Part shown: positions 1 to 56,841 of the stretch, piece by piece
How the letters are laid out: the number at the start of each line of letters is the position of its first letter
Position numbering within the stretch: the stretch's first letter is position 1
From: an uncultured Planctomycetia bacterium
GTDB lineage: Bacteria > Omnitrophota > Gorgyraeia > S143-82
Direction: 5' to 3'
Assembly: GCA_964469495.1 (NCBI GenBank)
Contig: CAYXYY010000030.1
Span: 76,262 to 133,102 of the forward strand
DNA length: 56,841 bases
Position numbers and translations under genes: made by a program
Notes under the pieces: model-generated
Databases searched by the model: none
The model's input: only the letters and a program-made list of their open reading frames with translations
What the model was told of the DNA's origin: nothing

Positions 1-1177
1 CAAGAAAATGGCCTAATACGGTCTTTGCCTCGCCCTTATTAACGGCAAACTTTGAAATGGAGTGGTCTGTAAGCGTTGCAATATAGGCAGGTATAAACGT
101 CATAGTAAGCGCCCACGAAATCATTATTCCCAATGCAACAAATACGCCAAAGGTCTGAACAGGAGGGATAGGAGAAAAGGACAAAGAGAAAAAGCCTACC
201 GCAGACGTTAAAGAGGTATATAACATAGGCGTAAACAACTCCTCCATTATGTGCATAAGCGTCTTTTTCTTGTCATTGAAGTGTTTATACTTATCAAAAA
301 ATTCGCTCAATATATGTATGGAATTCAGAACGGATATGGGCATCAAAAATATCGGTATCATAGAAGTCATTATGTGGACTGGATATCCAAACAATATCAA
401 AAGCCCCATTGTTATGATTACTGTGATTATCGCCATTATAAGGGGCGCGACGATTAATTGAAGGCTCTTGAAGAAATACAACATCAACAAGAATATAATC
501 ACGGCCGCCAAAGGAGCCGATATCGCCATCTGCTTAAACATCTCAACGCCAAAGGTATCTTCTGCAACAGGAAGCCCTGTTATATAATAGCGCTCATTGC
601 CTTTGTATTTAGAAATAATCTTTTGGATTGCCTTTGAAACTTTATAACTTAGGTTTTTTGCCTTGATCGGCACATATATACACAAGGCCTTTCCGTCTTC
701 CGAGACCATTGTCCCATAAAACATAGGGTTATCCATAATCTCATTGCGAATACTATCTGCCTGAGCCTGAGTTGTTATCTTATCGTGCATAAGCCATTCA
801 AATACAACCGTGCCTATACCGCCCTGCCTGATGTTGTCTTTCATGCTCGGCGCTATTATTTCTCTTGATATAACCCCGTCTATCTTCTTAATCTCTTCCG
901 TGATATCGTACACCTTATTCAGCGTCTCCACATTAAACACGCCGTTTTCATTCTCGTTATTTACGACTCCCAATACAATAAAGTCATACAGGGCAAATTC
1001 TTTTTTCACCTTATGATGAAACACACGCACAAACTCATCCTTGCGAAGCATGTTTTCAGGGTCAGTATCAACCTTGACTTTCGGATAGAATAACAAGGAA
1101 CCGACAGCCATCAAAAAAACTGTCCCCAAAACCAGCCTCGGATGGCCAAAAGCAAACGAAATTATTCTCCTCCACAT
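1..1177 (-). CDS. MMPL/RND-family membrane transporter, N-terminal part (runs off the window edge; not in the ORF track)
   Basis: Manual translation from ATG at 1177 (GGGAGG upstream): MWRRIISFAFGHPRLVLG..TM..KVKVDTDPENML..periplasmic loop..ITGLPVAEDTFG, then several TM helices including SIHILSEF and TSLTSAVGFFSL. Open to position 1. Confidence 0.88.
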   Translation of the reverse strand, partial: MWRRIISFAFGHPRLVLGTVFLMAVGSLLFYPKVKVDTDPENMLRKDEFVRVFHHKVKKEFALYDFIVLGVVNNENENGVFNVETLNKVYDITEEIKKIDGVISREIIAPSMKDNIRQGGIGTVVFEWLMHDKITTQAQADSIRNEIMDNPMFYGTMVSEDGKALCIYVPIKAKNLSYKVSKAIQKIISKYKGNERYYITGLPVAEDTFGVEMFKQMAISAPLAAVIIFLLMLYFFKSLQLIVAPLIMAIITVIITMGLLILFGYPVHIMTSMIPIFLMPISVLNSIHILSEFFDKYKHFNDKKKTLMHIMEELFTPMLYTSLTSAVGFFSLSFSPIPPVQTFGVFVALGIMISWALTMTFIPAYIATLTDHSISKFAVNKGEAKTVLGHFL

Positions 1178-1277
1178 AAACGCCTCCCATATTTCCGACA
1201 TTAACTATGATGTTATTCTATCATATAAACAAAAATTTGTCGCAAAAAAAGTTAGGAGGTAAGAACTTTTCTTGAAA

Positions 1278-2666
1278 TCACAAATCCAGCTTAATGCACA
1301 GGTCTTTTGTCTGCCTGTCAGAGACTTGAGACGGAGCGCCGGTCAAGAGGCACTGCGCTTTTTGCGTCTTGGGAAAGGCTATCACGTCCCTTATGCTGTC
1401 TTCGCCGCACATAATAGCGACAAGCCTGTCCAGGCCAAAGGCTATTCCTGCATGTGGAGGGGCGCCATAGTGAAATGCCCGGATCAAAAACCCAAATTTC
1501 TGTTCTATCTCCTCTTTGGTCAATTGCAGTATGGAAAATATCTTTTCTTGAAGCTGTGGGTTATGAATTCTAACAGATCCGCTGCCCAACTCATTTCCGT
1601 TCAAAACCAAATCATACGACAATGACCTGACAGCGCTTAAATCCTCTCCATCTAGGAGTTTAATATCCTCGGGATTTGGCGCTGTAAACGGATGGTGTTC
1701 GCTGTCCCACCTTTTTTCTTCCTCATTATACTTAAATAACGGAAAGTCAACTACCCACAAAAAAGCAAAATCCTCACCCGTCTCTTTCCTTATATCGGGT
1801 TTGTCTGTTTTGTATTTTTCCATAGCCTCTTTGTACGATAGCCTCTTAAATGGTGTCTTGATCTCTATGCCCAAGGCATCTTTGAATACAGCGCTGATTA
1901 CTGCCTCTGACATCGCGAATATGTCTTCCTGATCAACAAAAGATGCCTCTATATCTATCTGAGTAAACTCAGGCTGTCTGTCAGCCCTGAGGTCCTCGTC
2001 GCGAAAACACCTTGCTATCTGAAAATACCTGTCTATCCCCGAAACCATAAAGAGCTGTTTAAACAACTGTGGCGATTGTGGCAGGGCATAAAACTTGCCG
2101 GGATTGACCCTTGAAGGCACAAGATAGTCCCTTGCCCCCTCAGGAGTGGATTTCGTCAAAAACGGGGTCTCCAGTTCCAGATATCCCATATCCGAAAGCG
2201 CCCTTCTGACAGATTGCATCACCTTGTGCTTTATTATCATATTCCTCTTTAAACGCTCCTGCCTAAGGTCTATATACCTGAAGCGCAGGCGCACGTCCTC
2301 CCCGGGTTCTGTGTCGCCATCTACTTCAAACGGCAGATCATGAGCCTCATTTAAGATCTCTATGTCTTTGGCAAGCATCTCTATCTTGCCTGTGATAAGC
2401 TTCGGGTTCTCCGTGCCTTTTGGCCTTTGGTTTATAATACCTTTGATTGCAACCACGTACTCTCCCCTGCACTGCTTTGCCAATTCGCTGTTTTCACATT
2501 CCTTTGGCACCACTACCACCTGAAGCAACCCCCACCTGTCGCGCAGGTCAAAAAACGTAATCTTGCCATGGTCGCGCCTGCGGTGAATCCACCCGCAAAC
2601 AACCACTTCTGAACCTATCTCAACATCTGCCAACTGCTCTGTGGTATGTGTTCGTTTCAGCCTCAT
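1278..2666 (-). CDS. aspS: Aspartate-tRNA ligase, bacterial type, short form without the GAD insertion; probably non-discriminating
   Basis: OB-fold RRDHG..FFDLRD, motif 2 FRDEDLRADRQPEFTQID, motif 3 GAPPHAGIAFGLDR; 462 aa. Confidence 0.96.
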   Translation of the reverse strand: MRLKRTHTTEQLADVEIGSEVVVCGWIHRRRDHGKITFFDLRDRWGLLQVVVVPKECENSELAKQCRGEYVVAIKGIINQRPKGTENPKLITGKIEMLAKDIEILNEAHDLPFEVDGDTEPGEDVRLRFRYIDLRQERLKRNMIIKHKVMQSVRRALSDMGYLELETPFLTKSTPEGARDYLVPSRVNPGKFYALPQSPQLFKQLFMVSGIDRYFQIARCFRDEDLRADRQPEFTQIDIEASFVDQEDIFAMSEAVISAVFKDALGIEIKTPFKRLSYKEAMEKYKTDKPDIRKETGEDFAFLWVVDFPLFKYNEEEKRWDSEHHPFTAPNPEDIKLLDGEDLSAVRSLSYDLVLNGNELGSGSVRIHNPQLQEKIFSILQLTKEEIEQKFGFLIRAFHYGAPPHAGIAFGLDRLVAIMCGEDSIRDVIAFPKTQKAQCLLTGAPSQVSDRQTKDLCIKLDL

Positions 2667-2676
2667 AAATTCCTCC

Positions 2677-4668
2677 TTATTGCGCCCTTACCTGCAAACC
2701 ATCGGTCTTTGACAAGGCGCTTAAAACCGATTGAAATCCATCGCCAGCCTCCTCCGCAGTCAGGGTCCTGTCTTTTGCCCTGAAAAACAGCCTAAAGGCA
2801 TAGCTCGTTTTGTCCTTTGTCTTGCTATATACATCCACCAGTTCTATCTTTTCAAGATATTCACCGGCGTTCTTTTCTATAATGTCAACTATCTGCTGAT
2901 AAGACGCCTTCGCTATATCTACCCACATACTCACGTCGAATTCAACTGCGGGAAATAAATTGGCCGGCGCATATTTTCGGCTGACTTGTTTTTTCCACTG
3001 TTCAAATACCGAATCAAGTTTTAGGCACAAAAACGCGGCCTCGGCCTTGATTCCAAAGGCCTTTTTCATCGCATCATCTGCAAAACCTATTGCTCCAAAC
3101 CCGGAAATTTCTATCTTGCCGTCCGGCCTGTTTTTGCCTATCTCCACAGGCATTTTTAGAATATCTTGAGACAAGACATCTATGGCAAACCTGATCTTTT
3201 TATAGGCATCTTGTTTCTTCTTTCCCGTAGCGCATAGGCCTAACCTTAACTTTTCCGAATCCTTAAAATCAGGAGATAACGATTGGGATATCTCGTATAA
3301 AAACACATCGCTATGCCCTCTCTTGATATTCCTGCCGGCCGACGATAACAAGCCCGGCACAGGCCCAAGCCTCAAAAATCTATATTCGTTGCTAATGGTA
3401 TTTTCTACCTCTAATAGGGGTTTTTCCTGATAAAATGCCTGTTTTTCCTTTTCCGAAATCAAGGAAAACGTAATTGCCTCATACGCGCCTACGGCCTGCA
3501 TAGCGCTATGAACCTGCGATAGAAATTCCGTGTGCTTGTCAGAAATCCCACGGATGCTGTTTGCGCCTATCTTTGGAAACTCAACAGGCACGTTATCATA
3601 CCCGTATATACGCAAGACCTCCTCTATGATGTCCTCTTTTATGGCTATATCCAAACGGAAACTAGGCACATCTATCACAAAAGACCCGTTTTGCGACTTT
3701 ACGGCAAAACCCAGGCCTTGCAATATCTGCGATACCTCTTTTTCAGGGATATCTATCGCGCTTATGTCCCGTATATCCTTTCCCGTCAATTCAACAACGC
3801 GTTTTTCTATGGCAATCTCCCCGCAAGACACCCTGCCTTTTATCTTTCCGCCTGCAAGTTTACTCATCAAATACGCCGCGTACAATCCCGCCATATCCAC
3901 TGCTCTTGGATCAATACCCCTCTCAAACCTATAAGATGCGTCTGTATTAACCGCCAAACGCTGGCGCGTCTTGCGAATGTCTATTCTGGGAAACCTTGCG
4001 CTTTCCAAGACAACATTTACAGTATCCTCTCCGACTTCAGAGTTTGCCCCGCCGATAACACCGGCTATGGCAATCGCCTTTTTCTCATCCGCTATCACGA
4101 TATCCGATGAGGCCAGCATCCTTTCCTCTCCGTCCAACGAGACTATCTTCTCGCCATCACCAGCGCGCCTGACAACAATCTTTCGTCCGGATATCTTTTC
4201 CCTGTCAAAGGCATGAAGCGGCTGTCCGAACAAAAGCATACAATAATTCGTGATATCCACGATGTTGTTAATAGGCCTAAGCCCGCTTGATTGAAGCCTC
4301 TCAACAAGCCAGTCCGGAGACGGGCCAACCTTAATGCCTTCTATCTCTATTGCAAGATAATATTCCGCGCAGGAATCCTCTATATCAACGGATATATCGC
4401 AGCCACTTTCTATTTGCGGAGCGTCTTTTATCAATGCCTTTACATCAGGCGCGGGACGGCGTTCTATTGCGCATATCTCCCGGGCAACGCCCAACATGCT
4501 CAGCCAATCACTACGGTTGCTCGTAATCTCAGCCTCAAAGATAACGTCTGCGGCAGATTGTTCAATAGATACCACTTCCAATCCGGCAAACGTCAATGCC
4601 CGAGCCATTTGCTCATAAGGCATCTTTGAACCTGACAACTCTTTTAGCCAATTATACGATATATTCAT
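2677..4668 (-). CDS. pheT: Phenylalanine-tRNA ligase beta subunit, short form
   Basis: MNISYNWLKE start, ITSNRSDWLSMLGVARE, RPINNIVDITNY, DASYRFERG, C-terminal FDX-ACB domain; directly downstream of pheS. Confidence 0.95.
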   Translation of the reverse strand: MNISYNWLKELSGSKMPYEQMARALTFAGLEVVSIEQSAADVIFEAEITSNRSDWLSMLGVAREICAIERRPAPDVKALIKDAPQIESGCDISVDIEDSCAEYYLAIEIEGIKVGPSPDWLVERLQSSGLRPINNIVDITNYCMLLFGQPLHAFDREKISGRKIVVRRAGDGEKIVSLDGEERMLASSDIVIADEKKAIAIAGVIGGANSEVGEDTVNVVLESARFPRIDIRKTRQRLAVNTDASYRFERGIDPRAVDMAGLYAAYLMSKLAGGKIKGRVSCGEIAIEKRVVELTGKDIRDISAIDIPEKEVSQILQGLGFAVKSQNGSFVIDVPSFRLDIAIKEDIIEEVLRIYGYDNVPVEFPKIGANSIRGISDKHTEFLSQVHSAMQAVGAYEAITFSLISEKEKQAFYQEKPLLEVENTISNEYRFLRLGPVPGLLSSAGRNIKRGHSDVFLYEISQSLSPDFKDSEKLRLGLCATGKKKQDAYKKIRFAIDVLSQDILKMPVEIGKNRPDGKIEISGFGAIGFADDAMKKAFGIKAEAAFLCLKLDSVFEQWKKQVSRKYAPANLFPAVEFDVSMWVDIAKASYQQIVDIIEKNAGEYLEKIELVDVYSKTKDKTSYAFRLFFRAKDRTLTAEEAGDGFQSVLSALSKTDGLQVRAQ

Positions 4669-4677
4669 AATCCCTTA

Positions 4678-5718
4678 TCAAAACTGTTTTAGAAAATCCA
4701 TTTCATTGTTATAAAACAATCTGATATCCGGTATGCCATATTTAAGCATACACAGACGTTCCACTCCCATACCAAAGGCAAAACCCTTCTTGCCCTGATA
4801 ATCCTTGCCTAACGCATTCAAGACATTGGGATGAATCATACCGCATCCCAAGACCTCAATCCACCCGCTCTGTTTACAAGCCGAGCACCCCGCGCCATCA
4901 CACAAAAGGCAAGAGATGTCCACTTCAGCAGACGGTTCTGTAAACGGAAAATAATGCGGCCTAAACCTTATGTCCACCTCTTTTTCAAAGAATCTCCTGC
5001 TAAATTCCAGCAACACGCCTTTTAATTGGCCGAAGCGAACGTCATCATCCACATAAAACCCCTCAACCTGATGAAACATAAATGAATGAGATGCATCAAC
5101 AGCATCCGGCCTATACACCCTGCCCGGGACAATCGCCGCCAACGGCGGGGCAAATTCTTTCATAATCCTGACCTGCATAGGGGAGGTATGACTCCTCAAC
5201 AAATACCTGCCAAGCTCGTCATTCGGAAATTCCGTCTTTATATAAAAGGTATCAAAGTCATCTCTTGAAGGATGCGATATATCTATGTTAAGGCCTGAAA
5301 AATTATTGTATTCCCTTTCTATCTCCGGGCCTGTGAAAAGGGCAAAACCCATTGACGTGAAAATGCTTACAATCCTATTTTGGACTTGGGAAAGGATATG
5401 AGCCCTGCCCGGGGCAGGCCTTATCTCAGACGGCAAAGACAAGTCAAAGTCAATAGATTCTCCGGACGGAGAAGATAATCGCGCGTTTTTTATAAAAGCT
5501 TCTATCTTGGCCTTTACTTCGTTTAACTGCCTGCCAAGCTGGCGTTTCTCATCATCCGGCAGGCCTTTCATTAAAGAGTAAAGGGGCTTTAAAAGCCCCT
5601 TTTTGCCTAAAAACCTAATACGTATGGATTCAACATCCTTTGCAGAAAGGGAACTCTGCGCCTTTGTAGCGCGTTCAAATTCCTCAATTACCTTTGAGAG
5701 TTCCTCTTTCCAAGACAT
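4678..5718 (-). CDS. pheS: Phenylalanine-tRNA ligase alpha subunit
   Basis: HPSRDDFDTFY, LRSHTSPMQ, FHQVEG, FPFTEPSAEVD, GFAFGMGVERL. Confidence 0.97.
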   Translation of the reverse strand: MSWKEELSKVIEEFERATKAQSSLSAKDVESIRIRFLGKKGLLKPLYSLMKGLPDDEKRQLGRQLNEVKAKIEAFIKNARLSSPSGESIDFDLSLPSEIRPAPGRAHILSQVQNRIVSIFTSMGFALFTGPEIEREYNNFSGLNIDISHPSRDDFDTFYIKTEFPNDELGRYLLRSHTSPMQVRIMKEFAPPLAAIVPGRVYRPDAVDASHSFMFHQVEGFYVDDDVRFGQLKGVLLEFSRRFFEKEVDIRFRPHYFPFTEPSAEVDISCLLCDGAGCSACKQSGWIEVLGCGMIHPNVLNALGKDYQGKKGFAFGMGVERLCMLKYGIPDIRLFYNNEMDFLKQF

Positions 5719-5720
5719 TA

Positions 5721-6068
5721 TTATTCTTGATTTGCCAATTCAACCAGCTGGGCAAAATCGTCAGGATGGCGCACTGCAAGGTCAGCCAGAATCTTTCTGT
5801 CTATACCTATATTCTTCTTTTTTAACGCACCCAAAAACTTGCTATAAGAAGTCCCCAATGCCTTACAAGCGGCGCTAATACGCACAATCCAAAGCCCGCG
5901 CATAGTCCTCTTCTTGGCGCGCCTATCCCTGTATGCATAGGCAAGCGCACGCATCACCGTTTCATGCACCCTGCGGTAATGGCGTTTTCTAGCCCCCCAA
6001 TAACCTTTGGCCATTTTGCGCCATTTATTATGCCGCGCCCTTTTTGTAACAGCTGTCTTTATGCGCAT
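5721..6068 (-). CDS. rplT: 50S ribosomal protein L20
   Basis: AKGYWGAR, AYAYRDRRAKKRTMRGLWIVRISAA, IDRKILADLA; SD AAGGAG upstream. Confidence 0.97.
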   Translation of the reverse strand: MRIKTAVTKRARHNKWRKMAKGYWGARKRHYRRVHETVMRALAYAYRDRRAKKRTMRGLWIVRISAACKALGTSYSKFLGALKKKNIGIDRKILADLAVRHPDDFAQLVELANQE

Positions 6069-6124
6069 AAAAACTCCTTTACCTTACGTCTCAAATACAC
6101 ACAACTTCCCATTTAAAGAGTGTG

Positions 6125-6153
6125 ATTTTAACACAAAGAACAGGCTTATGCAA
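6125..6153 (-). promoter_or_regulatory. Sigma70-type promoter of the rplT-pheS-pheT-aspS operon
   Basis: Minus strand TTGCAT-17 nt-TAAAAT with TG extended -10, about 55 nt before the rplT ATG. Confidence 0.6.
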
Positions 6154-6186
6154 ATACAATTTTCCCATACAAATCAGGAAAAATAT

Positions 6187-6215
6187 TTGACATATAATAG
6201 GATATATGTTTTAAT
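6187..6215 (+). promoter_or_regulatory. Sigma70-type promoter of the gspC-like gene
   Basis: TTGACA (6187-6192)-17 nt-TTTAAT (6210-6215). Confidence 0.55.
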
Positions 6216-6224
6216 ACAGGTGTT

Positions 6225-6869
6225 ATGAAGGGGCGTATTTTATTAATTATAACTGCCATTTGTGGTTTGGTTATCAGCGTCTTTGCCCAAGAGCCAAACA
6301 CACAACAATTTAGATTTATTGTTTTGGGAACTCTCGTGGGGAATAACGGCTCACAAAGTTCTTTTGCTGTGCTTTACGACATAGAAAACAACAAACAAAA
6401 CATCTTTTCTCAAGGCTCAGAGATTAACAGCTGGACAATAAAATCTATTTCCCGCGGCCGTGTGGTATTTGAGAAAAACGGAGAAAGAAAGGTCGTTGAG
6501 CTTCCGCCTGAACCAGAAAAAAAGGCCTTTATTCCTATAAATAAAAAGGAACAGGTCATAAACCGTATTGCATTTTCTAAAAACTATCCGGATCTTAATT
6601 CCCTGTTGCAGGCTGTTTCTGTTTCTCCTTATATAGAAAATGGCCAATTAATCGGATTACAAGTGGATTCTATTGATAGAAAACTTAGCAAGATGAGCTG
6701 GATACGCGAAGGCGATATTATAATGGAGGTAAACAACAAAAAGATAGACAGCCTTTCTAAATTTCTGGAACTATACGAGGTCATTAAGAACGAACCGAAG
6801 GTAATTGTTAAAATCAAACGAGGGCCCAAAACCTTGTCTTATACGTATCACATGAATTGGGATATGTGA
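6225..6869 (+). CDS. Type II secretion system protein C-like (TM anchor, HR domain, C-terminal PDZ)
   Basis: N-terminal hydrophobic helix, VLGTLVG..FAVL..IFSQGSEI..IKSISRGRVVFEKNGER (HR-like), PDZ-like IREGDIIMEVNNKKI..VKIKRG. Confidence 0.72.
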   Translation: MKGRILLIITAICGLVISVFAQEPNTQQFRFIVLGTLVGNNGSQSSFAVLYDIENNKQNIFSQGSEINSWTIKSISRGRVVFEKNGERKVVELPPEPEKKAFIPINKKEQVINRIAFSKNYPDLNSLLQAVSVSPYIENGQLIGLQVDSIDRKLSKMSWIREGDIIMEVNNKKIDSLSKFLELYEVIKNEPKVIVKIKRGPKTLSYTYHMNWDM

Positions 6870-6874
6870 TTTTC

Positions 6875-9772
6875 TTATAATCCCTGTCTTAGAGAGTTAT
6901 TGAATCTTTCGCTTAAAACATCTAGTGGGAGATTAATACAGACATCTCCTTCTAGGCCTATCATTTTGAAATTGCCTTTTAACGTCTTACCAATAAACTC
7001 AACAGGGATGTCCTCAAATATGGCCTCAAACCTCTGTTGATTTTCCGGGCTGACCTCAACAATAAATCGCCCAGGGTGTTCTGCAAATAATATAGCTTCC
7101 AATGTTTTCCTGCCGTCAAAAGCAACGTTGGAAGTAAAGACTTCAACCCCTATTCCGGAGCCTATGCTCATCTCAGCCAATGCAACGGCCAAACCCCCAT
7201 CTGATATATCGTGGCACGATAGGACAATACCTTGTCTCATCGCCTGATGTAATGCATTAAACAACTGCATATCCTGCTTTGGATTTAAGCCGGGAAGGAA
7301 ATTGCCCAATACATTATAAAGGGCTAAGAATTCAGACCCGCCTAACTCTTCTCCGACAAGGCCTATATGATACAACAAAGACCCTTCTTTGACAAATGAA
7401 CTGCCCACAACGTTAGATATATCCTCCACCAAGCCAATGGAAGATATCAACAACGTCCCGGGTATAGGCAACGGCCCCTGACTGTTGTCAACTACATATT
7501 CATTATACAAGCTGTCCTTTCCGGATATAAATGGCGCGCCATAAGCAACTGCAAAGTCATAACATCCCTTTGCCGCTCTAACAAGGCCTCCTAATCTATC
7601 AGGCCTCTCTGGATTGCCCCAACAAAAATTATCCAACAAGGCAATCCTATCGGGCCTGGCTCCAACAGCCACCAACTGGCGAATCGCCTCATTGATGCAT
7701 AAACCCGCCATAACATACGGATCAATCTTTCCATAACGCGGATTAATCCCGCAAGAAATAGCTATACCCTTTTTAGACGAAAGAATAGGCCTTACAACAG
7801 CTGAATCCGAGGGCCCGTTATGAGTCTTTCCAGCCAAAGGCTTTAACACACTGCCCCCCTGAACCTCATGATCATACTGGCGAATGATCCACTCCTTTGA
7901 GGTTATGTTATACGAACTCAATAAGTTCAACAACGTCTTTTCATAGGATTCCTTGCCATCCAAAGATACATTCGGAAAATCCTGCTTTTTCCACACCCAA
8001 ACAGCCTCTCTTGAAGGAATAGGCGCGCCATTATGCAGAAAATTCATATCCAGATTAAGGACTTCATTACCGTTGTAAAACAAGACCAGCTTTCTGTCAT
8101 TCGTAAACCGGCCTATAACCGCAGACTCCACATCCTGCTCCTCAAAGGCCTTAATCAATTCGTCTAAGTGTTTCGGTTTTACGGCCAAGACCATTCTCTC
8201 TTGAGATTCCGATATCCATATCTCAGTATAAGAAAGCCCTGAATATTTTAAAGGCACCTTTTCCAGCTCAACAACAGCTCCTGTCTCCGCGCCCATTTCA
8301 CCCACTGCAGAAGAAAGCCCCCCTGCACCGCAGTCGGTAATCGCCCTGTACCATCCCTTATCGCGAATATGCATCAACACATCCATAACCTTCTTTTCTT
8401 CTATAGGATTGCCTATCTGCACGGCAGAAGCGCACATCGTATGCGTCTCATGCCCCAGATCAGCAGAAGAAAATGTAGCCCCGTGTATGCCGTCTCTCCC
8501 GGTCCTGCCTCCGACAACCACAATAATATCTCCCGGCAAGACGTGTTTTTCAACCGCTGTTTTGGGCATAATACCGGCCGTGCCGCAAAACACCAACGGG
8601 TTGGCAACAAATTCCCTGTCAAACACAACAGCCCCATTTACCGTTGGTATGCCCATCTTGTTGCCGTAATCTTTCACTCCGGAGACAACGCCTTTTATTA
8701 TCCTTTTGGGAGCGATAACATTTTTGGGAACCTCTTCCAAATCAGGCGGGGCAAAACAAAACACATCCGTATTGGCAACCGGCATAGCCCCAAGCCCGCA
8801 ACCCAATACGTCCCTAATAACACCGCCTAATCCGGTATTGGCTCCGCCGAAAGGCTCCAAAGCCGAAGGATGATTGTGCGTTTCAACCTTAAAACACACT
8901 CCATTATCATCATCAAATTCTATCACACCCGCATTGTCCTTAAACACAGACAAACACCAAGCTTTATTCAAATCATTCGTGGACTTCATTATATAGGACT
9001 TAAACAATGACTTTATATCCTCTTCCTTGATGGTCTTGTTTTCCTCATCCATTTCTTTATAACGGATATGCGCCTTAAATGTCTTATGGACACAGTGTTC
9101 TGACCAAGTCTGGGCAAGTGTTTCCAATTCCACATCCGTCGGATTTCTGCCCTGCTTTTCAAAATAGGCCTTTATAGAACGCATCTCTTCAAGACTCAGA
9201 GACAACATCATCTTGGAGCTTGTTTCTTTAAGTTCATCGTCGTTCATATCCAACAAAGGAACAACGATCTTTTCAAACTCATAAACAGGGGATTCAAAAC
9301 CAAAGATATCCGCGCATTGCTCATAATAAACAGTCTCTATCAATGGATTGAAAAGCAGTTTTTCCGCGCAAATGGAAAGACTTTTTCTGTCCATATCAGC
9401 AAAGAAAAACCTTCTGCCTGTCCCGACAAAATCCGGCTCAATCTTAAACTCTTCTCTCAGCGCTCGGGCAATAGTCATTGCCTGACTATCCATTACGCCC
9501 GGCAAAAAGGTTATTTCAACACAGCCATCCATTCCAAAAGAAGACTGTCCGGGCTCTAATACAAAAAACTCCTCTGAAACAGGATCTGCCAAGACATCTC
9601 TTGCAAAGGCCTCAACCTCATGCTTAGACAAATCACAATCCATATACACCACCCGGGCAGACTTCACCTCTTTAGGCTCGTTTAAACCAATAAAATTAAT
9701 TTCCTGAATCAGAGAGAAATCTTCGCTTGGTTTAAAATCCGGCTTCTTGAGAATCTCTATCCTGTACTTCAT
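6875..9772 (-). CDS. purL: Phosphoribosylformylglycinamidine synthase PurL with N-terminal PurS-like extension (no glutaminase domain)
   Basis: AQTWSEHCVHKTF, FKVETHNHPSALEPFGGANTGLGGVIRD, DCGAGGLSS, SESQERM, ISGKDS; 965 aa. Confidence 0.95.
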   Translation of the reverse strand: MKYRIEILKKPDFKPSEDFSLIQEINFIGLNEPKEVKSARVVYMDCDLSKHEVEAFARDVLADPVSEEFFVLEPGQSSFGMDGCVEITFLPGVMDSQAMTIARALREEFKIEPDFVGTGRRFFFADMDRKSLSICAEKLLFNPLIETVYYEQCADIFGFESPVYEFEKIVVPLLDMNDDELKETSSKMMLSLSLEEMRSIKAYFEKQGRNPTDVELETLAQTWSEHCVHKTFKAHIRYKEMDEENKTIKEEDIKSLFKSYIMKSTNDLNKAWCLSVFKDNAGVIEFDDDNGVCFKVETHNHPSALEPFGGANTGLGGVIRDVLGCGLGAMPVANTDVFCFAPPDLEEVPKNVIAPKRIIKGVVSGVKDYGNKMGIPTVNGAVVFDREFVANPLVFCGTAGIMPKTAVEKHVLPGDIIVVVGGRTGRDGIHGATFSSADLGHETHTMCASAVQIGNPIEEKKVMDVLMHIRDKGWYRAITDCGAGGLSSAVGEMGAETGAVVELEKVPLKYSGLSYTEIWISESQERMVLAVKPKHLDELIKAFEEQDVESAVIGRFTNDRKLVLFYNGNEVLNLDMNFLHNGAPIPSREAVWVWKKQDFPNVSLDGKESYEKTLLNLLSSYNITSKEWIIRQYDHEVQGGSVLKPLAGKTHNGPSDSAVVRPILSSKKGIAISCGINPRYGKIDPYVMAGLCINEAIRQLVAVGARPDRIALLDNFCWGNPERPDRLGGLVRAAKGCYDFAVAYGAPFISGKDSLYNEYVVDNSQGPLPIPGTLLISSIGLVEDISNVVGSSFVKEGSLLYHIGLVGEELGGSEFLALYNVLGNFLPGLNPKQDMQLFNALHQAMRQGIVLSCHDISDGGLAVALAEMSIGSGIGVEVFTSNVAFDGRKTLEAILFAEHPGRFIVEVSPENQQRFEAIFEDIPVEFIGKTLKGNFKMIGLEGDVCINLPLDVLSERFNNSLRQGL

Positions 9773-9775
9773 TGT

Positions 9776-11074
9776 TTACAATAGCCCTATTCTCTTATAT
9801 ATCTGTGAAACATTTTTCGTAAACCTATCGGGAGAAAAAATGGATTCTATTTCCTTTTTTGAAAGCAGGTTCAATATATCCTTATCAGACAAAACCAGTC
9901 CCTTAAAATCCTTCTTTTCCTTCCATGCTTGCATAGCGTTTCTCTGAACCATATCATATGCAACCATTCTTTCAACACCTTTATCCATAAGAGCGCCCAA
10001 CAAAGACTGTGAATATATCAAGTTAAAACTCTTGTTTATATTCTCTTGTATATTCTCCTCGTAAATAGTCAAATCCTTCACAATAAATTTCATCTTTTCA
10101 AGCATATAATCAGCCAATATAGTCGTGTCCGGAAAGATTACGCGTTCAACAGACGAATGGCTTATATCCCTCTCGTGCCACAAGGCAATATTCTCCATAG
10201 CAGCAATCACGTTTGAACGCATAAGCCGAGCCATCCCTGTAATGCGTTCACACAAAATAGGATTACGCTTATGAGGCATAGCAGAAGAACCTTTTTGTCC
10301 CTTTTTAAACGGCTCTTCCCATTCCAAGACTTCGGTCCTTTGAAGGTGCCTTATCTCTGTTGCAAACCTTTCTAAACAAGCGCCTAAAACAGCAAGGCTT
10401 GAGATATACTCTGCGTGCCTGTCGCGAGGCACCACCTGCGTAGCAATCATCGCAGGCTTAAGCCCCAATGCACCACACACATACTCCTCTATCTCCGGGC
10501 CGTTGTGCACAAAATTACCAACTGCGCCTGAAAGTTTTCCAACAGCAACCTGCCTGCGCGCGTTCTCTATGCGTTCATATGCCCTTGAAAGCTCGTCGAA
10601 AAACAATGCAAACTTCAAACCAACTGTAATAGGCTCTGCATGAACACCGTGAGTCCGCCCCATACACAACACGTCCTTATATCTAATGGCCTTTTCTTTG
10701 ACTAAATCTTTCAATTCATTCAATTGTTTTAAGATGATATCCGTTGCCTGTGAAATCTGCAGGCCAAAAGAGGTGTCAAGCAAGTCATTAGAAGTAAGCC
10801 CTTTGTGAAAATACTGCGCATAACTGCCAAGATACGACGTTACATTTGTAATAAAGGCAACGATATCGTGATTTGTTTTTTCTTCTATGCGGTCTATCTC
10901 GTCAACGTCAAACCTTGCAAATTCCTTAATCTTTGCTACTGCATCTGCGGGAACAATCCCCATCAACTTACTCTGCGCCTCTAAAGTCAACAGCTCCACC
11001 TTTAACATCAAGGCAAATTTGTTTTCCTTACTCCATATCTTGGCCATCTCCGGCCGACTATAGCGATCAATCAT
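9776..11074 (-). CDS. purB: Adenylosuccinate lyase
   Basis: MIDRYSRPEM, GRTHGVHAEP, signature GSSAMPHKRNP. Confidence 0.97.
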   Translation of the reverse strand: MIDRYSRPEMAKIWSKENKFALMLKVELLTLEAQSKLMGIVPADAVAKIKEFARFDVDEIDRIEEKTNHDIVAFITNVTSYLGSYAQYFHKGLTSNDLLDTSFGLQISQATDIILKQLNELKDLVKEKAIRYKDVLCMGRTHGVHAEPITVGLKFALFFDELSRAYERIENARRQVAVGKLSGAVGNFVHNGPEIEEYVCGALGLKPAMIATQVVPRDRHAEYISSLAVLGACLERFATEIRHLQRTEVLEWEEPFKKGQKGSSAMPHKRNPILCERITGMARLMRSNVIAAMENIALWHERDISHSSVERVIFPDTTILADYMLEKMKFIVKDLTIYEENIQENINKSFNLIYSQSLLGALMDKGVERMVAYDMVQRNAMQAWKEKKDFKGLVLSDKDILNLLSKKEIESIFSPDRFTKNVSQIYKRIGLL

Positions 11075-11168
11075 ACTGCCTCCAAAACTTGACTGACAAC
11101 AAACAACCCAATAAGAGACTAAATAATAACATCAAAACGTCCGGATAGTAAACAAAAATAAAGGCTAA

Positions 11169-11924
11169 TTAACCGGGATCCTTTAATTTCCTAAACAAAT
11201 CATAATAACCGCTTAGTTTAGCCCATAACACAATCCCTTTATCAGAATCCTTTATCTTAATACGCCTCAATGCATAACAATCCACAGATTTAGAATATCC
11301 CCGGTTAGTCGTAACAGCAACATCAAAACCGGCCTTTTTTACCAAAGACTGAATATCACGGGTATATCTGCCTTCAGGATAAGAAAATGCCGATATCCGA
11401 TGGCCTAAAACAGACTCTAACCTCCTTTTAGACTGCCTGATTTCATAATCCGGACTTTCACATTCAGGCAAATAAGCGTGATTCTCTGTATGTGCCCCAA
11501 TATCAACAGGCGTATTGCTGTCCAAAAACACCAAATCCTTTTCATTCATAAACCCGTCATTGCCTATCTTTCCGGTTATAATAAATATAGTTGCGGGGAA
11601 ATTATATTCACTCAAGATCCTTCCCATTTTTACGTTGTCCTTATATCCATCATCACTGGTAATCACAACACTGCGCCTTGGCATTTTACCATTCTTTAAA
11701 TAAGCACATAATTCTGTTAAGCTCAAAACCTTATAATGGTGTCTTTTTATAAAATCCATTTGCCGTCTAAAAGACGTCTCGGACACGGATAACAGCCCTT
11801 TTTCTCCATTGCTAATAGAATGATACATGATAATGGGCGGATAATACTGCGTCCGCGCCCAAAAGATAGCCAGCACAAAAACCACAACAATTACCAATGG
11901 GAGCTTTCTCTTTATTTTTTTCAT
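11169..11924 (-). CDS. Polysaccharide deacetylase (CE4/NodB, IcaB-like), membrane-anchored
   Basis: N-terminal TM, IMYHSI, ITSDDGY, GAHTENH, FSYPEG. Confidence 0.88.
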   Translation of the reverse strand: MKKIKRKLPLVIVVVFVLAIFWARTQYYPPIIMYHSISNGEKGLLSVSETSFRRQMDFIKRHHYKVLSLTELCAYLKNGKMPRRSVVITSDDGYKDNVKMGRILSEYNFPATIFIITGKIGNDGFMNEKDLVFLDSNTPVDIGAHTENHAYLPECESPDYEIRQSKRRLESVLGHRISAFSYPEGRYTRDIQSLVKKAGFDVAVTTNRGYSKSVDCYALRRIKIKDSDKGIVLWAKLSGYYDLFRKLKDPG

Positions 11925-11925
11925 A

Positions 11926-12483
11926 TCATTCCTGCCTTCGGTTTAACATAACGTTTTCAATAAAAGCCCGGCTATACTTGCGTCCGGAAAAAGACCACTC
12001 CACATCTAACTTAACAACCGACGGCAAAGAACTTATAGACCTCTGCCAATGGTCGGTCTTATAAAAAAACGCGGCGGTTGAAACACCTTTAATCAATGGC
12101 TCAAATTCTCCATTTATTGTCGCCAAATTGTCATCGGCAGGAGACTCCACAGCCCTTTCCAATATACCGTTATTCAAACGATAATGAATCTCACATAAGG
12201 CATTTTTTCTGCCCTTTTTGATATAAGAAAAAAATCCAAAAGCAGAATCATTTCCCTGCGCCCCGCAACACATAGAAGAGATATCCCTTGCAAAAATTTC
12301 AGATAATATTCTCACGTCCTGACGATAAGACGACTCTATCTCGCCCCTGTGAAACATCTTATTGAATCCACGGAAAAGCAGATACGCGCTTGCTATAATA
12401 AACCCGAATATGCTGACAGCTATCAGCATCTCCACCAAAGTCATCGCTCCGCGCTTTAACAAACGCTTACCAATACACGACAT
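11926..12483 (-). CDS. Prepilin-type N-methylation domain protein (GspJ-like pseudopilin)
   Basis: Class III signal KRGA/MTLVEMLIAVSIFGFII with Glu at +5. Confidence 0.8.
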   Translation of the reverse strand: MSCIGKRLLKRGAMTLVEMLIAVSIFGFIIASAYLLFRGFNKMFHRGEIESSYRQDVRILSEIFARDISSMCCGAQGNDSAFGFFSYIKKGRKNALCEIHYRLNNGILERAVESPADDNLATINGEFEPLIKGVSTAAFFYKTDHWQRSISSLPSVVKLDVEWSFSGRKYSRAFIENVMLNRRQE

Positions 12484-12622
12484 TTCTGACTAATAAAGCA
12501 AATATGCCTGTTAAGATCAAATAAGCTGCCACCAGATAATTTAACAAATGCGGATAAATCAAAATGAGAACACCTATAATAATAGACGTTATAGGACTAA
12601 TAATACTGAGCAAAAACAACAT
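12467..12622 (-). CDS. Small membrane protein, DUF3096-like (51 aa; below the ORF-track cutoff)
   Basis: MLFLLSIISPITSIIIGVLILIYPHLLNYLVAAYLILTGIFALLVRNVVYW with SD GGAGG 6 nt upstream; G-L-I-L-x-x-P-x-L-L-N-Y-x-V-A-x-Y-L pattern recalled as DUF3096. Confidence 0.75.
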   Translation of the reverse strand: MLFLLSIISPITSIIIGVLILIYPHLLNYLVAAYLILTGIFALLVRNVVYW

Positions 12623-12731
12623 AAAACACCTCCAATAGAACTTGTTTTCTGATACCCTGCGCCGCGCGTAATAATTTTATCAATAACACACATTTATTTT
12701 AAAAGACACTCATAATAATTTTCACAAAGAG

Positions 12732-12740
12732 ATTATACCA
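12732..12740 (-). promoter_or_regulatory. Extended -10 promoter for the small membrane protein-pseudopilin-deacetylase genes
   Basis: Minus strand TGGTATAAT about 110 nt upstream of the ATG at 12622. Confidence 0.5.
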
Positions 12741-12785
12741 TACAGGCAGGCCTTTTAACAAATATCTTGCTGATTCTATGTCTAT

Positions 12786-12818
12786 AAAAAAAGAGGGCAG
12801 ATTAAACTCTGCCCCCTT
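12786..12818 (-). terminator. Intrinsic terminator after the histone-like gene
   Basis: Minus strand AAGGGGGCAGA-gtttaa-TCTGCCCTCTTTTTTT: stem of 7 or more bp followed by a U tract, 23 nt after the stop. Confidence 0.8.
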
Positions 12819-12840
12819 ATAAACAACTCGAAAAATTAGA

Positions 12841-13197
12841 CTATTTTTTCTTTTTAGCCGTCTTTTTAACAGCCTTCTTAGCTGTCTTCTTTACAGCTTT
12901 TTTGACGGTTTTCTTAGCTGTTGTCTTCTTAGCAACTTTTTTCTTTGTTGTTTTTTTCGCAGCTGCTTTCTTCACTGTCTTTTTGGCGACTTTCTTCTTG
13001 GTGGTTTTCTTAGCTGTCTTCTTCACAGCCTTTTTGACAGTTTTCTTAGCCGTTGTCTTCTTAGCAACTTTCTTCTTGGTTGTTTTTTTCGCAGCTGCTT
13101 TCTTCACTGTCTTTTTGGCAACTTTCTTAGCTGTTGCTTTCTTTGCCACCTTTTTCTTTGGAGCAGCCTTTTTAGTTGTTCTTTTAGCTACTGCCAT
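12841..13197 (-). CDS. Histone H1-like Lys/Ala/Thr/Val-rich DNA-binding protein (chlamydial Hc2-like composition), 118 aa
   Basis: MAVAKRTTKKAAPKKK...; nearly half Lys, no acidic residues; SD GAGGGGG before the ATG at 13197; own promoter and terminator. Confidence 0.85.
   Translation of the reverse strand: MAVAKRTTKKAAPKKKVAKKATAKKVAKKTVKKAAAKKTTKKKVAKKTTAKKTVKKAVKKTAKKTTKKKVAKKTVKKAAAKKTTKKKVAKKTTAKKTVKKAVKKTAKKAVKKTAKKKK
12871..13128 (-). repeat. Internal duplication with 132-bp (44-aa) period in the histone-like gene
   Basis: KKVAKKTVKKAAAKKTTKKKVAKKTTAKKTVKKAVKKTAKK occurs twice (V26 and V70 equivalent), with synonymous DNA differences. Confidence 0.85.
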
Positions 13198-13247
13198 ATC
13201 CACCCCCTCGTAAATTGGTTGAAACAAAAACCCCACTCACATAATTA

Positions 13248-13277
13248 AAGATAACACAATAATTAACACATCGTCAA
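13248..13277 (-). promoter_or_regulatory. Promoter of the histone-like gene
   Basis: Minus strand TTGACG-18 nt-TATCTT with TG extended -10, in an AT-rich region. Confidence 0.5.
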
Positions 13278-13383
13278 GAAAATAAAAGAACAAAAATAAA
13301 AAAGATTAATAAACAAACAAAAACATTTCTTAATTTATCGTCGAGAATCTTTTCTCCAAAATAAAAAATAAATTTTATTTTTC

Positions 13384-15129
13384 TTATCTTCTATACAGTG
13401 GCCTTGCTGTGTATTCTGTATGAAGAAGGCTGTGCGATTTTTCGCTTAATGGAGCATCTAAAAATTCTTCGTACAATTTTTGGACATACGAATTCTTGTG
13501 AGAACATCTGACTGAAAGGTGTTCATCCTCTGAATAAAGGCCCTGCGCGCGTTTCTGCCTAATCTCGTCATTAATCCCATAAGGCTGTCCTCCACCGCCG
13601 ATACATCCGCCGGGACAGGCCATCACTTCTATAAAATGATAGGGCAATTCCTTGCCTTCAGCCTTTGCCTTTCTAACCCGTTCTATTACCTGTTCAACAT
13701 TGCTTAAACCATGAGCAACGGCAATCTTCACATCTATCCCGTTTATGTGCACAATCGTTTCCTTCACGCCGGTCAAACCTCTAACGGTCGTGAACTCAAC
13801 ACGGTCTAATTCCTCGCCTGTAATAAAGTGATAAGCAGTGCGCAGTGCAGCCTCCATCACGCCACCCGTTGCGCCAAATATCGTGCCTGCGCCGGAATAG
13901 TCTCCCAAGATGTGGTCCGGGTCCTCTTCATCCAAATTGTTAAAATCAATCCCTGCCTGCTTAATCATTCTCGCCAATTCCCTCGTAGTTAATGCAACGT
14001 CCACATCCTGAACACCTGAACTATACATAGATTTTGAACGGCTCGTTTCAAACTTCTTGGAAGTGCACGGCATAATAGAGACAACAAACATATTCTCCTT
14101 TTCAATTCCCGCCTTTTGCGCATAATACGTCTTTGCCAAGGCGCCCAACATCTCGTGCGGGGATTTGGCGGAAGAAAAATGTTCTATCATATCTGAATGA
14201 AACTTCTCCATAAAATCAACCCATGAAGGGCAACACGTCGTAATCAGAGGCAATGGCCCTTTGCCGTCTTTAAATCTTGCAACAAATTCAGAGGCCTCTT
14301 CCATAATAGTCACGTCTGCGCCAAAATTGGTATCAAACACCGCCTCAAAACCAAGCCTTCTAAGCATTGCATAGATTTTACCCGTTAAATTGGTCCCCAC
14401 TGGATACCCAAAAAGCTCTCCCAAGGCAACCCTGACAGCAGGGGCAATCTGCACGACACAATGTTTAGATTCATCCTGCAAAGCAGCCCAAACCTCTCTG
14501 GTCTGATCTTTCTCAAAAATAGCGCCTGTCGGACAATGCGCAGAACATTGTCCACACTTAACACAAGGAGAATCATTTAATCCGATTTCTCCCGCAGGAG
14601 AGATGCGCGTATTAATACCTCTGCCTATAAAAGACAACGCCCAGACATCCTGCATCTCTTGGCATACCTCAATACACCTGCCACAAAGGATACACTTTTC
14701 AGGATGCAATTCAATACTCGGCGTGGTCGTATCTTCAGGAATAGCGCGCAAAAAATTCTCAAAAGGGTTTTCCCTTATGGCAAAGTCAGCGCTCAAAGAC
14801 TGCAATTCACAGTTGTTGTTTCTGCCACACTTCAAACAATCATTCGGATGGTTAGACAATATCAATTCCAAAACAGTCCGGCGGACTTCCACAATCTCAG
14901 GATCATGAGTAATAATATCCATACCGTCCTCTATAGGAGTTGCGCATGCCCGCAACATCTTATTGGAGCCCTTTATTTTCACAATACACAAACCACACGC
15001 AGCAGAAGCAGGCAAATCAGGATGTTTGCATAACGTTGGGATATTTATCTGCGCAGACTTGGCAGCGTCCAAAATACTCGTACCTTCTCCAACAATTACT
15101 TCTATACCATTGATAAACGCCTTTGCCAT
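13384..15129 (-). CDS. hydA: [FeFe]-hydrogenase catalytic subunit, group A multimeric type (HydA/HndD-like)
   Basis: H-cluster motifs TTCCPSW, MPCTSKKFE, EVMACPGGCIGGGGQP; N-terminal 2Fe-2S, His-ligated 4Fe-4S (HxxxCxxC) and 2x4Fe-4S domains. Confidence 0.96.
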   Translation of the reverse strand: MAKAFINGIEVIVGEGTSILDAAKSAQINIPTLCKHPDLPASAACGLCIVKIKGSNKMLRACATPIEDGMDIITHDPEIVEVRRTVLELILSNHPNDCLKCGRNNNCELQSLSADFAIRENPFENFLRAIPEDTTTPSIELHPEKCILCGRCIEVCQEMQDVWALSFIGRGINTRISPAGEIGLNDSPCVKCGQCSAHCPTGAIFEKDQTREVWAALQDESKHCVVQIAPAVRVALGELFGYPVGTNLTGKIYAMLRRLGFEAVFDTNFGADVTIMEEASEFVARFKDGKGPLPLITTCCPSWVDFMEKFHSDMIEHFSSAKSPHEMLGALAKTYYAQKAGIEKENMFVVSIMPCTSKKFETSRSKSMYSSGVQDVDVALTTRELARMIKQAGIDFNNLDEEDPDHILGDYSGAGTIFGATGGVMEAALRTAYHFITGEELDRVEFTTVRGLTGVKETIVHINGIDVKIAVAHGLSNVEQVIERVRKAKAEGKELPYHFIEVMACPGGCIGGGGQPYGINDEIRQKRAQGLYSEDEHLSVRCSHKNSYVQKLYEEFLDAPLSEKSHSLLHTEYTARPLYRR

Positions 15130-15131
15130 AA

Positions 15132-16880
15132 TTACCTCTTCTCTATTGCGCCAAACTTACAGACCTCATAACACTGCCCGCACTTTATACATTTCTCTTG
15201 TTGTATAACATAACCTTTTTCCCTGTCTCCTGTAATCGCGCCGACAGGACAAACCCTGAAACAAGCCCCACACTTAACACACTTCTCGCTAACGATAAAG
15301 AACCTGAGCAGGCCCTGACATTTCCCAACTTTACAGGTTTTTTCCACGACGTGTTCCTTATATTCTTCCTCAAAGTACTTGAGTGTTGATAAAACAGGAT
15401 TAGGGGCAGTTTGCCCCAATCCACAAAGAGAGGCCTTCTGCATAGCAAAGGCTATCTTGCGAAGTTTATCCAAATCATTCAGGTCTCCCTTTCCCTCAGA
15501 TATCTTAGTTAGCACGTTCAACATCTGAAACCCGCCGATCCTGCACGGAGCGCACTTGCCACAGGACTCATCCACACAAAATTTCAAATAAAACTTGGAG
15601 ATATCAACCATACAATCCTCTTCACTCATCACAATCATACCGCCAGATCCCATAATAGAACCCAGCTTTTGCAAGTTCTCATAATCAACAGGGGTATCCA
15701 AAAGCCTTTCAGGAATAACACCTCCTGAAGGGCCTCCCGTCTGCACGGCCTTTATCGGCATATTATTTAATACCCCTCCGCCTATATCAAAAACAATCTG
15801 ACGCAAGGTAATGCCCATTGGCACCTCTATAAGGCCTGAATTGTTTATCTTTCCTGTCAGCGCAAACACCTTAGTCCCCTTGGAAGTCTCCGTACCAATA
15901 GAAGAAAAGGCCTCTGCTCCTTTTTCAAATATATAAGAGACATTAGCCAATGTCTCAACATTATTAATAACTGTTGGTTTGCCCCACAATCCCTTTATAG
16001 AAGGATATGGGGGACGCGGACTTGGCGTGCCTCTCTTGCCTTCAATAGATGCAATCAATGCCGTCTCCTCCCCGCAAACAAATGCACCTGCGCCCAATCT
16101 TATCTCCAATTCAAAGGAAAAACCCGTGCCGAAAATATTCTCTCCCAAAAACCCTTTTGACTTGGCATCGGCTATCGCCTTTTCAACCCTTTCAATCGCA
16201 AGAGGATATTCCGCCCTTATATAGAAGAATCCCCTTGATGCTCCGAGAGCATACCCGGCAATAATCATCCCTTCTATAACAGAATGAGGATCTCCCTCTA
16301 AAATACTCCTGTCCATATACGCGCCGGGATCGCCTTCGTCGGCATTACATATAATAAACTTCTCATCTGCCTGAGTATTCCTTGCAAAATTCCACTTCAT
16401 CCAAGTGGGAAACCCTCCACCCCCTCGGCCTCTAAGCCCGCTCGCCTTTACCTGCTCTATAACATCGTCATTAGACACTGAAAGCGCTTTTTTCGCGCCC
16501 TCATATCCGCCACTTGCAATATATTCCTCTATATTTTCAGGATCAATCAACCCGCAATTGCGTAAAACAATCCTCTTTTGAAGATTCGGCATTTCAACTG
16601 CAAGGGAATCTATTCTTTCATCGCCTTTGATGCTCTTTTCTACAATCTCTGGAATATTCTCTTCAGAAAATCCGGCATACATAATATTTTGCGGCCAAAT
16701 TCTCACAATCCAGCCTTTATTATACAAACCTATATCTGCCACCCTGATTACCTGCACGCGGTTATGAACAATCTCCGAGCGAAGGGCCTTTGCAAACAGG
16801 ATAGCAAGATCTCTGGTCCTGGCGCTCTCTTGAGAATCCGTATCCCTAACAAAGATGATTTTTTGAGTTATACCCATCAT
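15132..16880 (-). CDS. hydB: NADH/FMN-binding hydrogenase subunit (NuoF-like; HydB/HndC-like)
   Basis: SGLRGRGGGGFPT, CNADEGDPGAYMDR, GAGAFVCGEETAL, GGPSGG, ESCGKCAPCRIG, C-terminal 2x CxxCxxCxxxC. Confidence 0.94.
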   Translation of the reverse strand: MMGITQKIIFVRDTDSQESARTRDLAILFAKALRSEIVHNRVQVIRVADIGLYNKGWIVRIWPQNIMYAGFSEENIPEIVEKSIKGDERIDSLAVEMPNLQKRIVLRNCGLIDPENIEEYIASGGYEGAKKALSVSNDDVIEQVKASGLRGRGGGGFPTWMKWNFARNTQADEKFIICNADEGDPGAYMDRSILEGDPHSVIEGMIIAGYALGASRGFFYIRAEYPLAIERVEKAIADAKSKGFLGENIFGTGFSFELEIRLGAGAFVCGEETALIASIEGKRGTPSPRPPYPSIKGLWGKPTVINNVETLANVSYIFEKGAEAFSSIGTETSKGTKVFALTGKINNSGLIEVPMGITLRQIVFDIGGGVLNNMPIKAVQTGGPSGGVIPERLLDTPVDYENLQKLGSIMGSGGMIVMSEEDCMVDISKFYLKFCVDESCGKCAPCRIGGFQMLNVLTKISEGKGDLNDLDKLRKIAFAMQKASLCGLGQTAPNPVLSTLKYFEEEYKEHVVEKTCKVGKCQGLLRFFIVSEKCVKCGACFRVCPVGAITGDREKGYVIQQEKCIKCGQCYEVCKFGAIEKR

Positions 16881-17176
16881 TACTCCATTATTAAAAATAT
16901 ATGGTCGTTAAATACATTATGCGCGCACAAATGATTTTCAACTATCTTCAAGGCAATATCTTTATCCACTTTGCCATAAACAACCCGTGGTAAACCGGCT
17001 ATGTTCACCTCAACCAAAGGTTCCGCAAAACACATTCCCAAACAACCAGTCTTCTTCACCTCAACGGCCAAATCGCGTTTTAAGATTTCTTCCTTCAAAA
17101 CATCATACACATCCTGCGCGCCAGCTGCCAAACCGCAAGTGCTCATTCCTATGCGAACGTATCCTTTACTCGACAT
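16880..17176 (-). CDS. Thioredoxin-like (2Fe-2S) ferredoxin subunit (HydD/HndB-like)
   Basis: VRIGMSTCGLAAGA...TGCLGMCFAEPLVEV...YGKV; coupled to hydB. Confidence 0.88.
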   Translation of the reverse strand: MSSKGYVRIGMSTCGLAAGAQDVYDVLKEEILKRDLAVEVKKTGCLGMCFAEPLVEVNIAGLPRVVYGKVDKDIALKIVENHLCAHNVFNDHIFLIME

Positions 17177-17179
17177 AAA

Positions 17180-17650
17180 TCACTTCCTTTGAGACTCCAT
17201 ATACTGTGACAACACACCAGAAACCTCTTCGGGACGCACCTTCCCGAAAACCTTATCGTCCACCATAATCACAGGAGCCAGGCCACAACACCCAAGGCAC
17301 CTAACAACCTCCAATTGGAAAAGCCCGTCTTCCGTTGTCCCGCCTTCATCAACACCCAAAAGCTTTTTAAGCTCCTCTATCAATAACGGCGCGCCCTTCA
17401 AATAACAAGCCGTCCCCATGCACACAGAAATCTTGTGTTTCCCCGGAGGATTCAAGTTAAAGAGGTGATAAAAACTGATTACCTCATATATCCTTGCCAA
17501 AGGTATGTCCATAACCTCAGACAACGCCAAAGCGGCATCCCTGGGGATATACCCATATTCATCTTGAAGCTCATGAAGAACCATTATGAGATTGCCCCTC
17601 TTGCCTTCCCACCTCTTTGCTATGGATTTAATCTTTTCTTGATTGCTCAT
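17180..17650 (-). CDS. hydC: NuoE-like 2Fe-2S subunit (HydC/HndA-like)
   Basis: LHELQDEYGYIP, VCMGTACYLKG, RCLGCCGLAP. Confidence 0.93.
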   Translation of the reverse strand: MSNQEKIKSIAKRWEGKRGNLIMVLHELQDEYGYIPRDAALALSEVMDIPLARIYEVISFYHLFNLNPPGKHKISVCMGTACYLKGAPLLIEELKKLLGVDEGGTTEDGLFQLEVVRCLGCCGLAPVIMVDDKVFGKVRPEEVSGVLSQYMESQRK

Positions 17651-17674
17651 TATTAATCCCTCTGCTTTTGCCTG

Positions 17675-17703
17675 ATATTATGCTACATAATCTTTCATGT
17701 CAA
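17675..17703 (-). promoter_or_regulatory. Promoter of the hydrogenase operon with an overlapping palindrome
   Basis: Minus strand TTGACA-17 nt-TAATAT; inverted repeat ATTATG-cta-CATAAT at 17677-17691. Confidence 0.55.
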
Positions 17704-17940
17704 GTTTTTTCGCAAAAATCTAATTTTCCCGCCGATAAAACTTACTATAAAATTTCAAAAAGTTAGCACAATCTAACATTCCAAACAAAACATTTGTTAT
17801 TTTGCTGTCATCTCAATTATATGTCCTGCTATCTTTTCCAAGGGCAAAACAGCGCTTACTAAAAAATAACAGTGGTTCGGTTCCCTGAAAAAATCCGTTC
17901 TATTTCTCATTATAGCATCTATTAATGATAAAATGCCCTT

Positions 17941-18108
17941 TTAAACCCTCTCCATATCATCCAGAACAACATTCATATCAGACAGTGTCTGTTTTGTCTC
18001 ATTAACCACGTCTTTTAAATCAGACAGGACCTCGCGCATAACGGCCTTGCTCTGACCAATAAGTCCATTTGTGCCGATCTGTCCTGCCCCTGAAAAAGCA
18101 AAAAACAC
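17941..18108 (-). CDS. Possible small protein (55 aa, GTG start) with amphipathic/coiled-coil C-terminus, or gene remnant
   Basis: VFFAFSGAGQIGTNGLIGQSKAVMREVLSDLKDVVNETKQTLSDMNVVLDDMERV; TGTTATAAT at 18143-18151 upstream; weak SD. Confidence 0.3.
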   Translation of the reverse strand: MFFAFSGAGQIGTNGLIGQSKAVMREVLSDLKDVVNETKQTLSDMNVVLDDMERV

Positions 18109-18143
18109 ATCAGAGGCTTTCCGATCAATAAAACAAGGATATA

Positions 18144-19895
18144 TTATAACAAAGCTTTACTTCTAAGAAAGGCTGTTATACCTGAGGATTGGCTTCTATC
18201 TGCCTCGGAAGCTATGGGTTTGTGTAAAAAGGCCTTTAAATCACCTGAGGTTTTCAGAAGACACACTTTCCCTAATGAAACCTGCTGTAAAAGGAATCTT
18301 TTAAACTTCGGCCTGTTTGGCAGAAAAGGCGCCCAGACCCCGACATCAAGCCCCGCGTTAATTGCCTCTGATATCATGGAAATGCTGTCAGGTGTGATAA
18401 TGGCCTTTCTAGAGACATAAAAAAAGGCATCTAATATACCTTCTGGATTATATCTATTGGCAATAACCTTGTATTGAAAATCGCGCTTGTCTATCAATAA
18501 TTCAACATCGGCAGGGGTCCTGCGCGACGTTGTAATTAATACCCGTTTGTTGCTATTCGAAAGCGTATTTAACATATCTTCTATCCCGGCAAAGTGGATA
18601 TCATATCCTTTTGTATTGCCGCCTATTAGCACGCAAACATTGTCTTCGTCTTTTTTTAATTTAAACTCCTTCGCAAATTGGCCTGCCTTATCCTCATCAA
18701 AGAAACACAAAGCCCCGTCTATTAAATAACAATTCCTTCCCCTGCCTCTATCGTGCCGCATGGCAAGCACTGCATCTATAAATGGCGAAAACATACCCGG
18801 GCTCATTACGACACACGATTTTGCCTGATTATACCTTTTCAAGAATACATTTAATCCCGACAAAGATGACCCTGTTGATACGACCAAATCCGCATTTTGC
18901 CTTAAAATCGGCTCTAACCCGTTTCTTTTCAGAATATACTCACCAAATCTTATCGGCAAAAATCCAATTACCTTTATCGTCCAGCTAATATTTCTCAAGA
19001 CAATCTGATTTATTTGAATGTCCTTATCCGGATAGGCGCGCTTTATATATTCTAATAATGCAAAAGACTGCTTCTCATGCCCCTTTTTCCCATCGCTTAA
19101 GACTAATACATCCCTTTGATTAGAATACTTCCAACGCTTATAACTCCACAGATATTGTTCTGGATAGCTGTTTACCTCTTCCTCTAGAACCTCGTTTAAT
19201 TTCTTGGCGATCTCTTTTTCTCCTTCCTCATAGGAAATCTTATCGTAAACATGCAGACGATATTTTCCCCTTTCCCTAATACAAAAACACGGCACTAAAT
19301 CGGTCTTTGTCTTTTTACAGAGCCACAACAGCCCCTTGGGAATCGGAGCAGGCCTTGAAAAAAACTGGGCAAAGACTCCATCTCTGCCTGTATGGTCAAA
19401 GACAACGGCTGCGGTTAACCCTCTTTGCATTTCTCGAACAAGGGCCCTTAAACCGGCAGGATCACCTGCCTTGTATATTTCTGCACCAGTCATAGCGCGT
19501 TGTTGGTAAATAAAGAACAACACAGGGCTTTTTCTCTCATTGACTATTACTCCATATCTTTTGAAAAACCTTCCTGCGGATAGATTTGCAGCCTCCCAAT
19601 TACCTATATGGGCAGTGGCAATAATATAGTTCTGATTCACATCCATTGAAGAATTCGCAGCATCTTGAATAAGGGCAGATATATGACTTGACTCTATACC
19701 CAATAGTACGTCCCAAAACACCGCACAAAAATGCCGCACAGCACTAAAAATTATTTTGTTGTAAAATCCATATTCCTTGTCCGGAAAGGCAATCCTCAAG
19801 TTTTTATACAAAACCTTTCTGTTGACGAACGGGAAAACCAGCAATACGGAAAGAAACGCGGCAATCTTCTTGATTATAGATCTCGATATAGACAT
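18144..19895 (-). CDS. Fusion of a lipid A late acyltransferase (LpxL/HtrB family) and an ELM1/GtrOC1-family putative glycosyltransferase
   Basis: N-half AHIGNWE, PEQYLWSYKRWK; C-half VLVLSDGKKGHEKQS, TSRRTP, TPDSISMISEA. Start moved to ATG 19895 because the longer ORF runs into tRNA-Leu. Confidence 0.85.
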   Translation of the reverse strand: MSISRSIIKKIAAFLSVLLVFPFVNRKVLYKNLRIAFPDKEYGFYNKIIFSAVRHFCAVFWDVLLGIESSHISALIQDAANSSMDVNQNYIIATAHIGNWEAANLSAGRFFKRYGVIVNERKSPVLFFIYQQRAMTGAEIYKAGDPAGLRALVREMQRGLTAAVVFDHTGRDGVFAQFFSRPAPIPKGLLWLCKKTKTDLVPCFCIRERGKYRLHVYDKISYEEGEKEIAKKLNEVLEEEVNSYPEQYLWSYKRWKYSNQRDVLVLSDGKKGHEKQSFALLEYIKRAYPDKDIQINQIVLRNISWTIKVIGFLPIRFGEYILKRNGLEPILRQNADLVVSTGSSLSGLNVFLKRYNQAKSCVVMSPGMFSPFIDAVLAMRHDRGRGRNCYLIDGALCFFDEDKAGQFAKEFKLKKDEDNVCVLIGGNTKGYDIHFAGIEDMLNTLSNSNKRVLITTSRRTPADVELLIDKRDFQYKVIANRYNPEGILDAFFYVSRKAIITPDSISMISEAINAGLDVGVWAPFLPNRPKFKRFLLQQVSLGKVCLLKTSGDLKAFLHKPIASEADRSQSSGITAFLRSKALL

Positions 19896-19912
19896 ATTTT
19901 TAAAAAATTTTA

Positions 19913-19996
19913 TGCCGAAGGTGGGACTCGAACCCACACGAGGTTACCCCCATCGGTTTTTGAGACCGACGCGTCTGCCAGTTCCGCCACTTCGGC
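19913..19996 (-). tRNA. tRNA-Leu (anticodon CAA)
   Basis: GCCGAAG acceptor stem, D-loop GGCGGAACTGGCAGACGC, anticodon arm TCGGT-CTCAAAA-ACCGA, long variable arm, GGTTCGAGTCC; CCA not encoded. Confidence 0.96.
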
Positions 19997-20032
19997 TAAG
20001 AACTCCTTATTTTACCAGCAAACAGCAAAAAA

Positions 20033-21355
20033 TCAACAGTGTTTACTCTTTCGCTCAAAATCATCGAGAAAAGGATATGCATCAGATTCATAATGAACCA
20101 CTTGCGTTGAAACACCGCAAAATTGCGCAATAACCGCAGCAACCTGTCCATCGTCTATGTAACAGTCTTTTCTAGTCTGGATGTGCACCTTTATCCCATC
20201 GCCTTCGCGTTCGACAAAAAACCTTCCGGTGATGACCTGCGCAAGGCCTGTATTATTAAATAAGGCCTCTCTCACCCTTGCTATTGAAACCCTTTTGTTT
20301 ACATTGACCTCTATTTGGCAATCCCTTCCCCAAAAGAACACAAACGGCAGTCTATTGCCTGAGAACTCGTGATGAATGCCAAAATCCTTTAGTGTATTTT
20401 CCACTTCCTTCGCAGAAAAGACAACACATTTATCACCTATGGCGTATCTTATTAACGGCAGCGGACGTTTTCCCATAGGGGTTATAACCAATTCATTCCC
20501 GATAGACTCTAAAAAATATAAATTGGGATAATACTGGAATACCATGGGAAAGAAATCCAAGTCATCCCCTATTGAAAAGGCCTTTAACAATCCAGGTATT
20601 TTCCCCATAGCATCCCTTATAAACCTGCTAAAAGGGGTTTCATGCATAATATTTAGCCCCAATTCCGCTGTTCCAAACGAGGAAAACATATCATTTACAG
20701 ACAATCGTTCAAGAAAATATCTCCTAAGGCCCTCGGAAAGGAATTCTCCTCCGACAATCAGTTTCAGATCCAATTGCCTTGTATATTCTCCAACGGCATC
20801 GTCTTCCAAAACAGACTTAACAAATAACGCATCTCCCAGCACGATAACCTGATGAAATAATTGCGCAGCGTTGCGCAAGGCCTCTATCGCGCAGTCCTTT
20901 CTTATACCCACGGAAAGCGTACTGCAAATTTGGCTATCCACGTTAATTCCCATAGGCAACAGATTCAAAATCAACGTCTTTTTTCCCCTTACTGAAAAAT
21001 ACCTATCCAAAATCCAGTCAATCAGCACAGGGGCCTTTGCCATTTCCTTTTTATCAAACACGCCAAAGGAAAACACGCCACTTGTCCCGGAGCTTGGCAT
21101 AAAAACAAAGGACTTATATCCGGGGACTATCCATTGACGAAAATTGGGAAACACGTCTGTTTTACGCAAAATAGGTATTGCAAAAAAATCTTTATGCTGC
21201 AAGATTCTGTTAATAGAGATGCCTTTGGATTCCAAAAACCTCCGATAACCCGACGAATTATTATAGGCGTATGTAAACCTGCGAAATAATGATTCCTCCG
21301 TCGGAGATTTAGATAAATTCGACTCCAATATCTGTTCAATGGATTTTCCAAACAT
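20033..21355 (-). CDS. Adenylate-forming enzyme of the phenylacetate-CoA ligase (PaaK)/CoF-synthetase-like family
   Basis: PSSGTSG (A3 loop), IVGGE, SSFGTAELG, LPLIRYAIGD, FWGR. Confidence 0.82.
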   Translation of the reverse strand: MFGKSIEQILESNLSKSPTEESLFRRFTYAYNNSSGYRRFLESKGISINRILQHKDFFAIPILRKTDVFPNFRQWIVPGYKSFVFMPSSGTSGVFSFGVFDKKEMAKAPVLIDWILDRYFSVRGKKTLILNLLPMGINVDSQICSTLSVGIRKDCAIEALRNAAQLFHQVIVLGDALFVKSVLEDDAVGEYTRQLDLKLIVGGEFLSEGLRRYFLERLSVNDMFSSFGTAELGLNIMHETPFSRFIRDAMGKIPGLLKAFSIGDDLDFFPMVFQYYPNLYFLESIGNELVITPMGKRPLPLIRYAIGDKCVVFSAKEVENTLKDFGIHHEFSGNRLPFVFFWGRDCQIEVNVNKRVSIARVREALFNNTGLAQVITGRFFVEREGDGIKVHIQTRKDCYIDDGQVAAVIAQFCGVSTQVVHYESDAYPFLDDFERKSKHC

Positions 21356-22059
21356 CAGATCTTCGGCCTTAAATTCTCATCCAAATCTTGTGTAAAATAA
21401 TCAAAATAATGCGGATGGTAAAACGCCATCTCCTTTTCAACATCGTCTAATTTTATTCTATAAGGATGCACGATACCCATACACTGCACTTCATCTCCTA
21501 TTCGTTCAAAGACAATATGCGTTTTTGACAGCAGTTTCCAAAGACTTGGTTCCATCAAAACCAACCACCACTTAATATGGTTCTTTTTGCAATACGTATA
21601 TATGGCCCTGTACAGACCAAAAACCATCGGCCTTATTCTGCGAAAAGGCGCGCGCGTATTGTCAACGTAGGCAGCAGCGTCATAATAAGCGCCATCTCCT
21701 TTCCTGCGACGAAAGGTTTTGCTAATAACAAGTCTTGATATCTCCGCTACATCGGAGGCTTCAACCCCCCTCATCTTATCTTTTACAAATGGCGCGTATT
21801 TAAATATGGGCAGGCCCTTTTCTTTATTTAGGACCAATCGGGTATAACCTACCAGTTCATTCTCTATATATATCCCAAAGTGCACACTCTGCTCGTCGTA
21901 TTCGTCCAGTTCACGGCCATCAGGATAATCTTTTTCTGCAATAAATCCCCTTTCAAGGCAATAAACACGAAACCGCAATTGCGCAGCATCATTGATTACC
22001 TCTTCCCACGACAATTGCTTAAAGACAAACTCTGTATTGGCTATTTTTTCACGTCTCAT
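21355..22059 (-). CDS. GNAT acyltransferase of the LuxI/FeeM (N-acyl amino acid synthase; exosortase-associated acyltransferase-like) fold
   Basis: LRFRVYCLERGF, RELDEYDEQSVH, GYTRLV, AEISRLVISKTFRRRKGDG. ATG 22059 preferred (AGGGG upstream); the ORF is open to TTG 22119. Confidence 0.82.
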   Translation of the reverse strand: MRREKIANTEFVFKQLSWEEVINDAAQLRFRVYCLERGFIAEKDYPDGRELDEYDEQSVHFGIYIENELVGYTRLVLNKEKGLPIFKYAPFVKDKMRGVEASDVAEISRLVISKTFRRRKGDGAYYDAAAYVDNTRAPFRRIRPMVFGLYRAIYTYCKKNHIKWWLVLMEPSLWKLLSKTHIVFERIGDEVQCMGIVHPYRIKLDDVEKEMAFYHPHYFDYFTQDLDENLRPKI

Positions 22060-22115
22060 GTTATAAGCGCCCCTATCCATAAAATAATGTATCACACATA
22101 GCTTGTTTGGGCAAA

Positions 22116-22955
22116 TCAATTAAGAAAATTTCTTAAGGCGGCAAAAAAAGAATCCTTATCCTCAAAAAACACATCATTGTGCAATCCGTGTTTCAATATA
22201 ACCATGTCTTTCATTGAAGAAGGACAATGCTCAAATAAATCCTGCCCCATAGACAGAGGTATTAGTTCATCTTCCTTACTATATACAAATAGGACAGGAA
22301 TCATTATATTTTTAATCTTGTGTATCGAATCGAACTTATATTTAAGTAATAATCCAACCGGTAAAAAAGGATAAAGTCTTTTGGAGATATCACCAAGAGA
22401 CGTAAAAGAGGCATCCATTATCAATTTCCCTTTATTAATCGCCATAGACCAAACCAAATCTATGGCCACAGCGCCTCCCAGAGATCTGCCATAGATAACT
22501 ATTTGCTCAGGATTGATATTCAGCGCGTTAATCATATAATCATAGGCAGACCTGGCATCTTGATACAATCCTTCTTCTGTCGGGATTCCAGTACTCTTGC
22601 CGTATCCACGATAGTCAATCACAAAAATACTAAGGCCAAAGTCATAAAGGGCATTTAAAAGATCTATCCTATCGCTCAAATTCCCTGCATTGCCGTGCAG
22701 AAGAAGCACAGTCATCTGCGCATTTGGGTTTTCCAAGTACCAGAAACAGATATCTTCTCCGCCTGATCGCAAAAATCCCTCTTTAAAATCCAGGCCCATA
22801 TCCCTTGGACAGGGCGAATTTGGCTGCCATTTACCCGGCTGAAAAAGCAATTCATCCTGCCGAAAAAACAACCATAAACACACAAAGATGTAAACCAGTA
22901 GCGCAATAATTAAAATAACTGCTAACAGCTCAATTAAAAGCTTTGCCATGGACAA
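22116..22955 (-). CDS. Membrane-anchored alpha/beta hydrolase (ABHD13/17-, Bem46-like)
   Basis: N-terminal TM, LLHGNAGN, DYRGYGKSTG, nucleophile YGRSLGG, D in KEDELIP, H in HGLHND. Confidence 0.88.
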   Translation of the reverse strand: MSMAKLLIELLAVILIIALLVYIFVCLWLFFRQDELLFQPGKWQPNSPCPRDMGLDFKEGFLRSGGEDICFWYLENPNAQMTVLLLHGNAGNLSDRIDLLNALYDFGLSIFVIDYRGYGKSTGIPTEEGLYQDARSAYDYMINALNINPEQIVIYGRSLGGAVAIDLVWSMAINKGKLIMDASFTSLGDISKRLYPFLPVGLLLKYKFDSIHKIKNIMIPVLFVYSKEDELIPLSMGQDLFEHCPSSMKDMVILKHGLHNDVFFEDKDSFFAALRNFLN

Positions 22956-24030
22956 GTTCTTTCATTAATCCCTTAACAGATAGAATTTTATCCACTCTAT
23001 AAGCATTAGAACCAACTGTAAACAAGGGTTTTTCATCAGAGCCGTCAAAATACGAAGTAGAGGTAATCAAGCCATTACATATACAAAAGTAATCTTTGTT
23101 GTTATCCATTGCAGGACAATAGTTTTTAAACTTAACATAACCCAAATTACACAAACAAGGCCGTTTCTGTTGCAATGCATCCTGATACATAGGCGACTGT
23201 TTAATAAGCCTAAATAACATTCCACACGGCGAACCAGGCCTATAGGCAACGATTATATCCTCCTTGGTGCAATTAACAACTGCTTGTTTAAACTCATCCG
23301 TCGCACTGCTTTCTTCCGTAGCCAGAAAACGCGTTCCCATTTGAACACCCGAAGCGCCCATTTTTAATATCCTTACGATGTCTTCGTGTGTATATATACC
23401 TCCTGCGGCTATAACAGGTATATTCCCATAATTTTTGGTTGTTTCTAAAACATCTGTCAACAAATTTTCCAGTTTATTCTCTTCCTTTTCTATGTCTTTA
23501 AGGTCTTTCCATCCCAAATGCCCTCCAGCTAAAGGGCCTTCAACAATAACGGCATCCGGCAAGAACCCGAATCTCTTCCACCTCTTGCAAATAATGTCCA
23601 ATGCCCTTCCAGAAGAGACAATAGGGATCAAAGCCGTCTTGGCCTTTGATTTATAAGACGAGACTATTTCTGGCAAATGGACAGGCAGGCCAGCGCCTGA
23701 AATAATGGCATCAACCTTGGCATCCAGCGCGCCTTTCACCGCATCTGCATAATCGCGAAACAAGGCAACCATTATATTAATGCCAATAACACCGCCATTC
23801 GCTAATGCCTTTGCATCCTCTATTTCGCGCCTAGTAGCCTGCTGAGTATCAAGCTGTTTACCAACACGCCGGCTGGTTAAGATGTCCAACGCAACACTGG
23901 ATAAAACACCCATCCCGCCTTCTTTGGCAACAGCGCCAGCCAAAGGCGCCATAGACACGCCAGCGCCCATACCGCCCTGTATAATCGGCACACGCAATAC
24001 AAAATCTTTTATTTTTAACGAAGGAAGCAT
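22930..24030 (-). CDS. FMN-dependent oxidoreductase of the nitronate monooxygenase/FabK/FabX family with Cys-rich C-terminus
   Basis: PIIQGGMG, VIVEGPLAGGHLG, PVIAAGGI, GVQMGTRF, C-terminal SPCG..CLC..YCP..FCICNGL..GSNAYRVDKILSV. Confidence 0.88.
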   Translation of the reverse strand: MLPSLKIKDFVLRVPIIQGGMGAGVSMAPLAGAVAKEGGMGVLSSVALDILTSRRVGKQLDTQQATRREIEDAKALANGGVIGINIMVALFRDYADAVKGALDAKVDAIISGAGLPVHLPEIVSSYKSKAKTALIPIVSSGRALDIICKRWKRFGFLPDAVIVEGPLAGGHLGWKDLKDIEKEENKLENLLTDVLETTKNYGNIPVIAAGGIYTHEDIVRILKMGASGVQMGTRFLATEESSATDEFKQAVVNCTKEDIIVAYRPGSPCGMLFRLIKQSPMYQDALQQKRPCLCNLGYVKFKNYCPAMDNNKDYFCICNGLITSTSYFDGSDEKPLFTVGSNAYRVDKILSVKGLMKELVHGKAFN

Positions 24031-24057
24031 ATATCCGTCCCCTTAAAGTTAGACAAT

Positions 24058-24086
24058 AGTATACCTTAAAAGACCCAAACTCACAA
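24058..24086 (-). promoter_or_regulatory. Sigma70-type promoter of the four-gene acyl-metabolism operon
   Basis: Minus strand TTGTGA-17 nt-TATACT, then SD AAGGGGA before the ATG at 24030. Confidence 0.6.
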
Positions 24087-24130
24087 ATAAAATTCTATGC
24101 GCTCCGGCAAAAACAGGCCTTACCTAAAAC

Positions 24131-25372
24131 CTATAAGGCCTTGCCAATAAGATACAATCTGCCATTTTTATCAAGATCTGCTACTTTAACTGAACAAAAC
24201 TCTCCTATGGCTTTCCTGCAGCCACTGACCTTGATTTTTACATAATACGGGTTTAAACCGTAAACAACTTCAGAAGACCTTTCTTCAATAATGATATCCT
24301 GTTCTGTTTCGATAAAGGCAGCCATAAACTCTTTGGCCCATTCCTTCGACCGTTTAATCAGGATATTTGCGCGATTCTTCTTAACAAGAGCGGCAACTCC
24401 CAAATCTTCGTTCTGCTGCTCAGCGGCAGTTCTAGGCCTGGGGCTAAAAGGGAATACATGCAAACGCATAGGCCGTATACATCCCAAAAACTCCAGCGTT
24501 TTATTGAACTCTTCTTCCGTCTCCCCCGGGAAACCAACCATCACATCCGTACTGATAGCAATGTCAGGCAGCAGATTTCTGCACATGGAGATTATTCCTT
24601 CGTATTTTTCTTTTGTATACGGCCTGTTCATGCGAGCCAAAACAGTATTACTGCCACTTTGTATAGGCACGTGCAAATGCCGGCATGCCGCAGCACATTC
24701 CTTCATAGCCCTTAATAATTCCGGCGTAATATCCCTTGCCTCTATGGAACTCAACCTTATTCTTGGAAAACCTATCTCCTGCCCAATATATATTAACTCG
24801 TGGAGAAATGGGCATCTCCCCAATGATATTCCAGTAAAAACAATCTCCTTATAACCGCTATTGAATAAGGCAGCCAACTCCCTTTTTATCTCTCCTTTGT
24901 CTCTAATACGAATGTCTGCTCCTCTTAAGTACGGGATATAACAATATGAACACATCATATCGCACCCATCTTGAACCTTGACAAATGCCCTGTGATGTCC
25001 TTTTAGAAAACTAATAAAAGGAACAGATGAAGGCGCGAGTTCCAAAAACCGCGCAACAATGTTAAATATAGAATCTTTTTCCCTCTGCTCCACAAGATAA
25101 TCAAAATCCCAATCTTTTGGCGCGTCTTTAAAAGCAGAAGCGCTGCATCCAGTAAGAATCAGAAATCTGCAATTCTCTCGCATCGCGCGCAGGGCCTTGC
25201 CTGCTTTTTTATAAGATCTGTTTGTCACAGCGCACCCGTTTACAATGCACACATCGGCAAAGCCCTCATCTATCTCCTTAAGCCCCATAGAGATAATGCC
25301 CTCTCTGATTAATTGTCCCTCGTATTGATTGACTTTACACCCAAATGTCTTGATTATAAACGTATATGCCAT
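24131..25372 (-). CDS. mtaB: tRNA methylthiotransferase, MtaB type (radical SAM)
   Basis: KTFGCKVNQYE, VNGCAVT, VKVQDGCDMMCSYCYIP, DVMVGFPGETEEEF, HVFPFSPRPRT. Confidence 0.9.
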   Translation of the reverse strand: MAYTFIIKTFGCKVNQYEGQLIREGIISMGLKEIDEGFADVCIVNGCAVTNRSYKKAGKALRAMRENCRFLILTGCSASAFKDAPKDWDFDYLVEQREKDSIFNIVARFLELAPSSVPFISFLKGHHRAFVKVQDGCDMMCSYCYIPYLRGADIRIRDKGEIKRELAALFNSGYKEIVFTGISLGRCPFLHELIYIGQEIGFPRIRLSSIEARDITPELLRAMKECAAACRHLHVPIQSGSNTVLARMNRPYTKEKYEGIISMCRNLLPDIAISTDVMVGFPGETEEEFNKTLEFLGCIRPMRLHVFPFSPRPRTAAEQQNEDLGVAALVKKNRANILIKRSKEWAKEFMAAFIETEQDIIIEERSSEVVYGLNPYYVKIKVSGCRKAIGEFCSVKVADLDKNGRLYLIGKAL

Positions 25373-25381
25373 TCTAAAATC

Positions 25382-27118
25382 CTAACAACTCAGTAAAGGT
25401 TCTTTATAGACCTCCGGCACCATTACAGCGTCTTTAGTGCCGCGCATCTTTAGACAAATCTCATAAATATCATCCCTATGATTGGCTTGCGCGCTATCCA
25501 ACAACAGGAGACACTCGCAATAATGCTTTCTCCTTTTTCTCTCCTGTTTCGGGACGTAAACAGGCATATATATTGTCTTGGACAACCCCCTTTCTTCGAT
25601 CTTGTTGCAAAACAATCCTGCCTTTTTCAGTGCCCTGCCCAAAGAAGATGCCTTAAAAATCAACCTTACCATTTCTCCAAAAGGAGGCAAATGAAAACGC
25701 TTCTTCAAAAGGCATTCCTTTTCCAACACATCGTCATTTGTTATCTCCACAAGCCCGGTATGCACGTATAACTTCTTTTTTGCCCGGTTGGAAGCAGAAT
25801 TAATAAAACCTATGGCCAAATCCTTTGCGTAGAATACATCCAAGTTTAACACCGCATCAAGCCCTATCAATAACACATTATCAAATCTATGCGTGATATT
25901 CTGCCAATGCTCAAAAAAGTATACGCCTTTTTGCGCTTTGTCATCGTCAGATAAAGCCTCATAAACAGGCAGCCCGGATAATCTGCTCTTTATAAAATTA
26001 AGGAGCTTTTGACTGCCCCAGCCCTTCAACGTTATAGCTATTGCACGGCAGTACGTGCACTTATAGTCCCACTCTATAGCCTTATCGCACGATTTACAAA
26101 ACAAGACATCCTTCTTTCCTATCTTTTTCAACACAAACGGCCTTGAGCAAACATCACAGACCAGAGTCCTTTTACAGGAATGACAAACAATACGTTTAGC
26201 AAACGACTTTCCTATGGCAAAAACTCCCCAAGAAAGGCCATTTGCCACATCCTTTTTTATCTCTTCCTCAACAAAATAGGGAAAGGCCTTATGCGTCATG
26301 GCATCTATCGCAACGACCTCCACATTATTACGGACCTCCTCATGCAGGAAATAACGCCCGCCTCCATGTTTCGCCCTTATAAGGAGCAGGTCGCGGACAT
26401 TATATCTTGGGAATACCTCCTGTCTGTAAACGTCCAGCCACCCGTTCTCAACAAAAATCAGTTCATTTCTTAATATCGGGAAAAGGGCAAGATGCCTTGT
26501 GCCTATAACTACACACCTTTCCCTGGAAAGGGAATTTATCATCTTATCTAACTGCTTATAAACAACGTTATTATGATAGAGAAAAACATCCCCAAGTCCT
26601 CGTTGATTAAAGGCCGCGCAGAGTTCTTCTGCCTTGCGCAGACTTTCAACTATTACTAAAACTGGGCCATGATGTCCTTGCATCTGACTTAAATAATGGG
26701 CGCGAAAATCAGACAATCCGGATTTGTGGATTATAAACTCCCCTTGTGATGCGAGTTTTAAATGGGGTAAAGAGGGAAAATCTCTTTTGGCGACTGACTT
26801 TAGTGCCCTTGGCAATGCCCCAATCACCATTTCGCCATGGCCTGCCATAAAGGCCTCCGCCGACTCCATAAGAAAATCCAAACACACGTTTGAAAACCAC
26901 GGCCGTGAATCCAGAACATCAATGATGCCGCGCACTTTAGCGCTTGGCAGGTGCGAATCAGCCATAGTTTTAACCACAACTGCCAAGGCCATCTTGCGGC
27001 CAAAGGGCACCCTTACGCGGCTGCCAATTACAACCTCATGGCCGCCTGTTTTATAATCGAACAACTTATTCACAGGCGCATCAACCAAAACCTTGCACAC
27101 TTTATTATGAGAAGCCAT
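25382..27118 (-). CDS. priA: Primosomal protein N' with degenerate helicase motifs
   Basis: 3'-DNA binding domain (LFDY..GSRVRVPFG), VIGTRH, RQEVFPRYNVRD, four CxxC Zn ligand pairs, GWGSQK, FHLPPF; no Walker A or DEEH. Confidence 0.85.
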   Translation of the reverse strand: MASHNKVCKVLVDAPVNKLFDYKTGGHEVVIGSRVRVPFGRKMALAVVVKTMADSHLPSAKVRGIIDVLDSRPWFSNVCLDFLMESAEAFMAGHGEMVIGALPRALKSVAKRDFPSLPHLKLASQGEFIIHKSGLSDFRAHYLSQMQGHHGPVLVIVESLRKAEELCAAFNQRGLGDVFLYHNNVVYKQLDKMINSLSRERCVVIGTRHLALFPILRNELIFVENGWLDVYRQEVFPRYNVRDLLLIRAKHGGGRYFLHEEVRNNVEVVAIDAMTHKAFPYFVEEEIKKDVANGLSWGVFAIGKSFAKRIVCHSCKRTLVCDVCSRPFVLKKIGKKDVLFCKSCDKAIEWDYKCTYCRAIAITLKGWGSQKLLNFIKSRLSGLPVYEALSDDDKAQKGVYFFEHWQNITHRFDNVLLIGLDAVLNLDVFYAKDLAIGFINSASNRAKKKLYVHTGLVEITNDDVLEKECLLKKRFHLPPFGEMVRLIFKASSLGRALKKAGLFCNKIEERGLSKTIYMPVYVPKQERKRRKHYCECLLLLDSAQANHRDDIYEICLKMRGTKDAVMVPEVYKEPLLSC

Positions 27119-27122
27119 AGCA

Positions 27123-30100
27123 CTATCTTTCCACGCGAAGAGGCCCTTTATGCAATCTCACTTTGCCATCTTTTATAGAGAGATAGCATCTATGCTCTGC
27201 CAATTTATTCCCTCTATCATCTGATATCTGCACAACGACAGGCAATTTGGTGAACAAAACTGCCAAAAGCTGTTTTTTGCTCATTCCTTCAAAATAATCC
27301 AGATCTCCACTAAAGGCCTTTGACATTGCTGCGCATAATTCTTTCTTCTTCTTTCTTTTATACTCCATCACGTTGAGAGGCATTGTGACCTTCACGTCAA
27401 CTATCGCGGCATTCCCTGTCAACTCATTGGCAAGATCCCAAAACTCTTTTTTTAACCGAAGAGAAGAAGGTAAAACCCCTCCTCTTTCTCGTAAAAGCTC
27501 TTCTAAAAAGACGTCTCCCATATTAAACCTCACCCTGTATTCAACAGCGAGAGGAGCAACACATACTATTTTCTCAAGAGAACGCTTAAAAGCAAAAGGA
27601 AGGAGGTCTGCTTTTACAAACAATCCTTCGCTTTTTAATTTCGAATTCATCTCTTCTATTTCTTCAGTGGTTAAGTCTACTGCGTCCGGGATTGCGATAG
27701 AGTACAGCAGAGTGCCTTCCTTTAGAGAAAGATACTCAATCACAAAATCGTCCATCTCTATGCCTATATTTTTCAAATGCATAGACAAATCCGCCATACG
27801 GGCAAGGAAACTTACGTGCCCTTCATCCTCTGCCACAAAAGAATAATAAGTCGAGGCCGGAACAAACGCAGTATATTTATCTGCCTTAATAATGCGAGAC
27901 GTTATTTCCGGATAAGATGAGTCCAAAAACTCACAATTTTCCATCAAGGAAGCCCTCTTAAACAAGGCCTTTACCACGTCCTTATAGACCAAACGGCTTT
28001 GTCCCGACAACACATCCCTTTCTGCCACAGGCATGTCAAATGGCAAAATCTTCTGTTTATACGGGAAATACCTTTTGCCTGCGCTTGAAAAGCGAACCTG
28101 TTTAAATTCTCCATTAAACATCTTATTAGATCCTGAATTTAAAGGCATATCTTTTGGTTTTACGAGCGTGTTCTCATTCGCAATAACAAACATGGCCTTA
28201 TGAAACGAAAATGCGTCTAATAATACAGATGTTATCGCATCCGGATAAAACACCTGTGAATTAGAGGAGATAAAGGGGATTTTGATATCTTGCATCATCC
28301 AGTAGACAGATATGCCGCTTCTAAAACCTAAACATTTTATCAAAAGCGGAAGCCATTTAACAGCCCTTCCTCCGGGAACAAAAATACCGCCACGCCTTAT
28401 GGATTTCAGCATTTCTGAATTCAGCTCTCCTGCCGGAATAATCCGTATGTTTTTCAATGCCAAGATCCTCTGAACCGCAGACCATTGAGGCGCATCAGAC
28501 AAAACGATTCCGCCCTGTGGCATCTTACGCCATAAATTAACAAGCCTTTTCGCCTGATAAATGGCCTCCGCTTCTATCTCCAGATCATTAAAATACCTCT
28601 GTTCCATCGTTCTAAGATAATCTATATCCTTATACGCCAAGTCAAAATCAAAATCGCTATTTAAAGCAACGATTTGTTTCATATCAGGCCGCACAGGCCG
28701 TTTGTTGGGCAAACGCATCATTATCAAACCATCTGATATATCGTCTAATCGTTCATTAAGAACAGATTTGGACCTTAAGAATCTGGCCATATCAGTAGAG
28801 ATAGAATTTGCCAATGATACGACATAGTAAACAGAATCTTTGTTTGATTCAAACAATCGAGAGTCTATCCCCCGCAACCCAACGACAATATGGAGACCCT
28901 TATGGGACATGAAAGCATCAACACCTTCTGTCAAAACAAGCCTATTTTTTTCAATAGAACCCCTTATATCCATCTCAGGAATAACAGCATCGCTTACAGA
29001 GATCAGGTGCTGTAAAATATCTTCGTCTACGTAAAATAATCCGTCGGAAATAAGCGCAATAGAGACCTTTTTGTCAAGCTCCTTACACAAAATAGCGCCT
29101 GCCATAAGTGCGGCAGCCGATCCAAACGATCCTTTTGCAAGAATAGAAATCTCTTCTGATTCCTTGATATCCTTTGCCATATTAAATCTGTTATCCTGAA
29201 AAAGGGTTCTTCTTGATTCTATTGATGCAACATATAACGGCACGTCTTTAAAATTCGGTATGGCCGCTAACAGGGGCTTGGCAGAACCTTTTATCAGCCA
29301 GTCAATGCTTGAATCGACAGGAAAGTCTTTTATTGCTTTGATTTTTACCAAAAAAGACAAAACCTGCGACGCAATATCCAAACGAGTTTTAGAAAGTTCC
29401 ACCATTTCGACAGGCGCAAGGATACGTAAAACCTGCGCATAACTGCGTTGAAAAATGGATAATAACTCCTTATCCTCTCCAAGATCCGTATAGGCTTCTA
29501 AGAAATTCCCGCCCAAAGAAAAGAAATACTGCCACTGGCAATATAAAATCAACATCTCCTCTATGGCCCTGTCCTTTGGCATGCGGCCATAGGCCAGATA
29601 AAATGCCTCAAAAAGAGAGCCGAATTTATCTTCTTGGGCACCTAATCGTTTCTTAAATTCCCTTAAAATAGGCTTAACCCTCTCATCTCTTGAAATAGCG
29701 GCATGCAAACCTTCATGGAATCTGACCATTGCCTCTATCTGTCTGCCTGATATAGGTTCTTGCATGTTAAAATAAAGGGAAAACGCATCAGCCAAACTAT
29801 TCCACATCTCCCTGACGGCATCTCTATTAAGCGGCGCTATCTCAAAAAACAATCTCATTTTCCTCGCCTTAATATCCCACATCCCCGGCCCATAACTCTT
29901 AATAAAATCCCAAACTGATTTGGGAATATTCACTCTCTCGCGTAAAGATGCAATCCATTTATCCCTAACAACGATCGGCATACAAAATGCCTTTGCCCGC
30001 AAACTAAAATTCGTCAGGTAATCAACCGTTTTGACATACGTCTTACCCGGGGCAAGGGACAACAATGGCAGGACAGGCATATAAACAGAATTCGTATGGC

Positions 30101-30854
30101 GATAATTTATTATCGGTTTTATAACACTGAAGTCCGGCACGTTTCTGCCTAAGGGATATACGAACCTGACATCAACATGGCCTTTCAATTCCTTTTCCAA
30201 TTTCTCAAAATGATAACCGCCGATAACAGCAACATAAAGTCCGGGGTAATCCTGAATCTCATTGAGAATGGTTTTCGCAAAGGCAAGAGTCCTCTCGTCA
30301 GCGCTGTCATAAAAATCAACCACAGGTTTTATCCCGGGCAGATAATCTAAATTATCTATAGATCGCAACGCCTTCCAGCGTTGATACGAAAGTCTCAACC
30401 GCATTGCATCAAATAAAATTTTATCCAGCAATACCGTTGAGGAAAACATTCCGAATAAGGCATTATAAGAGGCCGATTCTTTTACAAGAGAAATATACGC
30501 ACCCAAAGCCTTAAGGTAAACGCCCGGATTTTCTATGCCTATGGCTTTGACATGATTTTTGTATGCAAAAAACTCTGCGCCTGATAAAAGTCCCAAATCC
30601 AAAAGGCGCTTGGCTTGTTTCTCTGTCCTTAAAAAAGAAAAATCACTCTTTCCAAAACCGCCTTCCAAAAATATACCATCTATTTCTTTGGCCTTATTGA
30701 TAGCATCTAATCTCTCATATATGGCCTTCTGCACGTAAGGATTATTATGGATATCAGCTATTATGATTAATTGCGTTTTTGCCGCAAAAGCAGCAGAACA
30801 CAGAAAAAACACGAAGGCAATAACATAATAAAAAATAAAATTTCTACGTCTCAT
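27123..30854 (-). CDS. Large exported multidomain protein (1243 aa) with TraB/ChaN/EreA-like N-domain and HExxH motif; function unknown
   Basis: Sec signal MRRRNFIFYYVIAFVFFLCSAAFA; ADIH36, LE64G, GIE108, GGYH215; HEGLH at aa 380-384; uninterrupted 3.7-kb ORF. Confidence 0.85.
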   Translation of the reverse strand: MRRRNFIFYYVIAFVFFLCSAAFAAKTQLIIIADIHNNPYVQKAIYERLDAINKAKEIDGIFLEGGFGKSDFSFLRTEKQAKRLLDLGLLSGAEFFAYKNHVKAIGIENPGVYLKALGAYISLVKESASYNALFGMFSSTVLLDKILFDAMRLRLSYQRWKALRSIDNLDYLPGIKPVVDFYDSADERTLAFAKTILNEIQDYPGLYVAVIGGYHFEKLEKELKGHVDVRFVYPLGRNVPDFSVIKPIINYRHTNSVYMPVLPLLSLAPGKTYVKTVDYLTNFSLRAKAFCMPIVVRDKWIASLRERVNIPKSVWDFIKSYGPGMWDIKARKMRLFFEIAPLNRDAVREMWNSLADAFSLYFNMQEPISGRQIEAMVRFHEGLHAAISRDERVKPILREFKKRLGAQEDKFGSLFEAFYLAYGRMPKDRAIEEMLILYCQWQYFFSLGGNFLEAYTDLGEDKELLSIFQRSYAQVLRILAPVEMVELSKTRLDIASQVLSFLVKIKAIKDFPVDSSIDWLIKGSAKPLLAAIPNFKDVPLYVASIESRRTLFQDNRFNMAKDIKESEEISILAKGSFGSAAALMAGAILCKELDKKVSIALISDGLFYVDEDILQHLISVSDAVIPEMDIRGSIEKNRLVLTEGVDAFMSHKGLHIVVGLRGIDSRLFESNKDSVYYVVSLANSISTDMARFLRSKSVLNERLDDISDGLIMMRLPNKRPVRPDMKQIVALNSDFDFDLAYKDIDYLRTMEQRYFNDLEIEAEAIYQAKRLVNLWRKMPQGGIVLSDAPQWSAVQRILALKNIRIIPAGELNSEMLKSIRRGGIFVPGGRAVKWLPLLIKCLGFRSGISVYWMMQDIKIPFISSNSQVFYPDAITSVLLDAFSFHKAMFVIANENTLVKPKDMPLNSGSNKMFNGEFKQVRFSSAGKRYFPYKQKILPFDMPVAERDVLSGQSRLVYKDVVKALFKRASLMENCEFLDSSYPEITSRIIKADKYTAFVPASTYYSFVAEDEGHVSFLARMADLSMHLKNIGIEMDDFVIEYLSLKEGTLLYSIAIPDAVDLTTEEIEEMNSKLKSEGLFVKADLLPFAFKRSLEKIVCVAPLAVEYRVRFNMGDVFLEELLRERGGVLPSSLRLKKEFWDLANELTGNAAIVDVKVTMPLNVMEYKRKKKKELCAAMSKAFSGDLDYFEGMSKKQLLAVLFTKLPVVVQISDDRGNKLAEHRCYLSIKDGKVRLHKGPLRVER

Positions 30855-30861
30855 ATAAAAT

Positions 30862-30870
30862 ATTATAACA
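30862..30870 (-). promoter_or_regulatory. Extended -10 placed for a leaderless transcript of the 1243-aa gene
   Basis: TGT-TATAAT-ATTTTAT-ATG; no SD. Confidence 0.55.
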
Positions 30871-30909
30871 GATGATCAGATAAACCATACAATTTTGTAT
30901 ATCCTACAA

Positions 30910-31800
30910 TCAATGCCTTGTTGTTGATATATACTTGAAACCTCCATCGGCAAATATTCCGACTATATTTCTGCCCTTAAATTCGCTTCTCTTGGACAAC
31001 TCACACATCGCCCACATAACAGCGCCGCTGGATATCCCCGCAAAAATACCCTCTGCTCTTGACAACAATCCCATATACTCAAACGCCTGCTCATCCTTAA
31101 CGTATAACACCTCGTCAACAACCGACATATCCAATGTCCTAGGAGTAAATCCCGCGCCTATGCCCTGTATCTTATGGGGAAAAGACCGTGGCAATACACC
31201 TGTAATCTTTATACGTTTATCCCTTGCCTTCAAAAACTTGCCTATACCGCTGATCGTGCCTCCTGTTCCTATTGCGCAGACAACAGCATCTATATCGCCT
31301 TTCATCTGCTCCCATAATTCAGGGCCTGTCGTCGTAAAATGCGCCATTGGATTCGCAGGGTTCTCGAATTGTTTCAACTCAACACAATTATCATCCAGCG
31401 CCAGTTTCCTCGCTGTTTTCACCGCGCCTTCCATCCCCTCATCTGAGCTAGTTAGAACCAGCTCAGCGCCCAAATATTCCAAGACCTTTCTGCGTTCAAC
31501 AGACATGTTTTCGGGCATGACAATCTTACAACGGTAGCCTTTGACTGCGCAGACAAAAGCTATGCCTATCCCGGTATTGCCGCTCGTCGCCTCAACAATA
31601 ACCGTATCCTTTTCCAAACTGCCCTGCCTCTCCAAATCCTCTATCATCTTTAAGGCTATGCGCTCCTTTATACTGCCAAGAGGATTAAAAAACTCCAGCT
31701 TTGCATATAATACGCCGTTGTCCTGACCTGCAAGCGCATTACTTAACCGCACCAAAGGCGTATTGCCTACCTGCTTTAATATACCGGATTGCAAAAACAT
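30910..31800 (-). CDS. cysK: Cysteine synthase (O-acetylserine sulfhydrylase)
   Basis: VGNTPLVRL, KLEFFNPLGSIKER (PLP Lys), EATSGNTGIG, IGTGGT, HKIQGIG. Confidence 0.93.
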   Translation of the reverse strand: MFLQSGILKQVGNTPLVRLSNALAGQDNGVLYAKLEFFNPLGSIKERIALKMIEDLERQGSLEKDTVIVEATSGNTGIGIAFVCAVKGYRCKIVMPENMSVERRKVLEYLGAELVLTSSDEGMEGAVKTARKLALDDNCVELKQFENPANPMAHFTTTGPELWEQMKGDIDAVVCAIGTGGTISGIGKFLKARDKRIKITGVLPRSFPHKIQGIGAGFTPRTLDMSVVDEVLYVKDEQAFEYMGLLSRAEGIFAGISSGAVMWAMCELSKRSEFKGRNIVGIFADGGFKYISTTRH

Positions 31801-31805
31801 AATTT

Positions 31806-33140
31806 CTAATCTTGCTGTGATAGTATAGCCTCTGAGCAGGCAACCAATAGATTGTTTGCCGGGAAAAATGACTGATACGGCTGGGCGGAATAACTAAACG
31901 CCGCCAACTCCTTTGCGTTTACCCCATATTCAATTGCCATAGTAATAATGTCCACTTTATCCGTCACCGGCATGCCGCTGATAACCTGGCCTCCTAATAT
32001 CCTTAACGTTCCTTTCTCCGCCAGCAATTTCATCTTTATCTTTTTAGCGCCGGGCATAACAGGAAAGATGGTCGTCAATTCTGCCTCTCCCTTTATATAC
32101 GGGATATTTTCTTTTTGCAAAAAACCCTCTGTCAATCCGGTTCCTCCAACAAAAAAGTCTTCCACCTTTGTGGCAGCGCCGTTAAAAAATCCCTTATACG
32201 AACGGTCATCTCCAAGCAGGTTTTTTGCAAGCATCCTTGCCATAGGAACGGCATTTGTGGCAAGTTTACCGGGCATTAATTGGCCTGTTATTGCGCTCTT
32301 AAACTGCGCACAGTCGCCAACCGCATAAACATCCGGAATATTGGTGCGCATCTTTTCGTCCACCACTATGCCTTGCGGGCCAATTTCAAGCACTGTGTCC
32401 CTGAACAAATCCACATTCGCCTTGACGCCCACGGAAAAAACAACAACAGAACCGTCCTTCAGGGATATTTTTTCAGATGAATCCAAAACGATTTCATTGA
32501 CAAAATCACCGCCTTTAAGCGCGCTGACCTTCGAGTTCAAGCGCGAAATAATACCCTTGGCCTTTATAGCATCCTGCGCTGGAGCGGCGAAATCGGCATC
32601 CACTAAATTAGGCAATATGTGATCCGCCATATCTATCAGGTACGCATCCAAACCTGTTTCGTTGAAGGCCTGAACAAGTTCTATTCCTATTGCCCCGGCC
32701 CCTATGACAACACCATTCCTAACCCCCTTTTCTTTAACATAAGTCAATATATCCGACAAATCCTTTTGTGTCTTAAAAGTAAATACTCCGGGCAAATCAA
32801 CACCATCAATAGGCGGCAGGATAGGGGTTCCGCCTGTTGCAATTATAAGCGTTTTATAAACCAGCTCCCGGCCTGATTTTAAAAACAGTTTCTTTGCCTC
32901 AAAATCCACTTTTACGACTTCATCCCTTATCAAGTCTGCGCCGGAACCTGTTACAAGCTCATCTTTTTTAAACGTCTTTTCTATAGGCAAAATCCCTTCT
33001 ATAACGTAAGGCATTGCGCAGTATATCATTGAATAATCTTCCGGGCGAATAATCGCGATAGCCTTTTTCTTTCCCAAATTCTTGGCAAGGGTTATGCCTG
33101 AAGGGCCTCCTCCAATTACTATAATTTCATATTCCTTCAT
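31806..33140 (-). CDS. FAD-dependent pyridine nucleotide-disulfide oxidoreductase (NADH oxidase/CoA-disulfide reductase family)
   Basis: IIVIGGGPSG, single redox Cys YCAMPY, VIGAGAIG, YAVGDC, SYSAQP; SD AGGAGG before the ATG at 33140. Confidence 0.9.
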   Translation of the reverse strand: MKEYEIIVIGGGPSGITLAKNLGKKKAIAIIRPEDYSMIYCAMPYVIEGILPIEKTFKKDELVTGSGADLIRDEVVKVDFEAKKLFLKSGRELVYKTLIIATGGTPILPPIDGVDLPGVFTFKTQKDLSDILTYVKEKGVRNGVVIGAGAIGIELVQAFNETGLDAYLIDMADHILPNLVDADFAAPAQDAIKAKGIISRLNSKVSALKGGDFVNEIVLDSSEKISLKDGSVVVFSVGVKANVDLFRDTVLEIGPQGIVVDEKMRTNIPDVYAVGDCAQFKSAITGQLMPGKLATNAVPMARMLAKNLLGDDRSYKGFFNGAATKVEDFFVGGTGLTEGFLQKENIPYIKGEAELTTIFPVMPGAKKIKMKLLAEKGTLRILGGQVISGMPVTDKVDIITMAIEYGVNAKELAAFSYSAQPYQSFFPANNLLVACSEAILSQQD

Positions 33141-33221
33141 ATCTATCCTCCTTACATTTAAAACTCCATACCGCACATTTATACAATTTTATATTTTACC
33201 GGCCAGCAAGACAATGAAATT

Positions 33222-34121
33222 TTAACCATCAAACAAAACCCTGTCTTTCATCCTGCAAACAGAACAAAGGCCGGCCGTCGTGGGATAACCACACCTCTGG
33301 CATGGCTGCAAAATGGAATCTGTCTCCATCATAAAGCCTTCTCTTCGTTTTTTATCCAAAAACCCCTTTAGATATCTGTACATACTACCCGGCCTTTTCT
33401 CATCTATCTCCATTAACTTGCGCTTAAGAAAAATACTGCTTGCGCCTTTGGCGTAAGGACAGCCTTCCTCATAATATTCTATTCCCTTAAAAAAACAATA
33501 TGCCGCTGTCTCTTTTTCCGATACGTATATCAAAGGCTTCACCTTTTTTGCAAAATTGAGTTCCGCAGGCAAAACGGGATACTGCCTGCTCATATAAGAG
33601 ACATCCCACCTCAAGTTATTAGCAAACAGACTTGCCGCCTCGTCATTTAACGTATGCCCTGTTGCAACAACGTCAAACTCCCTGCCTCTTTGATTAAAAA
33701 AATATCTCTTTAAAGTCCCGCAATAAGAACAGGCAGGCCGATTCATCTTCCTGCTTATTTCAGGCAGACTTGCGCCAAAGACGTCTGATAAGAAGTCCAT
33801 AATAACAGGGACGTCGAACCTCTTGGAAAAACGTTCAATCATATTCCTTGCAGATAGAGACATCGGCTCTATTCCCAAATCCAAAAAATAACCACAAACA
33901 GAAAAACCCAAGTCCTTTAAGATGTGCAGCAACGCAAGGGAATCTTTCCCGCCCGAAACCGCAACCAAGATTTTTTCTTCCGAAGAAAACATGCGAAACT
34001 TTTCAACAGCGCGAATGACACGTCTTTTCACAAATGAGATAAAATCCTCACGGCACAACCGCAGCCCATATGACTTTAGAAATATTTCCGCCTCGTTCTT
34101 CTTACATAATTTACACCGCAT
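33222..34121 (-). CDS. ttuA: tRNA 2-thiolation enzyme, TtuA/Ncs6 type (two Zn fingers)
   Basis: N-terminal CKLC..LC, PP-loop SGGKDS, CSYCGTLKR, GHTLND, CPYA, C-terminal CQRC..CSVC. Confidence 0.82.
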   Translation of the reverse strand: MRCKLCKKNEAEIFLKSYGLRLCREDFISFVKRRVIRAVEKFRMFSSEEKILVAVSGGKDSLALLHILKDLGFSVCGYFLDLGIEPMSLSARNMIERFSKRFDVPVIMDFLSDVFGASLPEISRKMNRPACSYCGTLKRYFFNQRGREFDVVATGHTLNDEAASLFANNLRWDVSYMSRQYPVLPAELNFAKKVKPLIYVSEKETAAYCFFKGIEYYEEGCPYAKGASSIFLKRKLMEIDEKRPGSMYRYLKGFLDKKRREGFMMETDSILQPCQRCGYPTTAGLCSVCRMKDRVLFDG

Positions 34122-34125
34122 TTGA

Positions 34126-34335
34126 TCAACCTCTTGATAGAACGATGAGTATTTTCCACTCGCTATCATCCTGATACACCGCATTTAACAGCAGCAATTT
34201 ATTATTCTTCTCGTCTATCACTATCACCTCATCCTCCAACAAATTCAACTTTATCAAAATTTCACGCAATTTCATGCCGGGAGACACAAAAGAAAAATCA
34301 TTGGATACGGTATCTGGGGAAATTGTTATAGGCAT
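34126..34335 (-). CDS. ThiS/MoaD/TtuB-like ubiquitin-fold sulfur carrier, ending in LSRG
   Basis: 69 aa, beta-grasp-like pattern (KLREILIKLNL..EVIVI..D..KILIVLSRG), directly upstream of ttuA. Confidence 0.7.
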   Translation of the reverse strand: MPITISPDTVSNDFSFVSPGMKLREILIKLNLLEDEVIVIDEKNNKLLLLNAVYQDDSEWKILIVLSRG

Positions 34336-34342
34336 ATTGACT

Positions 34343-34903
34343 TCAATACTTGTAAGTAAATCCTAAGACATAACCTTCGGTATCTATCCCATCATTTGGC
34401 TTTTGAATACCTGCATTTGAAAAATGCCTAACGCGAAATTCCAAATTAATAGACTTTTTATCATCCAAGACCCAGCGCAGTCCCAAAGCGCCTGTGCTGA
34501 AAAAATTCCACTGCGTTGCCTGTTCTTTCGTATGCTGTGTCGTATATCCGGGTCCGGTGCCTATCTTGAAATATGGAATAAACCTTTCAGTAACAGGGAA
34601 GCCCATCATAAACATAAAACTCACTCCGAACTCAACATTATTATCCGGCGCAATAACAGGATTTGCAAAAAACTCTATCTGAAATTCCAAAATTCCTGCT
34701 TCTAATTGTTCTGCCTGCGGACGGATCTCATACCCCAATGCGATAAACAGCGGTGTAATCTGATAACTGTCTCCCCTGTTTTTCAAATTGTCTTCCTCCA
34801 TAAAACCCGACGCAACTGTTATAGAAGAAGGAGACGGCAGGGCAAAACACTGCCCGAAAAAGAGGAATGAAGAAAACAAAATCAATGGAAACCTTTTTAA
34901 CAC
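34343..34903 (-). CDS. Acyloxyacyl hydrolase / lipid A 3-O-deacylase (PagL family), outer-membrane beta-barrel
   Basis: Signal peptide, alternating beta strands, catalytic RHFSNAGI..PNDGID, terminal aromatic residue (YKY). Confidence 0.85.
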   Translation of the reverse strand: MLKRFPLILFSSFLFFGQCFALPSPSSITVASGFMEEDNLKNRGDSYQITPLFIALGYEIRPQAEQLEAGILEFQIEFFANPVIAPDNNVEFGVSFMFMMGFPVTERFIPYFKIGTGPGYTTQHTKEQATQWNFFSTGALGLRWVLDDKKSINLEFRVRHFSNAGIQKPNDGIDTEGYVLGFTYKY

Positions 34904-34906
34904 TTA

Positions 34907-35065
34907 TCAGACCTCTTCGAACTCATCTTTGCCAACACCGCATATAGGGCAAATCCAATCGTCAGCAAGATCCTCAAACGGGGTCATGGGATCAACGCCA
35001 TTGTCAGGATCGCCCACCTGCGGATCGTATATATAACCACATACCTTACACCTGAAAGACTTCAT
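34907..35065 (-). CDS. Rubredoxin (52 aa)
   Basis: [33 protein letters not shown]; SD AAGGAGG. Confidence 0.96.
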
Positions 35066-35086
35066 CACGCCCTCCTTATTAGAGGT

Positions 35087-35095
35087 ATTATACCA
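35087..35095 (-). promoter_or_regulatory. Extended -10 promoter of the rubredoxin operon
   Basis: TGGTATAAT about 22 nt upstream of the rubredoxin ATG. Confidence 0.55.
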
Positions 35096-35161
35096 CAAAA
35101 TTTGGTACGATACTCCTAAATATCTCAAATAACAGGGATAAATGTCAGCAAAAGGAGGGCT

Positions 35162-35198
35162 GAGAGGCAAACCCTAGGTGGCGGAGAGCTTGCCTCTC
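35162..35198. other. GC-rich stem-loop in an intergenic region (candidate ncRNA or regulatory element)
   Basis: GAGAGGCAA (35162-35170) pairs perfectly with TTGCCTCTC (35190-35198); 19-nt loop. Confidence 0.55.
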
Positions 35199-35277
35199 GT
35201 GGGGGACGTTTATTGCTATCAAAAACCCAACTTAAACATTCCTTCCTTTTTCTGTCCCATCCTTGCCATCTATGGGA

Positions 35278-35306
35278 AATATAATCAATAGCCGCTTAAA
35301 TGTCAA
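35278..35306 (-). promoter_or_regulatory. Near-consensus sigma70 promoter, upstream of the stem-loop
   Basis: Minus strand TTGACA-17 nt-TATATT. Confidence 0.6.
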
Positions 35307-35373
35307 CTTTTTATTTTTATTTTTAAAGTTTTATGCGCTGTGAGAACAAAAATTCCATTTTGGCCTGACAAAG

Positions 35374-35382
35374 TGTTAAAAT
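35374..35382 (+). promoter_or_regulatory. Extended -10 placed for a leaderless murB transcript
   Basis: TGT-TAAAAT-AATCCT-ATG (35389); no SD. Confidence 0.5.
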
Positions 35383-35388
35383 AATCCT

Positions 35389-36240
35389 ATGTTTCAGAGG
35401 ATTGTCATACAAGAAGACGTGCCTGTAAAAGGGCTTTCAAGCTTTAGAACCGGCGGCAGGGCCAGGTATATGGCAATAGCGCACAATATAGACGAATTGG
35501 CGGCTATAAGGGATTTTGCCTCTATGCAGGGCCTGCCGTTATACATCATTGGCGAAGGCACTAACGTGCTTTTTAAAGACGGTAAATTGAATCTCTGCAT
35601 TCTAAAGTTGTCCGGTGAATTTTCTAAACACAGATTGTCTAAAGATTCTGTTATAGAGGCAGGCGCGGGAGTAAGGTTGTCTTCTATTATCAACACCTAT
35701 CAACATTTAGAACCGGGATTAAACGTCTTCACCGGCCTGCCGGGCACTATGGGCGGCGCGTGTTTTGGCAATGCTGGCGTAAACATACGGGGAAAGCGCT
35801 TCTCTATGATGGATGCCGCAAAAAACGTATACATTTTCTCAAACAACCAGAAGCAAAAAATCCCCAAAGAACAGGTATCTTACAAATACAGGCAAACTGA
35901 TATATCCGGTATAATAACTGGGGTTGAAATAGGCCTTGCGGCATTTACTCCGTTTAGAGACGACATCCCGCAGCGTCCTGCGATCGAACCTTTTCCAAAC
36001 ACCGGCTGCATCTTTAAAAACCCTGTTCAATGCCCTCCTGCTGGCAAGCTCATAGACGAATGCGGGCTCAAGGGTACAAGGATAGGCGGGGCGATGGTGT
36101 CTAATATACATGCCAATTTTATTTTAAATGTAGAAAATGCCTCCGCTCAGGATATAATAGAGCTCATAGAACTGATAAAAAATAGTGTTCTAAAAAAAAC
36201 AGGCATAGAATTGGAACTTGAAATTAAGGTGGTTGGATAA
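35389..36240 (+). CDS. murB: UDP-N-acetylenolpyruvoylglucosamine reductase
   Basis: SSFRTGGRA, IIGEGTNVL, GLPGTMGGACFGNAG, GCIFKNP, HANFILN, LELEIKVVG. Confidence 0.93.
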   Translation: MFQRIVIQEDVPVKGLSSFRTGGRARYMAIAHNIDELAAIRDFASMQGLPLYIIGEGTNVLFKDGKLNLCILKLSGEFSKHRLSKDSVIEAGAGVRLSSIINTYQHLEPGLNVFTGLPGTMGGACFGNAGVNIRGKRFSMMDAAKNVYIFSNNQKQKIPKEQVSYKYRQTDISGIITGVEIGLAAFTPFRDDIPQRPAIEPFPNTGCIFKNPVQCPPAGKLIDECGLKGTRIGGAMVSNIHANFILNVENASAQDIIELIELIKNSVLKKTGIELELEIKVVG

Positions 36241-37133
36241 TGAAAGTATGTGTGTTAATGGGCGGGGTTTCTGAGGAACGAGATATTTCCATAAAATCCG
36301 GCACGGCTGTTTTAGATGCCCTAATGACCCTTGGTATGGAGGCAAATGCCTTGGATGTTAAAGGAGAAGTTGAATGGATAGACAAGAATCTTCCTCAGGC
36401 GGACGTTTATTTTATCGCTTTGCACGGGAAATTCGGCGAGGACGGACAAATTCAGGGATATCTCCAAGAAAAGGGCATTGCTTATACAGGGTCGGGCCCG
36501 TTGGCAAGTAAAATCGCTATGGATAAATGCCTGTCAAGAAAGGCATTTCAAGAAAATGGGCTTCCAATAGCGCACGGCATTTGCCTGACTAAAGGACAAA
36601 AGGCCGCTCTTAATCAAATCAAACTCCCTGCGGTTGTAAAACCTTCTTCATCAGGATCAAGTTTTGGTATATCTATCGCAGATAATTTAAACAGCCTTGT
36701 TGATGCTATTGAAAACGCTTTCAAATTCTCAGATAGGGTATTAATAGAGGATTTTATCAAGGGGAAGGAAATAACTGTCGGCATCCTCAATGGCCAGCCG
36801 TTAACTCCTATTGAGATAAGGCCTGTGGAGTCTGCTTATTTTGACCTTGACGCAAAGTATACCAAAGGGAAAACCGAATATATAGTCCCTGCCAATATCA
36901 GTCAGGGGCAGGCTTCTCTTGTAAAAGATCTGGCGAAACAGGCATTTGATTGTATAGGTTGCAGAGGCTTTGGCAGAGTTGATATAATACTATCCGGAAG
37001 CAAAGCGGTTCTCTTGGAAGTCAATACCATACCCGGTATGACAGAACTCAGCCTTCTGCCCATGGCTGCAAAGGCAGATGGCATCGGCTTTGCCGAACTG
37101 TGTAAAACGATAATACAAAACGCAAAGGAATAA
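36240..37133 (+). CDS. ddl: D-alanine-D-alanine ligase
   Basis: LMGGVSEERDISIKSG, ALHGKFGEDG, GSSFGI, LEVNTIPGMTELSLLP. Confidence 0.96.
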   Translation: MKVCVLMGGVSEERDISIKSGTAVLDALMTLGMEANALDVKGEVEWIDKNLPQADVYFIALHGKFGEDGQIQGYLQEKGIAYTGSGPLASKIAMDKCLSRKAFQENGLPIAHGICLTKGQKAALNQIKLPAVVKPSSSGSSFGISIADNLNSLVDAIENAFKFSDRVLIEDFIKGKEITVGILNGQPLTPIEIRPVESAYFDLDAKYTKGKTEYIVPANISQGQASLVKDLAKQAFDCIGCRGFGRVDIILSGSKAVLLEVNTIPGMTELSLLPMAAKADGIGFAELCKTIIQNAKE

Positions 37134-37136
37134 TAT

Positions 37137-37895
37137 ATGCCAAGAAATAAACCGAAAATAACAAAAAAACAATTAATGATATGGGCATTTGCAGCAGCGC
37201 TTGTTATAGGCCTGATTTTTTTAATCTTTTCCGCTTTTAGGTGGTTTATATTTAAAAATCCGTTCTTTGAGGTGCAAAAGATAGAAACGATAGGCGCAGA
37301 TATACCAAAGTCATACATCTTTTCTCTGCATGGGCAAAACATATTTAGCATTAATCTAAAAGAACTTTACCTGTCTTTGAGGGGAAAATATCCATATGCC
37401 AAAGAGATTTCCATAATAAAAAAACTGCCTAACGAGATAGATATAACCATAACTCAAAGGATCCCTGTTTTGGTAATCAAAAAAGGCCGGGCAATCTATC
37501 CTGTTGACGAAATGGGTATGGTCCTGCCTTCCACTCAAACACTTCCTAGGGCCAAGATATTAAGGGTTATTATCAACGATGAAAAGGCCGTGGCTCCTGG
37601 CAAATTCATAAAAGAAGAAGGCCTGTTTCTTGCAATAGATCTTATAAAGGCGCTTGAAGAGACAAAACTCATCAATGTAATAGACTTTTCTTACATAGAT
37701 GCCAGAGAACCTTATGAGTTAAGGCTGTATTTAAAGAACAAAAGCGTTTGGAAAATGAGGACAAAGGATTATAAAAACAAGCTGGCTCTTTTCAAAAAGA
37801 TGATGTTGGATTCTTATTTGGAAAGCGCAAAACAGGCAAAAAAAGGAAGCTATCTATTATTTTTAGATGACGGGACAATAACCACAAGCCTGTGA
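37137..37895 (+). CDS. ftsQ: Cell division protein FtsQ/DivIB
   Basis: Basic N-terminus, single TM, POTRA-like domain (FEVQKIE..GQNIFSINL..IKKLPNEIDITITQRIP), YIDAR; position after ddl. Confidence 0.82.
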   Translation: MPRNKPKITKKQLMIWAFAAALVIGLIFLIFSAFRWFIFKNPFFEVQKIETIGADIPKSYIFSLHGQNIFSINLKELYLSLRGKYPYAKEISIIKKLPNEIDITITQRIPVLVIKKGRAIYPVDEMGMVLPSTQTLPRAKILRVIINDEKAVAPGKFIKEEGLFLAIDLIKALEETKLINVIDFSYIDAREPYELRLYLKNKSVWKMRTKDYKNKLALFKKMMLDSYLESAKQAKKGSYLLFLDDGTITTSL

Positions 37896-39076
37896 TCGAT
37901 ATGCCTAAACAATGCCTTTTTCTAGACATAGACAAGACTCGGATTATAGGTGGATTTATTCCTGAATCAGGGATTCCTCAAGTCGAATTAGTAAAAATCG
38001 ACCCCATGAAAGACTCTTATCAGGAGGACATGCAAGCAGAAATCGTAAAGCTTTTATTGAATCTGAAACAAAAACACAAAACCAAATCGGTATTGGTATC
38101 TTTAGGCGCGCCAGATATATCCTTTATTTATATAAAAGAGGTCAACGTATTCAAAAAAAAGTCCAGAATTTCGGAACAGGTTATCAATGATTTGAGGTTA
38201 AACTCTATACGCAGAGGCACGGGCGAAAACAAGACTTTCATCTGCAATATAGTCAAAGGCATTGACATAGACGGCGTAAAATACCCTGGCCTGCCCAAAG
38301 ACAAAAAACTATACGGAACCAACGTTGTGTTGGAAAACTTTCTGGCCATATGCGATAACGAACAGATAAACTTCATCAAGTCCTGTATAAAACGGGCAAA
38401 ATGCAAGCCGTCGGGATTTATCGCACGGGAAATCCTCGTCAGTTCTCAATCAATAAACAGCCGTCAGAAACACAACGGCGCAATATTCATTGACATTGGC
38501 AGCCAAAACACAACTGTCGTGTTCTTTTATCAGGGAATTATACAAAAACTCCTCGTTTATCCTTACGGCAGCAAAGACATTACGTCCCTCGTTATGAAGG
38601 AGTTCGGGATGCCGTTTTCCGCGGCGGAATATATACAAAACAAATACGTTGACGCCGATATCCTAAAAAAATTATCCAGTACAGAATCTATATGCTTTAC
38701 GCAAAACCACAAGAAATACAGCGTAGATATGGGACGTTTGTGCCAAATAGTAAGTGAGGGCATACGCAATATATGTATGAGCATAAAAAACGACATATTT
38801 ACTTGGAATTATTCTCTTGATAACGCCAAGATATTTATAACAGGCGGGATTACCTCTCTTGACGGATTTTTAGAAACAGCGGAATATATTTTTAACATGC
38901 CGGTGGAACTAGCTTACTGCAAAAATCAATCCTGCATACAACTGCCGGGAACGCTAATGTCATACGCCATCGTGCCGGGAGCGCTGTGGCACAGCATCTC
39001 CCGCGGTGAAGTTCAAAATCAGAGTTTTAAGGAGAAATTATGGATGACCTGGAAAGATTTCTGGAGCATATTCTAA
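37892..39076 (+). CDS. ftsA: Cell division protein FtsA (divergent)
   Basis: LFLDID, IFIDIGSQNT, IFITGGITSLDG, C-terminal amphipathic helix FKEKLWMTWKDFWSIF; follows ftsQ. Confidence 0.8.
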   Translation: MIDMPKQCLFLDIDKTRIIGGFIPESGIPQVELVKIDPMKDSYQEDMQAEIVKLLLNLKQKHKTKSVLVSLGAPDISFIYIKEVNVFKKKSRISEQVINDLRLNSIRRGTGENKTFICNIVKGIDIDGVKYPGLPKDKKLYGTNVVLENFLAICDNEQINFIKSCIKRAKCKPSGFIAREILVSSQSINSRQKHNGAIFIDIGSQNTTVVFFYQGIIQKLLVYPYGSKDITSLVMKEFGMPFSAAEYIQNKYVDADILKKLSSTESICFTQNHKKYSVDMGRLCQIVSEGIRNICMSIKNDIFTWNYSLDNAKIFITGGITSLDGFLETAEYIFNMPVELAYCKNQSCIQLPGTLMSYAIVPGALWHSISRGEVQNQSFKEKLWMTWKDFWSIF

Positions 39077-39366
39077 ACGCTTCCCAAGACGTAAATCTTA
39101 CAGAGTTTGAAAAGGCGGTATTAAAAAAGGCCATGGGAATCCCTATAGGAAAGACAATGACTTACAGCGAACTGGCAAAGGCCATAGGAAAACCGAAGAG
39201 CGCTCGCGCAGTGGGAAACGCGCTTAACAAAAATCCCTTCCCTATTTTTGTACCATGCCATAGAATAGTCTCTAAAAAGGATATAGGCGGTTTTTCCAAA
39301 GGCGTAAAAGCAAAACAAATGCTCTTGGATATAGAGCAAAAAATAAAGGAGATATTATGGGGCTGA
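39040..39366 (+). CDS. ogt: Methylated-DNA-protein-cysteine methyltransferase (C-terminal domain only)
   Basis: IPIGKTMTYSELA, ARAVGNA, active site VPCHRIV. Confidence 0.88.
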   Translation: MDDLERFLEHILNASQDVNLTEFEKAVLKKAMGIPIGKTMTYSELAKAIGKPKSARAVGNALNKNPFPIFVPCHRIVSKKDIGGFSKGVKAKQMLLDIEQKIKEILWG

Positions 39367-40331
39367 CTTATAAAAAGGCCGGTGTCGACGTTCAAAAAGG
39401 CGAGGCCTTTGTTGACTTCATAAAGAAATCCGGAGGTATCAATACTTCATTCGGAGCAGGGCTTGAGATAAGCTGCAAAAAATATACCCGCCCGATAATC
39501 GTATCTTCAGCAGACGGTGTCGGGACAAAACTGAAAATTGCGTTTATGTGCAACAAACACGACACCGTTGGGATAGATTTGGTCGCTATGAATGTAAACG
39601 ACCTGCTCTGCACCGGGGCAAAACCATTATTCTTTTTAGACTATATAGCAACAGGAAAACTTAAATTGGGGGTTCTTAAAAAGGTAATGAACGGAATATT
39701 AAAGGGCTGCGCTTTGGCCCAATGCCCATTAATAGGCGGAGAAACGGCTGAGATGCCAGACTTTTACAAGCCCGGAGAATACGACTTGTCAGGGTTTGCC
39801 ACAGGCGTAGTTGATAAAAAGGATATTTTGCCCAAGACGAAAAAAATCAAGACAAGCGACGTCGTCATCGGCATAGCCTCATCAGGATTTCACAGCAATG
39901 GATTCTCTTTGATAAGAAAGGCCTTCCCCTCATCTTATATAAAAAAACACTGCGAGGTATTTTTAATGCCCACGAGAATATACACGGATATCGTTATCCG
40001 CCTTATAAAGCGATTTGACATAAAACAGATTGCGCACATCACAGGAGGCGGATTTCCCCTTAAAGCGGTCAAAGGCCTCCCAGAAAAGATAGGCATGGTC
40101 ATAGATAAGAGTTCATGGCCTGTTCCAGAAGAATTTTTAGAACTCAAGGCCCGCGCAAGGATATCTGAAAAACAGATGTTCTCAACATTCAATATGGGCA
40201 TAGGAATGACTATGGTGGTCAACAAAAAAGATGCGCAATCGGCTATAACGGACATTCGAAAGGAATTTAAAGTAAAGGCATATATTATAGGCCATCTGGA
40301 AAAATCCAACGAAAAAATTCGGTTTATATAG
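39357..40331 (+). CDS. purM: Phosphoribosylaminoimidazole (AIR) synthetase
   Basis: TYKKAGVD, DGVGTKL, IGGETAEMP, SSGFHSNGFSL, AHITGGG, TFNMGIG. Confidence 0.96.
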   Translation: MGLTYKKAGVDVQKGEAFVDFIKKSGGINTSFGAGLEISCKKYTRPIIVSSADGVGTKLKIAFMCNKHDTVGIDLVAMNVNDLLCTGAKPLFFLDYIATGKLKLGVLKKVMNGILKGCALAQCPLIGGETAEMPDFYKPGEYDLSGFATGVVDKKDILPKTKKIKTSDVVIGIASSGFHSNGFSLIRKAFPSSYIKKHCEVFLMPTRIYTDIVIRLIKRFDIKQIAHITGGGFPLKAVKGLPEKIGMVIDKSSWPVPEEFLELKARARISEKQMFSTFNMGIGMTMVVNKKDAQSAITDIRKEFKVKAYIIGHLEKSNEKIRFI

Positions 40332-40333
40332 TA

Positions 40334-41029
40334 TTACACCCTGTGTTCTATCTGCTCTAATAGAGAGTCAAAGATATTATCATAGTCTTTAACATCATCC
40401 ATAAACGGCATTAACCCAAGATTAGACGTCTTTCCTATTCTGCATATGGTTTCTATGTTGTCCTTTCGCACATTGGCAGGGCAGTCAAAGGCCTCATTAA
40501 ACACCAATCCTATCAGTTTAATCCTCCTACGGTGCAATGCCTCTATAGTCAAAAGGCTGTGGTTAATAGCCCCCACAATATTACGGACAACCAAAACAAC
40601 GGGGAGTTTAAATTCTTTCACCAAATCTATCAACAATAACTTCTTTGAAAACGGCACCAGCGCGCCGCCCACTCCTTCCACGATTAACCTCTCAGACGCA
40701 GAAGAGGCAAAGTCAAATGCCTGTTTTATAATCGCTTTAGATATCCGCCTATTCGTCAACCCGGCGACAAAATGGGGAGAGGCCGGCATAACAAAACTAT
40801 AAGGGTTCATATCTGTTCTTTTCAACAAGATATCCTCGCCTATGCCTGCAACGTCTAATGCAAAAGAAACATCCTCTGAAAAACCAAATCTGTCGCCAGT
40901 AGATACCCACTTCTGCGGAAAGGCAATAAACCCGTTGCGCACATAGGCGCGCAATAGGCCTGCCGTTAAAATAGTCTTCCCGACTCCTGTATCTGTGCCA
41001 AGGATGATGAATGCGTTTTTATTGCTCAT
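40334..41029 (-). CDS. bioD: Dethiobiotin synthase
   Basis: LGTDTGVGKT, PASPH, IVEGVGG, GAINHSLLT. Confidence 0.93.
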   Translation of the reverse strand: MSNKNAFIILGTDTGVGKTILTAGLLRAYVRNGFIAFPQKWVSTGDRFGFSEDVSFALDVAGIGEDILLKRTDMNPYSFVMPASPHFVAGLTNRRISKAIIKQAFDFASSASERLIVEGVGGALVPFSKKLLLIDLVKEFKLPVVLVVRNIVGAINHSLLTIEALHRRRIKLIGLVFNEAFDCPANVRKDNIETICRIGKTSNLGLMPFMDDVKDYDNIFDSLLEQIEHRV

Positions 41030-41814
41030 TGTAGCGCGTCTAATATCTTATTGTATTCATCAATCAAGGCCTTATTCCCTATATCCCAGATATTCTTGCC
41101 CTTGTCTGCCCCTGCTGATGCCTCTGGGACAAAAGGTATTCTGGCTATGGTCTTTGCCTTAAGTTCCTGCCAATAGGCCTCGTCTCTTGCAAACATCTCT
41201 ATTTCTTTACCGCAGTGCGGGCATAACATATACGACATATTTTCAACCAGCCCCAATATAGGTATTCCCATTTTCTTTGCAAAAGAAACGCTCCTCTCTG
41301 TGTCTAAAAGCGCAACCTTTTGCGGTGTTGAAACTATTATACAGCCTTTCATCTTATCCTTTGCAAACTGCATTACAGTCAACGGCTCGTCTCCTGTCCC
41401 CGGGGGAGAATCTATCAAAAGATAGTCCAAATCCCCCCAATTCACGTCCTTCAAAAACTGCAAGATAACGCCTATCTTTATCGGCCCTCTCCATATAACC
41501 GCATCTCCTTTTGGCACATTAGCAGCCAAACTGATGACTTTTACTCCATCTGCGCCTATCAAAGGGTTTACCCTCTTATCGGTATCCGCCGTGAGTTCTC
41601 CTTCTGCGCCTAACATAGCCAAGACATTTGGCCCATGCAGGTCCGTATCCAAAAGCCCAACCTTATATCCCCTTTTGGCAAGGCCTATAACCGCATTAAC
41701 CGATACGGAAGTCTTTCCAACTCCGCCCTTGCCGCTCATAACAAGGACGATATTCTTGATAGTTTCCAGATTTTTGCGCACGTTTTCAAAGTTCTCTTTT
41801 ACACCCGGATTCAT
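41026..41814 (-). CDS. mrp: Mrp/NBP35 (ApbC) Fe-S carrier ATPase
   Basis: MSGKGGVGKT, DTDLHGP, WRGP, DSPPGTGD, ENMSYMLCPHC; SD GGAGG before the ATG at 41814. Confidence 0.93.
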   Translation of the reverse strand: MNPGVKENFENVRKNLETIKNIVLVMSGKGGVGKTSVSVNAVIGLAKRGYKVGLLDTDLHGPNVLAMLGAEGELTADTDKRVNPLIGADGVKVISLAANVPKGDAVIWRGPIKIGVILQFLKDVNWGDLDYLLIDSPPGTGDEPLTVMQFAKDKMKGCIIVSTPQKVALLDTERSVSFAKKMGIPILGLVENMSYMLCPHCGKEIEMFARDEAYWQELKAKTIARIPFVPEASAGADKGKNIWDIGNKALIDEYNKILDALQ

Positions 41815-41877
41815 ATTACCTCCTTTGATTGTCTCTATATTATACAAGATCCCCCTATTATTTTTTAACAAAAAACT

Positions 41878-41905
41878 TTGATTTTGGAGATATTCATAGT
41901 AAACT
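41878..41905 (+). promoter_or_regulatory. Promoter for tRNA-Arg and mrdA
   Basis: TTGATT-16 nt-TAAACT about 20 nt before the tRNA. Confidence 0.45.
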
Positions 41906-41926
41906 TATAAATTCTAATGGACGCGT

Positions 41927-42000
41927 GCGCCCATAGCTCAATTGGATAGAGCTCTGGCCTACGGAGCCAGGTGTTGGGGGTTCGAATCCCTCTGGGCGCG
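41927..42000 (+). tRNA. tRNA-Arg (anticodon ACG)
   Basis: GCGCCCA/TGGGCGC acceptor stem, TAGCTCAATTGGATAGAGC D-arm, CTGGC-CTACGGA-GCCAG anticodon arm, GGTTCGAATCC. Confidence 0.97.
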
Positions 42001-42011
42001 CTTTTAATATA

Positions 42012-43724
42012 ATGGACAAACACGATCACATAAAGACAATTATAGGTCTGCTATTCTTCCTGCTTATAAGCGGGCTATTTTATTTACAGGTTATTAAATA
42101 CCCGCACTATCGCATATTAAGCAAAAAAAATTACATTCGTCTTCTGCCTTTGCCTGCTATGCGGGGAAAGATATTAGACTCCTTTGGACGTCCTTTGGCA
42201 GATAGCAGAATATGTTATGACGTCGTAATCGATCCTACTGCGCGTAATAAAAAATACATCTTTGCATTCCTGTCTAAGATCCTGAAACAACCCGAAAAGG
42301 AATTGCGCGCAGTCTATAAGAGAAACTTCTTTGCCGCGTTCATTCCCGTGATGGTTGCTCACGACATCAACAGAAAAACCGCTATAACGTTGGAAGAAAA
42401 CAGGATATTCTGTCCTCAAGTATACGTCCAGCCCCGCCCTGTAAGACAATATCCTTATGGAGCGGTTTTTGCCCACGTCTTGGGATACGTCAGGCAAATT
42501 GACGCAAACAAATTAAAAAAACTAAAAGAATATGGCTATAAACAAAGGGATATCATCGGATATCAAGGTATAGAAGAGAAATACGAACCATATCTGCACG
42601 GGAAACCGGGGGCCGTGCAGATCATCGTCGACAACATGGGGCGACCTGTAAAAACTATAAGCAGGACGCCTCCTAAAAATGGGACAACAATCATAACCAC
42701 CTTAAATCAAAAACTCCAACAGATTGCCTATACACACATTAAAGGCCACAGAGGCAGTATTATAATTATGGAGACACACTCCGGAGCAATACGCGCCCTG
42801 TGCAGCAGCCCATCATACGACAATAACATATTTACGAATAAATCAAAATCAAACAAAATACCAATCATTATCTCCAACCCATATGCGCCGCTCTTAAACA
42901 GGGCAATTTCTTCAGCATATCCTCCCGGCTCGACATTCAAGATTGTAACAGCGGCAGCAGGATTAGATATCGGGGCAATAGACTATAACACAAATTTTAC
43001 CTGTCATGGTTTCATAGAATACGGAGGCACCAGATTTGGCTGTGCGCACCATCACGGACCACAGAACGTTGTCTTGGCACTAGCTCATTCCTGCAACGTG
43101 TTTTTCTATGAGCTCGGACTTAGATTAGGCGCAAGGGGTCTTCTGCCATATGCAAAAGTATTTGGATTTGGAGAAAAAACAGAAATAGACCTACCCGGAG
43201 AAAATGCAGGCCTTCTCCCCAGTCCGCAATATAAACGCAAGAAATTTCATCAAAACTGGTATGACGGCGACACACTAAACCTCTCCATTGGCCAAGGATA
43301 TCTATTGGCAACTCCCATACAGGTCCTGTGCGCAATGAATGCAATTGCCAATAACGGAGTGTGGGTCAGGCCGTATATAGTCGAATTTACAGGGCAGGCA
43401 AAGGCCAACAGCGTTTTCACAAGAAATCTCGGATTGGGGAAAAAGGACATACAAAAAATCAAAAAGGGGCTTGAAATGGCCGTATCACTAGAAGACGGAA
43501 CAGCGCACGTGTTAGACCTTACCTTTATCTCCGTTGCAGGGAAGACAGGAACAGCGCAGTCGGTAAAAGGCAAACCCGCGCACGCATGGTTTACAGGGTA
43601 TTTCCCTGCAAGCAAACCCCAATACAGCGTTGTAATAATGCTGGAATACGGAGTAAGCAGTTATTATGCCTGCGAATTACTAAAAGAAATACTTGAAGAT
43701 ATGCACAATTGCGGGATTATTTAG
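42012..43724 (+). CDS. mrdA: Penicillin-binding protein 2
   Basis: TM anchor, RGKILD dimerization domain, SxxK (GSTFK), SxN (SCN), KTG (GKTGTAQ). Confidence 0.93.
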   Translation: MDKHDHIKTIIGLLFFLLISGLFYLQVIKYPHYRILSKKNYIRLLPLPAMRGKILDSFGRPLADSRICYDVVIDPTARNKKYIFAFLSKILKQPEKELRAVYKRNFFAAFIPVMVAHDINRKTAITLEENRIFCPQVYVQPRPVRQYPYGAVFAHVLGYVRQIDANKLKKLKEYGYKQRDIIGYQGIEEKYEPYLHGKPGAVQIIVDNMGRPVKTISRTPPKNGTTIITTLNQKLQQIAYTHIKGHRGSIIIMETHSGAIRALCSSPSYDNNIFTNKSKSNKIPIIISNPYAPLLNRAISSAYPPGSTFKIVTAAAGLDIGAIDYNTNFTCHGFIEYGGTRFGCAHHHGPQNVVLALAHSCNVFFYELGLRLGARGLLPYAKVFGFGEKTEIDLPGENAGLLPSPQYKRKKFHQNWYDGDTLNLSIGQGYLLATPIQVLCAMNAIANNGVWVRPYIVEFTGQAKANSVFTRNLGLGKKDIQKIKKGLEMAVSLEDGTAHVLDLTFISVAGKTGTAQSVKGKPAHAWFTGYFPASKPQYSVVIMLEYGVSSYYACELLKEILEDMHNCGII

Positions 43725-43725
43725 A

Positions 43726-45636
43726 TTATTTTTTCCTTATAATAAATAACGTAATATCATCACTCTGCGAAGCATATTCATAAAAAGAATCCATAAAATC
43801 TCCGATAGCGCAATCAGATATGTCTATGTTGGAGATAATCCACTCTTTCAATTCTTCTTCCGAGACAAAGTCTTCGCCAGCCCTTGCTTCAAGAAATCCA
43901 TCCGTAAACAATAAGGCAACATCTCCCTTATTTAACACGAATTCATAGGCGCTATATTTTTCCCACTTATCTATACCCAATGGCTTGTGCGTATTGCCTT
44001 TAACCTCTTCAATAAGGTCCTGTTGCCTTCTATAAATCCATATCCCAGTATGCCCGCAGTCAACTATACGGCAGGGTCCGTCCTCTTTTATCTCTACTAA
44101 ACACGCTGTGGCGTATAATCCGCTTATCTTGTTCTTTGAAAGAAAACGATTCAATTCCGTAATCAATTTTTCAGGATGTTCGGATTCATAATGGGGCCTT
44201 AAAACCCTTTCTGCTGTAATAATGCTTGAAACATATAATGCGGCGCTGGCGCCCTTTCCCGACACATCGCCTAAAAAAACAACAAGACTATCATTAGACT
44301 GCCATGCATCATAAAAATCGCCTGCCACAAAAATAGCCGGCCTAAAAAACACATAAGACTCAATAGAATGTGTTGAAGGCAACAGCTCAGGCAACATCTT
44401 TTTCTGTATCTCAGCGGCAAGGTTCATTTCGTATTCTATTTTTTGCTTCTCCCTCAAACTTACGATATAGATATGCGCGCTAGACAACATAGTAAAAACA
44501 ATAGATGCGGTTAATGAAGAAAACGCCTTTACATAAACACCATTAAGCGCAAATAAAAAAACTATAATAAACGCCGAAAAAAGCGCTGTGGCGCCCCATG
44601 ACAACCACATCTTTTTCATGCTGCTGCGAATCAACAAGGCAGGCAAAGACATAATAAAAAAGAAAATCAAGGAAATATAAAGCGGCATAGTATTGAGAAA
44701 ACGCCCTTTTAATATGGAAGAAATAAGAACGCCGTGCGTCATAACCATAGGGCATCTGGATTCCAATGGCGTTGCAGCCAGATCAGGCGTGCCCAAAGCC
44801 GTCACTCCTATAATACAACATGAGCCTTTTATTTTATTTATCATCTTTTGTTCTTCTTTTGTTAAAGGTTTGTTGTTTTTCTTTCTTAGGTACAACTTAA
44901 TCAAAGCTGAAAAAGGGATCTTGTTAAAAGATTCCTCCCACTTTCCAGGATAGTCCAATAACAACTGATTTTCCTTATCCAAAGGGATGTGCACCTCGTC
45001 AATATCACCCATTCCTCTATCAACAAAATATGACAATTCCTCCCCGTCTTTCAATCGCAACTGCGATAATTTTATATTCAGCATATCCATGCTGGCCAAA
45101 AACGCAATATTGTATATCCTTTTTTTGTTGCCCAAGACCTTGACAATGGGAATTCGTCTTCTTTTTCCATCTATATCCGGTTTAATAAAAATCACTCCCT
45201 TTTTATAAGCGCTTGCCGATAAAACCCCTTGTATTGACCCTTGGGAAAGAGTTGACTCGTCCTTAAAAGACGCGGCCGTTGGCAGATAAACCTTCCCAAA
45301 ATCGTTCATCGCCACAGCAAATTCCTCGTCATATTGCGAAGGTGCTAAAAATAGTATGTCAAAAATCACCCTATCTGCTTGAAACTCTTTCAACGCAGAT
45401 AGAATAACTGCATAATATTTGCGCGGTATAGGCCACTCCGTAATATCTTTTAGCGTTGAATCGTCTATACACACAAACATTATAGGCAGGTTATGCGTAT
45501 CTATGGGATTGAGCCTTGCGCGCAAAAATAACAGTTTGTCGTAGAAAAAAAGCTCGCCGGATTTACTGCCGAAAAATATAACGAAAAACAAGGCCAAAGA
45601 AACCGTCAAAAAAAGGGCGCGTAATTTGTAAAACAT
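43726..45636 (-). CDS. CHASE2 sensor + TM helices + SpoIIE/RsbU-type PP2C phosphatase
   Basis: VCIDD..WPIPR..YA..VIFDILF..DIDGKRRR..IIGVT..HG..S (CHASE2); EMNLAAEIQKKMLP, VAGDFYD, LGDVSGKG, FTDG, DDIT (PP2C). Confidence 0.92.
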   Translation of the reverse strand: MFYKLRALFLTVSLALFFVIFFGSKSGELFFYDKLLFLRARLNPIDTHNLPIMFVCIDDSTLKDITEWPIPRKYYAVILSALKEFQADRVIFDILFLAPSQYDEEFAVAMNDFGKVYLPTAASFKDESTLSQGSIQGVLSASAYKKGVIFIKPDIDGKRRRIPIVKVLGNKKRIYNIAFLASMDMLNIKLSQLRLKDGEELSYFVDRGMGDIDEVHIPLDKENQLLLDYPGKWEESFNKIPFSALIKLYLRKKNNKPLTKEEQKMINKIKGSCCIIGVTALGTPDLAATPLESRCPMVMTHGVLISSILKGRFLNTMPLYISLIFFFIMSLPALLIRSSMKKMWLSWGATALFSAFIIVFLFALNGVYVKAFSSLTASIVFTMLSSAHIYIVSLREKQKIEYEMNLAAEIQKKMLPELLPSTHSIESYVFFRPAIFVAGDFYDAWQSNDSLVVFLGDVSGKGASAALYVSSIITAERVLRPHYESEHPEKLITELNRFLSKNKISGLYATACLVEIKEDGPCRIVDCGHTGIWIYRRQQDLIEEVKGNTHKPLGIDKWEKYSAYEFVLNKGDVALLFTDGFLEARAGEDFVSEEELKEWIISNIDISDCAIGDFMDSFYEYASQSDDITLFIIRKK

Positions 45637-45660
45637 ATCTCCCTCTATATAAAAGACAGA

Positions 45661-46368
45661 TTAGAACTTTTTAATCATTACAATTTCTGCGCCGCCACGG
45701 TCAAATTTTACTTCGTCCATTATATGCCTTATAAGCTTTAATCCCTTGCCTTCGGTGTTCTCGTAATCAAATCCGTCGCCCTCATCCACCATGCGTATCT
45801 CTATGCCGTTTTTATCTGCGGAATATTCTATCAGGACCTCTTTGTCCGGAGAGAACTCATTTCCATGCCGCATGCAGTTAATAACAGCCTCCTCTATTGC
45901 CAATCGCATATCCATCAATAAACTTTCCGGCAGGCGATACCTCTGCAAAACCGATATTAAGCGGCGGCTAACATGCTGAACCTGATCCAAATCACTTGGA
46001 ATCTCAAGACGGCCTTGTTGAATTTCTTCTTCCACGCTTCCCAACAACTGGTCCATATTTGCATATGTCTTAAAAGTATTGTCAAGATGTGTTATATTCA
46101 AAAGCTTCTCCATATACTCTGGGATATTGACGAGGATTAATTCAATCCCTTTTTGGGATATTTTATCCTTTATATCCAACAATGCGCCTAATCCCGAACT
46201 GTCTATGTAAGAGATTTTGCCCGTTTCAAAAACCACCTCTTTTATGCCTTCTTCCGATTCTATACTATCCATTACAATAGCAATAAAAGAGACCTTTTGT
46301 TTTGCAACTAATTCCCCTTCTATGTAAAAAATCAATTTTGTATCTAACCGTTCCTGACGTATATTCAT
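45661..46368 (-). CDS. Fused STAS anti-anti-sigma domain and RsbW-like HATPase_c Ser kinase/anti-sigma domain
   Basis: N-half ISYIDSSGLGAL (STAS phospho-Ser loop); C-half LAIEEAVINCMRHGN, MVDEGDGFD, GKGLKLIRHIMDEV. Confidence 0.88.
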   Translation of the reverse strand: MNIRQERLDTKLIFYIEGELVAKQKVSFIAIVMDSIESEEGIKEVVFETGKISYIDSSGLGALLDIKDKISQKGIELILVNIPEYMEKLLNITHLDNTFKTYANMDQLLGSVEEEIQQGRLEIPSDLDQVQHVSRRLISVLQRYRLPESLLMDMRLAIEEAVINCMRHGNEFSPDKEVLIEYSADKNGIEIRMVDEGDGFDYENTEGKGLKLIRHIMDEVKFDRGGAEIVMIKKF

Positions 46369-47279
46369 TTGGCCGCTCCTATAGAAATCATTTTATTTAA
46401 CGCATCCTGCGATTTTGAGATTATCTCTTCACTTAAAACAACCTCGTAAATCTCCTCTCCCAGCGCCCTTATTACAGAGTCAAGTGTCGTAAGTTTCATC
46501 GTAGAACAGACAGCATCTTGAGAAACAGGATAAAACTTCTTTGAAGGCATCTCGTTAGAAAGCCTGTAAACCATCTCCTTTTCCGTGGCTATAATAAATT
46601 CATCCACATCCTCCTGCCTTGCAATCCTAATCATACCGGAGGTTGACCCGACATAATCAGCTATATCCAAAACGTCTTCTCTGCATTCAGGATGGGCTAT
46701 CACTTTGGCATTGGGATATAATTTTTTCATACCGATAATATCTTCTGTTTTTATGTTTTCATGGACATCGCAATATCCGCTTCCCCAAGTAAAAATATTA
46801 TTGCGGCCTGTTTCCTTAATAACATACCTTGCCAGATTTCTATCCGGGATAAAAACAACCTCCCTATCTTCAGGAATCGAGCTTACCACATTCACAGCGT
46901 TTGCAGACGTGCAACACACGTCCACGTTCGCCTTGACAGCCGCATAACTGTTCACGTAGGCAACAAACACAGCATTTGGATGTTGATTCCTCAACGTCTC
47001 CAGATCCGATTCCGTTATCGTATCGGCGAGAAAACATCCTGCATCTTTTTCCGGAATCAAGACTTTGGATTTAGGAGACAAGATCTTTGCTGTTTCCGCC
47101 ATAAAACGCACACCGCAAAACACAATAACATCAGCGCCAGAGTTTGCCGCAATTCTGCTTAATTCCAATGAATCACCTATAACATCGGCTATATCCTGAA
47201 TCTCAGGCAACTGATAATTATGAGCCAAAATTATGGCGTTTTTTTGTTTTTTTAATTTTGATATCTTTTCTTTTAACAT
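46365..47279 (-). CDS. nadA: Quinolinate synthase
   Basis: LAHNYQ, GDSLEL, FCGVRFMAETAK, AGCFLA, YVNS, CTSAN, HPEC, C..MK. Confidence 0.96.
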   Translation of the reverse strand: MLKEKISKLKKQKNAIILAHNYQLPEIQDIADVIGDSLELSRIAANSGADVIVFCGVRFMAETAKILSPKSKVLIPEKDAGCFLADTITESDLETLRNQHPNAVFVAYVNSYAAVKANVDVCCTSANAVNVVSSIPEDREVVFIPDRNLARYVIKETGRNNIFTWGSGYCDVHENIKTEDIIGMKKLYPNAKVIAHPECREDVLDIADYVGSTSGMIRIARQEDVDEFIIATEKEMVYRLSNEMPSKKFYPVSQDAVCSTMKLTTLDSVIRALGEEIYEVVLSEEIISKSQDALNKMISIGAAK

Positions 47280-48316
47280 TATAGCAAAATACCTCCGCCT
47301 ATTACCCGATTTTCAGCATACAAAACAATGGCTTGGCCCGGAGCAGGGGCAAAGGCCTTTGACTTAAAAGATACCTCAGCTACAGAGCCATTGCAAGCGC
47401 TTAAATGCTCTACATCGAGTTTCCCTTGATTATATCTAATTTTCGCCTTAAACACAACGCCCGTGTTAGATTCTATAAGTTCGGGCGGTGTTTTCAATTC
47501 GAACCGCACTTCTTTTTTCATGGCAAAATCCCTGGGGCCGACAAAGATGGCGTTTTTATCCCTATCTATGCGATATACATACCATGGCCCTTTTGCTTTC
47601 ACAGAAATCCCTTCTCTCTGGCCTATTGTATAATTCCACAGGCCGTTGTGTTTTCCTATCTCTTCGCCTTTGTGATTATATATCGGGCCTGTGTTGTTTC
47701 TGTTTTTAAACAATGTTTTTCTGTAATTTCTCTTAACAAAGCACAAATCCTGACTCTCTTTGCGACGAAATTCCGGGAAATAATCCTTTAGTTTCTTTAA
47801 GACATCTGTTTTCAAGACATCTGCCAAAGGAAAAATAATCCTCTCCAAATCCATGTTAAGCAATTCATATAAAAAATAACTCTGATCCTTTTTTAGATCC
47901 TGTGCCTGACAAAGGAAATAGCCGTTATCTGTTTTTTTGACGGTAGCATAGTGTCCCGTTGCAATAAGATGAACACCCAATGAGTCGGCCTTTTTAAACA
48001 AAAATCGAAATTTCACGTCAGGATTGCAGAAAGTACATGGATTGGGCGTTTTGCCGTTTAAATAAAAATTCTTTGTCTTCTCAATTACGCTGTCTTCAAA
48101 TTCCTTTTTTACATCAACCACATTCAACTCAACCCCCAACCTATCACATATTTTATGCGCATCGGATATAGCGCTTTCATTAAATCCTGTATTAAGGAAG
48201 AGGGCAACAGGAGAATATCCATGTTCTTTCAATTTGATAAGGGCATAAGTGGAATCAATGCCGGAACTAATCCCGACCAAAACCTTTTTACTCTGTTTTA
48301 TAGAGGCGCGATTCAA
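47279..48316 (-). CDS. mnmA: tRNA-specific 2-thiouridylase MnmA
   Basis: [59 protein letters not shown]. Confidence 0.93.
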
Positions 48317-48950
48317 GATCCTTTATCCTCTCTTCAAGCAAGTGTTGTTCGCGCATAATAACCTTTAAACTCTCTGCAACAGGGTCAGGAAGACGGCCGT
48401 GTTCCAAATCTATCTCCAACTGCCTCTTTGCGCTTTTTGCGTCTTGAACAATTCGCCCGGGAACGCCCACAACAGTAGCTCCGGCAGGGACATCTTTGAT
48501 AACAACTGAACCAGATCCTATTTTCGCCTTTGACCCAACGGTAATATTGCCCAAAACAACGGCGCCTGCTCCTATAACCACATGCTCTTCAATCGTCGGA
48601 TGGCGCTTGGTTTTTTCCTTGCTGGTACCACCAAGAACAACACCTTGATAGATCAAGACATCGTCTCCAACAACCGCAGTTTCGCCTATGACAACTCCCA
48701 TACCATGGTCAATGAATACACGCCGCCCGATTTGCGCGCCCGGATGAATCTCTATACCTGTTAAAAACCTGTTTATATGCGAAATAAATCTTGCCAACAA
48801 TCTCAAACGCGCGTTCCAAAAAAAATGCGCAATCCTGTGCATCCATATAGCATGAAGCCCGGGATAACACAACAGGATTTCCAAAAGACTGCGAGCAGCT
48901 GGATCGTCGCGAAAAACGGTCCTTATGTCTTCCCTAATCCGATTAAACAG
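48288..48950 (-). CDS. cysE: Serine O-acetyltransferase, apparently starting at CTG
   Basis: Conserved N-terminus (L/M)[35 protein letters not shown] starts at CTG 48950; [33 protein letters not shown]. Confidence 0.9.
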
Positions 48951-49173
48951 CTACGACCTCCTTTATCTCAGGCAATACCCTTTTAAGAGAATCTTCCACT
49001 CCCATTTTCAACGTCATTGTTGAAAAAGGACACGACCCGCATGCGCCCAACAACCTTACTTTAACAATACCGCCGTCTTCTATCTCTATTAATTCTATAT
49101 CCCCGCCGTCCATTCTCAATGCCGGCCTTATCTGTTCTTCGATAACCTTCTCCACTTGCTCATGTAAAGACAT
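48943..49173 (-). CDS. NifU C-terminal/NfuA-like Fe-S carrier (76 aa)
   Basis: [36 protein letters not shown]; SD AGGAGG before the ATG at 49173. Confidence 0.92.
48957..48962 (-). promoter_or_regulatory. Shine-Dalgarno AGGAGG for the cysE CTG start
   Basis: AGGAGG-tcgtag-CTG, 6-nt spacer, inside the 3' end of the NfuA-like gene. Confidence 0.75.
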
Positions 49174-49267
49174 ACCAACCTCCTGATTTTTTAAACCAAC
49201 TATACGTATTAAAGCAAGATATATTAAACCCAAAAGCAATCACTGCCAAGAATAAAATTCATGCGGC

Positions 49268-50254
49268 CTATCTTACAAAATACAAGACAAAAAGCCACCC
49301 TATATACATAGACCCTATAATCAAACTGGACAATCCAATAGAAAAAAACTTTCTTGGGGACTTATTTACTGCAAATATCAAGAATACGGCGCTCATGGCC
49401 ACTATCGTACATACACTAAAAACCTGAACTAAGCTTGCGGATAAAATAGAGGCCTTGCCAAAAAGATCTGCGAAAAACACGATAATCTCATTGAACATAT
49501 TGCTGCCAAAGACGTTGCCAACAGCCATATCAATTGCGCCCAACCGCACAGCTGAAATAGTAACACTCATCTCTGGCAAGGACGTTGCCATTCCAAGCAA
49601 AACACTGCCAGCTAAAGTCCCTCCTAATTCAACGCCGCCAACTTGCAGATGGGAAATCTTATCGCATACAATAGAGATAAGAATGCCCGCTATAATAATA
49701 GCGGCTGAATATACGGCGACTTTAATCCACAAAAGGCGCACGTCTCCGTCCTGTTTTTGGTTCTCTCCCGCAGAATTATCATCCTCTTTTTTCCACGTAT
49801 AATAGAGCAAAAATATGTACGTACCTAAAAGCACCCAATCAATAAGGGGCATGCCCAAGACAGGCATGTATATATTCATCGCTGCCAAGACCATGCCTAA
49901 TCCAAGCAAACCTAACATAAGCAAACTGCCCAGTCCGCTGGCAATGGATTTAATCGAAACATCTTTTGTTAAAACAGAACCTAATAAAAACACATCCGCC
50001 CAGAAGAGCATTGTCAAATTAAAGACATTTGAGCCCAAAATATTCCCCAAAGACAAATCAGTATTGCCAATCACAGCCGCTGTTGTCGTCGCAAATAATT
50101 CAGGAGAAGACGTTATCAATGCCAACAAAAACACTCCTAAAAAACCCCTGCCTATACCTGTTTCGTCCGAGAGTTTGTCAACAGTTTTAGTAAGCTTAAC
50201 ACCTGAAAAGCATATAATCGCCGATAAGAGAACAAAATACAATACCAGCCACAT
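49268..50254 (-). CDS. Sodium:calcium (CaCA family) antiporter
   Basis: Two alpha repeats: ALITSSPEL..GNILGSNVFN and GMATSLPE..GNVFGSNMFN; about 10 TM helices. Confidence 0.9.
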   Translation of the reverse strand: MWLVLYFVLLSAIICFSGVKLTKTVDKLSDETGIGRGFLGVFLLALITSSPELFATTTAAVIGNTDLSLGNILGSNVFNLTMLFWADVFLLGSVLTKDVSIKSIASGLGSLLMLGLLGLGMVLAAMNIYMPVLGMPLIDWVLLGTYIFLLYYTWKKEDDNSAGENQKQDGDVRLLWIKVAVYSAAIIIAGILISIVCDKISHLQVGGVELGGTLAGSVLLGMATSLPEMSVTISAVRLGAIDMAVGNVFGSNMFNEIIVFFADLFGKASILSASLVQVFSVCTIVAMSAVFLIFAVNKSPRKFFSIGLSSLIIGSMYIGWLFVLYFVR

Positions 50255-50255
50255 A

Positions 50256-51416
50256 TTACCTCCTCTCCAAAAGCGCCACAGTCTCTATATGAGGCGTATG
50301 GGGGAACATATCAACCGATTCGAAAGCGATTATCTCATACGTTCGAGAAAAAACATTTACATCTTCCATAAATGTAATCGGATTGCACGATACATACAAG
50401 AGATATTTTGTATTTAGACGCTCAATCCTGTCTCTTACCTTTGGGACAAGCCCGCTTCTGGGAGGATCAACAAGAACCAAATCAAACTTATCTATCCAAT
50501 CTTTTTTCACACCAAGCACAGCCCTTACGTTTCCCTGAACAATAGAATAACTCTTTATACCGTTCATCTCTGCATTTAACTGCGCATCTCTGCATGCCTG
50601 TTCGTTTAACTCAACTCCTAAAACAGTATATCCCTGTTTTGCAAGCACAAGACCTATACCTCCTGAACCGCTGTATAGATCCAAAATCTTGCCCGATGAA
50701 ATGTGTTCTTTGACGAAATCCACGGCAATAGAATACAGAATATCAACGGCGTATGGGTTTACCTGAAAAAAGGTTTTTAACCCTATCAAAAACCTCACGC
50801 TTTCTACTATCTCCTCTATCTCTGTTATTCCTGAAAGGTGTCTTACCTGTCCAAAACCAACGGCATCTCCTAATCCGTCGTGTATTATCAAAAAAACGCC
50901 TTTTATTTCCTCAAATTCACTTGCAAATCTAATAAAACTATCCGTATCTAATTCTCCTTGAGAAGAGACAACCAAGGCCAACAACATATCGCCTGCCCTA
51001 TTTTTTCTTAAAACCACATAACGGAAAAACCCCGTATGCTTATACTTATCATATGCCGGCAGGCCTGTGCCTTGGGCAAATTCCTTCATTTTCGGCAAAA
51101 AGGTTTCCAAAAACTCGTCGTATAATCTGCATTCCTCTAAATCTATAATTTCTCTATTATTCCCCCTCGGATGAAAACCCAACGCTATATTTCCTCCATC
51201 TAAAGGGAAAAAACTCATTTCTATTTTATTGCGATAATAGAACTCTCTGGGAGACGGCCTTAAAGAAAAAGGGGGCAGATTAACCCCTCTTTTTTTTGCC
51301 TGCTTTAAAATAAGTTCTCTTTTTAATTGTAATTGCTGACTATAAGGCACGTCTTGCAAAGCGCAGCCGCCACACTTCCCAAAATGCTTGCACAAATCAA
51401 GTTCCCGCATACCCAA
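50256..51416 (-). CDS. rlmD: 23S rRNA (uracil-5)-methyltransferase, RlmD/TrmA family, no TRAM domain
   Basis: CKHFGKCGGCALQ, YYRNK, TFFQVN, LDLYSGSG, DPPRSG, YVSCNP, DMFPHTPHIE. Confidence 0.88.
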   Translation of the reverse strand: MGMRELDLCKHFGKCGGCALQDVPYSQQLQLKRELILKQAKKRGVNLPPFSLRPSPREFYYRNKIEMSFFPLDGGNIALGFHPRGNNREIIDLEECRLYDEFLETFLPKMKEFAQGTGLPAYDKYKHTGFFRYVVLRKNRAGDMLLALVVSSQGELDTDSFIRFASEFEEIKGVFLIIHDGLGDAVGFGQVRHLSGITEIEEIVESVRFLIGLKTFFQVNPYAVDILYSIAVDFVKEHISSGKILDLYSGSGGIGLVLAKQGYTVLGVELNEQACRDAQLNAEMNGIKSYSIVQGNVRAVLGVKKDWIDKFDLVLVDPPRSGLVPKVRDRIERLNTKYLLYVSCNPITFMEDVNVFSRTYEIIAFESVDMFPHTPHIETVALLERR

Positions 51417-52269
51417 GCCTTTCCATAATAGAGGGCTCCTTTGCCCAATTTTTGACAGAAACCCACAAGTCTAAAAATATCTTTTTGCCCAAAAAGGACT
51501 TCAACTCCTTGCGCGCCAGCTTACCAGCCTCTTTTATCAAACGGCCCTGTTTCCCGATAACAACCTGTTTGTGCGTCTCTTTTGCAACCAAAATAAGGGC
51601 CTTTATGTACAATAGGCCTTCTCTTTCCTCCATTTGTTCCACAACCACGGCCAAGCCATGTGGTATTTCATCTTTTAAATGCCATAAAAATTTCTCGCGA
51701 ATTACTTCCGCAACAAACAACTCAAGGGGCAAATCACTCTTCATATTTTGCGGAACAAGAGGCCTTTCAACCTCAGGAAGCAATTCGAAAAGCGACGACA
51801 ACAATTCATCAACACCCTCATTTCTAATAGCAGAAACCGGCACAAAAAATTTAGCGATAGCGCTTAACTCCCTGACATAGGAATCAACGTATCCTTTTCC
51901 TAAATCTTTTTTATTCATGGCAACGACAATTGGAACACTTACTTGAGAAAGTGTATCTATAATAAAACGCTCTTCCTTGCCAATCTTATCTTGCAGATCA
52001 ACCACATACAATACGACGTCAGCGTCATTCAAACTGGCAACTGCCGCGCTGGAAAATTGTCTGGACAAAAGCCCCCTTAATAAATTTATACCGGGAGTAT
52101 CCAAAAACACGATCTGGCCTTGTTCTCCTGAATACACACCCTTAATCCTATTGCGGGTCGTCTGCGGCACATCGGAAACAATAGAGACCTTTTGGCCAAT
52201 AACGGCATTAAGAAGGGTTGATTTTCCAACATTACACCTGCCTATGATCGCAACTATACCAGCTTTCAT
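51397..52269 (-). CDS. era: GTPase Era
   Basis: GRCNVGKSTLLN, PQTTR, DTPG, NKKD, KH domain (EIPH..VIGKQG). Confidence 0.96.
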   Translation of the reverse strand: MKAGIVAIIGRCNVGKSTLLNAVIGQKVSIVSDVPQTTRNRIKGVYSGEQGQIVFLDTPGINLLRGLLSRQFSSAAVASLNDADVVLYVVDLQDKIGKEERFIIDTLSQVSVPIVVAMNKKDLGKGYVDSYVRELSAIAKFFVPVSAIRNEGVDELLSSLFELLPEVERPLVPQNMKSDLPLELFVAEVIREKFLWHLKDEIPHGLAVVVEQMEEREGLLYIKALILVAKETHKQVVIGKQGRLIKEAGKLARKELKSFLGKKIFLDLWVSVKNWAKEPSIMERLGYAGT

Positions 52270-52805
52270 TATAATAATTCTTCCTTCGTAAATAAGGAAA
52301 ACAAATCAAGACCTATCTCTTTCAAGGCATCGTCGGCGCCTTCCTGCCTGTTTACGACAACCAAGGCATTCTGTACGACAAAACCCTCATCCCTGAGGAC
52401 ATTTGATGCCTTTATAATAGAACCTCCACTCGTTGCAACATCGTCAACAACCAGAACCTGCTCGCCATCCTTAACATCCGGCCCTTCTATCTGCATGCGT
52501 TTGCCATGGGATTTAGGCTCTTTTCTGACCAAAAGGCCTTTAACAGGCCAGTTCTTGCCGCGCGACACGGCAGCAGCGCTTCCAACAATAGGATCAGCCC
52601 CTAAAGAGAGCCCCGCAACAACATGAACCCCCAATTCCTTCATCTTTTCCACGACTAAATCACCAATAATCCCTGCGGCCCTGCCGTCTAAAGTAATCTT
52701 TCGCGCATCAATATAAAAATCACTCTTCTTGCCGGAAGACAGGATAACCTCTCCTTTTTCAACGACGTTCAACAATAAATCCCTTAACTCATCCTTATCA
52801 CTCAT
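52269..52805 (-). CDS. pyrE: Orotate phosphoribosyltransferase
   Basis: LSSGKKSDFYIDAR, RKEPKSHG, PRPP loop LVVDDVATSGGS. Confidence 0.94.
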   Translation of the reverse strand: MSDKDELRDLLLNVVEKGEVILSSGKKSDFYIDARKITLDGRAAGIIGDLVVEKMKELGVHVVAGLSLGADPIVGSAAAVSRGKNWPVKGLLVRKEPKSHGKRMQIEGPDVKDGEQVLVVDDVATSGGSIIKASNVLRDEGFVVQNALVVVNRQEGADDALKEIGLDLFSLFTKEELL

Positions 52806-53382
52806 TCGTCTTCCTCTCTATCTGAGACAACACCTGCATAGCAAAATCCCTTGCAGCAGAAGGCCCGGAACCGGTAATCAAATTCCCGTCTTCCGACACA
52901 GGAGCTCCCGTATACCTTGCCCCTTTTTCCTGTATTTGTTGTGATGCGCCCTTCCATACAGTTGCTTCTTTGCCATCAAGCAGGCCGGCATTGGCCAGAA
53001 TAACCGGTGCAAGACAAATAGCTGAAGTTATCTTTCCGCTATCATACGCCTTTTGAACCAGAGAGCGAACCTCTTCATCTTCAAAGTAAACGGTTGACCC
53101 GCTGCCTCCAACCAAAACAACGGCCACGTAATCATCTATATTCACCTCTGCAATCGTAATATCGGGAACGACCTCAGCCCCCAGCATCCCAACGCACTTA
53201 TCTCTTACCTTTGAGGCTACGACGACTTCATATCCAGCCTTTTCAAATTCGGATTTCGGGACTAAAAGCTCTTCATCGCGAAAATCCTTCGGCGCGATAA
53301 TCATTAAAATTTTACCCTTTGCGGCGAATGCTCTACTGCCGGCAATGGCCAACAACAAAAACAATATTACGGCAAACTTCAT
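52798..53382 (-). CDS. DJ-1/PfpI family protein with N-terminal signal peptide
   Basis: MKFAVILFLLLAIAGSRAFA signal; FRDEE, VGGSG, nucleophile elbow AICLAP, DGNLITGSGP; SD AAGGAGG. Confidence 0.88.
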   Translation of the reverse strand: MKFAVILFLLLAIAGSRAFAAKGKILMIIAPKDFRDEELLVPKSEFEKAGYEVVVASKVRDKCVGMLGAEVVPDITIAEVNIDDYVAVVLVGGSGSTVYFEDEEVRSLVQKAYDSGKITSAICLAPVILANAGLLDGKEATVWKGASQQIQEKGARYTGAPVSEDGNLITGSGPSAARDFAMQVLSQIERKTNE

Positions 53383-53393
53383 AACACCCTCCT

Positions 53394-56129
53394 TTATCTG
53401 CCACAACACTTCTTATATTTTTTCCCGCTTCCACAGGGGCACGGCGCATTTCTTGGTATCTTTTCTCCGGGTTTGGATACATAACCCTTGTCATTAAGTG
53501 CCGTATCCGACGGGCCGGACGTTTTTGCCTTCTGGGCATCAAAGACAGAACGCACTTTTCTTTGAACGTCTATCTTTACATTAAATATACGGGCAACTAT
53601 CTCACTTTTCATGCTGTCCATAGTTGCAGAAAACATAGTAAATGCCTCCTGCTTATATTCTATTATAGGATCCATATTACCATAACGACGCAAATCTATG
53701 CTTTCCTTCAGGAGGTCCATTGAATGCAGATGTTCTTTCCAAGATTTGTCTATGACCTGTAAAACAGCCATTTTCATAAACTCAGCCAAGGCCTCTTTGT
53801 CTTCAACCGAATCAAACTTTTTCTCCAACTCTTCCTGCGCCTTGTCAAAACACAAATCTGCAATCTCATTTTTGTCTTTGCCTGCAAACGCATCCTCTGA
53901 AATATTTACAGAAAAGACCCGCTTCATCATTGATACCAATCCAGACAGGTCCCACTCATCTGAATGAACACCTGCGGGCAAATAAACCTCAACAGACGAA
54001 TAAATAATCTCATCTGCCAAGTCCATAATCATATCTTTGAGTTCCTGAATATCTGCAAACAGGACATTTCTGCGCATAGCGTAAACCACTTCGCGCTGTT
54101 TATTCATGACGTTGTCCAGTTCCAACAGGTTTTTTCTAATCTCGAAATGATGGCCCTCAACCCGTTTTTGCGCAAGCTCTATTGATTTGCTTATCATCGG
54201 ATGTTCCAGTCTCTCTCCTTCCTGCAGGCCCAGTTTTTCCATCATAGGGCCCAATCTATCAGACCCAAACAAACGCATCAAATCGTCGTCCAAAGCAACA
54301 TAAAAACGGGACGACCCGGGATCTCCCTGCCTTCCTGAACGGCCTCTCAACTGATTATCTATTCGCCTGGATTCATTTCTCTCTGCGCCAATAACGTGCA
54401 AACCGCCAAGTTCCTTGACCTTTGCCTGTTCCTCTTTTGCCCTATCAAAAAACTCCTCTCTCATAGCATCAATCAGTCGTTGTTTTTCGTCCTCTGGCAT
54501 ATCCGAGTCCACTGTCTCTGCATAGGACTGCAACAAAAATTCTGGATTTCCACCAAGCAGGATATCCGTGCCACGGCCTGCCATATTAGTAGCAATAGTT
54601 ATGGCCTTATAACGCCCTGCCTGCGCAACGATGTGCGCCTCTCTCTCATGATATTTGGCATTTAAGACCTCGTGAGGGATACCCTTTAGTTTTAACAAGT
54701 TGCTCAAATACTCCGACTTTTCAATTGACGTTGTGCCAACCAACACAGGCCGGCCTTTTGAATGCATATCTATAATTTCCTCAACAATAGCATTGTACTT
54801 TTCCTTTTGCGTTTTAAAAATAACATCTGGATAATTTTCGCGCCTCAAAGGTTTATTTGTCGGAATAACGACCACGTCTAAATCGTATATTTTGTTAAAT
54901 TCCGCCGCCTCTGTGGCAGCTGTTCCCGTCATACCGGCAAGCTTCTTATACAACCTGAAATAGTTTTGCAAGGTAATCGTCGCCAATGTCTGGTTTTCCC
55001 GTTCTATCTGCACGCCTTCCTTTGCCTCAACCGCCTGATGAAGCCCGTCAGACCAGCGCCTGCCCGGCATAAGCCTTCCGGTAAACTCGTCTACGATAAT
55101 CACCTTGCCGTCTTTTATTACATAATCAACGTCTCGTTTGAAAAGGAAGTGGGCCTTCAAGGCCTGATTAATATGATGCTTCAATTCCATCGTATCTATC
55201 TCATGAAGATTATCCACACCCAAAAGCTTTGCCGCCGCTGCCTCTCCTTGCTCTGTTAAATAAGCAGCCCTGGATTTTTCGTCTACAATATAATCGCCGG
55301 TTTCTTCCTTTGTCTCCTCATTTCTTTCTCCCCTGCGCAAATAAGGAATAATTTTGTTGATTTTATAATACAGTTCCGTTGATTCTTCTGCAGGGCCGGA
55401 AATAATAAGCGGTGTTCTTGCTTCGTCTATCAATATGCTATCCACCTCATCTACAATGGCATAATGAAGCTCCCTTTGAACCATATTTTCCCTGCGCACA
55501 ACCATGTTATCCCGCAAATAATCAAACCCGAATTCGTTGTTCGTCCCATAAACTATATCGCAATCATAGACCTTTTCCCTGTCCCATGGCGGCAAGTCAT
55601 GCTGCAAAATACCAACGGAAAGGCCCAAAAACTCATAAATAGGGCCCATCCATTCCGCATCGCGCCGAGCGAGATAATCATTAACCGTAACAATATGAAC
55701 CCCTCTTCCCATAATGGCATTCAGGTAAGCAGGAAGGGTCGCGACAAGCGTTTTACCTTCACCTGTTGCCATCTCTGCTATCTTACCTTCATGCAAAACA
55801 AGGCCACCTATAATTTGAACATCAAAGTGTCTCATATTTAAAAGCCTTCGGCTGACTTCCCTGACAACAGCAAAGGCTTCAGGCAGGATTTCACGCAATG
55901 CCTTTTGCTCTGCCTTAAAAACAGATTGCTCATCATTGGCATCTGCGTGCTTTGCCACAAAATCCTTAACAAAGTTCCTGAAATGTTCTGTCTTAGATTT
56001 CAGTTCCTCATCAGACAATTCCCGAATCTCAGGTTCCAAGGCATTAACCTGTTCAACAACCTTTCTTGCCTTTTTTAACTGACGTTCATTATAGGTGCCT
56101 ATTATCTTATTCAGTATAAAATTAAACAT
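53394..56129 (-). CDS. secA: Preprotein translocase ATPase SecA
   Basis: [58 protein letters not shown]-terminal [14 protein letters not shown]. Confidence 0.98.
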
Positions 56130-56182
56130 TTAAACCTCCATAATACAAAAAATAAAACCGTCTGCATCAAATCGTAAACCTA

Positions 56183-56191
56183 ATTATATCA
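56183..56191 (-). promoter_or_regulatory. Extended -10 promoter of secA
   Basis: TGATATAAT about 55 nt upstream of the ATG; SD GGAGG. Confidence 0.55.
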
Positions 56192-56355
56192 CATAGACTG
56201 GATATTACGAAATTATAGACATGGCATATTGGGTCACAACAATGCCTAAAAATTTCTTCGTGGTTTTAGCAAAAAAACGTATTTGTTCTCTTTGTTTTTA
56301 CAGAGCGAAAATTTACAAGAAAAGTCATTCCGTTTGCCAATCAGATACAGATGTG

Positions 56356-56841
56356 TTAGCTGGCGGGTTCAACTAAATAATCGCTTATATTCCTGCTTTC
56401 TATATCAAATCCTATTCCAAGTAAAATCACTTCCCGGCCAGAGCCTTTATATCTATCCGCATAGCCCTTTTCCTTTATCTGATCTAGGGCATCTTGGGCA
56501 TTGTCCCCTATCTTCATCTCTATGATGTATACCTTATTCTCTAACTCCACTACTATATCTATCCTGCCCCTGTTTGTCCTCACCTCTGCCCCTGTCCTTA
56601 ATCCCAAAAGGTGGAAAATCAAATACGCTGTTGTCTGATAATACTGCTCTTTATCCCTTATTCTGTCTGTGATATCATACGGCACATTGGCATATATCCT
56701 CTTTAACCACTCCATAAAACCCTCTATATCGCCTTCCTTAAGATAGGCCTGCGCATCATACTCTCCAATGGTATGGCTATCATCACCATAAATATATGCC
56801 TTTGCCACTGCGTTGATAAAGGCCTTCTCCACCTCGTAATT
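56356..56841 (-). CDS. C-terminal PD-(D/E)XK nuclease domain of an AAA-ATPase-like protein (partial; 5' end outside the window)
   Basis: Frame open to the window edge (NYEVEKAF..); EQYYQT, RTNRGRIDIV..VYIIEMK, ALDQIKEKGYA..Y, LLGIGF. Confidence 0.85.
   Translation of the reverse strand, partial: NYEVEKAFINAVAKAYIYGDDSHTIGEYDAQAYLKEGDIEGFMEWLKRIYANVPYDITDRIRDKEQYYQTTAYLIFHLLGLRTGAEVRTNRGRIDIVVELENKVYIIEMKIGDNAQDALDQIKEKGYADRYKGSGREVILLGIGFDIESRNISDYLVEPAS

Follow-up and report, generated by a model that had tools for sequence, protein, structure and literature searches.

We lean towards explaining a four-gene block in an uncultured Omnitrophota genome, analysed within a window of 56,841 nt (the whole stretch of DNA studied), as two independent two-gene modules that lie side by side in this lineage: a FabX-type enzyme with a membrane hydrolase (G1 and G2) and an N-acyl synthase with an adenylase (G3 and G4). 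G3 and G4 recur without G1 and G2, and the FabX-hydrolase pair occurs without G3 and G4; therefore, neither a single four-step pathway nor an aryl-HSL signal is supported. The real lead is G4, a conserved partner enzyme without a family name that accompanies the synthase across many bacterial phyla.

Organization of the four-gene block

All four genes lie on the minus strand, in the order G1, G2, G3 and G4 from the mtaB side to the tRNA-Leu side. G1 and G2 overlap by 20 nt, G2 and G3 do not overlap but are separated by a gap of 56 nt, and G3 is joined to G4 by a TGATG with a 1-nt overlap. No terminator-like hairpin was found in any of the three junctions. On the upstream side, mtaB (24131-25372) lies 100 nt from the block. 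The downstream boundary is a tRNA-Leu(CAA) gene (19996..19913, minus strand; ARAGORN; Rfam RF00005, 59.3 bits), located 36 nt past G4 and on the same strand as the block; in the closest relative, L001, its place is occupied by NfeD and Band_7 genes. These coordinates and junctions, the TGATG included, bear out the sequence-only reading of four tightly packed genes between mtaB and tRNA-Leu. The same reading had placed them under a single promoter, TTGTGA-17-TATACT. The sequence is indeed present upstream of G1 (24086..24058, minus strand) as a putative site matching 9 of 12 consensus positions, but sites of this quality number 17 in the region and 14.9 ± 3.2 in shuffles, which means that the promoter call does not rise above chance.

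The FabX-type enzyme and the membrane hydrolase

G1 (24030..22930, minus strand; 366 aa), whose start is preceded by AAGGGGA, is a homologue of the FabX-type FMN/[4Fe-4S] acyl-ACP dehydrogenases/isomerases (Pfam NMO, 4.4e-49). The gene families first proposed for the block proved essentially right in profile, PDB and fold searches, and the initial 'FabK/FabX-like' label of G1 can be narrowed to its second half: phmmer aligned G1 over its full length with Helicobacter pylori FabX (7e1q/9lt5; E 2e-67, 231 bits), whereas FabK structures reached only about 1e-19 at best. FabK was rejected as an identity for G1, the FabK equivalog giving 101 bits against a cutoff of 453 and the FabX match being much stronger. 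In common with H. pylori FabX (PDB 7e1q; PMC8626469), to which it aligns end to end, G1 retains the catalytic His in a GGH motif (residues 169-171) and is Cys-rich in the C-terminal subdomain, where FabX holds its [4Fe-4S] cluster. However, the Cys spacing differs (C300, C304, C308 and C320 in FabX; C292, C294, C305, C316 and C318 in G1), the host is an uncultured Omnitrophota bacterium, and G1 is coupled to a membrane hydrolase, of which PMC8626469 makes no mention. The identity of G1 to its L001 orthologue is 86%, compared with 54-74% for the other three genes, a pattern that would fit a constrained housekeeping enzyme.

G2 (22949..22116, minus strand; Pfam Hydrolase_4 1.3e-16, Abhydrolase_1) is a membrane-anchored alpha/beta serine hydrolase of 277 aa, counted from the ATG at 22949, which is a likelier start than the listed TTG at 22955. 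It has an N-terminal hydrophobic helix (LLIELLAVILIIALLVYIFVCLWLFF) and a nucleophile elbow, GRSLG, at 154, and its top PDB match is the alpha/beta-hydrolase domain of a MARTX toxin (6imp, 7e-18). A hydrolase directly follows FabX at only four of 77 FabX loci, each with a FabX at least 72% identical and with the 20-nt overlap kept; the overlap of the window recurs in L001, L082 and L083. In L083, a relative, the pair stands without G3 and G4, and convergent HAD, CsrA and FliW genes come next. Only two of the 77 FabX loci contain G3/G4. G1 and G2 would make up a module that joins a FabX-type acyl-ACP dehydrogenase/isomerase, through translational coupling, to a membrane-anchored serine hydrolase, and this module looks like ordinary fatty-acid and membrane-lipid metabolism.

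The N-acyl amino acid synthase and its adenylating partner

G3 (22059..21355, minus strand) is a bona fide TIGR03694-type N-acyl amino acid synthase, scoring 160.6 bits against a cutoff of 111.95. Its start is likely the ATG at 22059, near which the TIGR03694 profile match begins. Pfam retrieved Acetyltransf_5 and FeeM but no match to Autoind_synth (PF00765), and the family-invariant residues R29, E50, D52, D55, R74, E106, S108 and R109 are all found. The top folds for its AF2 model (pLDDT 89) were LasI (1ro5), FeeM (2g0b), RpaI and BjaI. Among PDB sequences, the G3 family profile best matched BjaI (1.5e-11) and RpaI (2.3e-10), both CoA-dependent LuxI-type synthases; these matches would fit a role of G4 in supplying an acyl-CoA donor, against the order of steps that we prefer below. 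PEP-CTERM/exosortase-associated N-acyl amino acid synthases were reportedly described by Craig, Cherry and Brady in 2011 (J Bacteriol 193:5707), and the TIGR03694 family is reported to make long-chain N-acyl amides. The initial idea of an undescribed pathway was overstated, given that the literature has connected these synthases with PEP-CTERM/exosortase systems since that year.

G4 (21355..20033, minus strand; 440 aa), whose start overlaps the G3 stop, is a PaaK-fold adenylate-forming enzyme by fold and motifs. It has no Pfam match, and no NCBIfam model came near its cutoff. Its family profile matched PaaK (1.7e-20) and LuxE (2.5e-9) in the PDB, and Foldseek searches with the AF2 model (pLDDT 93.8) placed NatL2, AjiA1, BT_0428 and PaaK1 at the top (E about 1e-17, TM 0.65-0.71). 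The two-domain fold is that of the PaaK-family AMP ligases (PaaK1 2y27, BT_0428 4r1l, NatL2 6siw, AjiA1 6wuq and LuxE 7xc6), and G4 carries the SSGxSG P-loop (SSGTSG, 88), a GGE motif (202), the YxxGD motif (within RYAIGD, 303) and the C-terminal catalytic Lys (K436). However, identity to these enzymes is only 12-16%, the GKP of the PaaK P-loop is missing, and G4 falls far below every equivalog cutoff (18 bits versus 646 for PaaK). The family has 891 representative homologues, and no description of this PaaK-like partner was found in the searchable literature.

Recurrence of the G3-G4 pair across phyla

We compared 70 G4-family loci from species-representative genomes, in 61 of which the G4 ORF was called. 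The 70 loci belong to Omnitrophota, Planctomycetota, Desulfobacterota, Alpha-, Beta- and Gammaproteobacteria, Verrucomicrobiota and Acidobacteriota. A synthase, either TIGR03694-type or FeeM-type, was encoded within 8 kb of G4 at 50 of the 61 loci, and at 28 of the 32 with both flanks of at least 5 kb. The two were immediately adjacent in 30 loci, and the synthase-then-G4 order of the window was shared by 16. The pairing recurs in at least six phyla, and a natural fusion (P0155) unites a G4-like domain and a FeeM domain in one protein.

Clustering of the neighbours of 66 loci retrieved a PepA-like PEP-CTERM family (21), LolD (20), a LolC/E-type permease (16), the LolA-like PF17131 (16), ThiF (8) and Amidohydro_2 (7), the last showing no sequence resemblance to NatAM. 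Sigma-54 activators, a priming sugar transferase and DUF3485/EpsI were also recurrent, exosortase genes were among the usual neighbours, and a PEP-CTERM-type protein of any kind (PepA-like family or motif match) was found within 8 kb at 31 of the 61 loci. No dedicated ACP gene recurred in the clustered neighbourhoods, nor did a LuxR-type or other receptor family among the annotated neighbours. The window itself contains no PEP-CTERM protein, exosortase or Lol-like gene. At three gammaproteobacterial TIGR03694 loci, a ThiF-type adenylase adjoins the synthase in place of G4. Enzymes of this type activate the carboxylates of amino acids or peptides rather than fatty acids. ThiF and G4 occur together in about seven loci, so the two are not simply interchangeable.

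One unit or two pairs

Outside the window, the complete set of four genes was found only in two contigs of close relatives, in the same order (L001 and L002; G3 about 74% identical); among G4 loci, FabX and the hydrolase were present only in the window and L001. Another Omnitrophota genome (L003/L012; G3 50% identical) encodes, in this order, a PEP-CTERM protein, the synthase and G4, with FabX and the hydrolase absent. The four genes are not co-conserved in this comparison, which largely refutes the earlier reading on its own terms, and only the G3-G4 pair is shared widely among phyla. As first proposed, the block would form one pathway: an acyl chain tailored by FabX would be released by the hydrolase and activated anew by the PaaK-like enzyme, and the LuxI/FeeM-type enzyme would then condense this chain with an amine, giving a new N-acyl signal or lipid. 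This chemistry is coherent on paper, and the shared strand, the tight terminator-free junctions and the conserved order in L001/L002 are in its favour. Moreover, in the window and L001/L002, the block and an LpxL-type secondary acyltransferase gene with an Elm1-like fusion just downstream (18144-19895) remain linked despite rearranged flanks, the sequences flanking the block mapping to distant parts of the window. We nevertheless consider a single pathway improbable, considering the restriction of the full set to close relatives, the rarity of G3/G4 among FabX loci, the L083 pair that ends at convergent genes, the G3-G4 pair that stands alone in L003/L012 and the housekeeping-like conservation of G1. 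As the linkage survives the rearranged flanks and the G2/G3 junction has no terminator, the two modules may have a functional link that is specific to this lineage.

Possible order of steps in the proposed G3-G4 module

G3 and G4 would represent the minimal core of a widespread system consisting of a TIGR03694-type synthase and a PaaK-fold adenylating enzyme. By analogy with the characterised members of its observed family, G3 would join an amino acid to a long acyl chain, the most likely donor of which is acyl-ACP, yielding an N-acyl amino acid lipid; an N-acyl amide or lipid, as initially suggested, is a reasonable product for a protein above the TIGR03694 cutoff whose characterised relatives make N-acyl products. 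G4, with its observed fold and motifs, would use ATP to adenylate a carboxylate of the same pathway. Our preferred reading, held tentatively, is that G4 acts after G3, activating the free alpha-carboxylate of the N-acyl amino acid so that this product can either be ligated to another nucleophile or cyclise. The ThiF-type adenylase that replaces G4 at three loci hints at this order. In most other genomes, the pair lies in loci that encode Lol-like lipid exporters and PepA-like PEP-CTERM proteins and that carry exosortase genes, and this context suggests that the product is probably an envelope or matrix lipid, not a diffusible quorum signal.

Alternatively, G4 could act before G3, converting an unusual carboxylic acid (an aryl acid, a branched acid or a free fatty acid) into the acyl-AMP or acyl-CoA that G3 would take as donor, as for RpaI and BjaI, with an N-acyl amino acid or an HSL-like molecule as the product. 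CoA ligation is the typical activity of PaaK-family enzymes, the adenylation motifs are kept in G4, CoA-dependent synthases are the best PDB matches of the G3 profile, and both the tight translational coupling and the G4-FeeM fusion are compatible with a hand-over in this direction. We find this order doubtful, since a Neisseria enzyme annotated like G3 (TIGR03694) produces N-acyl-Orn/Lys in E. coli without any ligase (PMC9762135), and metagenomic N-acyl amino acid synthases generally use the ACP-activated fatty acids of E. coli (PMC11511702). Furthermore, the missing Autoind_synth match and the lack of a recurrent receptor family among annotated neighbours leave the original analogy with aryl-HSL synthesis unsupported, the conserved neighbours being lipid exporters and surface proteins rather than signalling genes. 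The ThiF-type partner at other TIGR03694 loci is likewise of a type that does not activate fatty or aryl acids for acyl transfer.

Comparison with known synthase systems

G3 shares a score above the curated cutoff, the invariant residues and the fold with the PEP-CTERM/exosortase-associated synthases (TIGR03694; NmNAT of Neisseria meningitidis, PMC9762135). As described for that family, PEP-CTERM proteins, EpsI, a sugar transferase and sigma-54 regulators are found at most homologous G3-G4 loci elsewhere, whereas the window lacks a PEP-CTERM protein and an exosortase, and no mention of a PaaK-fold partner was found for these systems in the searchable literature. FeeM (N-acyl-tyrosine synthase, PDB 2g0b) resembles G3 in fold (Foldseek 4e-9), Pfam match and product class, the N-acyl amino acids. 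However, G3 falls in a separate subfamily (TIGR03694), and a dedicated ACP gene comparable to FeeL is neither adjacent to G3 nor recurrent in related loci. Similarity to RpaI and BjaI (aryl- and isovaleryl-HSL) is detectable in sequence and fold over the N-terminal half, and supply of the synthase by a CoA ligase would make chemical sense. In contrast to these enzymes, G3 lacks a PF00765 match and an evident cognate LuxR-type receptor, its conserved neighbours encode exporters and surface proteins, and the TIGR03694 members that have been characterised yield N-acyl amino acids rather than HSLs.

Two-step aminolipid synthesis (OlsB/GlsB N-acyltransferase followed by OlsA/GlsA O-acyltransferase; PMC11631085) offers a further comparison. 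Although the acyltransferase of the window is fused to an Elm1-like domain, is found in no G3-G4 locus other than those of the window and L001/L002, and has a tRNA gene (in L001, NfeD and Band_7) lying between it and G4, the PF13444 N-acyltransferase family includes G3, and the LpxL-type gene lies just downstream of the pair.

Organization and conservation of the four-gene block

The block consists of four minus-strand genes lying head to tail between mtaB (24131-25372) and tRNA-Leu(CAA) (19913-19996), an arrangement that was described in the sequence-only reading and is confirmed by the ORF coordinates and the position of the tRNA. G1 (24030..22930, 366 aa) encodes a FabX-type enzyme and overlaps G2 by 20 nt. 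G2 (22949..22116, 277 aa counted from the first ATG), which encodes a membrane-anchored serine hydrolase, is followed by a gap of 56 nt. G3 (22059..21355, 234 aa from the ATG at the start of the family profile) encodes a TIGR03694-type synthase and its stop codon overlaps the start of G4 (TGATG), while G4 (21355..20033, 440 aa), a PaaK-fold adenylating enzyme, ends 36 nt before the tRNA. The GC content of the four genes is 0.385-0.428, compared with 0.421 for the window, and composition is uniform across the block; recent horizontal acquisition of G3 and G4 was rejected, as no compositional signal was seen.

A single promoter had been proposed to drive all four genes. The motif (TTGTGA-17-TATACT) is present at 24086..24058, but such sites are no commoner than expected by chance, with 17 promoter-type matches in the region against 14.9 in shuffled sequence. 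It carries no weight as evidence for an operon and was dropped, because matches to 9 of the 12 consensus positions, as here, are equally frequent in shuffled sequence. No terminator-like hairpins were found within the G1-G4 junctions, and a search of the block with Rfam retrieved nothing except the tRNA. Co-transcription of G1-G4 is possible from this layout.

The four genes had also been read as the steps of a single pathway. All four are present, in the order seen in the window, in two close relatives (L001 and L002), with identities to the window orthologues of 86% (G1), 57% (G2), 74% (G3) and 54% (G4). Downstream, both loci carry NfeD and Band_7 genes and then the LpxL-Elm1 fusion gene, which in the window lies behind the tRNA. 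DNA flanking the block in L001 maps to scattered positions in the window; the block has therefore remained intact while its surroundings were rearranged, and this persistence is the strongest argument for one pathway. Co-conservation is nevertheless confined to these close relatives, and elsewhere G3 and G4 occur without FabX and the hydrolase. In a more distant Omnitrophota genome (L003/L012; G3 50% and G4 34% identical), only G3 and G4 are found, with a PEP-CTERM protein encoded directly upstream. Since the G3-G4 and FabX-hydrolase pairs occur as separate units, a single four-step pathway is not supported, and the four genes of the window should not be annotated as a single biosynthetic cluster.

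The genes directly upstream of FabX in L001 (positions 1-5800) are found at three distant places in the window, within 40334-49239 and 6225-6869. They include genes for an anti-sigma-type kinase, NadA, MnmA, a hexapeptide transferase, NifU, ParA-like and BioD-like proteins and a PDZ protein. This scatter points to frequent rearrangement between the genomes of L001 and the window.

The FabX-hydrolase pair

A metagenome scan with G1 retrieved 80 loci. FabX has a G2-type hydrolase directly behind it in only four cases: the window, L001, L082 and L083. These four share FabX identities of at least 72% and an identical 20-nt overlap with the hydrolase, which is missing from loci with FabX identities of 58% or lower. 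L083 has convergent genes for a HAD-phosphatase, CsrA and FliW after the pair and lacks G3 and G4. Among the loci retrieved with G4, neither FabX nor a G2-type hydrolase is seen outside L001. Judged from these neighbourhoods, the FabX-hydrolase pair is a unit separate from G3-G4.

The earlier description of G1 as FabK/FabX-like holds for FabX and not for FabK. Residues 3-362, the full length of the protein, align with Helicobacter pylori FabX (7e1q and 9lt5; E 2e-67, 231 bits), whereas the best FabK structure reaches 74 bits (about 1e-19) and the FabK equivalog model gives 101 bits, far under its cutoff of 453. G1 is predicted to be a FabX-type enzyme, not a generic FabK. FabX has a catalytic histidine, H182, and a [4Fe-4S] subdomain with the cysteine ligands C300, C304, C308 and C320 (PMC8626469). 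The GGH motif of G1 aligns with that of FabX, which we take to hold H182. In the alignment, C292 pairs with C300 and C316 with C320, and C294 and C305 are out of register, no more than 2-3 residues away from C304 and C308. Both proteins have a cysteine-rich C-terminal subdomain, but the spacing of the cysteines in G1 is unlike that of the FabX ligands; binding of a [4Fe-4S] cluster by G1 is plausible. A hydrophobic anchor lies at the N-terminus of G2, which matches alpha/beta-hydrolases in Pfam and has the nucleophile elbow GRSLG; among solved structures, a MARTX toxin comes closest to it, through its alpha/beta-hydrolase domain.

The G3 synthase

On TIGR03694 ('PEP-CTERM/exosortase system-associated acyltransferase'), which has a cutoff of 111.95, G3 reaches 160.6 bits, with residues 33-246 covering profile positions 10-237 of 241. 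It also matches Acetyltransf_5 and FeeM in Pfam and retains the invariant residues of the TIGR03694 family (R29, E50, D52, D55, R74, E106, S108 and R109). The best Foldseek matches of its AF2 model (pLDDT 89) are LasI, FeeM, RpaI and BjaI.

The parallel with aryl-HSL synthesis found no support. PF00765 (Autoind_synth) was not detected in G3 with Pfam at E ≤ 0.01, a faint match being seen in some distant homologues, and no LuxR-type receptor was found among the window neighbours (mtaB, priA and LpxL-Elm1) or the recurrent annotated neighbour families of 66 related loci. Other TIGR03694 members make long-chain N-acyl amino acids, according to PMC9762135 and to Craig et al. 2011 as cited there; the work of Craig et al. 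on this family is also outlined in PMC7293339 and PMC11072679. Membership of TIGR03694 makes an N-acyl lipid a likely product of G3. That part of the earlier proposal stands, while the claimed novelty of the pathway is overstated, the enzyme family being already known.

The G4 family

No Pfam match was retrieved for G4, and its NCBIfam matches were fragmentary, with no model near its cutoff (TIGR02155, phenylacetate-CoA ligase, gives 18.4 bits against 646.3). A profile of 69 homologues compared with the PDB detected PaaK (1.7e-20, in three collinear segments) and LuxE (2.5e-9). The AF2 model (pLDDT 93.8) matches NatL2, AjiA1, BT_0428 and PaaK1 in Foldseek with E-values of about 1e-17 to 1e-18 and TM-scores of 0.65-0.71, and G4 is predicted to be a two-domain protein of the PaaK-type fold. 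Its adenylation motifs, a P-loop SSGTSG at 88, RYAIGD (YxxGD type) at 303 and the C-terminal K436, are invariant or near-invariant across the 69 homologues. The family, for which neither Pfam nor NCBIfam has a model, comprises 891 representative sequences (E ≤ 1e-3), publicly labelled 'hypothetical protein' (NCBI) or 'phenylacetate-CoA ligase' (JGI), and a literature search joining exosortase with phenylacetate-CoA ligase found no papers.

Two members (P0157 and P0162) have an N-terminal HINT/intein-type sequence, which suggests intein-containing or split versions of G4. In L007-L009, a G4-family gene without a synthase is flanked by genes for a Glu/Leu/Phe/Val-type dehydrogenase, ThiF, a nitroreductase-like protein and a HisKA_7TM histidine kinase, and the homologue P0122 is fused to a HisKA_7TM domain. 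There is thus at least one further genomic context for the family, beyond the synthase loci.

Conservation of the G3-G4 pair across phyla

Scanning species-representative genomes with a 10-sequence G4 alignment retrieved 70 loci from Omnitrophota, Planctomycetota, Desulfobacterota, Alpha-, Beta- and Gammaproteobacteria, Verrucomicrobiota and Acidobacteriota, among others. ORFs were called, neighbours within 8 kb were clustered (66 loci) and recurrent clusters annotated; the G4 ORF itself was called in 61 loci. A TIGR03694-type or FeeM-type synthase was encoded within 8 kb of G4 in 50 of these 61, and in 28 of the 32 loci with both flanks of at least 5 kb. The synthase directly adjoins G4 in 30 loci, the order of the window (synthase, then G4) is seen in 16, and in one protein, P0155, a G4-like and a FeeM domain are naturally fused. 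Cultured carriers of the pair include Undibacterium pigrum, Thiococcus pfennigii and Desulfobacter curvatus; in U. pigrum DSM 19792 G4 comes right after the synthase, and in D. curvatus the two belong to a single cluster. On gene order, G3-G4 is a conserved unit. In many phyla, the unnamed PaaK-fold enzyme is encoded very consistently near the synthase. [quoted passage not shown]

After the synthase, the most frequent neighbour families in the 66 clustered loci were PepA-like PEP-CTERM proteins (21), LolD-like (20), LolC/E-like (16) and LolA-like PF17131 proteins (16) and a 399-aa family without a Pfam match (18), together with ThiF (8), sigma-54 activators (8) and Amidohydro_2 (7). A priming sugar transferase and DUF3485/EpsI were also recurrent. 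Any PEP-CTERM-type protein, whether of the PepA-like family or a motif match, was encoded within 8 kb in 31 of 61 loci. In the typical layout of Omnitrophota and Planctomycetota, two or three synthase genes are divergent from an operon ordered LolA-like, LolC/E, LolD, the 399-aa gene, optionally ThiF and Amidohydro_2, and G4, with genes for a PEP-CTERM protein, a sugar transferase and EpsI just past it. The Lol-like lipid exporter is often encoded in the same orientation as G4.

ThiF, Amidohydro_2 and G4 are co-oriented in that order in Desulfobacter curvatus (L010), in L042, L057, L065 and L073 and in other loci, and the 989-aa NCBIfam model PRK14852 ('hypothetical protein') is an apparent natural fusion of FeeM-like and ThiF domains. 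Two distinct ATP-dependent carboxylate activators, G4 and ThiF, are therefore tied to these synthases. The Amidohydro_2 gene lies immediately 5' of G4 in about seven loci. NatL2 is the best fold match of G4, but an analogy to the benzoxazole-type NatL2/NatAM system was dropped as unsupported, since the PDB sequence matches of the amidohydrolase were BB4693, LigW and ACMSD, and NatAM was absent.

Possible role of G4

G3 would form an N-acyl amino acid, and we tentatively place G4 after it, acting on the free carboxylate of this product for ligation or cyclisation. A dedicated ligase to supply G3 with its acyl donor is probably unnecessary, because metagenomic N-acyl amino acid synthases draw on the ACP-activated fatty acids of Escherichia coli. 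In three gammaproteobacterial TIGR03694 loci, a ThiF-type adenylase is encoded beside the synthase and G4 is absent; these loci have the same Lol-like exporter and PrsK/PrsR-type regulators, and one has an exosortase. ThiF-type enzymes activate amino-acid or peptide carboxylates. An ACP gene was not recurrent in the clustered G4 neighbourhoods. The probably dispensable ligase, ThiF in the place of G4 and the lack of a recurrent ACP favour this order of action. In the alternative reading, G4 may supply an acyl-CoA or acyl-AMP donor to G3; the top sequence matches of the G3 profile in the PDB, the CoA-dependent BjaI and RpaI, speak for it.

To our knowledge, neither the target to which PEP-CTERM proteins are attached after exosortase cleavage nor the reason why N-acyl amino acid synthases track with the PEP-CTERM/exosortase system is known. 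It is conceivable, if unlikely, that the synthase, the PaaK-like adenylase and the usual Lol-like exporter build and export a lipid to which exosortase attaches PEP-CTERM proteins. The N-acyl amino acid, activated by G4, may then be joined by it to a head group with an amine or a hydroxyl, the exported lipid may be the acceptor or anchor, and the window may hold a stripped-down core of the pathway. Such a role, if true, would have parallels in the attachment to a phosphatidylethanolamine-type lipid that has been proposed for rhombosortase, and in the lipid attachment observed for archaeosortase.

Other genes of the window and its surroundings

The 56.8-kb window encodes no PEP-CTERM protein, exosortase, EpsI or Lol-like protein. 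At its left edge (1-1201, minus strand) lies a partial gene for an MMPL/RND-type transporter. A public contig of 9 kb, reached through AspS, overlaps this edge; an attempt to extend the window through SecA found no record. On the overlapping contig (L167, 1569-6193), the MMPL gene precedes a LolA-like PF17131 gene and a gene for a 433-aa protein without a Pfam match. The synthase/G4 cluster of Desulfobacter curvatus is likewise flanked by MMPL and PF17131 genes. The MMPL and PF17131 genes, about 19 kb away from the block, could export the product of G3-G4.

A minus-strand ORF of 1243 aa (27123-30854) has a signal-like N-terminus and no Pfam match at E ≤ 0.001. At 18144-19895 (minus strand), an LpxL-type lipid A secondary acyltransferase (PF03279) is fused to an Elm1-like domain (PF06258); its listed start, a GTG at 19937, would overlap the tRNA, and the real start is probably an ATG near 19895. 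The fusion gene is found downstream of the block in L001/L002 (49% identity) despite the rearranged flanks; no other G3-G4 locus has it. At 34343-34903, the minus strand encodes a PagL-like lipid A 3-O-deacylase (PF09411, 7e-17). As predicted from their sequences, the PagL-like and LpxL-Elm1 genes show that lipid A is present and remodelled in the organism.

Follow-up and report, generated by a model that had tools for sequence, protein, structure and literature searches.

The 1243-residue protein encoded by the target gene of the window (the whole stretch of DNA analysed, 56,841 nucleotides) is probably a Sec-exported dual hydrolase that combines a TIKI-like head with an HExxH site, and a compact member of a lineage-specific family. 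The first-pass annotation had described an exported protein with several motifs and no characterised full-length family, and searches of Pfam, NCBIfam, PADLOC, PHROGs and PDB sequences returned no match (in Pfam none at E ≤ 1). Going beyond that description, the N-terminal domain listed as unknown can now be given a candidate superfamily (TIKI/TraB/Ere), and a conserved HExxH motif was found behind it.

The open reading frame starts at the first ATG after a stop and its translation gives 1243 residues. Its codon usage correlates with that of the neighbouring genes (0.90), its GC1/2/3 values are typical for the window and no internal repeats were found in it; it is a real gene of native composition. 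The gene, its upstream elements and its downstream neighbours are located as follows.

27123..30854, minus strand: target gene, complete, 1243 codons plus stop (ORF list, translation, codon usage, homologue P0002)
30862..30870, minus strand: extended −10 promoter-like element TGTTATAAT, a perfect match read from the sequence
30783..30854, minus strand: signal peptide or signal-anchor, residues 1–24 (MRRR, hydrophobic core, AFA followed by A), from hydropathy and relatives
25382..27118, minus strand: PriA-like gene, downstream, 4 bp after the target stop, an adjacency kept in L001
24131..25372, minus strand: MiaB-like radical-SAM gene, downstream, third member of a conserved triad

The extended −10 element ends 7 nt upstream of the ATG, and the orthologues in L001 and L005 are preceded by the same nonamer. 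No Shine-Dalgarno sequence was found upstream of the ATG, so the transcript may be leaderless. A promoter of its own, as claimed in the first-pass annotation, is plausible; a generic promoter scan did not call it. The target N-terminus (MRRRNFIFYYVIAFVFFLCSAAFA, followed by AK) carries three arginines, a hydrophobic core of ~19 residues and an A-x-A motif. Residues 1–24 form the only hydrophobic segment in the hydropathy profile of the whole protein, and the relatives have equivalent N-termini. No lipobox was called in this segment, since F-F-L-C does not fit. The protein thus looks exported, with a predicted N-terminal segment that would be either a cleaved signal peptide, as annotated before, or a signal-anchor.

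The target is oriented like the housekeeping genes around it, as noted earlier, and the strand can now be specified as minus. In two genomes of ~50% identity, only 4–8 bp separate the target from the priA-like gene, whereas P0003 and P0004 are not linked to priA. At 42% identity, compared with 47–52% for the PriA-like and radical-SAM neighbours, the target is, by sequence comparison, diverging at about the rate of its neighbours, in a housekeeping-like manner. A scan of all sizeable ORFs of the window revealed no GspD/E/F and no PilZ; a single pilin-like gene (11926-12483) lies at a distance of ~15 kb. The target is surrounded by housekeeping genes, with neither a secretion nor a pilus cluster beside it. 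Two envelope genes, PagL and lipid A acyltransferase, are located within ~10 kb.

An exhaustive HMMER search recovered the family. It contains one full-length relative, P0002 (42% identity, E=0), and two relatives of ~1630 aa with an extra CheR methyltransferase, while the N-terminal module alone is common to about 40 further proteins of 162–6037 aa. Large carriers include P0042 (6037 aa), P0022 (5473 aa), P0033 (2936 aa), P0031 (2410 aa), P0029 (2291 aa) and P0017 (2005 aa). All named members belong to Candidatus Omnitrophota or Endomicrobium sp. (Elusimicrobiota); P0004 and P0055 derive from an Omnitrophota MAG, and in one Omnitrophota genome an 8047-aa gene is followed immediately downstream by a relative of ~1630 aa. 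The module always sits directly behind the signal or anchor and is followed by highly variable tails, among them protein kinase, HATPase_c and SAM methyltransferases. Outside the conserved residues of the module, family proteins are ~25–30% identical. Judged from these sequences, the family is known so far only in Omnitrophota and Endomicrobium, and joins one exported TIKI-like head to tails that differ widely in length and enzymology. The first-pass annotation had linked the N-terminal pattern to very large proteins of Omnitrophota and Elusimicrobiota; the taxonomy of the named carriers verifies both the motif and the link, and the HMM search it had proposed for the N-domain found homologues among large proteins of up to 6037 aa.

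Giant Omnitrophota proteins have been proposed to target cell walls, and their genes are found in neighbourhoods with type II secretion, pilus and PilZ genes (West-Roberts et al., preprint 2023, doi 10.1101/2023.11.21.568195). A membrane anchor and a cytoplasmic bulk have been predicted for many long Omnitrophota proteins (preprint 2026, doi 10.64898/2026.06.07.730766). They share with the target an exported or membrane-associated N-terminus, and in the giants the N-terminal region has been reported to lack identifiable domains (doi 10.1101/2023.11.21.568195). Long Omnitrophota proteins and the module family both have tails with several enzyme domains, among them methyltransferases and histidine-kinase-type ATPases, and the giants and the named module carriers belong to the same phylum. 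The target differs in its length of only 1243 aa and in its housekeeping surroundings. It falls short of the extreme length of thousands to tens of thousands of residues; the longest module carrier found has 6037 aa, whereas the literature describes Omnitrophota proteins of >30,000 aa. As a statement about architecture, the earlier label of a compact member of the large-protein class is a fair description.

Conservation within the module centres on a small set of residues, located as follows.

30135..30779, minus strand: TIKI/TraB/Ere-like alpha/beta module, residues 26–240 (AF2, alignments A3/A5, hhalign, Foldseek)
30747..30755, minus strand: D34-I-H36, acid-x-His motif at the C-terminal end of strand 1, in 45/45 proteins; candidate catalytic His1
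30663..30665, minus strand: E64, candidate catalytic Glu2 after strand 2, 98% conserved
30531..30575, minus strand: SGAE94...IGIE108 motif pair, helix then strand 3 (E94 93%, E108 98% conserved)
30291..30293, minus strand: R188, Arg 27 residues before H215, invariant in A5
30210..30221, minus strand: G212-G-Y-H215, candidate catalytic His2 at the end of strand 4, from family conservation

The pattern D-x-H...Q..I...EG...GAE...GIE...Y, read from the target in the first-pass annotation, is present and conserved across 45 proteins: D34, H36 and Q42 are invariant, and I45, E64, G65, G88, G92, E94, G106, E108 and Y113 are conserved at 84–98%. From the family alignments, E108, R188, G212, G213, H215 and P234 are also counted as invariant, and GG[FY]H was found in every member whose sequence extends that far. 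The Glu2 position is polymorphic (E/G) in the P0002 cluster, where six of seven members carry Gly; catalysis may therefore be dispensable, or E64 may not be essential. AF2 modelled the module as a single alpha/beta domain (pLDDT 84.8, pTM 0.83) with strands at 28–34, 60–63, 104–107, 206–212 and 228–232 and helices between them. In the model the conserved residues sit at the C-termini of the strands, and a helical insertion at about 110–200 varies from ~70 to ~300 residues across the family.

In the TIKI superfamily (Tiki, TraB, PrgY, GumN, Ere, ChaN and RRSP), alpha-helices flank a core formed by a central parallel beta-sheet (PMC6254334), and a 2His/2Glu catalytic set lies near the C-terminal ends of the core strands. 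Comparing the module with the catalytic residues of published TIKI enzymes (PMC6254334 and PMC7979712), we found that the distance from H36 to E64 is 28, equal to that in RRSP, EreC and Bcr135, and exactly 28 in 20 of 25 family members. R188 and H215 are 27 residues apart, compared with 28 in EreC (R261, H289). Of the 2His/2Glu-type set, also present in RRSP (MARTX effector, PDB 6A7H), EreB/EreC and Bcr135 (PDB 3B55/2RAD), H36, E64 and H215 are conserved; the first acid is Asp (D34), not Glu, throughout the family, in the same acid-x-His arrangement as E3900-x-H3902 of RRSP. An hhalign comparison of A5 with an 8-sequence TraB/GumN alignment scored 32.5 (P=0.0018) over 113 columns, against 13.1 ± 2.0 (maximum 20.3) for 60 column shuffles and 16.4 for the reversed alignment. 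This match is limited to the second half of the module, where R188 falls on the Arg of the TraB 'RN' motif and GG[FY]H on 'GA.H' (His2). The first half is weak (P=0.11), including the alignment of the SGAE...IGIE pair with the TraB 'GiD...kpv.LE' motif.

The structural check suggested earlier, AlphaFold with Foldseek, gave a confident N-domain and placed TIKI folds at the top by probability for both models (5t09 HopBA1, 0.82; 2rad/3b55 BcR135, 0.75 and 0.63; 6a7h RRSP, 0.41); these matches are suggestive, but none was significant (all E > 0.02, TM 0.3–0.35). Among 25 module sequences compared with the Pfam TIKI-clan models, none scored above the gathering threshold; PF01963 and PF05139 (Erythro_esteras) gave no match and a single sequence matched PF04187 (ChaN) at E=0.021. 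Lacking threshold matches to PF01963, PF04187 and PF05139, the module belongs to none of these families and looks like a divergent hydrolase domain of the TIKI/TraB/erythromycin-esterase type, which would be a new family of the superfamily. Among its closest parallels are the TraB/PrgY/GumN proteins (PF01963, e.g. E. coli YbaP): the Arg and the second GxxH His are in register, and both follow the order strand-His, about 26–28 residues, strand-Glu, G-x-[DE]...strand-E, R[DN]...GxxH, extracytoplasmically behind an N-terminal signal or anchor. They differ in the first motif (G-[ST]-x-H in TraB/GumN, [Q/A]-D-x-H in the module family), in the placement of the helical insertion and in size, TraB/GumN being single-domain proteins of ~260–400 aa whereas very long tails follow the module. 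RRSP differs in acting inside host cells, for which it needs an N-lobe, and the Ere enzymes differ in being cytoplasmic esterases that possess a minor lobe of four helices.

Behind the module, the remaining features are as follows.

29355..29972, minus strand: mostly helical HExxH region, residues ~295–500, conserved in P0001–P0004; candidate zincin-type metallopeptidase module
29703..29717, minus strand: H380-E381-G-L-H384 (HExxH), invariant in four long relatives of 23–42% identity
29556..29561, minus strand: E432-E433 acidic pair, 48 residues after H384, invariant in A4/A6; candidate third metal ligand
29046..29162, minus strand: beta-alpha-beta segment, residues ~565–603 (ISILAKGSFGSAAALMAGAILCKELDKKVSIAL), seven invariant columns
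27126..29354, minus strand: C-terminal ~740 residues (501–1243), no assignable fold from homologues or model

Only four of the target's 15 histidines, H36, H215, H380 and H384, are invariant in the four long relatives, and these are exactly the four predicted to be catalytic. In the first AF2 model the HExxH region has a pLDDT of ~60–84, with the motif on a predicted helix (~370–389, moderate pLDDT) and E432-E433 on a later one. Gluzincin-type metallopeptidases likewise combine an HExxH helix with a downstream acid, a Glu that is their third metal ligand, but the region matched no peptidase family among Pfam, NCBIfam and PDB profiles, nor, in a model of low confidence, any structure, and no convincing beta-sheet subdomain is predicted upstream of the motif. 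By its motif, the HExxH site with the EE pair is a candidate zincin.

The ~565–603 segment was modelled as strand-helix-strand (pLDDT ~55–68). Nucleotide binding by this segment is not supported, since its glycine-rich loop is not conserved. Further on, residues ~706–997 recur in P0005, there fused to a metallo-beta-lactamase domain, and a basic patch, YKRKKKKE, is conserved at ~1165–1172.

We infer the catalytic activity, metal dependence, protease-versus-esterase chemistry, post-export location and substrate of the target as follows. The protein would be exported by Sec in soluble form, with no membrane segment past its N-terminal signal or anchor. The mature N-terminus would open directly with the TIKI-like domain, whose predicted active site comprises D34-x-H36, E64, R188 and H215. 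If the chemistry resembles that of the Ere enzymes and RRSP, the His-Glu pair would activate a water molecule for attack on the carbonyl of a peptide or ester, with the Arg stabilising the oxyanion. The helical module with HExxH and EE would, in the simplest reading, form a second, zinc-dependent peptidase site, and the last ~740 residues, specific to the lineage, presumably serve substrate binding or targeting.

An effector directed at a host or prey, the reading raised in the first-pass annotation, secreted beyond the cell to degrade surface proteins or structures as a small sibling of the giant Omnitrophota proteins, is a rather unlikely alternative. It draws on the occurrence of the module in large exported proteins of Omnitrophota and Endomicrobium, on the relative beside the 8047-aa gene, on the cell-wall role proposed in print for the giants and on the TIKI-fold toxins or effectors known from bacteria (RRSP, HopBA1, PMT). 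The kinase, HATPase_c and SAM methyltransferase tails also require cytoplasmic cofactors, which in exported-looking proteins fits delivery into another cell. However, the target itself has housekeeping surroundings free of adjacent secretion, pilus or PilZ genes, diverges no faster than its PriA and radical-SAM neighbours and revealed no adhesin, dockerin or glycoside-hydrolase domains, and nothing places it beyond the periplasm. Less likely again is an esterase that works like Ere/BcR135, and not like the Tiki/RRSP proteases, on a non-protein substrate (a lipid, polysaccharide substituent or small molecule) in envelope or exopolymer remodelling. BcR135 recurs among the structural matches, the Arg-His2 spacing fits EreC, which hydrolyses esters independently of metal, and PagL and lipid A acyltransferase are encoded nearby. 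Yet the statistically supported homology is to TraB/GumN, a fold that published work discusses as a protease; the HExxH next to the module hints at peptide chemistry; and the acid-x-His spacing fits RRSP rather than Ere.

The head might also be non-catalytic, a TIKI-like module for binding, anchoring or trafficking that sends variable cargo out of the cell or keeps it at the surface, which we regard as quite improbable. A constant head, here always right behind the signal or anchor, followed by a highly variable tail is also the architecture of polymorphic secreted proteins whose N-terminal domains serve trafficking. The E/G polymorphism at Glu2 points the same way, and TIKI folds without enzyme activity exist, such as the haem-binding ChaN and the C1/C2 domains of PMT. 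Against this, D34, H36, R188 and H215 are invariant and E64, E94 and E108 at least 93% conserved across proteins only ~25–30% identical, a pattern typical of active sites, and the module family keeps the 2His/2Glu-type set that PMT lacks. Very improbable, finally, is an inverted topology, in which an uncleaved anchor would leave the bulk of the protein in the cytoplasm with intracellular substrates and a possible link to the co-transcribed PriA-like and radical-SAM genes. For a signal peptide the ~19-residue core is long, SAM-dependent methyltransferases form the tails of relatives, the tight priA-like adjacency is conserved between genomes, and cytoplasmic bulk is the published prediction for many long Omnitrophota proteins. 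The positive-inside rule, though, predicts N-in/C-out for MRRR followed by a hydrophobic core, the A-x-A cleavage motif is present, and the priA linkage does not extend to P0003 and P0004. The exported dual hydrolase is the reading we favour. The gene content of the window as a whole is that of a diderm anaerobe.

The gene at 27123–30854 (minus strand) is an uninterrupted ORF of 1243 residues, which starts at the first ATG past a stop. Its codon usage correlates at 0.90 with a reference built from 12 neighbouring genes, its GC1/2/3 values do not set it apart from the rest of the window, and no internal repeats were found in the protein. The N-terminus, MRRRNFIFYYVIAFVFFLCSAAFA followed by AK, holds the sole hydrophobic segment and comprises a basic n-region, a core of ~19 residues and an A-x-A motif. 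Based on these elements, the export claimed in the first-pass annotation is upheld as a signal-type N-terminus, either a signal peptide or an uncleaved anchor; a lipoprotein was ruled out by the lack of a lipobox. The same annotation had seen no recognisable full-length family, and indeed searches of Pfam, NCBIfam, PADLOC, PHROGs and PDB sequences all remained without a match. On the results for PADLOC and PHROGs, a phage or defence origin was rejected.

Word-indexed homologue searches returned the query alone or a single 243-aa fragment, and a scan of a genome collection with the single protein gave no match. An exhaustive HMMER search with residues 26–1225 (query positions are protein positions minus 25) recovered 46 proteins. 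The closest, P0002 (1263 aa), is a full-length relative with 42% identity. Two longer proteins, P0003 (1631 aa) and P0004 (1632 aa), match residues ~28–624 and ~29–480, respectively, a match that global alignment extends further; both carry an additional C-terminal CheR-type methyltransferase. In ~40 proteins of 162–6037 aa, the match is confined to residues ~28–155. In all of these, it sits directly behind an N-terminal signal or anchor.

The N-terminal motif string of the first-pass annotation coincides exactly with the conserved framework of the module: D34, H36 and Q42 show no variation in the family alignment, E64, G88, G92, E94, G106 and E108 are conserved to at least 93%, and I45, G65 and Y113 to 87–89%. 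A second block, FY...R[DEN]...GG[FY]H...P, is present in every member of sufficient length. It follows the D-x-H motif at a distance of 173–199 residues in the target, P0002–P0004, P0021 and P0030, and of 358–441 residues in the remaining members, including the 5–6 kaa proteins. This pattern of alignment marks the N-module (residues ~26–240) as a single domain with a variable insertion. Across both blocks, D34, H36, Q42, E108, R188, G212, G213, H215 and P234 are invariant (alignment A5). The module occurs once in the window, and no further copy was found in the sequence flanking the related loci.

AF2 gave a poor model of the whole protein from an alignment of five sequences (mean pLDDT 49.6); a model of residues 26–275, built from a 25-sequence alignment, was confident (pLDDT 84.8, pTM 0.83). 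The latter consists of strands 28–34, 60–63, 104–107, 206–212 and 228–232 with helices between them and a helical insertion at ~110–200. D-x-H, E64, E108 and GGYH are located at or just past the C-terminal ends of strands 1–4. Foldseek searches of the PDB gave no significant match. The highest-probability matches, all non-significant, were 5t09 (HopBA1, 0.82), 2rad_A and 3b55 (BcR135, 0.75 and 0.63) and 6a7h (0.41), of which 2rad_A and 3b55 recurred with both models. All four are TIKI-superfamily folds, 6A7H being the Vibrio RRSP endopeptidase, and the TIKI core is a parallel sheet with flanking helices (PMC6254334, PMC7979712).

Criteria for the TIKI family were drawn from the same two studies, which report the catalytic residues E3900, H3902, E3930 and H4030 in RRSP, E47, H50, E78, R261 and H289 in EreC, and H85 and E113 in Bcr135 (PMC6254334, PMC7979712). 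The acid-x-His arrangement of RRSP is matched by D34-x-H36 in the target. The spacing from His to Glu is 28 in RRSP, EreC and Bcr135, exactly as in the target, and 20 of 25 family members share it. The Arg to His spacing is 27 in the target, against 28 in EreC. For profile comparison, a TraB/GumN reference alignment was assembled from the annotated records of eight bona fide proteins, E. coli YbaP plus seven homologues encoded on plasmids. Aligning the N-module profile with it in hhalign gave a score of 32.5 (P=0.0018, 113 columns), compared with 13.1 +/- 2.0 (maximum 20.3) for 60 column shuffles and 16.4 for the reversed alignment. R188 and H215 fall in register with the TraB motif 'RN...GA.H'; the first half of the module aligns weakly, 'GaE...GlE' with 'GiD...LE' (P=0.11). 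None of the Pfam models of the TIKI clan matched the module sequences at threshold, the best hit being that of a single member to ChaN (PF04187, E=0.021). Taken together, sequence and model suggest that the N-module forms a divergent family, new within the TIKI/TraB/Ere superfamily, which appears to retain the predicted catalytic set but differs from the superfamily in having Asp in place of the first Glu. A caveat is that the position of E64, the second Glu, is Gly (FVGGG) in six of the seven proteins of the P0002 species-level cluster (P0002, P0048–P0053; 90% identity), and Glu in the seventh (FVEGG) and in the related metagenome fragment L005 (1690–1700).

Two other assignments were rejected. 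A metallophosphoesterase reading of D-x-H lacks GDxxDR/GNHE and a Pfam Metallophos match, and the predicted fold is three-layer alpha/beta rather than a beta-sandwich. P-loop NTPases (Get3, dTMP kinase, BioD) had the lowest Foldseek E-values but probabilities of 0.08–0.28; there is no Walker A motif, and the Lys of 'EGGFGKS' after strand 2 is conserved solely in the four closest relatives.

Conservation of the target is strongest over residues 1–600. All four long relatives share an FHExxH motif (H380-E381-G-L-H384 in the target), followed 48 residues past HExxH by an invariant EE (E432-E433) and then QW. Of the target's 15 histidines, exactly four are invariant: H36, H215, H380 and H384. AF2 predicts a helical HExxH region, at moderate confidence. 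Pfam and PDB profile searches matched it to no peptidase family or structure, so we infer a zincin-type site at H380–H384 from the motif. A beta-alpha-beta segment at ~565–603 is conserved but its glycine-rich loop is variable, and Rossmann-type dinucleotide binding was rejected for that reason. Residues ~600–1040 are convincingly shared with P0002 only and in part with P0005, a 484-aa fragment (JGI contig, 1522 bp) that joins a region corresponding to target residues ~706–997 to a metallo-beta-lactamase-fold domain; the middle region therefore also occurs in another architecture. Neither the AF2 model nor the PDB profile search assigned an identity to residues ~600–1040. When the N-module, the HExxH region and the family as a whole were searched as profiles against the PDB, the sole match was CheR, for the P0003/P0004 tail. 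A basic patch, YKRKKKKE (residues ~1165–1172, window 27340–27363), falls in the C-terminal stretch most conserved in P0002, with 62% identity over residues 1161–1200.

All family members with a source name come from Candidatus Omnitrophota (P0017, P0018, P0059, P0019, P0034, P0057 and P0039) or Endomicrobium sp. (P0036 and P0040), and most are flagged as partial. 'Candidatus Omnitrophota bacterium isolate S143_95' was identified by a genome scan as a carrier of the P0004 type. The C-terminal regions differ between members:

P0033: Ser/Thr kinase
P0023: calcineurin-like phosphoesterase
P0022: HATPase_c and methyltransferases
P0003 and P0004: CheR methyltransferase

The first-pass annotation had raised a link to giant Omnitrophota and Elusimicrobiota proteins and had suggested a compact member of that class. 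HMMER bears out the link, as the module is common to proteins of up to 6037 aa whose named carriers are Omnitrophota or Endomicrobium, and the target is a compact form within this family of conserved exported-type heads and polymorphic tails. On the 782-kb Omnitrophota contig JALUEM010000002.1 (L003 1–7841, GCA_027052805.1), P0004 is immediately preceded by an 8047-aa gene and a 1655-aa gene. The latter encodes a signal-peptide protein without a Pfam match, and kinship with the target was ruled out.

Long and giant Omnitrophota proteins are a current puzzle. Their N-terminal regions have been reported to be without identifiable domains (doi 10.1101/2023.11.21.568195), their tails are rich in methyltransferase and kinase domains, and the preprints describing them make no mention of a TIKI-type module (doi 10.1101/2023.11.21.568195; doi 10.64898/2026.06.07.730766). 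While the TIKI/TraB/Ere superfamily is already known, the literature and libraries searched contain no description of this family, of its position after the export signal in very long proteins, of its so far exclusive occurrence in two phyla of small-celled bacteria or of the TIKI-plus-HExxH architecture. The target also adds a new architecture to the superfamily and carries it into a little-known region of the bacterial tree. The module provides a testable handle, a domain of ~210 residues suited to expression and to mutation of its five candidate catalytic residues, and the 1243-aa target is of laboratory size, unlike its 5–6 kaa relatives.

We propose that the target is exported by Sec and would hydrolyse a peptide or ester bond with its N-terminal TIKI-type domain, using a water activated by His and Glu. 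The putative zinc peptidase site (HExxH) would form the second part of the mechanism and the lineage-specific C-terminal region the third. An Ere-like esterase role of the N-module seems quite improbable. A non-catalytic head that serves trafficking or binding is a weaker prospect still. An inverted topology, leaving the bulk of the protein in the cytoplasm behind its signal-type N-terminus, is very improbable.

A role directed at host or prey, as raised in the initial reading, is favoured for the long members by the cytoplasm-type tails on exported proteins but has no direct support within the window, and we regard it as unlikely for the target. A bolder reading takes the TIKI-like head as the mark of a so far unrecognised class of polymorphic multi-enzyme proteins, exported by Sec, in ultra-small bacteria that depend on hosts (Omnitrophota, Endomicrobia). 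As a protease close to the membrane, the head would auto-process or release the cytoplasm-type enzymatic tails (kinase, methyltransferase, ATPase, phosphoesterase, metalloprotease) or assist their delivery into a partner cell. We consider this a long shot; if true, a TIKI protease would underlie a MARTX-like logic, with the target as its minimal two-protease form.

One candidate regulatory element was located upstream of the target gene:

30870–30862, minus strand: extended -10 element TGTTATAAT, a perfect match read from sequence, in the 55-bp upstream spacer (30855–30909)

Because the match is perfect and the same nonamer lies upstream of orthologues at two further loci (L001, ~6511–6519; L005, ~1410–1418; three loci in all), a promoter of the target's own is plausible here. 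The element stops 7 nt short of the ATG and there is no Shine-Dalgarno sequence, which suggests a leaderless or near-leaderless transcript.

The target, a PriA-like gene that follows it after a 4-bp gap and a MiaB-like radical-SAM gene next in line form a triad, which is also found around P0002 (GCA_053991635.1). Between the two genomes, identity is 47% for the PriA-like protein, 52% for the radical-SAM protein and 42% for the target, values at which the target evolves in the manner of a conserved gene of its lineage, not of a rapidly changing effector. The genes upstream of the target and of P0002 are different, and P0003 and P0004 have other neighbours. No secretion-system cluster was found near the target in the window; a single isolated pilin-like gene was located ~15 kb from it. 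The PriA-like protein (25382–27118, minus strand; L001 10353–12095) is short (578 aa). Pfam recognises its 3'-DNA-binding domain alone, and its score of 126 bits against 763 is far under all NCBIfam PriA cut-offs. Neither genome's copy shows conserved Walker A or DExH helicase motifs, while a Cys-rich zinc-finger region is retained; the protein may be a helicase-dead PriA derivative.

An FeFe hydrogenase with NuoF- and NuoE-like subunits, a lipid A acyltransferase, PagL and division and cell-wall genes indicate that the window derives from a diderm anaerobe. The consecutive genes for the hydrogenase large subunit, the NuoF-like flavoprotein and the NuoE-like 2Fe-2S protein (13384–17650, minus strand) correspond to those of a trimeric electron-bifurcating-type hydrogenase. 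A 597-aa ORF (18144–19937, minus strand) fuses a lipid A biosynthesis acyltransferase to an ELM1-type (mitochondrial-fission ELM1) domain; with the GTG listed as its start, the ORF shares 25 nt with tRNA-Leu (19913–19996, minus strand), so that the true start probably lies further downstream. The four-gene run at 20033–24030 (minus strand), encoding a 440-aa phenylacetate-CoA-ligase-like protein (weak match), a FeeM-like N-acyl amino acid synthase (GNAT), an alpha/beta hydrolase and a nitronate-monooxygenase-like protein, could be a cluster for the synthesis of acyl-amino acids or lipids. At 43726–46368 (minus strand), a CHASE2-SpoIIE (PP2C phosphatase) sensor adjoins a STAS-HATPase_c fusion, and the pair looks like a partner-switching regulatory module.
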